Assembly (NCBI RefSeq): GCF_000406145.1
Contig: NZ_CM001976.1
Coordinates: 1,814,961 to 1,831,960, forward strand
Direction of reading: 5' to 3'
Origin: Dickeya dadantii NCPPB 898
GTDB lineage: Bacteria > Pseudomonadota > Gammaproteobacteria > Enterobacterales > Enterobacteriaceae
DNA length: 17,000 bases
In this document: positions 1 to 17,000 of the stretch, one piece after another
How positions within the stretch are numbered: position 1 is the first letter of the stretch
How the letters are laid out: each line of letters opens with the position of its first letter
The notes under the pieces: generated by a model
What the model saw: only the letters and a program-made list of their open reading frames with translations
Database searches by the model: none
Told to the model about the DNA's origin: nothing
Made by a program: the position numbers and the translations under genes

Positions 1-10
1 AAATAAACCA

Positions 11-169
11 TTAGCCCGCAAAACCGTGCAGCATCAGCAGGACCGGCGATGCCGGATCGCCGGCCTCACGGTAAAAAACATTAACGTCGCCTGCCTGCTT
101 ATGGTGGTAATGCACCTGTGTGGCAGGTGTGTTATCTGCTGTTGATAACTCCGAATATGAAGACGTCAT
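11..169 (-). pseudogene. alpha/beta-hydrolase N-terminal fragment ending in an in-frame TAA (possible nonsense pseudogene; region runs off the window)
   Basis: Own minus-strand translation from ATG at 169-167: MTSSYSELSTADNTPATQVHYHHKQAGDVNVFYREAGDPASPVLLMLHGFAG*WFI. The FYREAG...LLLHGF block is the usual start (HG oxyanion motif) of epoxide-hydrolase/dehalogenase-like alpha/beta hydrolases, which normally continue for about 250 more residues. AAGGGG lies 4 nt upstream of the ATG. The ORF is shorter than the track cut-off. Confidence 0.35.
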
Positions 170-259
170 AGCACCCCTTGTAACCGTTAAAATGTGGAAT
201 TGAAGGTTACATGTTATTATGGTAACCTGTCAAAATGATTTTACAAGTTACGGTTGTGT

Positions 260-835
260 ATGGAATTTAAACATCTTGCATCTCAGCCTCTCTTTCTGGC
301 CGATAACCTCGCGCTGGATTTCATCAACAGTGAATACGGGACAGGTGATGAGCGTCATGAGTGTTTTGACGACGATCTCTGCGTCCTGGAGTGGCTGGAA
401 ACGGCGGGTCTTTTACCGAAAAGCACGGAGGCCCCTCCCGGGTTACTGACTGAAGCCCGCCAATTCCGTGAGGCCGCCAGGGCAGTGGTGCATGCTGCTA
501 TGGAGTCCGTTGCAGCTGACCTGACTGTAGTTAACAGAATACTCAGGGACGGAAAGCCCGAGACGAGGCTGCAATGGGATGAAGGGACACAGCGATACCG
601 TGTTGATGTTCGTTCAGGCACGCACAGCGCCGCCAGCCTTCTCTGGCCTGTTGCCGACGAGTTGGTGAAACTGATTACTGACGACAAATTTGAATATGTG
701 CGTCAGTGCGAAGCCCATAACTGTATTCTGCTTTTTCACGATTTGAGTAAATCGCATCGCCGTCGGTGGTGCAGCATGGCGACCTGCGGTAATCGTATGA
801 AAGTCGCGGCGTTCCGGAACAGGAAGAATTCGTAA
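260..835 (+). CDS. CGNR zinc-finger domain protein (ABATE-like N-terminus), putative stress/regulatory DNA- or RNA-binding protein
   Basis: ORF 254..835. The C-terminus QCEAHNCILLFHDLSKSHRRRWCSMATCGNRMKVAAFRNR carries the C-x4-C ... C-x4-CGNR signature. ATG at 260 is preferred over TTG at 254. It is divergent from the hydrolase fragment. Confidence 0.85.
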   Translation: MEFKHLASQPLFLADNLALDFINSEYGTGDERHECFDDDLCVLEWLETAGLLPKSTEAPPGLLTEARQFREAARAVVHAAMESVAADLTVVNRILRDGKPETRLQWDEGTQRYRVDVRSGTHSAASLLWPVADELVKLITDDKFEYVRQCEAHNCILLFHDLSKSHRRRWCSMATCGNRMKVAAFRNRKNS

Positions 836-1111
836 CGACGCCAGTTCCCTCCACACGGTTGCAACTCCGTGCAGCCCGCCACGTTTGCTTCAGTAGGAAA
901 AGGGCAGACGGCGTCCGGATCCGGGTGCCACTTAAGCCCACCCGGTTTTCAGCCGTACAGACCGTATGATTTTTACAGATTTTTTTGACCTGCCCCTCCC
1001 GAATGCAGCCTCCATCCTTCACACTGAGAACGTACGGAACGCCCCGCCGGACATCGGGTTTTCGTTCCTGCACGCTACAGCGTTATACAATTTTTTTGCC
1101 CAGACAGCATT

Positions 1112-1140
1112 TTGTTATTGATTCTTAAAAATTTTATAAA
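1112..1140 (+). promoter_or_regulatory. candidate sigma70 promoter for the TetR-DUF1348 unit
   Basis: TTGTTA (1112-1117), 17-nt spacer, TATAAA (1135-1140), in an AT-rich stretch about 80 nt upstream of the TetR start. Confidence 0.3.
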
Positions 1141-1190
1141 TGCATCCTGACGGTACGCAAAAAAGATTATCGACTAACACTTGACGGAGG

Positions 1191-1206
1191 TAGAACGATC
1201 ATTCTA
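1191..1206. promoter_or_regulatory. candidate TetR operator (16-bp near-perfect palindrome)
   Basis: TAGAACGATCATTCTA versus its reverse complement TAGAATGATCGTTCTA: 14/16 positions are symmetric. It lies between the candidate promoter and the ATG at 1217. Confidence 0.35.
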
Positions 1207-1216
1207 CCATTATCTC

Positions 1217-1783
1217 ATGAACAGAAACACGACAAACACGCGGGAGAAAATTCTCGCAACCGCAGAAGAACTCATCTACCAGAACGGTATTCATGCGACC
1301 GGCATGGACCTCCTGGTGAAGACTTCAGGTGTGGCACGGAAAAGTATTTATCACCATTTCGCGAACAAGGACGAGGTAGCCGCCGCGGCGCTGAATGCAC
1401 GTGATGTGCGCTGGATGGAATGGTTCAGGACCGAATGTGACAAAGCGGATACGCCGCGGGATCGCATCCTGAATGTGTTCACCGTGCTTAAAGGCTGGTT
1501 CGAGTCGGAGGGATATCGCGGATGCGCGTTTATCAACACGGCAGGCGAAGTGGGGGATCCTTCTGATCCGGTTCGTCAGATAGCCAGCGTGCACAAACAG
1601 AAGCTGCTGGACTACGTGCTTGAGCTTACCGGCCAGCTGAATACAGCGCAGGCGTTACCTCTGGCCCGGCAGCTACTGATACTGATTGAAGGCGCCATCA
1701 CTATGTCGCGCGTCATGGGCGATTACAGCGCCGCCGATGATGCAAGAGATGTCGCTCAGCTGTTACTGAAACAGATCCCATAG
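1217..1783 (+). CDS. TetR/AcrR family transcriptional regulator
   Basis: ORF 1181..1783. The N-terminal HTH TREKILATAEELIYQNGIHATGMDLLVKTSGVARKSIYHHFANKDEV is typical TetR_N. ATG at 1217 (MNRNTTNTREKIL) gives the usual short N-terminus; the TTG at 1181 is an alternative start. Confidence 0.9.
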   Translation: MNRNTTNTREKILATAEELIYQNGIHATGMDLLVKTSGVARKSIYHHFANKDEVAAAALNARDVRWMEWFRTECDKADTPRDRILNVFTVLKGWFESEGYRGCAFINTAGEVGDPSDPVRQIASVHKQKLLDYVLELTGQLNTAQALPLARQLLILIEGAITMSRVMGDYSAADDARDVAQLLLKQIP

Positions 1784-1846
1784 CAGGGGCTGAGTTCCAA
1801 AGAGAAAACACTAACTGAAGTATCCAATTATCCTGGAGGCACCACC

Positions 1847-2323
1847 ATGTCCGATTCACAAATCCGTCCGCCACTGCCGCCGTTCACCCGCGAGTCAGCG
1901 CTTGAGAAAGTAAGACTTGCCGAAGATGGCTGGAACACCCGCGATGCCGATAAAGTGTCGCTCGCTTACTCTCTGGACACCAAATGGCGTAACCGCGCAG
2001 AGTTTGCAAATAATCGAGAAGAGGCCCGGGGTTTCCTCGAGCGCAAGTGGAAAAAAGAGCTGGAGTACCGTCTTATCAAGGAACTGTGGGCCTTTGACGG
2101 TGACCGCATTGCTGTCCGGTACGCTTACGAGTGGCGCGATGACTCCGGTAACTGGTTCCGTTCTTACGGGAACGAAAACTGGGAATTTGGTGAAGACGGG
2201 CTGATGCATCACCGCTACGCATGTATCAATGACATGCCGATTAAAGAAAGTGAGCGCAAGTTCCACTGGCCTCTGGGGCGCCGTCCTGACGATTATCCAA
2301 GCCTGTCTGACCTGGGTCTGTAA
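1847..2323 (+). CDS. DUF1348 / NTF2-like (SnoaL-fold) family protein
   Basis: 158 aa. It carries the conserved strings WNTRD...WRNRAEF...[10 protein letters not shown]...[30 protein letters not shown] that I recognise from DUF1348 proteins. GGAGG at 1835-1839 lies 7 nt before the ATG. It sits 63 nt downstream of the TetR gene (likely operon). Confidence 0.8.
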
Positions 2324-2530
2324 TTCATTGAGTTACCCCGCGTAACGCCCGCGACTACTGTCCTGGTCGGGGCTTTACTCAGCCAGTTGATGAAAAAAGC
2401 AAGCTGGTTGAGGCGGAGAGCTCTTAAGTTTTCTCAGTGCATGGTTTTTAAGGATCAAGTACGAGCGATGTGCTTTATTCATTTAAATCGCGTGCTATTT
2501 AATAGTAAAATATGTTAATGAGGCCGTATT

Positions 2531-3538
2531 ATGAATATTAAATCTATGTTTCTGACTGCCGCAATGGCGGCCGTCTCAGCCAACAGCTTTGCCGATGCTT
2601 CACAGCCAGAGCGTCACGTGCAGGAATTTCTCAGTGCCCTGAACGGCGCCGGGGGTAAGCCTATTGAACAGCTGTCTCCACGGGACGCACGACAGGTGCT
2701 GATCAACGCTCAGAAGGGTGCCAAACTGCCTGCTGCCGACGTCGCTGAAAAAACGATCAACGTTGAAGGCGGCTCCATCAAACTTCACATTGTGAAACCT
2801 AATAACGCACAGGGAATCTTGCCAGTTTTCATGTTCTTCCATGGCGGTGGCTGGATACTGGGCGACTTTGCGACACATGAACGACTCGTCCGTGATCTGG
2901 TCACCGAGTCCGGTGCAGCAGCCGTCTTTGTCGACTATACACCATCGCCGGAAGCGCATTTCCCGGTTGCGATTAATCAGGCCTATGCAGCAACCCGCTG
3001 GGTTGCCGAGCACGGTAGCGAGATTGGCGTTGACGGCAGTCGCCTGGCGCTGGTAGGTAACAGCGTCGGCGGTAACATGGTTGCTGCCGTAGCGCTCCAG
3101 GCCAAGCAACATAAAGCGCCGGCCATCCGCTATGAGGTCATGCTCTGGCCCGTGACTGACGCGAACTTCAATACTGGTTCTTATAACCAGTATGAGAACG
3201 GGTACTTCCTGTCGCGTAATATGATGAAGTGGTTCTGGGATGCATACACCACTAAAGAAGGCGATCGTAATAACATCCTGGCGTCGCCGCTGCGCGCAAC
3301 GCCTGAACAACTGAAGGGACTGCCGCCCACTCTGATTCAGACTGCCGAACTTGACGTACTGCGCGACGAAGGCGAGGCTTTTGGCCGCAAGCTTGATGCC
3401 GCTGGCGTCAACGTGACGGTTACCCGCTACAACGGGTTAATTCATGATTTCGGTCTGCTGAACGCGCTGAGCGACGTGCCTGCCGTGCGGACCGCACTTG
3501 GTCAGGCCGCCTATGAACTGAAAGAACACCTGAAGTAA
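2531..3538 (+). CDS. secreted alpha/beta-hydrolase fold-3 (hormone-sensitive-lipase family) esterase/lipase
   Basis: HGGGW oxyanion motif (2840-2854). GNSVGG nucleophile elbow with Ser codon at 3062-3064. Downstream acid ELDVLRDEG and His in GLIHDF. N-terminal signal peptide MNIKSMFLTAAMAAVSANSFA/DA. GAGG lies 7 nt upstream of the ATG. Confidence 0.9.
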   Translation: MNIKSMFLTAAMAAVSANSFADASQPERHVQEFLSALNGAGGKPIEQLSPRDARQVLINAQKGAKLPAADVAEKTINVEGGSIKLHIVKPNNAQGILPVFMFFHGGGWILGDFATHERLVRDLVTESGAAAVFVDYTPSPEAHFPVAINQAYAATRWVAEHGSEIGVDGSRLALVGNSVGGNMVAAVALQAKQHKAPAIRYEVMLWPVTDANFNTGSYNQYENGYFLSRNMMKWFWDAYTTKEGDRNNILASPLRATPEQLKGLPPTLIQTAELDVLRDEGEAFGRKLDAAGVNVTVTRYNGLIHDFGLLNALSDVPAVRTALGQAAYELKEHLK

Positions 3539-3549
3539 CTGCCAGCTAG

Positions 3550-3578
3550 CCGGTCGGTTTCATCGACCGGTCGTTTTT
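3550..3578 (+). terminator. rho-independent terminator of the esterase gene
   Basis: CCGGTCG (3550-3556), 7-nt loop, CGACCGG (3564-3570), followed by TCGTTTTT. It starts 12 nt after the stop codon. Confidence 0.6.
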
Positions 3579-3754
3579 GCCCTCTGTCCGTTGTCCGGGT
3601 TAGCGCGGAAATTTTTTGGAACCGGACTATTGAGTATTTACATACTTCCCCCCGTTAAGCGTGCGACCTGTTACTTATCGGGGGCTTTTTTCGACACAGT
3701 AATAACGACAAGGAGCCGATTGTACGGCATGCCGTTCCGCTGCAGGTAACGAAG

Positions 3755-4479
3755 TCATATACCTGTCTGGCGGTAGCGTGACTCGAGTTTGTCGAGAAAA
3801 GTGAATAATGCTCTGTTCATTTCGCTGTAGTCGTGGCTCCGTAATTCTTCCGGTGTCTGAACGAATCGATATTCTGCGGCCCGACGTAAATCCCTGTCGG
3901 AATGCGCGATCAGCAATTCGACAAGGGACGGTGTAAGTTCCATATGGCACTGAAACCCGTAGACCAGCTCAGAATAAGCAACTATCTGTCGTGGGCAACC
4001 TTCGCTGTAGGCGACGATCTCCGCCGCGGGCGTAAGTCCCGGCATGTCGTTATGCCAGTGCCCGACATCGAGCTTATTACCGAAGTGAGAAAACAGCGGG
4101 TTCCGTTCGCTTTCTGCGGTCATAAAAACTGGAAACTTGCCGATCTCTTTTTCCGGGCTGTGCGCGAAGCGTGCGCCCAGGGCTTCCCCGATCAGCTGGG
4201 CACCAAGGCAGACGCCGATGACGGCTTTCCCCAGATGTACTACAGAGGCAATAAGTGCCTGTTCAGCTCTTGAGTCAAAATGTGCACATTCATCAGGCGT
4301 GACGGACGGATCCTGCGGCCCCCCATGACTACCAGCAGATCGATATTCCGTGCATCTTCAGGAAGTTTCTGACCCGCATAAACGCGAGAGAAGGTTACCT
4401 CATGGCCACGAATCATGGCCCAGGTTTCAAACACGCCGGGTGCTTCAAAGTGTTCATGCACAATAAAATGTACTCGCAT
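3755..4479 (-). pseudogene. class-I (GMP-synthase-like) glutamine amidotransferase, single 1-nt frameshift
   Basis: ORFs 4240..4479(-) and 3755..4123(-) belong to one gene. The N-terminal frame reads ...NIDLLVVMGG, then shifts. My translation of the other frame from about 4316 gives QDPSVTPDECAHFDSRAEQALIASVVHLGKAVIGVCLGAQLIGEALGARFAHSPEKEIGKFPVFMTAESERNPLF..., which includes the catalytic G-x-C-x-G-x-Q motif (GVCLGAQL) and runs directly into the 122-aa ORF. One nucleotide is missing in the tract ATGGGGGGCC (plus-strand C6 run 4319-4324). The restored length would be 242 codons. Confidence 0.85.
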
Positions 4480-4569
4480 AGGCTTATATCCTTCAGAATC
4501 TTGATAAGTAATTAAGTCAGGCGCATATCACCCCCTGCGAAATACCGGTCGGGTAACGCCAGTCGGGAC

Positions 4570-5364
4570 ATGATAGATGTGAGGTTTGATTTTGAAATGT
4601 CAGTAAGCATCGATAAAACGCCAAGGCACGATGACTCAACAGGCTGGTCGGCGACCGCTATTTCCTACCGGCGTGGGGAAGAAGATCCCCCTCATTATCA
4701 CCTGGAAGGGCAACTTTTATACGCTAGCAGCGGCGTTCTGCTGGTTGAGGCCGCGGGCAGGCGATGGGTTATTCCCCCTCAACGGGCGCTCTGGCTGCCG
4801 CCGTTGATGGAACACTCATACAGACTTCTGTCGCGTACGGAGCTACGTGCAGTTTACTTCAGCGGTAGCCTGATTTCTGAGTGCGCACATTTCGCAAAGA
4901 ATGACCGGGTACATGTGATCGACGTGGTTCCGCTGGTAAAGGAATTAATAGCTGGCCTGTTTATAAATGATTACCACACGCTGACGAAGCGAAAAATGGC
5001 GCTTTTACTTCTGGAAATTATCGGTGAGGCACCATCCGTACCCGCAGAACTACCGATGCCGCAGGATGACCGATTATTCCGTGCTATAGGAGAGCTGATG
5101 TCCAGCCATCGCTGGGAAACCTCGTTAACCGATATGGCTGACATAGCAAACATGTCGGAAAGGTCTTTCTCCCGCCTGTTTTCACGTGATACGGGGTTCA
5201 GCTTCCGGACATGGAAGCAGCGCGCAAGAATATACGCATCACTGGATCTTCTTTCTGAAAACGTACCTGTAAAACAGATTGCCTGGCAGCTTGGTTTTTC
5301 ATCACCGGCCGCATTTTCCGCTGCGTTTCGTGCAGTTATGGGCCTGACTCCCGGTGAGTTTTGA
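4570..5364 (+). CDS. AraC family transcriptional regulator (cupin-like N-terminal sensor + HTH)
   Basis: The C-terminus LTDMADIANMSERSFSRLFSRDTGFSFRTWKQRARIYASLDLLSENVPVKQIAWQLGFSSPAAFSAAFRAVMGLTPGEF is a typical AraC double HTH. It is divergent from the amidotransferase. An alternative start is the ATG at 4597 (MSVSIDK). Confidence 0.9.
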   Translation: MIDVRFDFEMSVSIDKTPRHDDSTGWSATAISYRRGEEDPPHYHLEGQLLYASSGVLLVEAAGRRWVIPPQRALWLPPLMEHSYRLLSRTELRAVYFSGSLISECAHFAKNDRVHVIDVVPLVKELIAGLFINDYHTLTKRKMALLLLEIIGEAPSVPAELPMPQDDRLFRAIGELMSSHRWETSLTDMADIANMSERSFSRLFSRDTGFSFRTWKQRARIYASLDLLSENVPVKQIAWQLGFSSPAAFSAAFRAVMGLTPGEF

Positions 5365-5495
5365 CGGAGGTTCAGTTGGGGGGACGGTGACAAATCGGGT
5401 ATTGACGCTATCCGGCACAGTGTCGATGCTGACGCCGCGACTATCAGGTGTTAAACGAAAAGAGACGGAACACACCGCGACTGAAAACGTAGGCG

Positions 5496-5518
5496 GCCCG
5501 GCTTTTCAGTCGCCGGGC
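5496..5518 (-). terminator. possible terminator hairpin downstream of cynS
   Basis: GCCCGGC (5496-5502), 9-nt loop, GCCGGGC (5512-5518). On the minus strand a short TTTT follows only about 9 nt after the stem, so it is weak as an intrinsic terminator. Confidence 0.35.
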
Positions 5519-5533
5519 TGAATTCTGAGAGGA

Positions 5534-6004
5534 TCAGAAAGGTTTGGTCGGCAGGTACTTGCCGTCCAGGGTGATCACCGCACGATGGCCACCATCCGGA
5601 TCATCAACTTTCTTGATATCCAGTTTGAAGTTAATGGCGCTGATAATGCCGTCGCCAAATTTCTCATGAACCAGAGCCTTAAGAGTAGGCCCGTAAACTG
5701 ACATCATCTCGTAGAAACGGTAGATTGTCGGATCGGTCGGGATGCCATCGGTAAAGCTGCCGCGGACGGGTACTGACTGCAACAGTTTAACGTCATCAGC
5801 ATTCAGATCGAGCTTCTTGCCGACAACGACTGCTGCGTCGGCAGGCAACGGATGCTGACCAAGCAGGGCTGCAGTAACGAAGGCTTCTGACAAACCTGTG
5901 CCGTCAACGATTTCGGAGAAGGAGAGTTCCTTGCGTGCCTTAGCCAGAATAATGGTTTCGGTGAGTGCCTGACGTGCGGCCTGAGTGACTTGAATCTGGA
6001 TCAT
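5534..6004 (-). CDS. cynS: cyanase (cyanate hydratase)
   Basis: 156 aa, collinear with E. coli CynS as I remember it, for example ...[22 protein letters not shown]... and the C-terminal [44 protein letters not shown]. Confidence 0.97.
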
Positions 6005-6031
6005 GGTCTTTTCTCCTGGTAAGTAAGGGGT

Positions 6032-6382
6032 TCAGGCAACATGCCTGGCTTGCGAGGAAACGGCGTTAACTTCTGGATTTTCAGCAAGGGACACGAAGGC
6101 GCGGGTTGTGCCATCAAAAGTATCAATGCAACCACTCCCAATGTCATAGAGCCAGCCGTGCAGAGTTACCCGGCCTTCTTCAAGCGCCAGGCGAACGGAT
6201 GGGTGAGTCTGGATGTTAGCCAACTGAGCGATGACGTTTTCGCGCACCATAGCCGCGACTTTGGTTGGCTGATCCGGATGAGGTCGGGATTCGTTCACGA
6301 CTCTGGCCGAGTCAGCATATAGCAGCCAGTTGGCAACGGCGGGCATATGATCCAGACACTTGCAGGTGGCGATGGCCGTCAT
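6032..6382 (-). pseudogene. cynT: beta-class carbonic anhydrase CynT, 5'-truncated (C-terminal ~116 of ~219 residues)
   Basis: [35 protein letters not shown]...[33 protein letters not shown] matches the E. coli CynT segment that follows ...CGHSNCGA. The upstream part, with the Cys/His/Cys zinc ligands, the promoter and cynR, is absent. Homology stops at about 6383, where trbF-like sequence begins. Confidence 0.9.
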
Positions 6383-6385
6383 TGA

Positions 6386-6633
6386 ACGAGTCCGTCACGG
6401 TGCAGATTGCCAGTGTGGTGCGCTCCAGCGATCGATCGTTTGAAGTGCGCTGGAGCGAACAACACTTTGCCCAAGGCACTCCGTCGGAGACCGAACGCTG
6501 GACTGCCATGCTGACCGTTGTGCAGCACACGCCGCGTACCGAGCAGCAGTTACGGCTGAATCCGTTGGGCGTCTATATCAACGGCCTGTCGTGGAGCCGG
6601 GAACTGGCGATGCCGGAAGGCGGTCAGCCATGA
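6386..6633 (+). pseudogene. trbF: 3' fragment of conjugal transfer gene trbF (VirB8-like), last ~82 codons
   Basis: [28 protein letters not shown]...ERWTAMLTVVQHTPRTEQQLRLNPLGVYINGLSWSREL resembles the conserved TrbF C-terminus (..V.V.SVVR.SD.SFQVRW.E.......RWTAILTV......... .NPLGLYV....WSREL). The first ~40 codons of ORF 6265..6633 are antisense cynT sequence, not trbF. Confidence 0.75.
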
Positions 6634-6795
6634 GAACGTGGTGGTATTACGGTCCTGTCTGTTACCTGATACTGGCACTGATCGGGTGTCGTGGTATGGG
6701 AAACCGGCCACCGGTTGTCGATCTGGACGAGCCGGCTCCGACAGCCTCGGTTCCGATGCCTCCGGCCTCCATAGTGGTGGGGAAGGGGGAGAACG
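6630..6795 (+). pseudogene. trbG: 5' fragment of trbG (VirB9-like): signal/lipobox N-terminus only
   Basis: The ATG at 6630 overlaps the trbF stop (ATGA), as in trbF-trbG-trbI operons. MRTWWYYGPVCYLILALIGC has a lipobox-like LIGC, followed by a Pro-rich NRPPVVDLDEPAP...VPMPP. The frame then runs into trbI-derived sequence in another frame. Confidence 0.45.
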
Positions 6796-7347
6796 GAGCG
6801 CCTTCGTTCCGACCTGCCGGGGCCGGTGATCGCCACCGTCACCGAACCGGTCTACGACACGGCGACCGGGCATTATCTGCTGATCCCGCAAGGCTCGCGC
6901 TTACTGGGTAAATACAATAGCCAGGTCAGCTATGGGCAAAGCCGGGTTCAGGTGGTCTGGAACCGCATTATCCTGCCGGATACGTCGTCGCTGACGCTGG
7001 ATAATCTGGCCGGTGCCGACCCGGCCGGTTACGTCGGGCTGGAAGATCAGGTGGACTGGCATTGGGATCGTGTGATTGCCGGCGCGGCAATGACCACACT
7101 ACTGGGGGTGGGTGCTGAACTGGCTGCCCCGGAGAACCGACAGCATGGCGATCGCATTATTCTTGCCGGACGTGACAGTTTGCAGGATTCGGTCAGTCAG
7201 GCGGGACAAGAACTTACCCGGCGTAACCTCGATATTCAGCCGACACTGACCGAACGGCCAGGCCTGCCGGTTCGTATCATCGTCAACCGGGATTTGGTGT
7301 TAAGGCCGTATCAACCGCTGTTTTTTAATCAGGGGAGTGCGAACTGA
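6796..7347 (+). pseudogene. trbI: 3' portion of trbI (VirB10-like), about 180 C-terminal codons, no start
   Basis: The frame of ORF 6826..7347 is open from 6775. (L)RSDLPGPVIATVTEPVYDTATGHYLLIPQGSRLLGKYNSQVSYGQSRVQVVWNRIILPD...GADPAGYVGLEDQVDWHW...IQPTLTERPGLPVRIIVNRDLVL is the conserved TrbI/VirB10 C-terminal domain. Confidence 0.85.
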
Positions 7348-7360
7348 AGGGGGAATGGAC
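7102..7360 (+). repeat. left copy of direct repeat (trbI 3' end + 13 nt past the stop)
   Basis: 7117-7360 aligns gap-free with 15858-16101 (offset 8741). I count 14 mismatches in 244 nt. Weaker similarity extends to about 7102 versus 15844. Confidence 0.95.
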
Positions 7361-7458
7361 GGTGGGGAAAGAGAGGCCCGATACTGGGGAGGCAATTCGG
7401 AATATTACTCATTCCCTGTATTCAGTGCCGACGTAGAGTAGAGTTTTCGGCCTCTCTC

Positions 7459-7606
7459 ATCGTAAAAAAAGAAGTCATCCGGCAGAGAAAGACGCGTTAT
7501 ACCGAAGAGCAAATTGTGTTTGCCCTGAAGCTGGCCGAAACCGGTACGCGGGTGGAGGAAGTCTGCAGAAAGATGGGGGGTTTCTGAAGCCACATTTTAC
7601 AACTCC
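7459..7606 (+). mobile_element. fragment of an IS3-family transposase orfA (HTH_Tnp_1 type), frameshifted and 3'-truncated
   Basis: My translation from 7459 gives IVKKEVIRQRKTRYTEEQIVFALKLAETGTRVEEVCRKMG, then (after one extra G in the G6 run 7575-7580) VSEATFYN. This matches the ..R(F/Y)TEEQI...LK.AE.G..V.E.CRK.G(I/V)SE.TFY.WK.K pattern of IS3-family OrfA proteins. No orfB and no clear terminal inverted repeat are present. Confidence 0.6.
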
Positions 7607-7618
7607 AGGAGTCCATAC

Positions 7619-10600
7619 ATGCGATACGACACCATCCCTGCACAAGCGATACGCCATGACAGCTCCCGGATGGATGGAGAGCAATGGCCACTCAGCTCTC
7701 CTCAGCAGGTCATATGGTTGGAGCAAATACTTCACCCAGACTCCAGTCACTATAATCTGGGCCTGCTCTATCGTATTGAGGGCAGGCTTGATCAGGCACT
7801 GTTCGTCCAGGCGGTAGAAATTTCTGTGGAGCGCCACGATGCGCTGCGCCTGCAACTTAAAGAGATCAATGAGCCCATTCAGGTACTCTGTAACAGCGCG
7901 CCTATCCCGACTCGTATCCACGACCTGTCTGGTTGCACAGACCCGGAAGCTGAGCTGGATAAACACGTCAACGCCCTGGTTAGGCAGGCGTTTGACTTAA
8001 CAGGGCAACTCTGGCGTTCTGACTTGCTGCGGATTAGCGAGTCGTGCTGGTATTGGCATTGTTGCTGTCATCATTTGATTCTGGATGGTCGTAATATCAT
8101 CCTGATTATGAGAGAGGTTGCGGATACGTATACCCGCTTGATCAATAAAGTGGGTATGGCGGAACGAGCGCCATCCTACCTCGATTTTATTACAGAGGAT
8201 CTCGCCTATTTCCATTCAGCGGGCTATAGCCAGGACCGGGATTTCTGGTTGGAGCGTTATGCAACGCTGCCCCCAATACTCATTCCTGCAAATAGTACTC
8301 ACATGAGTCATGAGGTGTCCGAGTCACCGCTACGTTGGCAGCTTGAGGCACCGCTATTAAAAACCATCGAGGCAATGCTTAATGAACACCGCCTATCGCT
8401 GTTGCACTTTATGTATGCGTTGTTGGCATGCTACTTCACGCGAACGACGGGTGAGCGGGACATCGTCATTGGTATTCCGGTGCATAACCGTCGTAACGCC
8501 AGGCAAAAAAATACGATAGGGATGTTCGCATCCGTCATTCCTGTGAGGATTTGCATAGCGGATCAGGATACATTCCTGGATGTGATGCATAAATGTGCAA
8601 GCGAACTGCGAAAGTGTCATAAACATCAACGCTTTCCTATATCGGAAATCAATCGTCACACTAGAGTCCAGCAAAAGACTGGACGTTCTCAGCTATTTGA
8701 TATTTTGCTATCGCTGGAGTTGTTCGAAACGAATGCGTCAATGGAGTACTGTAGTATTAGCCTGGTCGGGGTGCATCGCGGCACTTCCAATCCGCTTGCC
8801 ATCAGTATTCAACAATACAAGTACTCCCAAGATGATGACAATACGCCTGTTACCATTGAGTTCAGTTGTGCACCAGGCCATTTGAGCAAGATGGAGGTCG
8901 AGGCGCTACAGCGACGGCTGAGCGTGTTATTAGGGGCAGCGCTTCGTGGTCCAGATACGCTGATTAACCACTTATCGATGTTATCTGACGCCGAGCGTCG
9001 GCAATTACTGGCCGACTTCAATGCGACGCAGGCGGCGTTCCCGCAAGAGACGCTGCTCCACCAGCTGTTCGAAGGGCAGGTCGGGCAGACGCCGGACGCC
9101 ACCGCGGTGGTCTTTGACGGGCAGTCGCTGAGCTATGCTGAACTGAATGCCCGCGCCAATCGCGTTGCACACAGCCTGATTAGCCTGGGCGTGCAGCCGG
9201 ACGAACGGGTGGCAGTCTGTGCAGAGCGCAGCCTGGAGATGGTGGTGGGTATCCTGGCGATCCTCAAGGCCGGTGGCGCGTATGTGCCGCTGGATCCGGC
9301 ATACCCTTCAGCGCGTCTGGCGTATATGCTCGCGGATGCACAGCCGGTGGCGCTTCTCACGCAAAGGGCGTTGCAGGCAAACCTGGGTTCAGACCTGCCG
9401 ACACTGCTGCTCGATGCCGACATGGGCAGCACAGACAGCGACAACCCGGTTGTTCCGGGCCTGAGTGCCAGGCACCTTGCCTATGTGATCTACACCTCCG
9501 GATCGACCGGGCAGCCCAAAGGGGTGGCGATGCAGGCTGCGGCACTCCTGAACTTATTATATTGGCATCGACAAGAACCGTCATCGATCACGATGGCAGA
9601 CAAAACATTACAGTTTGCAGCACTGGGGTTTGACGTTGCCTTTCAGGAAATATTCGCAACATTAAGCCAGGGGGGATCGCTGGTCTTGATCCGTGAAGAG
9701 ACGCGACGGAACCCTTTGGCAATACTGCATTTAATTGAGAAAGAACACATCACACGGATATTTTTGCCTTACATTGCATTACAGCAACTGGCAGAAACCA
9801 CTAATCTGCAGACCATTAATTTAAAATGTTTAAAACACATTGTTACTGCCGGTGAGCAGTTACACATTACCCCCGCTATACGCAAGCTATTACAAGCTAA
9901 CCCGCATTGCCAATTACATAACCATTATGGCCCGAGCGAAACACATGTCGTTACGAGCTATATTCTGAATTCACCCAGTGAGTTAAACATCAGTTTTCCG
10001 CCCATTGGCCGACCGATCGCCAACACCCGGATCTACATCCTCGACCCGCATGGCCAGCCGGTTCCGGTGGGTGTCAGGGGGGAAATCCACATCGCCGGCG
10101 CCGGCGTTGCCCGGGGCTATCTGAACCGCCCGGAACTCACCGCTGCGCGCTTCCTGGCGGATCCGTTCGCAGGCCAGCCCGGTGCGCGGATGTACCGAAC
10201 CGGGGATCTGGGACGCTGGCTGCCGGATGGCACGATCGAATACCTGGGCCGTAATGACTGCCAGGTCAAAATCCGGGGCTTCCGTATCGAACCCGGAGAG
10301 ATCGAAGCGTGTCTGGTACAGTGCGCCGGCGTGCGCGAAGCGGTGGTGATTGCACGCGAAGACAGCCCGGGTGACAGGCGTCTGGTGGCCTATCTGGTCG
10401 CGGAAGCCGGTATCCTTCCCGAACCCGCCGGGCTGCGTCAGGCGCTGGCGCAGCAACTGGCGGACTATATGCTGCCGTCGGCGTATGTGCGGCTGGATGC
10501 GCTGCCGCTGACGCCCAACGGCAAGCTCGATCGCCACGCCTTGCCCGCGCCGGATCAGGGCGCGGTGGTCAGCCGGGGCTATGAGGCGCCGGCAGGCGAG

Positions 10601-10717
10601 ATTGAAACGGCGCTGGCGCAAATCTGGCAGGATGTGCTGGGGGTGGCGCGCGTCGGACGGCACGATCACTTCTTCGAACTCGGCGGGCATTCGCTGCTGA
10701 CTGTCACAGCTGATTGA
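7619..10717 (+). CDS. NRPS segment 1: C1-A1-(N-terminal part of T1)
   Basis: 1032-aa ORF ending ...FFELGGHSLLTVTAD*, only 7 codons after the phosphopantetheinyl Ser codon (10691-10693). Confidence 0.85.
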   Translation: MRYDTIPAQAIRHDSSRMDGEQWPLSSPQQVIWLEQILHPDSSHYNLGLLYRIEGRLDQALFVQAVEISVERHDALRLQLKEINEPIQVLCNSAPIPTRIHDLSGCTDPEAELDKHVNALVRQAFDLTGQLWRSDLLRISESCWYWHCCCHHLILDGRNIILIMREVADTYTRLINKVGMAERAPSYLDFITEDLAYFHSAGYSQDRDFWLERYATLPPILIPANSTHMSHEVSESPLRWQLEAPLLKTIEAMLNEHRLSLLHFMYALLACYFTRTTGERDIVIGIPVHNRRNARQKNTIGMFASVIPVRICIADQDTFLDVMHKCASELRKCHKHQRFPISEINRHTRVQQKTGRSQLFDILLSLELFETNASMEYCSISLVGVHRGTSNPLAISIQQYKYSQDDDNTPVTIEFSCAPGHLSKMEVEALQRRLSVLLGAALRGPDTLINHLSMLSDAERRQLLADFNATQAAFPQETLLHQLFEGQVGQTPDATAVVFDGQSLSYAELNARANRVAHSLISLGVQPDERVAVCAERSLEMVVGILAILKAGGAYVPLDPAYPSARLAYMLADAQPVALLTQRALQANLGSDLPTLLLDADMGSTDSDNPVVPGLSARHLAYVIYTSGSTGQPKGVAMQAAALLNLLYWHRQEPSSITMADKTLQFAALGFDVAFQEIFATLSQGGSLVLIREETRRNPLAILHLIEKEHITRIFLPYIALQQLAETTNLQTINLKCLKHIVTAGEQLHITPAIRKLLQANPHCQLHNHYGPSETHVVTSYILNSPSELNISFPPIGRPIANTRIYILDPHGQPVPVGVRGEIHIAGAGVARGYLNRPELTAARFLADPFAGQPGARMYRTGDLGRWLPDGTIEYLGRNDCQVKIRGFRIEPGEIEACLVQCAGVREAVVIAREDSPGDRRLVAYLVAEAGILPEPAGLRQALAQQLADYMLPSAYVRLDALPLTPNGKLDRHALPAPDQGAVVSRGYEAPAGEIETALAQIWQDVLGVARVGRHDHFFELGGHSLLTVTAD
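7685..8980 (+). other. C1: N-terminal condensation domain (no upstream carrier domain in cis)
   Basis: WPLSSPQQVIWLEQILHPDSSHYNLG (C1-like motif). Active site HHLILDG at 8069-8089. IGMFASVIPVRI and HQRFPISEI (C5/C6-like motifs). Confidence 0.8.
8985..9526 (+). repeat. intragenic repeat A, copy 1 (C-A linker to A3 motif of module 1)
   Basis: Aligns gap-free with 12235-12776 (offset 3250). I count 8 mismatches in 542 nt. Confidence 0.95.
9030..10540 (+). other. A1: adenylation domain, extracted code D-V-Q-F-V-A-H-V-V-K (proline-like)
   Basis: Motifs LSYAELNARAN, LKAGGAYVPLDP, YTSGSTGQPKGV, FDVAFQE, NHYGPSE, GEIHIAGAGVARGYLNRPELT, YRTGDLGR, GRNDCQVKIRGFRIEPGEIE, NGKLDR. Code positions were placed by hand alignment to GrsA-PheA (235,236,239,278,299,301,322,330,331,517). 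Confidence 0.8.
10004..10692 (+). repeat. intragenic repeat B, copy 1 (IGRPIANT... through A6-A10 to the GGHS of T1)
   Basis: Aligns with 13221-13910 (offset 3217, becoming 3218 after the 1-nt indel). I count 23 substitutions plus 1 indel in about 689 nt. Confidence 0.95.
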
Positions 10718-10800
10718 ACGGTTGCGCCGTCTGGAGATGAAACTGGATGTGCGTAGTGTCTTTAGTACGCCTACCCTCAGTGATATGGCACGGGCGATTG
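10580..10800 (+). other. T1: peptidyl carrier domain, disrupted by a +1 frameshift near 10706
   Basis: YEAPAGEIETALAQIWQDVLGVARVGRHDHFFELGGHSLLTV / QLIERLRRLEMKLDVRSVFSTPTLSDMARAI. Skipping one nucleotide at about 10706 restores a canonical PCP. Confidence 0.85.
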
Positions 10801-13800
10801 GCCAGCCGCAAGGGAATACGGGCGCCTTTGTGGCGCCACCGAACCTGATTCCCGATGGGTGTACGGCAATCACCCCAGAAATGCTGCCGTTAGTCGCGCT
10901 CTCCCAGGCGGAGATCGAGACTATCGTTGCGGCCATTCCGGGGGGCGCGGCCAACGTTCAGGACATTTATCCGCTCGCGCCACTGCAGGAGGGGATATTG
11001 TTTCATCACCTGCTACAGCAACAGGGTGATAACTATTTGTTGCGCAGCATCCTGGCCTTTGATTCACGCTCGCGTCTGGATGCCTTCCTCAGTGCCTTGC
11101 AGCAGGTGATCGATCGTCACGATATTCTGCGCAGCAGTCTGTGTTGGCACCACCTGCCCCAGCCGGTGCAGGTGGTATGGCGCCAGGCCAGCTTGCCTGT
11201 GGCCGAACTTCCGCTTGTGAGCGAAGAAGACGCACTGACGCAACTGCAGGCGTACTCGGATCCGCGTACACGCCGCCTTGATCTGGGCCGCGCGCCGCTG
11301 TTCTTTAGCGATATCGCCTACGACGCCAGGCAGGACGAATGGTTGCTGGCGCTGGGATTCCACCACATTGTGACTGATCATATGAGCCTGGAATTGATCG
11401 TCGCGGAGATTGGCGAGATTCAGCAGGGGAGGGGAGCGGGCTTGGCACCCTGCTTCCCCTACCGCCACTTTGTTGCACAAAGCCGCAGTGTGCCAGCGGC
11501 AGTCCATGAGGAGTACTTCCGCAGTCAGTTGCAGGAGGTTGAAGAGCCCACTGCACCCTTTGGCATTCTTGAGCCGACACAGGATAACGCGGAGATTGCC
11601 GAAGCCCGGCTGATGCTGGATAGCGACCTGGCCATGGCCATTCGTCAGCAGGCACGACAACTGGGTATCAGCCCTGGCGTGTTGTTCCATGTTGCCTGGG
11701 CGCAGGTACTGGCGCAAACCAGCGGATGTGACGATGTGGTCTTTGGTACCGTGCTACTCGGCCGTTTGCAAGGGGGGGCCAATGCTGGACAGACGCTGGG
11801 CATGTTTATCAATACGTTGCCGCTGCGTCTGACGCTGGCACAGCAAGGTGTGCTGGAGGTGGTGCATGGCGCCTACCGTCAGTTGATGGTGCTGCTTGAA
11901 CATGAGCAGGCACCATTGTCGCTGGCACAACGCTGTAGCGGTGTTGCGCCGTTACTGCCACTATTTGGTAGCCTGCTTAATTACCGCCATAGTCGTGCAG
12001 CAGAGACTCTACAGGCATGGGAGGGGATGCGAATGCAGTATTTTGAGGAGCGCACCCACTATCCGTTTGCCCTGTTTGTCGACGATCTGGGCCAGGACTT
12101 TAGTCTGACGGCACAGTGTGTATCGGCTATCGACCCGGCACGGCTCAATGCGTATATGCTGACGGCGATGACAGGACTGCTGCAGGCCTTGGCATCGGAT
12201 CCGCGACAGCAAATTCTGAGCATACCGATTCTGCCTGACGCCGAGCGTCGGCACTTACTGGCCGGCTTCAATGCGACGCAGGCGGCGTTCCCGCAAGAGA
12301 CGCTGCTCCACCAACTGTTCGAAGGGCAGGTCGGGCAGACGCCGGACGCCACCGCGGTGGTCTTTGACGGGCAGTCGCTGAGCTATGCTGAACTGAATGC
12401 CCGCGCCAATCGCGTTGCACACAGCCTGATTAGCCTGGGCGTGCAGCCGGACGAACGGGTGGCAGTCTGTGCAGAGCGCAGCCTGGAGATGGTGGTGGGT
12501 ATCCTGGCGATCCTCAAGGCCGGTGGCGCGTATGTGCCGCTGGATCCGGCATACCCTTCGGCGCGTCTGGCGTATATGCTCGCGGATGCACAGCCGGTGG
12601 CGCTTCTCACGCAAAGGGCGTTGCAGGCAAACCTGGGTTCAGGCCTGCCGACACTGCTGCTCGATGCCGACATGGGCAGCACAGACAGCGACAACCCGGT
12701 TGTTCCGGGCCTGAGTGCCAGGCACCTTGCCTATGTGATCTACACCTCCGGATCGACCGGACAGCCGAAGGGGGTGATGGTTGAGCATGCTTCGGTCGTT
12801 AATTTCTTGTCCTCAATGACAACGCAGCCCGGCTTGAGTGCTAATGACAAGTTGTTGGCATTGACGACCTTAAGCTTCGATATTGCTGGACTAGAGCTCT
12901 ATTTGCCGTTGATCAGGGGGGCTCAATGTCTTCTTGTTTCGCATGAAACGAGCAAGCAGGCTGATAAGTTGTGTGGGATGATCGAGCGCCTCAGGCCTAG
13001 TGTGATACAAGCCACTCCATCCACCTGGTCCATGCTTTTGCAGCAGGACTGGATTCCAGGAGCAGGACTTAAAGTGTTGTGTGGTGGTGAAGCAATGAGC
13101 AGCACGCTCAGGCAACAGTTAATAGCGAGTGCTGCAGAAGTCTGGAACCTTTATGGACCGACTGAAACCACAATATGGTCGCTCACATCACGGGTTCTTT
13201 CTATGGAGGGAACCTTGTCAATTGGCCGTCCGATCGCCAACACCCGGATCTACATCCTCGACCCGCATGGTCAGCCGGTTCCGGTGGGTGTCAGGGGGGA
13301 AATCCACATCGCCGGCGCCGGCGTTGCCCGGGGCTATCTGAACCGCCCGGAACTCACCGCTGCGCGTTTCCTGGCGGATCCGTTCGCAGGCCAGCCCGGT
13401 GCGCGGATGTACCGAACCGGGGACCTGGGACGCTGGCTGCCGGATGGCACGATCGAATACCTGGGTCGTAATGACTGCCAGGTCAAAATCCGGGGCTTCC
13501 GTATCGAACCCGGAGAGATCGAAGCGTGTCTGGTGCAGTGCGACGGCGTGCGCGAAGCGGTGGTGATTGCACGCGAAGACAGCCCGGGTGACAGGCGTCT
13601 GGTGGCCTACCTGGTCGCGGAAGCCGGTATTCCTCCCCGAACCCGCCGGGCTGCGTCAGGCACTGGCGCAGCAGCTGGCGGACTATATGCTGCCGTCGGC
13701 CTTTGTGCGGCTGGATGCGCTGCCGCTGACGCCCAACGGCAAGCTCGATCGCAAGGCCTTACCGGCCCCGGATCAGAGCGCGGTGGTCAGCCGGGGCTAT

Positions 13801-13802
13801 GA
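10722..13802 (+). CDS. NRPS segment 2: (C-terminal part of T1)-C2-A2 up to the A9 region; the last ~55 codons are out-of-frame read-through
   Basis: This frame is open from 10701 and encodes (S)QLIERLRRLEMKLDVRSVFSTPTLSDMARAI, the rest of T1. The TTG at 10722 has no Shine-Dalgarno sequence. The tail IPPRTRRAASGTGAAAGG... is the shifted reading of the A2 C-terminus. Confidence 0.8.
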   Translation: MRRLEMKLDVRSVFSTPTLSDMARAIGQPQGNTGAFVAPPNLIPDGCTAITPEMLPLVALSQAEIETIVAAIPGGAANVQDIYPLAPLQEGILFHHLLQQQGDNYLLRSILAFDSRSRLDAFLSALQQVIDRHDILRSSLCWHHLPQPVQVVWRQASLPVAELPLVSEEDALTQLQAYSDPRTRRLDLGRAPLFFSDIAYDARQDEWLLALGFHHIVTDHMSLELIVAEIGEIQQGRGAGLAPCFPYRHFVAQSRSVPAAVHEEYFRSQLQEVEEPTAPFGILEPTQDNAEIAEARLMLDSDLAMAIRQQARQLGISPGVLFHVAWAQVLAQTSGCDDVVFGTVLLGRLQGGANAGQTLGMFINTLPLRLTLAQQGVLEVVHGAYRQLMVLLEHEQAPLSLAQRCSGVAPLLPLFGSLLNYRHSRAAETLQAWEGMRMQYFEERTHYPFALFVDDLGQDFSLTAQCVSAIDPARLNAYMLTAMTGLLQALASDPRQQILSIPILPDAERRHLLAGFNATQAAFPQETLLHQLFEGQVGQTPDATAVVFDGQSLSYAELNARANRVAHSLISLGVQPDERVAVCAERSLEMVVGILAILKAGGAYVPLDPAYPSARLAYMLADAQPVALLTQRALQANLGSGLPTLLLDADMGSTDSDNPVVPGLSARHLAYVIYTSGSTGQPKGVMVEHASVVNFLSSMTTQPGLSANDKLLALTTLSFDIAGLELYLPLIRGAQCLLVSHETSKQADKLCGMIERLRPSVIQATPSTWSMLLQQDWIPGAGLKVLCGGEAMSSTLRQQLIASAAEVWNLYGPTETTIWSLTSRVLSMEGTLSIGRPIANTRIYILDPHGQPVPVGVRGEIHIAGAGVARGYLNRPELTAARFLADPFAGQPGARMYRTGDLGRWLPDGTIEYLGRNDCQVKIRGFRIEPGEIEACLVQCDGVREAVVIAREDSPGDRRLVAYLVAEAGIPPRTRRAASGTGAAAGGLYAAVGLCAAGCAAADAQRQARSQGLTGPGSERGGQPGL
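10962..12230 (+). other. C2: condensation domain with N-terminal HHLxxxxGD motif and variant active site HHIVTDH
   Basis: DIYPLAPLQEGILFHHLLQQQGDNYL (HHLLQQQGD at 11004-11030). HHIVTDH at 11361-11381. LGMFINTLPLRL. Confidence 0.8.
12235..12776 (+). repeat. intragenic repeat A, copy 2 (module 2)
   Basis: See copy 1. Both copies start at CTGACGCCGAGCGTCGG (..DAERR..) and end at ..AAGGGGTG (..PKGV). Confidence 0.95.
12280..13755 (+). other. A2: adenylation domain, extracted code D-I-L-Q-L-G-L-I-W-K (glycine), with a +1 frameshift at about 13630-13638
   Basis: Motifs as in A1, except for the core: SFDIAGLE, LCGGEAM, NLYGPTETTIW. K517 equivalent lies in QVKIRG. Confidence 0.8.
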
Positions 13803-13910
13803 GGCGCCGGCAGGCGAGATTGAAACGGCGCTGGCGCAAATCTGGCAGGATGTGCTGGGTGTGGCGCGTGTTGGACGGCACGATCACTTCTTCGAGCTCG
13901 GCGGGCATTC
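13221..13910 (+). repeat. intragenic repeat B, copy 2 (module 2)
   Basis: See copy 1. Identity ends within the Ser codon of GGHS (TCG versus TCT) in both modules. Confidence 0.95.
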
Positions 13911-15711
13911 TCTACTTGCCGTGCGCCTATTGAACCGTATGCGAGAGGAGGGCCTCGATCTTCCATTAGCCTCTTTATTCACCACCCCAATACTGTGTGA
14001 TTTGGCCATGGTTATCGGTCCGCCTTCTTTTACCCAGTCAAGTTCTCCCTTTGATGCTAATCCGGTACCATTAAGACCAGAAGGCAGTTTACGGCCTTTA
14101 TTCTTGGTACACGAGACCTCTGGTGATCCACTGGTTTATTCGCCGCTGGCAGCCTTACTTCCATCTGAATTACCCGTCTACGTATTACAGGCTATAGGTA
14201 TTCAGAATGTAGCTACTGTACCCGAATCGATTGAGGCACTTGCAGCCTGCCATATCCAGGCCATTCGTCGAGTCCAGCCTCAAGGACCTTACCGCTTTGC
14301 TGGATGGTCAATGGGAGGTGTCGTCGCCTACGAGATAACTGTACAACTGCTTCAGAGTGGTGAGCGTGTCGAGTTCCTCGGTATGATCGATTCCTGTAAC
14401 CACAAAGGACTGGATACAAACCATCTTCAATCGTGTGATGCTCAACAGGTCTCTCGTGAAATGTTCATTAAAGCGTTGGTTGAAAACTTTGATGTCAGCG
14501 TCGAGCAAGTGACAGGGTTGTGTCAGATCGCGGATCTCGATCAATTGGTGGATCGTTGTATTGAGCTTTCCTATCTCCCTGCAGATATTTCACGTGAGGA
14601 TGTTTTAGTGCGTATCAATACCATTGAAACCCTGACACGCCTGTTACAGCGTTATACACCATCAGCATCACAGGTTCCTATCTACCTTTATACAGCGGAA
14701 GAGGCATTGAGTGACGATGTTTGGAGGGGTTGGCGTGATCTTGTGGATAGTCATTCTCAGCTTCGCTCTATAGGAGGAACCCATGGATCAATCATGCGCC
14801 AGCCCTTACTAAGTCAATTGGCTGATGCCATAAGAGAAGATTTGCTGCCGAAGCATGGCTATAATCCGTGCGTTATCATTCAGCGTGGCTCACCATCTCG
14901 CCTTCCACTGTTTTGTATCCCAGGTGCCGGGGCTAGTGCTTTCAGCCTGCTGGAACTGGCTTTGTCGTTGCCAGCGTCGTTGCCGGTCCATGCCCTGGAG
15001 GCGCCAGGTCTGGCTGATGCGCGGATAGCACCGTATAACAGTGTTGAAAGCTATGCGCGAGCTTATACGCAAAAGATCCGTCAGACGCAGGCTCACGGAC
15101 CTTATCATCTCCTCGGCCATTCCTTTGGGGGCTGGATCGCCTTTGAAATCGCTCTTCAACTGCAAGAACATGGGGAAAGCGTTGCTAATTTGATGCTAAT
15201 TGATAGCGAAGCCCCTGACCCTCAGGGGAGGCCGTCCAAGTCTGTCGACCGTGTTGAGACGCTGATGAAGTTGATTGAGATTTATAATATGACGCTCGAT
15301 CAACCGCTTGGGCTTGTTCGAGAGGATTTTAAGGGCCGAGATGCAGATGCGCAGCTGCAGTTTTTGTTTGCGGTGCTGAAAGGAGCCGGGCTTTTCCCTG
15401 AAAATGCCCAAATCACACTGTTGCAAGGTATCGTCCAAGTGATGCAGGCTAATTTGAATAGCAGTTACACCCCGAGAGCGCGCTTTCATGGTCAGGTTCA
15501 TCTGGTCAGTGCTATGGACAGTGACAGGAGGGAGCGACAAGGCATGGAGTCGGGCTGGAGGAAGCATGTCGAAGAACTGGGGACGCTGGTGGTACCGGGT
15601 AACCATATGACGATGCTATTGAGGCCTAATATAGAGTCGCTGGCAGGTTATTTGTGGCTGCGGCTGGACACAGCCAGTAACTCGGGGATCGTAGGGAAAA
15701 GTTATAAATAG
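13567..15711 (+). CDS. NRPS segment 3: A2 C-terminus (A9-A10)-T2-TE1-TE2; meaningful coding begins at about 13639
   Basis: From [40 protein letters not shown] onward it matches the module-1 sequence. The first ~24 codons ([22 protein letters not shown]) are the wrong frame of A2. Confidence 0.8.
   Translation: [714 protein letters not shown]
13798..14010 (+). other. T2: peptidyl carrier domain
   Basis: [73 protein letters not shown]. Ser codon at 13909-13911. Confidence 0.85.
14089..14850 (+). other. TE1: thioesterase domain
   Basis: [23 protein letters not shown] (Ser codon 14308-14310). LGMIDS (Asp candidate). GGTHGSIM (His candidate). Confidence 0.8.
14902..15660 (+). other. TE2: second thioesterase domain
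   Basis: [26 protein letters not shown] (Ser codon 15121-15123). LMLIDSEAP (Asp candidate). VPGNHMTML (His candidate). Confidence 0.8.
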
Positions 15712-15843
15712 GCTATTGCCCGATTCAGGTGACCTTAACAGGCGAGCCATAATTTTGTCCTTTTATAGTCCAGTCGCTGTCAGACTTGTGTCTTTAACTG
15801 GCTGTATTTAAAGACGCTGTCCTGCTGCTGTCCCATCAAATAT

Positions 15844-16101
15844 GCTGGGGGGGAGTTGAACTCGCTGCCCCGGGGAACCGGCAACATGGCGATCGTATTA
15901 TCCTTGCCGGACGTGACAGCTTGCAGGATTCGGTCAGTCAGACGGGACAAGAGCTCACCCGGCGTAACCTCGATATTCAGCCGACACTGACCGAACGGCC
16001 AGGTCTGCCGGTTCGTATCATCGTCAATCGGGATTTGGTGTTAAGGCCGTATCAGCCGCTGTTTTTTAATCAGGGGAGTGCGAACTGAATGGGGAATGGA
16101 C
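15844..16101 (+). repeat. right copy of direct repeat (trbI 3' end)
   Basis: 15858-16101 matches 7117-7360 with 14 mismatches in 244 nt and no gaps. Confidence 0.95.
15858..16088 (+). pseudogene. trbI: second, shorter trbI 3' fragment (last ~76 codons + stop)
   Basis: Translates ELAAPGNRQHGDRIILAGRDSLQDSVSQTGQELTRRNLDIQPTLTERPGLPVRIIVNRDLVLRPYQPLFFNQGSAN*, nearly identical to the end of the 6796-7347 fragment. It has no start codon and no upstream trbI sequence. Confidence 0.85.
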
Positions 16102-16141
16102 AAGAAGGAACGGAGCAGGGGGGCCTGAATCCTAGGGGTGT

Positions 16142-16453
16142 TTATCTGGAACGGTAGCGTGCCGACACATCCCGGGCGGTATGCAATAGTCGCAAGATAT
16201 GTACGTCGCCGCTGTGGCGTTTCAGCGCATAGACCAAAATAAACGGGAGCCGGGTCAGCACCAGTTTACGTCGTTCTCCCGACTTCCCTATGCTGACGCC
16301 CGCTTCCGGGGTGGTTTCCAGCAGCGCCACTGCGGCGGCGAATTTGTCATCGGTGGCATTGGCGACCTCCAGTCCCGCGTTCTGGTACAGGTAACGGTAA
16401 ATGTCTTCGCGGTCAGCGATAGCTTGCCTTTCCCAACGAACGGTTGCCGTCAC
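16142..16453 (-). CDS. type II toxin, ParE/RelE superfamily
   Basis: 103 aa: (M)TATVRWERQAIADREDIYRYL...LPFILVYALKRHSGDVHILRLLHTARD, typical ParE/RelE size and C-terminal I.R.LH..RD pattern. The GTG start overlaps the upstream stop (GTGA). Confidence 0.75.
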   Translation of the reverse strand: MTATVRWERQAIADREDIYRYLYQNAGLEVANATDDKFAAAVALLETTPEAGVSIGKSGERRKLVLTRLPFILVYALKRHSGDVHILRLLHTARDVSARYRSR

Positions 16454-16734
16454 AGTTCCCCCCGGGCGGCTTGCGCTTTCAGCGCCGCCATACGTTGACT
16501 GGCCTCGTCATTGCTGATGAACTGGGCCTCACCGGCATCGTAACGGGCGAAGGCTTCCTGAATTTTTGCTTCCAGCCATTCATCACCGGTATGGCGCTGA
16601 TACTGTCGCTCTTCCTCGGCCAGTTCTTCCGCACGCTGGCGCATCAGTTCGGTAAGACTGACCTGCTGACGCTCAGCAGCCTTCATGGCCAGACGTTTGG
16701 TTTCCTCGTCAATTCTGAAGTGTATTGTCCCCAT
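16450..16734 (-). CDS. type II antitoxin, ribbon-helix-helix (ParD/DinJ-like)
   Basis: 94 aa. The N-terminal TIHFRIDEETKRLAMKAAERQQVSLTELMRQ looks like an RHH strand-helix-helix. It lies upstream of the toxin and is translationally coupled to it. Confidence 0.65.
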   Translation of the reverse strand: MGTIHFRIDEETKRLAMKAAERQQVSLTELMRQRAEELAEEERQYQRHTGDEWLEAKIQEAFARYDAGEAQFISNDEASQRMAALKAQAARGEL

Positions 16735-17000
16735 AACCGCCTCCGATAGATTGTATGTGTTGTCACTTGTGGTGTCATTTTATCCAATCTCGTCAGTTTT
16801 TGCTGCTTTTTTGAAGGGAGAACCGCCTTTACTGGTGCCGTAAAAAGCTTGTCGAATTCTAAGGATCACAGTGGCGGTTTTGTTGTAGAGGCTAAATAGC
16901 TGCGGCTAATACCGCTACACCTACCGTTTACTGACATGTGGCATGTTGCGTAAGGGCAACACATCCGAGGCCTTATGTAGAACAGCCAGACAGAGAAAAC

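What the first reader, a model, noticed from the sequence alone, without database searches (positions are those of the whole stretch)
7102..16101. NRPS cassette bracketed by 94%-identical direct repeats of the trbI 3' end
7117-7360 and 15858-16101 align without gaps (14 mismatches in 244 nt), and both include the trbI stop and 13 nt beyond it. Weaker similarity continues a few tens of nt on each side. Between the repeats lie only a ~100-nt spacer, the IS3 orfA fragment, the NRPS and a 132-nt 3' flank. The right copy is a bare ~76-codon trbI tail joined directly to the NRPS 3' flank. The ~6% divergence argues against a fresh target-site-type duplication. It favours two related but distinct conjugative elements, or a cassette that carried its own trbI tail, joined by recombination. 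The repeats could also mediate RecA-dependent loss of the 8.7-kb unit.
Basis: partly seen in the sequence, partly recalled or inferred. Interest (0 to 1): 0.7.

Follow-up and report, generated by a model that had tools for sequence, protein, structure and literature searches.

The report
NRPS gene between two ICE remnants
The repeated trbI gene ends around this Dickeya dadantii peptide-synthetase gene are real; they most likely come from two related, decayed conjugative elements joined at a copied tmRNA-gene attachment site, which makes this an informative but ordinary scar of island accretion.

Summary
The repeat is real. 7118-7360 and 15859-16101 match at 229 of 243 nt (255 nt at 93% with a look-alike edge). 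The same two junctions occur in at least six D. dadantii assemblies, including complete genomes, so it is not a misassembly. The predicted empty site exists: strains L11 and WS52 have the same trbF'-trbG'-'trbI remnant running straight into parE/antitoxin, and intact ICEs have trbI-parE adjacent.

Two new results sharpen the reading. First, 11 of the 13 single-base coding differences between the copies are synonymous (pN/pS 0.06). The copies therefore derive from working trbI genes of different ICE lineages, not from a decaying local duplication. Second, the right copy starts at an 18-nt copy of the 3' end of the tmRNA gene ssrA (15844-15861). This core is fused to trbI inside a 10-of-11-nt look-alike. 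Two other strains carry the same fusion with the native ssrA flank in place of the NRPS.

The best model is two related Tn4371-family ICE remnants, the right one truncated by recombination between an ssrA att site and trbI. The claimed weak similarity beyond the repeats is at chance level. In this window the NRPS is a two-module pseudogene. Interest is moderate to low.

The parts
6032..6382 (-). cynT' (carbonic anhydrase), 5'-truncated. This is the left edge of a window-specific 3.3-kb deletion.
   Evidence: It matches only Pfam Pro_CA profile positions 78-155 of 156. cynT is intact (219 aa) in CP023467.1 and other strains. The deletion junction at 6373-6384 has TGGCCGT microhomology.
6385..6633 (+). 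trbF' (VirB8-like), C-terminal fragment of the left ICE remnant
   Evidence: Pfam VirB8 1.8e-19. NCBIfam TrbF profile positions 154-227 of 228. 91-93% identical to trbF of intact Dickeya ICEs.
6630..6802 (+). trbG', N-terminal fragment, fused to 'trbI by an internal deletion of about 1.4 kb
   Evidence: Alignments to the intact ICE L001 break at window 6802/6803 (L001 12323 then 10902). The same junction is present in L004, L006 and L009.
6803..7347 (+). 'trbI, C-terminal about 181 codons (ORF from GTG 6826, 173 aa)
   Evidence: Pfam TrbI 9.4e-50. NCBIfam TrbI profile positions 269-428 of 433. 95% identical to the intact trbI of D. dadantii S3-1.
7118..7360 (+). Left repeat copy: trbI codons about 337-412, the stop, and 13 nt. 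7102-7117 is the trbI sequence that resembles the ssrA core.
7361..7411 (.). 51-nt spacer of unknown origin. The boundary with the repeat is sharp.
   Evidence: It is identical in CP023467.1 and, as part of the 98.9%-identical 7361-7640 segment, in L005. It has no significant similarity to the native trbI-parE intergenic region.
7412..7604 (+). Fragment of an IS3-family (ISYpe1-like) element: left end plus the 5' part of orfA. It is cut 15 nt before the NRPS start codon.
   Evidence: blastn gives about 80% identity to ISYpe1-family transposase regions over query positions 52-244.
7619..15711 (+). NRPS pseudogene with domain order C-A-T-C-A-T-TE-TE. It is split into three ORFs by 1-nt insertions at 10708 and 13634.
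   Evidence: Pfam domains. Positions of the differences from CP023467.1. Removing the two bases gives one 2,696-aa ORF. The window lacks 15,919 nt, about five modules, that are present in CP023467.1.
15712..15843 (.). NRPS 3' flank
   Evidence: The tested segment 15690-15860, which also spans the NRPS stop and the ssrA core, is 100% identical in DSM 18020, L062 and L063 and 98-99% in CP110362.1 and CP077422.1.
15844..15861 (-). Copy of the ssrA (tmRNA gene) 3' region: T-loop, T-stem 3' strand and the start of the acceptor strand. This is an att-type core. Its last bases (GAAC) overlap the start of the trbI tail.
   Evidence: The 17-mer GCTGGGGGGAGTTGAAC is identical to the genuine ssrA end in L069 (tmRNA called at 11847-12227, minus strand). 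It is also identical in L055, L057, L058 and L064. The window, DSM 18020, L062 and L063 have one extra G.
15859..16101 (+). Right repeat copy: bare trbI tail (about 76 codons, stop at 16086-16088) plus 13 nt, in native continuity with parE
   Evidence: It is contiguous with parE/antitoxin exactly as in intact ICEs L001, L003, L056, L059 and L060. It has 14 mismatches to the left copy.
16142..16453 (-). parE-family toxin gene
   Evidence: Pfam ParE_toxin 4.1e-12, 46.9 bits against a cut-off of 23. The protein is identical to that of the intact ICE of S3-1.
16450..16734 (-). RelB/ParD-like antitoxin gene, overlapping parE by 4 nt
   Evidence: Hits to DUF6290, RelB and DinJ are weak and below the curated cut-offs. 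The exact protein is found on 21 contigs, always next to parE in the ten places shown.
16864..17000 (.). End of the sequence shared with the other NRPS-bearing, tail-only and empty-site loci (16857-16867). The window's last about 135 nt match none of the loci, apart from about 30 nt (to 16895) at 78-82% in three intact ICEs.

Best explanation
The window is a Dickeya dadantii chromosomal region holding the wreck of two related Tn4371-family (ICEDda1-like, trb-type) conjugative elements in the same orientation.

The left remnant keeps trbF'-trbG'-'trbI. Downstream of trbI it carries a spacer, an IS3 fragment and a Xenorhabdus-like NRPS. That block ends in a copy of the ssrA (tmRNA gene) attachment core.

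The right remnant keeps only the last 76 codons of trbI, followed by its native parE/antitoxin pair and cargo. Its truncation point is a crossover between the ssrA core and a chance look-alike inside trbI (GGGAGTTGAAC in ssrA, GGGAGCTGAAC in trbI). The crossover lies at the T-loop position, where integrases that target tRNA and tmRNA genes are known to cross over. That event removed everything between the NRPS flank and mid-trbI of the right element.

The 'direct repeats' are therefore the 3' ends of two paralogous trbI genes, not a duplication made by the insertion.

What is shown: the anatomy, the ssrA identity of the junction, conservation of both junctions across strains, the existence of empty sites, and the purifying-selection signature of the differences.

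What is inferred: that the two elements once lay in tandem, that an integrase rather than simple microhomology made the junction, and that the repeats now serve as RecA substrates able to delete or circularise the 8.7-kb unit (24.7 kb in DSM 18020).
For: 1. Intact relatives have traG-trbBCDEJLFGI followed directly by parE/antitoxin. The window's right tail is colinear with that arrangement at 96%.
2. The left remnant, with the identical trbG'/'trbI deletion junction, is shared by NRPS-bearing and NRPS-free strains.
3. ArdC and CcdAB genes lie further left in CP023467.1. This fits a larger decayed conjugative element on the left.
4. Differences between the two tails are 11 synonymous and 2 non-synonymous, pN/pS 0.06, P = 1.2e-5.
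5. Positions 15844-15861 equal the genuine ssrA 3' region of Dickeya.
6. In L057 and L064 the same ssrA-core/trbI-tail fusion is preceded by 535 nt colinear with the native MatE-ssrA intergenic region, up to exactly ...GAGTTGAAC. The core is thus a true att fragment that has been used in two different contexts.
7. Both insert junctions are identical wherever they were sampled: the right junction in the window, DSM 18020, CP110362.1, CP077422.1, L062 and L063, and the left junction in the window, DSM 18020 and L005.
8. The tRNA-Asn att core of ICEDda1/ICEDso1 (PMC9373382, Table S13) lies about 4 kb right of the antitoxin in CP110362.1 and CP077422.1. This marks the end of the right remnant.
9. 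Islands in tRNA and tmRNA genes are delimited by a regenerated target and a displaced fragment (PMC4383910). Tandem and secondary-site integration is documented for SGI1 (PMC2297512).
Against: - No second ssrA core, no integrase and no tRNA-Asn core are present in the window.
- The far-left end of the presumed left element was never seen.
- The NRPS-side copy of the ssrA core stops at ...CAGC and would not regenerate a functional tmRNA 3' end. It is therefore not a canonical island-borne att.
- The literature places an island (ICEDda2) at bamE, at 0.87-0.92 Mb in DSM 18020. In L069 bamE lies next to smpB-ssrA. The genuine ssrA locus is therefore probably about 1 Mb from this locus, which requires an ectopic core.
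- An 11-mer with at most one mismatch is expected about once per ICE by chance (my estimate), so plain microhomology-mediated deletion cannot be excluded.
- Recombination has scrambled the SNP patterns, so lineage assignment of each tail is not clean.
Confidence: 0.55

Rival explanations
1. A cassette with its own trbI tail. A circular molecule of the form tail(+13 nt)-spacer-IS'-NRPS-flank-ssrA core integrated by a single homologous (Campbell-type) crossover into the trbI tail of a resident single ICE remnant of the L11/WS52 type. It can leave the same way. The unit spreads among strains that carry related ICE remnants.
For: - Empty sites with the same remnant exist at the same locus.
- Both junctions are invariant while the right tail is mosaic, with a sharp identity drop at the flank/tail boundary. 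This is what recombination limited to the homologous tail would give.
- One gain explains the strain distribution as well as one loss does.
Against: - The circle must already contain the ssrA-core/trbI-tail fusion, so its origin still needs the two-element event of the main model.
- No circular or deletion junction has been observed.
- A 25-35-kb circle has no evident transfer route.
- 243 nt at 94% identity is a poor RecA substrate in mismatch-repair-proficient cells (general knowledge).
Confidence: 0.22
2. Site-specific integration of an ssrA-targeting NRPS island directly into the look-alike site in trbI. The island carried a replacement trbI 3' end, as e14 and phage 21 carry a replacement icd 3' end.
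For: - The right junction has exactly the form 'element arm + att core + target 3' part'.
- The left copy completes the trbI reading frame.
- Integrative elements that target genes of other mobile elements are known (PMC10111431).
Against: - No integrase lies between the repeats, and no core copy is at the left junction.
- The core is ssrA-like rather than trbI-specific.
- The left trbI was already a dead fragment in all strains seen, so there is nothing to 'repair'.
- No intact ICE with this insert was found.
Confidence: 0.1
3. A local duplication made during insertion (a long target duplication or replication slippage), followed by neutral divergence of two dead copies.
For: Direct repeats bracket the inserted DNA. 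Pseudogene divergence can be fast.
Against: - pN/pS is 0.06, with 11 of 13 single-base coding differences synonymous.
- pS of 0.19 far exceeds the 1-2% divergence of the chromosomal flank among strains.
- The junction is an ssrA att fragment.
- At 243 nt the repeat is far longer than any transposase target duplication (general knowledge).
Confidence: 0.04
4. The duplication is an assembly artefact.
For: The window's NRPS is shorter than in the closest complete genome. The missing 15.9 kb lies between near-identical modules, which is the typical pattern of repeat collapse.
Against: Both trbI copies and both junctions are present in the complete genome CP023467.1. The right-hand junction is also in CP110362.1, CP077422.1 and several independent drafts. 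Collapse of NRPS modules would not create the trbI repeats.
Confidence: 0.01

Closest known systems
ICEDda1 / ICEDso1 of Dickeya (assigned to the Tn4371 family; PMC9373382, PMC4028081)
   Same: Intact relatives fetched here have the same traG-trbBCDEJLFGI backbone with a toxin-antitoxin pair next to trbI. TrbI is 80-88% identical in amino acids to TrbI of Pseudomonas, Stenotrophomonas, Comamonas and Delftia elements. The tRNA-Asn att core of ICEDda1 is found at the end of the right remnant in two strains.
   Different: The window holds only fragments (trbF', trbG', 'trbI and a second trbI tail). It has no integrase, relaxase, traG or att core. This locus was not called an ICE in DSM 18020 by PMC9373382; that paper's ICEDda2 lies elsewhere.
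Tandem accretion and secondary-site recombination of islands at tRNA and tmRNA genes (Islander concept, PMC4383910; SGI1 tandem and secondary sites, PMC2297512; Dehalococcoides ssrA islands, PMC3146451)
   Same: A displaced fragment of the ssrA 3' end marks an island boundary. The same fragment is seen with two different neighbours: the native flank in L057 and L064, and the NRPS flank here.
   Different: Here the att fragment is fused to the coding sequence of a conjugation gene at a look-alike site. No partner core or integrase is present locally, and the locus is apparently not the genuine ssrA locus in DSM 18020.
e14 / phage 21 integration in icd, with an element-borne substitute 3' end (from memory, not checked here)
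   Same: Diverged direct repeats of a gene's 3' end bracket inserted DNA. The left copy completes the reading frame, and the differences are mostly synonymous.
   Different: There is no integrase in the insert. The target gene was already a fragment, and the crossover core is ssrA-like rather than trbI-specific.
Hybrid and deletion formation between tandem SXT/R391 ICE copies (from memory, not checked here)
   Same: Related ICEs occupying one locus recombine, producing hybrids and losing internal segments. Variable cargo sits at fixed backbone boundaries.
   Different: This is a different ICE family. Here both copies are dead remnants and the junction involves an att site of another target gene.
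Xenorhabdus/Photorhabdus NRPSs ending in tandem thioesterases
   Same: The T-TE-TE end is 53-58% identical in amino acids to Xenorhabdus proteins and 51% to a Pectobacterium brasiliense protein. The domain order is C-A-T...TE-TE.
   Different: No product is known for this NRPS. The module number varies among Dickeya strains (2, 7, and a single 11,234-aa ORF). The gene is frameshifted in the window.

Membership tests
Tn4371-family / ICEDda1-like ICE (functional element) | Complete MPF-T operon trbBCDEJLFGI with traG | tested here: not met
   The window has only trbF' (82 aa), trbG' (57 aa), 'trbI (181 codons) and a second 76-codon trbI tail. Complete operons occur in relatives L001, L056 and L059.
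Tn4371-family / ICEDda1-like ICE (functional element) | Tyrosine integrase and att repeats (the tRNA-Asn 3' end ccagtcagaggagcca for ICEDda1) | tested here: not met
   There is no match in the window with up to 3 mismatches, and no integrase ORF or domain was seen. The core is present in L055 and L058, about 4 kb beyond the antitoxin.
Tn4371-family / ICEDda1-like ICE (remnant, by descent) | Sequence colinearity with intact family members across trbF-trbG-trbI-parE | tested here: met
   Identity to the intact ICEs of S3-1, CP110362.1 and L059 is 90.5-96% over 6373-6802, 6803-7361 and from 15847/15851 rightward to 16816-16895.
Island delimited by tRNA/tmRNA att repeats | Displaced fragment of the target gene at an island end | tested here: met
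   Positions 15844-15861 equal the ssrA 3' region. In L057 and L064 it is continuous with the native ssrA-downstream flank.
Island delimited by tRNA/tmRNA att repeats | Second copy of the core (regenerated target) at the other end, and an integrase next to it | tested here: not met
   Only one core was found in the window and none in L009 or L065. There is no tmRNA or tRNA gene in the window or the Dickeya loci, except L069.
Transposition target-site duplication | Short, identical direct repeats abutting the element's terminal inverted repeats | tested here: not met
   The repeat is 243 nt at 94%. The IS fragment starts 51 nt from the left repeat and is absent at the right one.
Gene-3'-end-replacing integrative element (e14/icd type) | Element-borne copy that restores the target ORF, a displaced original 3' end, and an integrase in the element | tested here: inconclusive
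   The form is met: the left copy completes the ORF and the right copy is displaced. However, there is no integrase, and the target was already truncated upstream.
Modular NRPS (functional gene) | Uninterrupted ORF with C-A-T modules and a terminal TE | tested here: not met
   The domains C-A-T-C-A-T-TE-TE are present, but there are two +1 frameshifts at 10708 and 13634. The ORF is restored only after removing them.
Type II ParE/RelB-like toxin-antitoxin pair | Small adjacent or overlapping genes, with a toxin domain above the curated threshold | tested here: met
   ParE_toxin scores 46.9 bits against a cut-off of 23. The genes overlap by 4 nt. Antitoxin hits are only below the curated cut-offs. 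Differences among strains are mostly synonymous.

The most novel reading that the evidence does not exclude
The ssrA-type core marks a mobile NRPS island whose integrase can use a look-alike site inside trbI of Tn4371-family ICEs. The island would then insert into, disable, and later ride or recombine with conjugative elements. The trbI-tail repeats would let the unit excise as a circle and re-enter any genome that carries a related trbI. That would make it an island specialised on a conjugation gene rather than on a host gene.
Probability: 0.1. Interest if true: 0.6.

Novelty: new member of a known kind. Interest (0 to 1): 0.35.

Why it matters
It shows how a secondary-metabolite gene comes to sit inside the debris of conjugative elements. 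It also shows how an att fragment of one target gene (ssrA) can recombine with a chance look-alike in a conjugation gene and so reshape a locus. For Dickeya genomics it explains a presence/absence polymorphism of an uncharacterised, module-variable NRPS, and it flags the 243-nt repeats as the likely route of its loss. It does not reveal a new kind of system.

Tried and rejected
- DNA searches of the trb remnant against PLSDB plasmids and complete E. coli genomes found nothing useful.
- ARAGORN on the window and 14 Dickeya loci found no tRNA or tmRNA gene. The ssrA link emerged only from the island-free locus L069.
- I first read L057's upstream region as an IS3 remnant that might have mediated a deletion. 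It is in fact part of the native MatE-ssrA intergenic region, so I dropped that idea.
- I tried to use SNP patterns to tell whether the empty sites are chimeras of the left and right copies. The polymorphisms are mosaic across all classes of copy, so the test is uninformative.
- The tRNA-Asn att of ICEDda1 does not resemble the junction core.
- Promoter and terminator scans of both junction regions gave nothing above background.
- The TrbI fragment protein search returned mainly fragments from other genera and no Dickeya context.
- Look-ups of two truncated TrbI proteins from other taxa showed only that trbI-tail remnants are common in decayed ICEs.
- The AraC look-up found no record.
- A fuzzy-regex scan timed out and was replaced by a Hamming scan.
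- A possible second look-alike of the core at the left junction (GGGGGAATGGAC at 7349-7360) matches only 9 of 17 positions by eye. I did not pursue it.

Full report
**Observation.** The repeat is real. The repeat finder reports 7106-7360 vs 15847-16101, 255 nt ungapped at 93%. Both copies include the trbI stop and 13 further bases. The claimed weaker similarity beyond the repeats is not above chance: local alignment scores against shuffles give p = 0.17-0.45 downstream and 0.87 upstream.

**Anatomy of the window.** From left to right the window contains the following.
- Chromosomal-type genes: ABATE/CGNR, TetR, DUF1348, esterase, a broken GATase, AraC, cynS and a 5'-truncated cynT.
- A trb remnant: the trbF' C-terminus (6385-6633), the trbG' N-terminus (6630-6802), and the last 181 codons of trbI (6803-7347), fused to trbG' by an internal deletion.
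- A 51-nt spacer after the left repeat.
- An ISYpe1-like IS3 fragment at 7412-7604.
- An NRPS with domains C-A-T-C-A-T-TE-TE at 7619-15711.
- A 3' flank of about 130 nt.
- The bare trbI tail.
- Convergent parE and antitoxin genes.

**Origin and relatives.** Exact-protein look-ups place the window in Dickeya dadantii. Positions 138-6384 are 100% identical to CP023467.1. That record is strain DSM 18020 (PMC7348025). Four configurations were recovered.
1. *Intact ICEs.* These have traG-trbBCDEJLFGI followed directly by parE/antitoxin. They occur in D. dadantii S3-1 (CP076386.1), CP110362.1 and others. The right tail plus toxin-antitoxin pair is therefore the native ICE arrangement (96% identity).
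2. *The same two repeats with identical junctions around a longer NRPS.* In DSM 18020 the repeats are 24.7 kb apart. The right-hand junction is also present in CP110362.1, CP077422.1, SMHE01 and JBBBQP01. The left-hand junction is also present in JBBBQJ01. The duplication is therefore not a misassembly, and it arose once.
3. *The predicted empty site.* Strain L11 (GCA_000784725.1, listed as D. chrysanthemi in PMC8401272) and Dickeya sp. WS52 (SZVX01) have cynS-cynT-cynR-trbF'-trbG'-'trbI running straight into parE/antitoxin. They carry the identical trbG'/'trbI deletion junction and have no NRPS.
4. *A 'tail-only' form.* In L057 and L064 the trbI tail is cut at the same base as the right copy but is preceded by different DNA.

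**Test of the divergence argument.** Over the 75 shared codons the two copies differ by 11 synonymous and 2 non-synonymous changes. pS is 0.19 and pN/pS is 0.06, with P = 1.2e-5 against neutral expectation. The copies therefore carry sequence that diverged while encoding a working TrbI. They are alleles of different ICE lineages, not two dead copies drifting apart after a local duplication.

The percentage divergence is not a clock, however. Among NRPS-bearing strains, identity is 99.8-100% in the NRPS 3' end and flank, and drops to 94-95.5% exactly where the tail starts. The polymorphisms are mosaic among left copies, right copies, empty sites and intact ICEs. The right tail and the toxin-antitoxin genes are evidently overwritten repeatedly by recombination with incoming related ICEs.

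**The junction.** All right copies and the tail-only loci share GCTGGGGGG(G)AGTTGAAC, where trbI has CTGGGGGTGGGAGCTGAAC.
- L057's neighbour gene MatE is a core Dickeya gene.
- In an island-free D. dadantii locus (L069), MatE is followed by the tmRNA gene ssrA and then smpB, ratA, rnfH and bamE.
- The 3' end of that ssrA, on the minus strand, reads ...TTTTGGTGGAGCTGGGGGGAGTTGAAC|CCCCGTCC.
- The 17-mer GCTGGGGGGAGTTGAAC is identical in genuine ssrA, L057/L064, CP110362.1 and CP077422.1. The window, DSM 18020, L062 and L063 have one extra G.
- L057's upstream 535 nt is colinear with the native MatE-ssrA intergenic region up to exactly ...GAGTTGAAC. After that point L069 continues into ssrA and L057 continues into the trbI tail.

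The 5' boundary of the right copy is therefore a displaced ssrA att fragment. It is fused to trbI within a 10-of-11-nt look-alike (GGGAGTTGAAC in ssrA, GGGAGCTGAAC in trbI). From memory, in ssrA terms this is the edge of the T-loop, a known crossover position for tRNA- and tmRNA-targeting integrases (Williams 2002, not read here). The general principle, that a regenerated target and a displaced fragment mark island ends, is stated in PMC4383910. The same fused core has two different left neighbours: the native ssrA flank, or the NRPS flank. This points to recombination at the core itself.

**Model.** Two related ICEDda1-like elements, in the same orientation, once occupied this region.
- The left element decayed by several deletions. 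Downstream of its trbI it carries IS'-NRPS-flank, ending in an ssrA-type core.
- A recombination between that core and the look-alike in the right element's trbI removed the intervening DNA. What remains on the right is tail-parE-antitoxin-cargo.
- ArdC and CcdAB genes further left in DSM 18020 fit a larger dead element.
- The ICEDda1 tRNA-Asn att core (PMC9373382) lies about 4 kb right of the antitoxin in two strains and marks the right remnant's end.
- Whether an integrase or simple microhomology made the fusion is not shown.

The chromosomal flank separates an NRPS clade (window = DSM 18020, with L005 at 1.06%) from an empty clade (L11 and WS52), 1.9-2.1% apart. One loss by recombination between the tails explains the distribution, and so does one gain. 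The polarity is open.

**Weak points.**
- There is no second ssrA core, integrase or tRNA-Asn core in the window.
- The left end of the presumed left element was not reached.
- The NRPS-side core stops at ...CAGC and could not regenerate a tmRNA 3' end.
- The literature places an island at bamE, next to ssrA, at 0.87-0.92 Mb in DSM 18020. The core at this locus (about 1.93 Mb) is therefore probably ectopic.

**State of the cargo.** Relative to DSM 18020 the window differs as follows.
- It lacks 15,919 nt of the NRPS, giving two modules instead of seven. The breakpoint lies in a 552-nt stretch shared by the modules.
- It has single-base insertions at 10708 and 13634, neither of which simply lengthens a homopolymer run. 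Removing them restores one 2,696-aa ORF.
- It has a 3.3-kb deletion from cynT into trbF' at a TGGCCGT microhomology.

CP077422.1 encodes a single 11,234-aa NRPS. The closest relatives of the T-TE-TE end are Xenorhabdus, Photorhabdus and Pectobacterium proteins at 51-58% identity.

**Verdict.** The structure is a scar of island accretion and decay. It is a new example of a known kind, of moderate to low interest.

Noticed in passing
window 7619-15711; L009/L002 (CP023467.1); L058 (CP077422.1): The NRPS differs greatly in length between strains. The window has 2 modules (2,696 aa if repaired). DSM 18020 has about 8,000 aa in three ORFs (5,605 + 368 + 2,029 aa). CP077422.1 has one ORF of 11,234 aa. 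Modules share 300-550-nt blocks at 97-99% identity, so modules seem to be gained and lost by homologous recombination. Assembly collapse in the window's source cannot be excluded.
   Followed up: partly
window 10708 and 13634: Two single-base insertions relative to CP023467.1 break the NRPS into three ORFs. One is an A in GTCAC[A]GCTGA and the other is a T inside a C-run. Neither simply lengthens a homopolymer run, so they look like real mutations rather than typical sequencing errors.
   Followed up: yes
window 6373-6384: A window-specific 3.3-kb deletion relative to CP023467.1 removes the 5' part of cynT, cynR, an AHH-nuclease toxin gene with two neighbours, and part of trbF'. The junction lies in a TGGCCGT(c)ATTG microhomology. 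The 200 nt to its right (6393-6585) carry 7 substitutions relative to CP023467.1, whereas the next 2.4 kb carry none.
   Followed up: partly
window 9001-14000 (composition profile): The NRPS is compositionally mosaic. The shared adenylation-domain blocks are 63-67% G+C. The first C domain, the module-1-specific A-domain core (9501-10000, 46%) and the TE-TE region (48-51%) are much lower. This suggests sub-domain swaps from a high-G+C source.
   Followed up: no
window 16857-17000: NRPS-bearing, tail-only and empty-site loci stop matching the window at 16857-16867, about 125-130 nt beyond the antitoxin start. Three intact ICEs match weakly (78-82%) up to 16895. Beyond this boundary each strain has different DNA: IS3 plus MFS/AraC, SIR2/AAA defence-like genes, LysR/DMT, or H-NS. 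The window's last about 135 nt are otherwise unmatched. This looks like a cargo hot spot of the ICE family.
   Followed up: partly
window 3675-4480: The glutamine amidotransferase gene between the esterase and AraC genes is intact (241 aa) in L004, L005 and L006. In the window and in DSM 18020 it is split into short ORFs (122 and 79 aa), so it is a pseudogene in this lineage.
   Followed up: no
L055/L056 (CP110362.1): One genome carries both the NRPS-bearing remnant locus and, about 1 Mb away, an intact ICE of the same family encoding the identical antitoxin protein. Such an ICE is a ready donor for the gene conversion seen in the right trbI tail.
   Followed up: partly
L066 (metagenome contig) and L067 (Chromohalobacter CP000285.1): Truncated trbI C-terminal fragments (173 and 198 aa) next to DUF2274 or defence-like cargo also occur in unrelated taxa. 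In L066 the 173-aa ORF is the same length as the Dickeya one and is fused to a trbE fragment. Tails of trbI seem to be common survivors of ICE decay.
   Followed up: partly
L065 (CP023467.1 1892261-1912737): Left of the window's genes, DSM 18020 has ArdC, CcdA/CcdB, an Rhs fragment with a nuclease tip and its immunity gene. The 'chromosomal' cyn/AraC/esterase block may therefore itself be cargo of a decayed element.
   Followed up: no

Follow-up and report, generated by a model that had tools for sequence, protein, structure and literature searches.

Organization of the synthetase gene

The window, a stretch of 17,000 nt from Dickeya dadantii NCPPB 898, carries a nonribosomal peptide synthetase (NRPS) gene at 7619–15711 with the domain order Cs-A-T-C/E-A-T-TE-TE; this gene and all its features described below lie on the plus strand. 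In the assembly the order appears as C-A-T, C-A and (A)-T-TE-TE on three ORF pieces, with Pfam scores far over the curated cut-offs, and Condensation, AMP-binding (with AMP-binding_C), PP-binding and thioesterase domains follow one another in modular order, as in a modular NRPS. The gene stands alone in the decayed remnant of a conjugative element, in Enterobacter-like surroundings.

The N-terminal condensation domain, C1 (7619–8984; Pfam Condensation; GC 0.50, GC3 0.55), is the first domain of the gene and is predicted to be of the starter type (Cs), its best solved relatives being the RzmA-Cs structures 7C1H, 7C1K and 7C1P (E 8e-38), which lead the next match (2.5e-24) by 13 orders of magnitude. 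The segment at 10712–12234 (GC 0.58, GC3 0.62–0.65) encodes the second half of T1 and the condensation domain C2, whose active site reads HHIVTD and whose translation contains LFHHLLQQQGDNY and HHIVTDHMS. Besides HHxxxDG, C2 has an N-terminal HHLLQQQGD, which fits HH[I/L]xxxxGD, and is thus a candidate dual C/E domain. The dual-C/E motif HH[IL]xxxxGD was reportedly defined by Balibar et al. in 2005. The last segment, 13911–15711 (GC 0.50, GC3 0.41–0.49), encodes the second half of T2, followed by two thioesterase domains in tandem; Pfam assigns to it PP-binding and Thioesterase, the latter with two matched stretches. Judged by its predicted domains, the locus is a bimodular lipopeptide-type NRPS consisting of starter C, A(Pro-like), T, dual C/E, A(Gly), T, TE and TE, and the putative product would be an N-acyl-(D-)Pro-Gly peptide.

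The reading frame is interrupted in the assembly by two 1-nt insertions, which place the gene in three frames (ORFs 7619–10717, 10722–13802 and 13567–15711); deleting one nucleotide in 10698–10711 and one near 13631 yields a single ORF of 2,696 aa. Frameshift 1 (10698–10711) is one extra nucleotide in T1 directly after GGHSLL, located by spacing against the T domains of P0001, P0003 and P0011: frame 2 reads GGHSLLTVTAD* while frame 3 goes on with SQLIERLRRLEMKLDVRSVFSTP. Frameshift 2 is an insertion at ~13631 between A8 and A9/A10, where GGTATTCCTCCCCG stands against GGTATCCTTCCCG in copy 1. The two may be real, making the gene a pseudogene, or assembly errors. With these insertions, productive diversification and enzyme function remain putative; the mosaic described below is real in the sequence, but the module diversification proposed in a preliminary description had overlooked that the gene is broken. 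A third 1-nt indel, at 4322, disrupts an unrelated gene and leaves the sequence quality uncertain.

Shared shells and unrelated specificity cores

Each A domain consists of a core enclosed by two shell segments that recur in the other module. The left shell of A1 (8985–9526; GC 0.64, GC3 0.75) comprises the C-A linker and motifs A1–A3, ending in TSGSTGQPKGV, and its copy in A2 (12235–12776; GC 0.65, GC3 0.75) differs by 8 mismatches in 542 nt (98.5% identity), at 9004, 9015, 9064, 9310, 9393, 9511, 9517 and 9520. The right shell of A1 (10004–10692; GC 0.67, GC3 0.76) contains IGRPIANT, motifs A6–A10, the A-T linker and the first half of T1, ending at the Ser of GGHS. Its copy in A2 (13221–13910), which carries frameshift 2, differs by 23 substitutions and one indel (96.5% identity); the substitutions number 8 in 10004–10412 and 15 in 10413–10692, and the indel, of 1 nt, is at 10413/13631. 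Across the shell copies identity ranges from 94.6 to 98.5%. Both frameshifts lie in, or at most ~20 nt from, this right-flank repeat (p ~0.03, calculated post hoc), frameshift 1 being ~8–20 nt past the right outer joint of module 1, and the clustering could reflect assembly or polishing trouble.

Between the shells lie the A1 core (9527–10003; 159 codons with motifs A4–A5; GC 0.447, GC3 0.46) and the A2 core (12777–13220; 148 codons; GC 0.495, GC3 0.53), which share 39 identical residues (~25% at the amino acid level; 36.5% nucleotide identity on the codon alignment). All four identity junctions are sharp. The inner ones fall in the final A3 codons (GQPKGV; 9511–9526) and just 5' of IGRPIANT (10004), and the left outer one at the end of the C domain and the start of the C-A linker (DAERR, ~10 residues ahead of FNATQ). 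The right outer junction lies in FFELGGHS, where identity stops within 10679–10692 of module 1, to which 13897–13910 corresponds in module 2. Hence the T domain switches history inside FFxxGGxS, as at an XUT-type breakpoint, and module 2 adds a GC change-point at 13907.

The Stachelhaus code is DVQFVAHVVK (Pro-like) for A1 and DILQLGLIWK (Gly; positions 278 and 331 corrected manually) for A2. All nine variable code positions (235–331) lie in the core, equivalent to PheA residues 201–347, whereas the right flank holds Lys517; the PheA reference fragment reproduced DAWTIAAICK at the expected numbering. The arrangement is that of natural A-core recombination: an unrelated segment lies inside the A-core while its surroundings are closest to the other module, the breakpoints fall at or between conserved core motifs, and the specificity residues are inside the exchanged unit. 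Re-alignment reproduced to the base the mismatch counts of the preliminary description for both pairs of flanks. Its further claims also held, namely that the cores are unrelated, that the codes are Pro-like and Gly with every pocket position except Lys inside the core, and that the breakpoints sit after A3, before IGRPIANT, at DAERR and at the Ser codon of GGHS.

As controls, 22 related loci supplied 104 pairs of A domains, each pair from a single locus; their median nucleotide identity is 68% for the left flank, 54% for the core and 73% for the right flank. The pair in the window, at 98, 52 and 97.6%, is the extreme against this set, so that the pattern goes far beyond chance or ordinary motif conservation. 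Differences between the shell copies are mostly synonymous (24 synonymous versus 9 non-synonymous; dN/dS 0.05–0.28) and represent evolved divergence under purifying selection, not repeat collapse. Furthermore, dS of the shared blocks is heterogeneous (0.036, 0.068 and 0.18; chi-square p ~0.003), and by this measure the blocks differ in age.

Relatives of the individual segments

A close orthologue was not found in 5.8 billion proteins or in GTDB genomes, metagenomes, plasmids and E. coli genomes, and no identical protein is on record elsewhere. The closest proteins are NRPSs of Xenorhabdus, Pectobacterium and Pseudomonas. Best matches per segment reach 51–83% amino acid identity and at most ~73% nucleotide identity, and best identity per domain is 51–64%. 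The best protein relative of the A1 core has 61% identity, and the homologues in X. miraniensis and X. innexi share its code, DVQFVAHVVK; the A2 core is closest to a protein of Chromobacterium amazonense (66%). The expectation that flanks and cores would have different neighbours was thus borne out for the best protein relatives, but these are all distant, and with no close homologue the flank and core phylogenies are uninformative and the donor lineage was not identified.

Compositional discontinuities

Composition provides an independent sign that cores and flanks are of separate origin. The flanks have a GC content of 0.64–0.67 and the cores one of 0.447 (A1) and 0.495 (A2), with C1 and T-TE each at 0.50 and C2 at 0.58; the cores thus match C1 and TE. 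At third codon positions the flanks reach 0.74–0.76 against 0.46 (A1) and 0.53 (A2) in the cores, and at first positions 0.72–0.80 against 0.48–0.51. The flank-minus-core difference in GC3 is +0.295 for A1 and +0.208 for A2, compared with 0.000 ± 0.054 and a maximum of 0.111 in 63 A domains of relatives, and the excess of GARP amino acids is 0.156 and 0.168 versus 0.047 ± 0.027 in relatives' A domains. Both cores, not one alone, are compositional outliers, by ~4–5.5 SD in GC3 and amino acid usage, which is the new point here.

Maximum-likelihood GC change-points were placed at 8989, 9549, 9998, 12775, 13224 and 13907, in both modules no more than ~25 nt away from an identity boundary, with a weak one at 12233, at the start of the A2 left shell. 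The middle of the gene, from the right flank of A1 through T1 and C2 to the left flank of A2, is continuous with weak change-points, whereas the steps from C1 into the first left flank (8989) and from the last right flank into T2 (13907) are sharp. Because continuity is confined to mid-gene, the shell would not simply be "the recipient". With C2 intermediate (GC3 0.65), a model of just two parents is an approximation. In the X. miraniensis homologue a weaker alternation runs in the same direction (Cs and core GC3 0.37–0.42 versus shell 0.47–0.52), and the contrast in the window could thus be partly older or intrinsic; the X. innexi homologue has no such GC3 alternation for the core.

Origin of the mosaic

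The gene is probably a patchwork of at least two compositional DNA lineages, in which each A domain combines a GC-rich shell with an AT-richer core, the parts having been joined by recombination and the shells gene-converted. The patches would have been joined via homologous recombination or gene conversion at sequences encoding conserved motifs. Both shells would derive from one shell lineage and were probably re-homogenised by intragenic gene conversion at different times, a process that would halt wherever the sequence is position-specific, that is, at the specificity core, the C-domain type, and the T half facing C/E or TE. Since neither core looks native to the shell, each module would have undergone at least one chimerisation of core and shell, in place of a single swap. 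Recombination as the mechanism, and the number of events, are what we infer; as to direction, cores put into a GC-rich A-T-C-A-T block and GC-rich shell blocks laid around resident cores fit equally well.

The preliminary description had favoured a recent single swap diversifying a duplicated module, in which an A(-T) unit was duplicated within the gene and one A4–A5 exchange then changed the specificity of one copy, either from Pro-like to Gly or the other way round. Such an exchange is the canonical natural mechanism (PMC8097286), and near-identical flanks with sharp junctions bracketing exactly the specificity-bearing piece are what it would leave. It is nevertheless unlikely, for the native core should match the shell in composition, while both cores are foreign to the shared flanks and GC change-points occur at both inner junctions in both modules; nor does the significant, five-fold spread of dS among the flank blocks fit one duplication date or a recent single event. 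Conversion repeated over time, which the heterogeneous dS suggests, is also the core of an account that needs no foreign DNA, namely concerted evolution of two old paralogous A domains with GC-biased conversion, the cores being too diverged to convert. Conversion would end where homology ends, and ~700-nt blocks from pre-A6 to the GGxS of T do recur as intragenic repeats in the loci L004, L013 and L015. Strongly homogenised relatives (L013 at 94%, L010 and L006), however, have no flank GC enrichment beyond 0.05. GC1 (0.72–0.80 versus 0.48–0.51) and GARP usage are shifted too, implying long residence in different genomic backgrounds, and equally sharp compositional steps stand where C1 meets the first left flank and the last right flank meets T2, across which nothing is homogenised; this account is accordingly very improbable.

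An assembly or polishing artefact, with the core/flank order or the flanks mis-assembled across the 540–690-nt repeats or a contig chimeric between two organisms, would be in keeping with near-identical repeats that exceed short-read length, with the position of both NRPS frameshifts in or beside the right-flank repeat, with the further indel disrupting the gene at 4322, and with the lack of an identical protein elsewhere on record. Collapse or mis-polishing, on the other hand, would not yield 31 differing sites with a strong synonymous bias, and seven of the eight junctions are in frame at homologous codons. Moreover, lineages of 45% and 66% GC would share no assembly k-mers, and repeats are scrambled, not created, by mis-assembly, which makes such an artefact quite improbable.

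Within the patchwork reading, the mobile unit may, more tentatively, have been the shell itself, a GC-rich chassis that reaches from the C-A linker to A3 and from pre-A6 to the Ser of the T domain, includes the intervening C/E domain, and would have been placed around the resident cores of an AT-richer Pro-Gly synthetase and kept uniform by intragenic gene conversion. If true, this would be an "inverse subdomain swap" preserving product specificity, and one natural chassis would host ~25%-identical cores, far outside the range of engineered swaps of the flavodoxin-like subdomain (FSD).

Comparison with known systems and significance

Natural A-core swaps are known in NRPS evolution from microcystin McyB/McyC, the Ahp-cyclodepsipeptides and hormaomycin HrmO/P (Baunach et al. 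2021, PMC8097286; Fewer et al. 2007, PMC2174460; Crüsemann et al. 2013, as cited in PMC8097286). As in those systems, the pocket-bearing piece has a separate history with junctions at core motifs, and near-identical flanks of paralogous modules enclose divergent cores. Published swaps are usually larger and keep the recipient C-A linker, A-sub and T (PMC8097286), whereas the piece here is near-minimal (PheA 201–347), the shared shell spans the C-A linker to mid-T with a break in composition towards both C1 and T-TE, each of the two cores is foreign to it, and the event is known from this one locus.

FSD swaps have been engineered (Kries et al. 2015; Thong et al. 2021, PMC8616955). There too, nine of the ten pocket residues lie inside the unit and Lys517 outside it, and the size is similar, at 139 aa compared with 148–159 aa here. 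The natural piece, unlike the engineered one, begins right after A3 (PKGV) and takes in the helix equivalent to PheA HKGISNLKVFFENSLNV, which reportedly lies outside the engineered FSD. Engineered swaps worked only over ~55% FSD identity (PMC8616955), a limit to be set against the ~25% identity of the two cores in their common shell here, whose activity is putative.

On the right, both shared blocks end at the Ser codon of FFELGGHS, a position that coincides with the natural T-domain breakpoint FFxxGGxS of the XUT exchange units (Bozhüyük et al., bioRxiv 10.1101/2022.12.02.518901), and, as in XUT, the second half of each T stays with the domain that follows it, which is C/E in module 1 and TE in module 2. 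Here, however, the breakpoint is the end of an intragenic homogenised block rather than an inter-cluster exchange, with the module 1 insertion just beyond it. Cs, a C/E-type C2 and tandem TE are shared with the starter-C lipopeptide NRPSs of Xenorhabdus, Pseudomonas and Mycetohabitans, such as RzmA of rhizomide (PMC7804268), from which the present gene differs in having only two modules and in being solitary in a decayed conjugative-element remnant. Natural A-core swaps and the T-domain GGxS breakpoint having already been published, the locus is a very clean natural case of a well-documented recombination pattern, and the mechanism is not new.

Provided that the assembly is correct and that the enzyme works or did so until recently, all three junction classes of NRPS engineering would occur in one gene at codon resolution, namely the C-A linker (XU), the post-A3/pre-A6 subdomain (FSD) and the T-domain GGxS (XUT). 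Under the same provisos, one A-domain chassis would carry a Pro-type and a Gly-type core that are ~25% identical, and composition would reveal both cores, not one, as chimeric with the shell. An active enzyme would be a candidate permissive chassis with tested cut sites for subdomain-swap engineering.

Repeated flanks and the cores between them

The near-identical flanks of the two modules were recovered as the same blocks by an independent repeat finder. The left flank at 8985-9526 differs from its copy at 12235-12776 at 8 positions of 542, and the right flank at 10004-10692 differs from 13221-13910 by 23 substitutions and one indel, 8 of the substitutions lying up to 10412 and 15 between the 1-nt indel, at 10413/13631, and 10692. 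The cores between them (core 1, 9527-10003, in A1; core 2, 12777-13220, in A2) share 39 identical residues out of 148-159 and 36.5% nucleotide identity in a codon alignment, in keeping with the preliminary description, which had called them unrelated. As controls, 104 same-locus A-domain pairs from 22 related NRPS loci gave median nucleotide identities of 68% (left flank), 54% (core) and 73% (right flank). The window pair was the most extreme, with 98, 52 and 97.6% in the same order. All four junctions are abrupt at the nucleotide level. Three synonymous differences occur in the final 16 nt of the left block, which places the left inner junction within the codons of GQPKGV (motif A3), where the preliminary description had put it right after A3, and the right outer breakpoint, assigned to the T-domain GGHS, was found between 10679 and 10692 within FFELGGHS.

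Pfam domains were found in three open reading frames: Condensation, AMP-binding, AMP-binding_C and a truncated PP-binding at 7619-10717; Condensation, AMP-binding and a partial AMP-binding_C at 10722-13802; and PP-binding with two Thioesterase stretches at 13567-15711. The closest solved structures to the N-terminal condensation domain (C1) are those of the starter C domain RzmA-Cs (E 8e-38; next match 2.5e-24), while the second one (C2) carries HHLLQQQGD, which we take to be the additional motif that marks dual C/E domains. For the pocket codes, both A domains were aligned to a GrsA-PheA fragment, in which DAWTIAAICK and K517 came out with the correct numbering. The A1 code reads DVQFVAHVVK (Pro-like), with pocket residues identical in the homologues of X. 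miraniensis and X. innexi, and the A2 code reads DILQLGLIWK (Gly), with positions 278 and 331 read by hand where the automatic alignment was gapped. The cores are equivalent to PheA 201-347 and hold 9/9 variable pocket positions, and Lys517 falls in the right flank, in agreement with the mapping given earlier. The enzyme is predicted to be Cs-A(Pro)-T-C/E-A(Gly)-T-TE-TE, and its product would be an N-acyl-(D-)Pro-Gly peptide.

Composition of flanks and cores

The composition alternates along the gene. GC content (GC3 in brackets) is 0.50 (0.55) in C1 at 7619-8984, 0.64 (0.75) in the left flank of module 1, 0.447 (0.46) in core 1, 0.67 (0.76) in the right flank of module 1, 0.58 (0.62-0.65) in the T1 second half and C2 at 10712-12234, 0.65 (0.75) in the left flank of module 2, 0.495 (0.53) in core 2, 0.66 (0.74-0.76) in the right flank of module 2, and 0.50 (0.41-0.49) in the T2 second half with TE-TE. 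Besides GC3, amino-acid usage and first codon positions are also shifted between the flanks, which form a shell common to both modules, and the cores. Maximum-likelihood GC change-points were placed at 8989, 9549, 9998, 12775, 13224 and 13907, each no more than about 25 nt away from an identity boundary, in both modules, and lesser steps were found at 10665 and 12233. The point at 9549 was not taken as a separate junction; the high GC of module 1 up to there reflects the Ala-rich start (AMQAAALL) of the Pro-type core.

An intrinsic GC offset of Pro-type cores or of flanks cannot account for this contrast. In 63 related A domains no flank/core GC offset was found on average: the flank-minus-core GC3 was 0.000 ± 0.054 with a maximum of 0.111, versus +0.295 and +0.208 in the window, and the flank-minus-core GARP excess was 0.047 ± 0.027 versus 0.156 and 0.168. 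Of two homologues, that of X. innexi has no offset for the core and that of X. miraniensis a weak one. An apparent parallel case of high flanks and a low core in X. lircayensis (locus L021) proved spurious, arising from runs of masked N at 2244-2269 and 2708-2789. GC-biased gene conversion as the only cause of the flank GC was also rejected. The contrast in both modules implies that shell and cores evolved in different genomic backgrounds; neither core looks native to the shell, and each module must have undergone core/shell chimerisation at least once. One swap within a duplicated module, as first envisaged, is thus insufficient, since both cores are compositionally foreign to the shell.

Divergence of the flank copies

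The shell copies differ by 24 synonymous and 9 non-synonymous changes, with dN/dS of 0.28 for the left block and, for the right block, 0.05 before and 0.11 past the indel. Mainly synonymous changes of this kind argue for evolved copies under purifying selection, and against a collapsed repeat, which had been named as a possible artefact. An engineered construct was rejected as the origin: the copies show 31 mostly synonymous differences, and the gene lies between trbI fragments of 93% identity, inside a conjugative element that has decayed. With the right block divided at the indel, a post hoc choice, dS was 0.036 in the left block, 0.068 up to the indel and 0.18 past it (heterogeneity, chi-square p ~0.003; left versus last block, Fisher p = 0.002). 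These values do not agree with a single duplication date, nor with the recent one-off event of the preliminary description; the spread would be expected from gene conversion between modules, either repeated or partial, or a donor with unevenly homogenised modules.

The homogenised stretches stop precisely at the onset of position-specific sequence, namely the core, the type of C domain (Cs versus C/E) and the T half facing C/E or TE. Six of the 23 right-flank substitutions are clustered in the 25 nt at 10535-10559, directly past motif A10, giving His/Lys and Gly/Ser differences between the copies; this patch may be a region missed by the latest conversion. A block of ~700 nt that starts just before motif A6 and ends at GGxS of the T domain is repeated directly within genes of unrelated NRPS loci at 81-86% identity (L004, 4538-5236/7865-8563; L015, 9086-9781/12452-13147; several in L013), with unit boundaries matching those of the window right flank, and these repeats seem to point to a general conversion unit.

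Direction of exchange and possible donors

The GC-rich class runs unbroken from the right flank of module 1 through T1-C2 to the left flank of module 2, while the left flank of module 1 and the right flank of module 2 are GC-rich islands with sharp steps to the low-GC C1 and T-TE. Two histories are about equal in standing. In one, a GC-rich A-T-C/E-A-T(half) block took in two AT-richer cores and was also linked up with Cs and T-TE-TE parts of higher AT content, which matches the published canonical direction. In the other, three GC-rich blocks overlaid a gene of higher AT content, Cs-A(Pro)-T-C-A(Gly)-T-TE-TE, and spared only the cores; two parents then suffice, and the likeness of the cores to C1 and TE in composition is explained. 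The closest co-linear homologue, in Xenorhabdus miraniensis (locus L025, NITZ01000019.1, 10001-15118), has the order Cs-A(Pro code DVQFVAHVVK)-T-C/E-A.. and is 51% identical to the window in C1, 59% in core 1 with the same code, and 60% in T-C2, a hint that the C1-core 1-C2 combination may be old. Its gene (protein P0001) leaves the contig within A2, and the Pro-Gly pairing is therefore not readable there; the X. innexi homologue (P0004) is part of a far larger assembly line. An alternation parallel to that of the window but of lower amplitude was observed in this X. miraniensis locus (Cs and core GC3 0.37-0.42 versus flanks and C2 0.47-0.52), in which the two left flanks share only 63% identity.

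No identical proteins to ORF1 and ORF3 are on record in an exact-protein look-up, and megablast against plasmids and E. coli genomes gave no near relative, nor did searches of 5.8 billion proteins (queries ORF1, core 1 and core 2), GTDB genomes (query T1-C2) or metagenomes (query module 1). The best matches across the homologue searches reached 51-83% aa, and without a near homologue, trees built apart for flanks and cores, or RDP/GARD runs on homologues, would be uninformative. The best protein neighbours differ by segment: Pseudomonas arsenicoxydans for the left flank (70% aa), X. eapokensis for the right flank (78-83%), Xenorhabdus for core 1 (59-61%) and Chromobacterium for core 2 (66%), all of them too remote for a phylogenetic test. 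Xenorhabdus genomes have a GC content of ~0.44; the Xenorhabdus NRPS loci L001-L012 are mostly at ~0.51-0.54, with L008 at 0.44 and L009 and L011 at ~0.48, which would be consistent with loci brought in from GC-richer bacteria.

Genomic surroundings and reading frame

The NRPS gene (7619-15711, plus strand) stands solitary between two direct 255-nt copies of a trbI 3' end, at 7106-7360 and 15847-16101, which are 93% identical and each include the stop codon and ~13 nt past it. This arrangement suggests that the gene was captured or stranded through recombination of two related conjugative elements. Upstream, 1844-6382 matches, at 85% identity, a plasmid segment of Enterobacter cloacae that carries nlhH, nimR, cynS and a gene for carbonic anhydrase; in the window the carbonic anhydrase gene is cut off at 6382, the end of synteny with the Enterobacter plasmid OW849001. 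A decayed conjugative-element remnant at 6032-7347 contains type IV secretion remnants, namely C-terminal fragments of VirB8/TrbF (6265-6633) and TrbI (6826-7347), and lacks trbG, usually located between the two genes. The second trbI fragment is followed directly by a toxin-antitoxin pair on the minus strand, in which a ParE-family toxin gene (16142-16453) and a RelB/DUF6290-like antitoxin gene (16450-16734) overlap. The 73 nt at 16891-16963 are 92% identical to a chromosomal site in ~70 E. coli genomes, which in strain 05-3629 overlaps the end of a hypothetical gene between ISEc1 transposase and RHS-repeat genes; tRNA and Rfam scans of the window gave no matches, and this site is neither a tRNA nor an Rfam family.

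As assembled, the NRPS gene is spread over three frames, a feature unnoticed earlier. The module 1 frame ends in ..FFELGGHSLLTVTAD followed by a stop within the T domain, and the T1 remainder (SQLIERLRRLEMKLDVRSVFSTPTLSDMA..) continues in the +1 frame; spacing relative to the T domains of the homologous proteins P0001, P0003 and P0011 locates one surplus nucleotide within 10698-10711. Module 2 has its own lesion at about 13631, where comparison with the intact copy 1 shows one inserted nucleotide; the frame changes there, between motifs A8 and A9/A10. Removing one nucleotide at each lesion restores a single 2,696-aa ORF. Both lesions lie in the right-flank repeat or within about 20 nt of it (post hoc probability ~0.03 under random placement in the gene). 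A third frameshift within 17 kb was observed at 4322, where a 1-nt deletion (GGCCC-CCCATG versus GGCCCTCCCATC in the Enterobacter cloacae plasmid) divides a 241-aa GATase-like gene (3755-4479, minus strand) into two ORFs. The three frameshifts reflect either a real, decaying island or assembly and polishing errors of the indel type. The NRPS gene is interrupted as assembled, and its functionality is uncertain.

Relation to described A-domain recombination

A-core-targeted recombination is the main natural route of NRP diversification, with diverse breakpoints at core motifs and with the native C-A linker, A-sub and T mostly kept (Baunach et al. 2021, PMC8097286). A natural breakpoint within the T-domain FFxxGGxS motif has been described, the second half of T staying with the C or TE that comes next (Bozhüyük et al., bioRxiv 10.1101/2022.12.02.518901). 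The flavodoxin-like subdomain (FSD) comprises 139 residues with 9/10 pocket residues, and engineered FSD swaps worked only where the FSDs were more than about 55% identical (Thong et al. 2021, PMC8616955); the window cores are only ~25% identical to each other. Compared with published A-core swaps, the exchanged unit in the window is near-minimal and begins directly past A3, both cores are foreign to one common shell, and this shell extends between the C-A linker and the Ser of the T domain. Overall, the observation made in the preliminary description was confirmed and its interpretation supported in part, with more than one event in place of one. In conclusion, the window NRPS belongs among the already described natural A-domain recombination cases, and by its sequence it would be a clean natural A-domain mosaic, formed by recombination at canonical junctions in more than one event.

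Follow-up and report, generated by a model that had tools for sequence, protein, structure and literature searches.

The window, that is the whole 17,000-nt chromosomal stretch of the Dickeya dadantii NCPPB 898 assembly analysed here, carries the short version, with two modules, of an uncharacterised non-ribosomal peptide synthetase (NRPS), probably a Pseudomonas-like lipopeptide synthetase, on a Trb-type element, and we consider its layout, the absence of 3.3 kb at cynT and two frameshifts to be most likely assembly artefacts (probability of this reading as a whole about 0.72). Judged by its sequence, the two-module gene is a short allele of an NRPS with five to seven modules that Trb-type conjugative elements of Dickeya carry, and not the orphan bimodular design that a preliminary description of this DNA had put forward. 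The coordinates of all features are given in Table 1.

Table 1 Features of the NRPS locus (positions in the window)
Feature	Position	Strand	Basis
trbF/virB8 remnant	6265-6633	+	Pfam VirB8
trbI remnant	6826-7347	+	Pfam TrbI
255-nt direct repeat (3' end of trbI), left copy	7106-7360	+	
IS3-family transposase OrfA remnant, directly upstream of NRPS start	7362-7587	+	Colinear alignment to 3937 74-aa HTH_Tnp_1 ORF
NRPS reading frame, three pieces in this assembly	7619-15711	+	ORF list, Pfam, repaired translation
C1, putative starter-type condensation domain, HHLILDG	7685-9010	+	Pfam Condensation, ORF1 aa 23-464
Repeat R1 copy 1, C-A linker to motif A3	8985-9526	+	Self-BLAST
A1, Pro-like code	9068-10525	+	Pfam AMP-binding, AMP-binding_C; GrsA-PheA alignment
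A1 variable specificity cassette	9527-10003	+	Limits from internal repeats
Repeat R2 copy 1, before A6 to T-domain GGHSLL	10004-10698	+	Self-BLAST, alignment
T1 carrier, cut by frameshift 1, downstream limit approximate	10610-10810	+	PP-binding
Frameshift 1, extra A, GTCAC[A]GCTG	10708	+	Comparison with relatives
C2, dual E/C-type condensation domain	10956-12260	+	Pfam Condensation, ORF2 aa 79-513; motifs
Repeat R1 copy 2, 98.5% identical	12235-12776	+	Self-BLAST
A2, Gly code, chimera, downstream limit approximate	12318-13750	+	Pfam, codes, mapping on relatives
Repeat R2 copy 2, 96.3% identical, one gap = frameshift 2	13221-13916	+	Self-BLAST, alignment
Frameshift 2, one extra base, ATTC[C]TCCCC	13630-13634	+	Alignment with repeat copy and relatives
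T2 carrier, type preceding TE-TE (module-5 type in D. dianthicola)	13828-13989	+	Pfam PP-binding, ORF3 aa 88-141
TE1, GWSMGG, limits approximate	14092-14850	+	Pfam Thioesterase (two stretches); motif at repaired aa 2228
TE2, GHSFGG	14905-15621	+	Pfam Thioesterase, ORF3 aa 447-685; motif
255-nt direct repeat, right copy, 93% identical to left	15847-16101		
ParE-family toxin, right border	16142-16453	-	ORF; name/Pfam on relatives
DinJ/RelB-like antitoxin, right border	16450-16734	-	ORF; name/Pfam on relatives

Three long open reading frames lie in three different frames (7619-10717, 10722-13802 and 13567-15711), the first two separated by 4 nt and the last two overlapping, and Pfam assigns to them C-A-T (first half), C-A (minus the C-terminal end) and T-TE-TE, respectively. 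Both frame changes are +1 insertions of one extra base each, and deletion of the two bases yields 8091 nt, or 2696 codons with a single terminal stop, as expected from the two frameshifts and the frame of about 2,696 codons described before. The repaired protein of 2696 aa reads Cs-A(Pro)-T-E/C-A(Gly)-T-TE-TE; Pfam domain calling returned the same C-A-T-C-A-T-TE-TE order as the earlier reading, and the complete core motifs it had claimed were all found in the repaired frame (HHLILDG, HHIVTDH, SGSTGQPKG twice, GGHSL twice, GWSMGG and GHSFGG). With its C, A, T and TE domains in order and their core motifs intact, the repaired product belongs to the type I modular NRPSs.

The first insertion falls directly past the T1 serine, where GGHSLL is followed by TVTAD and a stop, with the break about six residues downstream of the serine; the PP-binding match in ORF1 covers profile positions 2-35 only, and the rest of T1 (LIERLRRLEMKLDV...) is read in the next frame. 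This extra A is present neither in D. dianthicola nor in D. dadantii 3937, and the D. dadantii DSM 18020 protein P0201 is continuous across the site. The second insertion lies between A9 and A10, upstream of the A10 lysine; neither the module-1 copy within the window nor any of four D. dianthicola copies has this base, and DSM 18020 and 3937 lack it too. As written here the NRPS would be dead, with T1 severed after its serine and the A10 lysine lost from A2, whereas the frame runs uninterrupted in 3937 and D. dianthicola. In RefSeq the three pieces appear as separate proteins, the first being D. dadantii WP_081639288.1 and the other two known solely from the same record. This annotation, together with the sequential order and close spacing of the ORFs, would suit a deliberately split three-protein synthetase or one joined by programmed frameshifting. 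However, either is highly improbable: the breaks lie inside folded domains (T1, and A9-A10 of A2) and not in docking linkers, every relative is continuous through both sites, and no slippery heptamer is shared with relatives at either site, since the relatives do not have the extra bases at all.

Specificity codes were extracted by alignment to GrsA-PheA, for which the control returned the correct DAWTIAAICK; position 331 of the A2 code, misplaced by MAFFT, was read as W by ungapped register from the GPTE motif. The codes that had been extracted by hand, DVQFVAHVVK (Pro-like) for A1 and DILQLGLIWK (Gly) for A2, were recovered unchanged. Besides its core HHIVTDH at repaired aa 1248, C2 holds HHLLQQQGD at aa 1129 near its N-terminus, which is the extra HH[I/L]xxxxGD of dual E/C domains, a motif said to have been defined by Balibar and colleagues in 2005; the solved relatives of C2 are not diagnostic. 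The T2 carrier mapped onto P0205 at offset 3203.

Longer alleles of this NRPS are found in other Dickeya strains. In D. dianthicola CP051429 the protein (WP_226860741.1) is intact, with 5899 aa, five C, five A, five T and two TE domains, and A-domain codes that read, in order, Pro-like, Thr, Gly, Pro-like and Asn. Window positions 6803-12790 map onto module 1, C2 and the N-terminal flank of A2 of this allele, 12235-13932 onto A3 (Gly), and 13221-16890 onto an A-domain C-terminal flank with T5-TE-TE; the window is without the Thr core-T2-C3 and T3-C4-A4-T4-C5-A5 segments, ~3200 aa. The DSM 18020 gene (CP023467) has about seven modules (5605+368+2029 aa), contains three copies of [T2-C3-A(Gly)] and carries two frameshifts of its own, so that this assembly is not error-free either. 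Both alleles have the N-terminus, module 1, C2, the Gly A-domain and T-TE-TE in common with the window at 94-100% nucleotide identity, and both occupy the same position, past trbI and ahead of parE.

A two-module allele is also found intact, in D. dadantii 3937 (CP002038.1, locus L019, 11021-19108), where it encodes 2695 aa and has neither frameshift; the predicted two-module enzyme is therefore real in that strain. The whole gene and both flanks are colinear with the window, with a gap-free NRPS alignment at 97.66% nucleotide and 98.55% protein identity, and domain order, motifs, chimeric A2, trbI stumps, IS3 remnant and ParE/DinJ neighbours are shared. The 3937 gene differs in being intact, in its 2.3% nucleotide divergence and in a 14-nt indel that alters the last few residues. 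The homologue search proposed in the preliminary description thus returned intact syntenic homologues (3937, D. dianthicola), but partner genes accompany the NRPS in none of those examined. Its view that this is not a characterised pathway still holds, as no characterised homologue was found, the best matches outside Dickeya being 40-60% identical and unnamed, and a literature search found no paper on the gene.

From module to module of this NRPS, the stretch between the C-A linker and A3 and that between a point before A6 and the T serine are nearly identical, and only a cassette of 148-159 aa, which contains the specificity pocket, differs. Mapping on D. dianthicola and DSM 18020 reveals A2 as a chimera: the N-terminal flank corresponds to module 2, whereas the core (12777-13220) and the C-terminal flank correspond to the Gly module found in the long alleles. 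We propose that the alleles differ via recombination between the near-identical A-domain flanks, in which the specificity cassette of about 150 aa stays distinct, and that a single crossover, joining the copy of the 542-nt repeat in module 2 to the copy in the last module, could convert the seven-module DSM 18020 gene into the two-module form.

Whether such a crossover took place in this strain is doubtful, given the origin of the assembly. NCPPB 898T and DSM 18020T are one strain (PMC9306890), for which CP023467 is the DSM 18020 genome, and the published type-strain draft was assembled from 454 data with 3937 as guide (PMC3837183). The window equals DSM 18020 at 100% identity over positions 1-6384 and in all unique segments compared; in a three-way comparison it agrees with DSM 18020 and not 3937 at 181 sites, with 3937 and not DSM 18020 at six, and has 16 sites of its own, which are clustered. 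Within the NRPS, all differences from DSM 18020 are at repeat edges (8980-9028, 12254-12386 and 13634-13767), and 8976-9028, at the R1 edge, shows bases that DSM 18020 has in its paralogous copies. Two independent large structural differences from DSM 18020, the two-module layout and the absence of 3.3 kb at cynT in the same place as in 3937, both match the structure of 3937; the cynT junction is a slightly different join at a microhomology present in DSM 18020. Both frameshifts are found in one 454 assembly only. Since DSM 18020 sequence is here combined with 3937 structure in a 3937-guided 454 assembly, the two-module layout and both frameshifts are probably artefacts. They probably arose when 454 reads of the type strain were assembled under the guidance of 3937, which truly has the short allele, and the 3.3 kb missing at cynT is most likely artefactual too. 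Several observations point the other way: the window has no N spacer and is thus one contig, the three pieces are annotated as proteins in RefSeq, the DSM 18020 assembly has frameshifts as well, and six window-unique substitutions (6470-6585) match no locus among those compared.

Inside the NRPS, much the same picture would be expected if a laboratory stock had truly lost DNA by recombination between the repeats. A crossover in the 542-nt repeat would have deleted about 16 kb of the seven-module gene, and two later insertions would have left a pseudogene. In favour of this, the repeats are long, with 96-99% identity; complete genomes vary in module number (about 2, 5, 6 and 7), so that gain and loss of modules do happen; the window is a single gap-free contig; and a crossover within 12387-12776 agrees with the mismatches found left of 12387. 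However, a real deletion needs a second, unrelated event that removed 3.3 kb at cynT in the same place as in 3937, in a sequence that otherwise sides with DSM 18020 (at 181 of the 187 informative sites), and it leaves the paralogue-type bases at 8976-9028 unexplained. Both frameshifts are moreover unique to one 454 assembly, made by a published method that used 3937 as guide. We regard a real deletion as unlikely and favour the artefact.

The flanks contain trb remnants, a ParE toxin and an IS3 OrfA remnant, the latter disrupted by an extra G at 7389, and mobile-element debris was therefore a correct description of the setting. D. dianthicola keeps the whole trb operon, with intact traG-trbBCDEJLFGI directly upstream of the NRPS and parE beyond it, unlike the window, where only VirB8/TrbF and TrbI stumps of the mating-pair operon occur. 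The same conjugative element is present without the NRPS at three loci (L014, L016 and L020). A pair of 255-nt repeats brackets the NRPS, here as in D. dianthicola, and the NRPS-less loci have one copy. The NRPS is probably the final gene carried by a Trb-type integrative conjugative element, of which only the trbF/trbI stumps are left in the window. The label Tn4371 has as its basis only the trb gene order and a remark on 3937 (PMC4028081). Pfam detected no MbtH, PPTase, transporter, A-T loader or acyl ligase in the flank ORFs between 254 and 7347, nor did reading by eye of the short right-flank ORFs between 15780 and 16843 reveal one, in line with the earlier statement that the window lacks accessory genes, and none are near the NRPS in any strain examined.

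A donor supplied in trans had been deduced from the N-terminal C domain and the missing loading module. Among solved C domains, phmmer places C1 nearest to the RzmA starter C (7C1K/7C1H; E 9e-38, 133 bits), a similarity that does not imply orthology; the best ordinary C domain is ten orders of magnitude weaker (E 4e-27), and CDA-C1 matches too. Starter C domains are able to use acyl-CoA or acyl-ACP with no need for dedicated genes (PMC7804268). Since C1 is N-terminal in every allele examined and nearest to RzmA-Cs, a loading module in trans need not be invoked. A genuine orphan bimodular NRPS with a trans-acting loader, producing a capped X-Pro-Gly or a Pro-Gly diketopiperazine, would agree with the intact two-module allele of 3937 and with the lack of nearby accessory genes in all strains examined. 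It is nonetheless very unlikely, because C1 resembles a domain type that needs no dedicated partner, the gene is a recombinant of a longer line (A2 a chimera of modules 2 and 3, T-TE-TE from the terminal module) and the window copy has two frameshifts.

For a short allele of a lipopeptide-type NRPS, we predict that the starter C N-acylates the first residue, Pro, with cellular acyl-CoA or acyl-ACP, that the dual E/C-type C2 epimerises this Pro and condenses it with the next residue, and that the tandem TE pair releases the chain. Long alleles would then produce acyl-Pro-Thr-Gly-(Pro-like)-Asn, with extra Gly modules in some strains, and the short allele N-acyl-(D)-Pro-Gly. A diketopiperazine, the alternative named earlier, is unlikely if the product is N-acylated as predicted. 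Product chemistry, acyl donor, Pro epimerisation and whether C2 and the chimeric A(Gly) work as a pair are all predicted from motifs only.

The lipoinitiating RzmA and HolA NRPSs, which make rhizomide and holrhizin, also begin with a C domain, of the starter type. The rzmA/holA clusters contain no ACP or acyl-ligase gene (PMC7804268), and the same is true of the locus described here. However, the downstream modules are unrelated, and the likeness of C1 consists of the 133-bit phmmer match only. Pseudomonas cyclic lipopeptide synthetases of the arthrofactin/syringomycin type are characterised by a starter C, dual E/C domains and a terminal tandem TE-TE, and two Thioesterase stretches with GWSMGG and GHSFGG end the NRPS here. 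The best matches of modules 4-5 outside Dickeya include NRPSs of P. syringae, P. viridiflava and P. corrugata at 40-48% identity, one name among them being 'arthrofactin-type cyclic lipopeptide synthetase C'. The Dickeya NRPS is a single gene of 2-7 modules on a conjugative element, whereas the Pseudomonas type has three genes and 8-25 modules; LuxR regulators, MacAB/OprM-type exporters and further NRPS genes were found neither in the window nor within 10 kb in D. dianthicola, 3937 and DSM 18020. In hormaomycin and microcystin recombination, and in subdomain-swap engineering, the exchange unit is the A-domain specificity cassette between shared flanks, and the Dickeya modules have a similar layout of flanks and cassette. 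Unlike in those swaps, the Dickeya repeats also appear to be the means by which strains have gained or lost entire modules.

The NRPS gene at 7619..15711 (+) is broken into three long plus-strand ORFs (ORF1-ORF3) that occupy three different frames, and an exact-sequence look-up found the protein sequences of ORF2 and ORF3 in the NCPPB 898 assembly alone. Frameshift 1 is a single extra A at 10708 (GTCAC[A]GCTG) that falls a few codons past the serine of the first carrier domain (T1). Frameshift 2 is a single extra base at 13630-13634 (ATTC[C]TCCCC), for which alignment showed no counterpart in the repeat copy of the window's module 1 or in four copies of a relative. Removing both bases leaves 8091 nt, or 2696 codons with one terminal stop, encoding a complete set of catalytic motifs. 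Programmed frameshifting or a split three-protein NRPS was rejected, since both interruptions lie within domains and no relative has the extra bases. Specificity codes of the adenylation (A) domains were read by alignment to GrsA-PheA, a reference that returned its canonical code DAWTIAAICK as a control; at position 331 of the second code, where MAFFT had shifted the alignment, the residue was settled by counting without gaps from the GPTE motif. The resulting codes, DVQFVAHVVK and DILQLGLIWK, reproduce those of the preliminary description, whose observation, two frameshifts and core motifs included, was correct in every checkable detail and whose domain architecture agrees with the order found by Pfam. 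Promoter and terminator scans near the ends of the gene gave nothing exceeding shuffled background. The G+C content is 0.61-0.65 over the A1 C-flank, T1 and the second condensation domain (C2; window 10001-11000) compared with ~0.52 in the chromosomal flank, a difference consistent with the NRPS being of foreign origin.

Features of the NRPS gene and its surroundings (window coordinates)
Feature	Position	Strand	Remarks
Join of truncated cynT (carbonic anhydrase) to trbF/virB8 stump	6373-6384
Glutamine-amidotransferase fragment, 122 aa	3755-4123	-	No Pfam match; named by comparison with relatives (class I)
255-nt direct repeat of trbI 3' end	7106-7360 and 15847-16101		93% identical
IS3-family transposase OrfA remnant	7362-7587		HTH_Tnp_1 in 3937, ending ...EEVCRKMGGF*
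ORF1	7619-10717	+	Pfam: Condensation / AMP-binding / half a PP-binding; WP_081639288.1
ORF2	10722-13802	+	Pfam: Condensation / AMP-binding with truncated AMP-binding_C; WP_050570236.1
ORF3	13567-15711	+	Pfam: PP-binding and two Thioesterase stretches; WP_071604519.1
Repeat R1	8985-9526 = 12235-12776		98.5%; C-A linker to motif A3 (542 nt)
Repeat R2	10004-10698 = 13221-13916		96.3%; before A6 to T-domain GGHSLL
ParE-family toxin and DinJ/RelB-like antitoxin	16142-16734	-	4-nt overlap

The 90% cluster of ORF1 includes far longer Dickeya proteins (5899, 5588, 3528, 2937 and 2791 aa). In D. dianthicola CP051429 the gene is one intact 5899-aa ORF with five C, five A and five T domains and two thioesterase (TE) domains; it starts and ends as in the window, and its A domains read DVQFVAHVVK (Pro-like), DFWNIGMVHK (Thr), DILQLGLIWK (Gly), DVQFIAQVVK (Pro-like) and DATKIGEVGK (Asn). 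Mapped on this gene, the window NRPS consists of module 1, C2 and the N-terminal flank of A2, followed by the Gly A domain from its core through its C-flank and then by the last T-TE-TE, with ~3200 residues absent. This mapping used k-mer offsets, BLASTP of the repaired protein being uninformative since it runs through the A cores. The type strain D. dadantii DSM 18020 carries about seven modules (annotated as 5605+368+2029 aa), the T2-C3-A(Gly) unit occurring three times, and another complete D. dadantii genome encodes the NRPS as 3528+3325 aa. The DSM 18020 gene itself holds two frameshifts, at sites other than the window's. The model strain D. dadantii 3937 (CP002038), a finished genome, encodes an intact 2695-aa NRPS colinear with window 6440-17000 at 97.66% nucleotide identity (98.55% for the repaired protein, no gaps); both extra bases are absent from it, and it shares with the window the trbI stumps, the IS3 OrfA remnant just upstream of the NRPS and the truncated cynT. 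The two-module allele is thus real elsewhere.

In the window copy, R1 and R2 recur almost exactly between modules, and only the 148-159-aa cassette that separates R1 from R2, with the specificity pocket, differs. If the module-2 and last-module copies of the 542-nt repeat recombined once, the DSM 18020 gene would take on the window layout; two independent deletions from the five-module form were rejected, as this one event from the seven-module form is enough. A real deletion in the cell, followed by decay in this strain, could have taken that route, but has to be set against the mixed character of the window. Positions 1-6384 are 100.000% identical to DSM 18020, and the NRPS unique segments compared are identical as well, with differences only at the repeat edges 8980-9028, 12254-12386 and 13634-13767. 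When all three sequences were compared over 6440-16867, the window shared the DSM 18020 base but not that of 3937 at 181 sites and the 3937 base but not that of DSM 18020 at six; 16 window-unique sites are clustered. In structure the window nevertheless resembles 3937 at two unrelated sites, one being the 16-kb NRPS difference and the other a 3.3-kb cynT-cynR-AHH segment. At the latter, DSM 18020 carries 3.3 kb more (the cynT 5' end, cynR, an AHH-nuclease gene and others), absent from 3937, the related locus L018 and the window. The window was joined slightly differently, at a microhomology of 11-12 nt found on both sides in DSM 18020, and the junction of 3937 and L018 departs from that of the window at three indel positions. 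Bases at 8976-9028 match paralogous A-domain copies of DSM 18020.

NCPPB 898T, CFBP 1269T and DSM 18020T are one strain (PMC9306890), and CP023467 is the DSM 18020 genome (PMC7877592). The NCPPB 898 draft was built from 454 reads with 3937 as the guide genome (PMC3837183), which would explain why DSM 18020 sequence appears here with 3937 structure. On these grounds, we propose that the two-module layout and the frameshifts in the window probably arose during assembly (probability about 0.7), and consider a real deletion plus decay in this strain unlikely. The 'orphan bimodular pseudogene' of the window is best treated as an assembly problem. Six window-only substitutions at 6470-6585, amid otherwise 100% DSM 18020-like sequence, have no match in any of ten related loci and may derive from reads of a paralogous trbF copy. 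More generally, reference-guided drafts can force the gene structure of a relative onto repeated NRPS genes, with frameshifts at repeat edges, and such assembly-imposed structure can yield seemingly 'orphan' synthetases.

The left flank encodes (Pfam) a CGNR regulator, TetR, DUF1348, an esterase, AraC, cyanase, a truncated carbonic anhydrase, and VirB8/TrbF and TrbI fragments, and the right flank, by comparison with relatives, the ParE-DinJ pair, which marks the element's right border in every Dickeya locus examined. No MbtH, PPTase, transporter or loader gene was found among the ORFs flanking the NRPS in the window, which bears out the preliminary description on the left by Pfam and on the right by comparison with relatives. 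Only a fragment of the glutamine amidotransferase is open in the window, likewise in DSM 18020, and the 241-aa gene is intact in 3937 and the related loci L007 and L008. The IS3 OrfA remnant lies ~30 nt upstream of the NRPS start codon and is broken in the window by an extra G at 7389. The 255-nt trbI repeats bracket the NRPS in the window and in D. dianthicola, and the pair is found in all loci with the NRPS; NRPS-free relatives (L007, L009, L014, L016) have a single copy. Between trbI and parE, the NRPS therefore behaves like an insertion/deletion cassette. In D. dianthicola it lies immediately downstream of an intact traG-trbB-C-D-E-J-L-F-G-I operon and upstream of parE/dinJ, which makes it the last cargo gene on a Trb-type conjugative element. 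Other Dickeya have complete traG-trb operons that adjoin parE/dinJ with no NRPS (L014, L016, L020), so this element circulates both with and without its cargo. A search of a plasmid collection matched only left-flank genes (85%, Enterobacter plasmid), apart from weak 71-76% NRPS matches.

C1 is the N-terminal domain in all NRPS alleles, and its closest solved relative is the rhizomide starter C (7C1K/7C1H; E 9e-38), ahead of the best ordinary C (4e-27) and the CDA starter C (2e-23). Domains of the starter C type use acyl-CoA or acyl-ACP to acylate the first residue, and genes for an ACP or a ligase are missing from the rzmA and holA clusters too (PMC7804268). The trans-acting loader postulated in the preliminary description therefore need not be invoked. 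Its fallback product, a diketopiperazine, would be unlikely with an N-acylating starter C. C2 carries the motifs HHLLQQQGD and HHIVTDH, the signature of a dual E/C domain, the PDB comparison of C2 being not diagnostic; the serine motifs are retained in both TE1 and TE2. The short allele would accordingly be predicted to make N-acyl-(D)-Pro-Gly, and the five-module allele acyl-Pro-Thr-Gly-Pro-Asn, possibly lactonised through Thr. The D. dianthicola protein (P0205) has a C2-like fourth C domain after the Gly module, at ~aa 3300, with a degenerate N-terminal motif (YHYLLAESHD for HHLLQQQGD), in keeping with glycine leaving nothing to epimerise.

That a mobile NRPS varies in module number, and that 3937 has the short allele intact, rests on three complete genomes and is more interesting than the window copy. 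Tentatively, and with less than even confidence, we suggest that one ICE-borne lipopeptide synthetase occurs in Dickeya as a natural series of alleles with about 2, 5, 6 and 7 modules, made by crossovers in homogenised A-domain flanks that shuffle only specificity cassettes and whole modules; the two-module allele of 3937 would then be a functional, naturally arisen 'module deletion plus subdomain swap' enzyme making an N-acyl-(D)-Pro-Gly lipodipeptide. Intact alleles of differing module number in genetically tractable strains (3937, D. dianthicola) would permit a direct test of how natural A-domain-boundary recombination affects NRPS products. The family behind the window is a mobile, uncharacterised, single-gene synthetase, predicted to make lipopeptides, of an important plant-pathogen genus.

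In protein searches with modules 4-5, all Dickeya matches fell into a single 90% cluster. C1-A1-T1 reached up to 60% identity in Xenorhabdus, and a scan of GTDB representative genomes with C1 gave relatives at just 50-51%, in Brenneria and Pectobacterium, where the NRPS genes extend beyond the loci covered; in complete E. coli genomes, megablast found no match to the NRPS. Literature searches found no characterised homologue or study of the Dickeya NRPS, supporting the earlier view that this is not a characterised pathway. The Dickeya NRPS is an uncharacterised representative of a well-known kind. Its best matches outside the genus, again with modules 4-5, include Pseudomonas cyclic lipopeptide synthetases, at just 40-48% identity, and its putative starter C, E/C and tandem TE domains make up the combination found in those synthetases.
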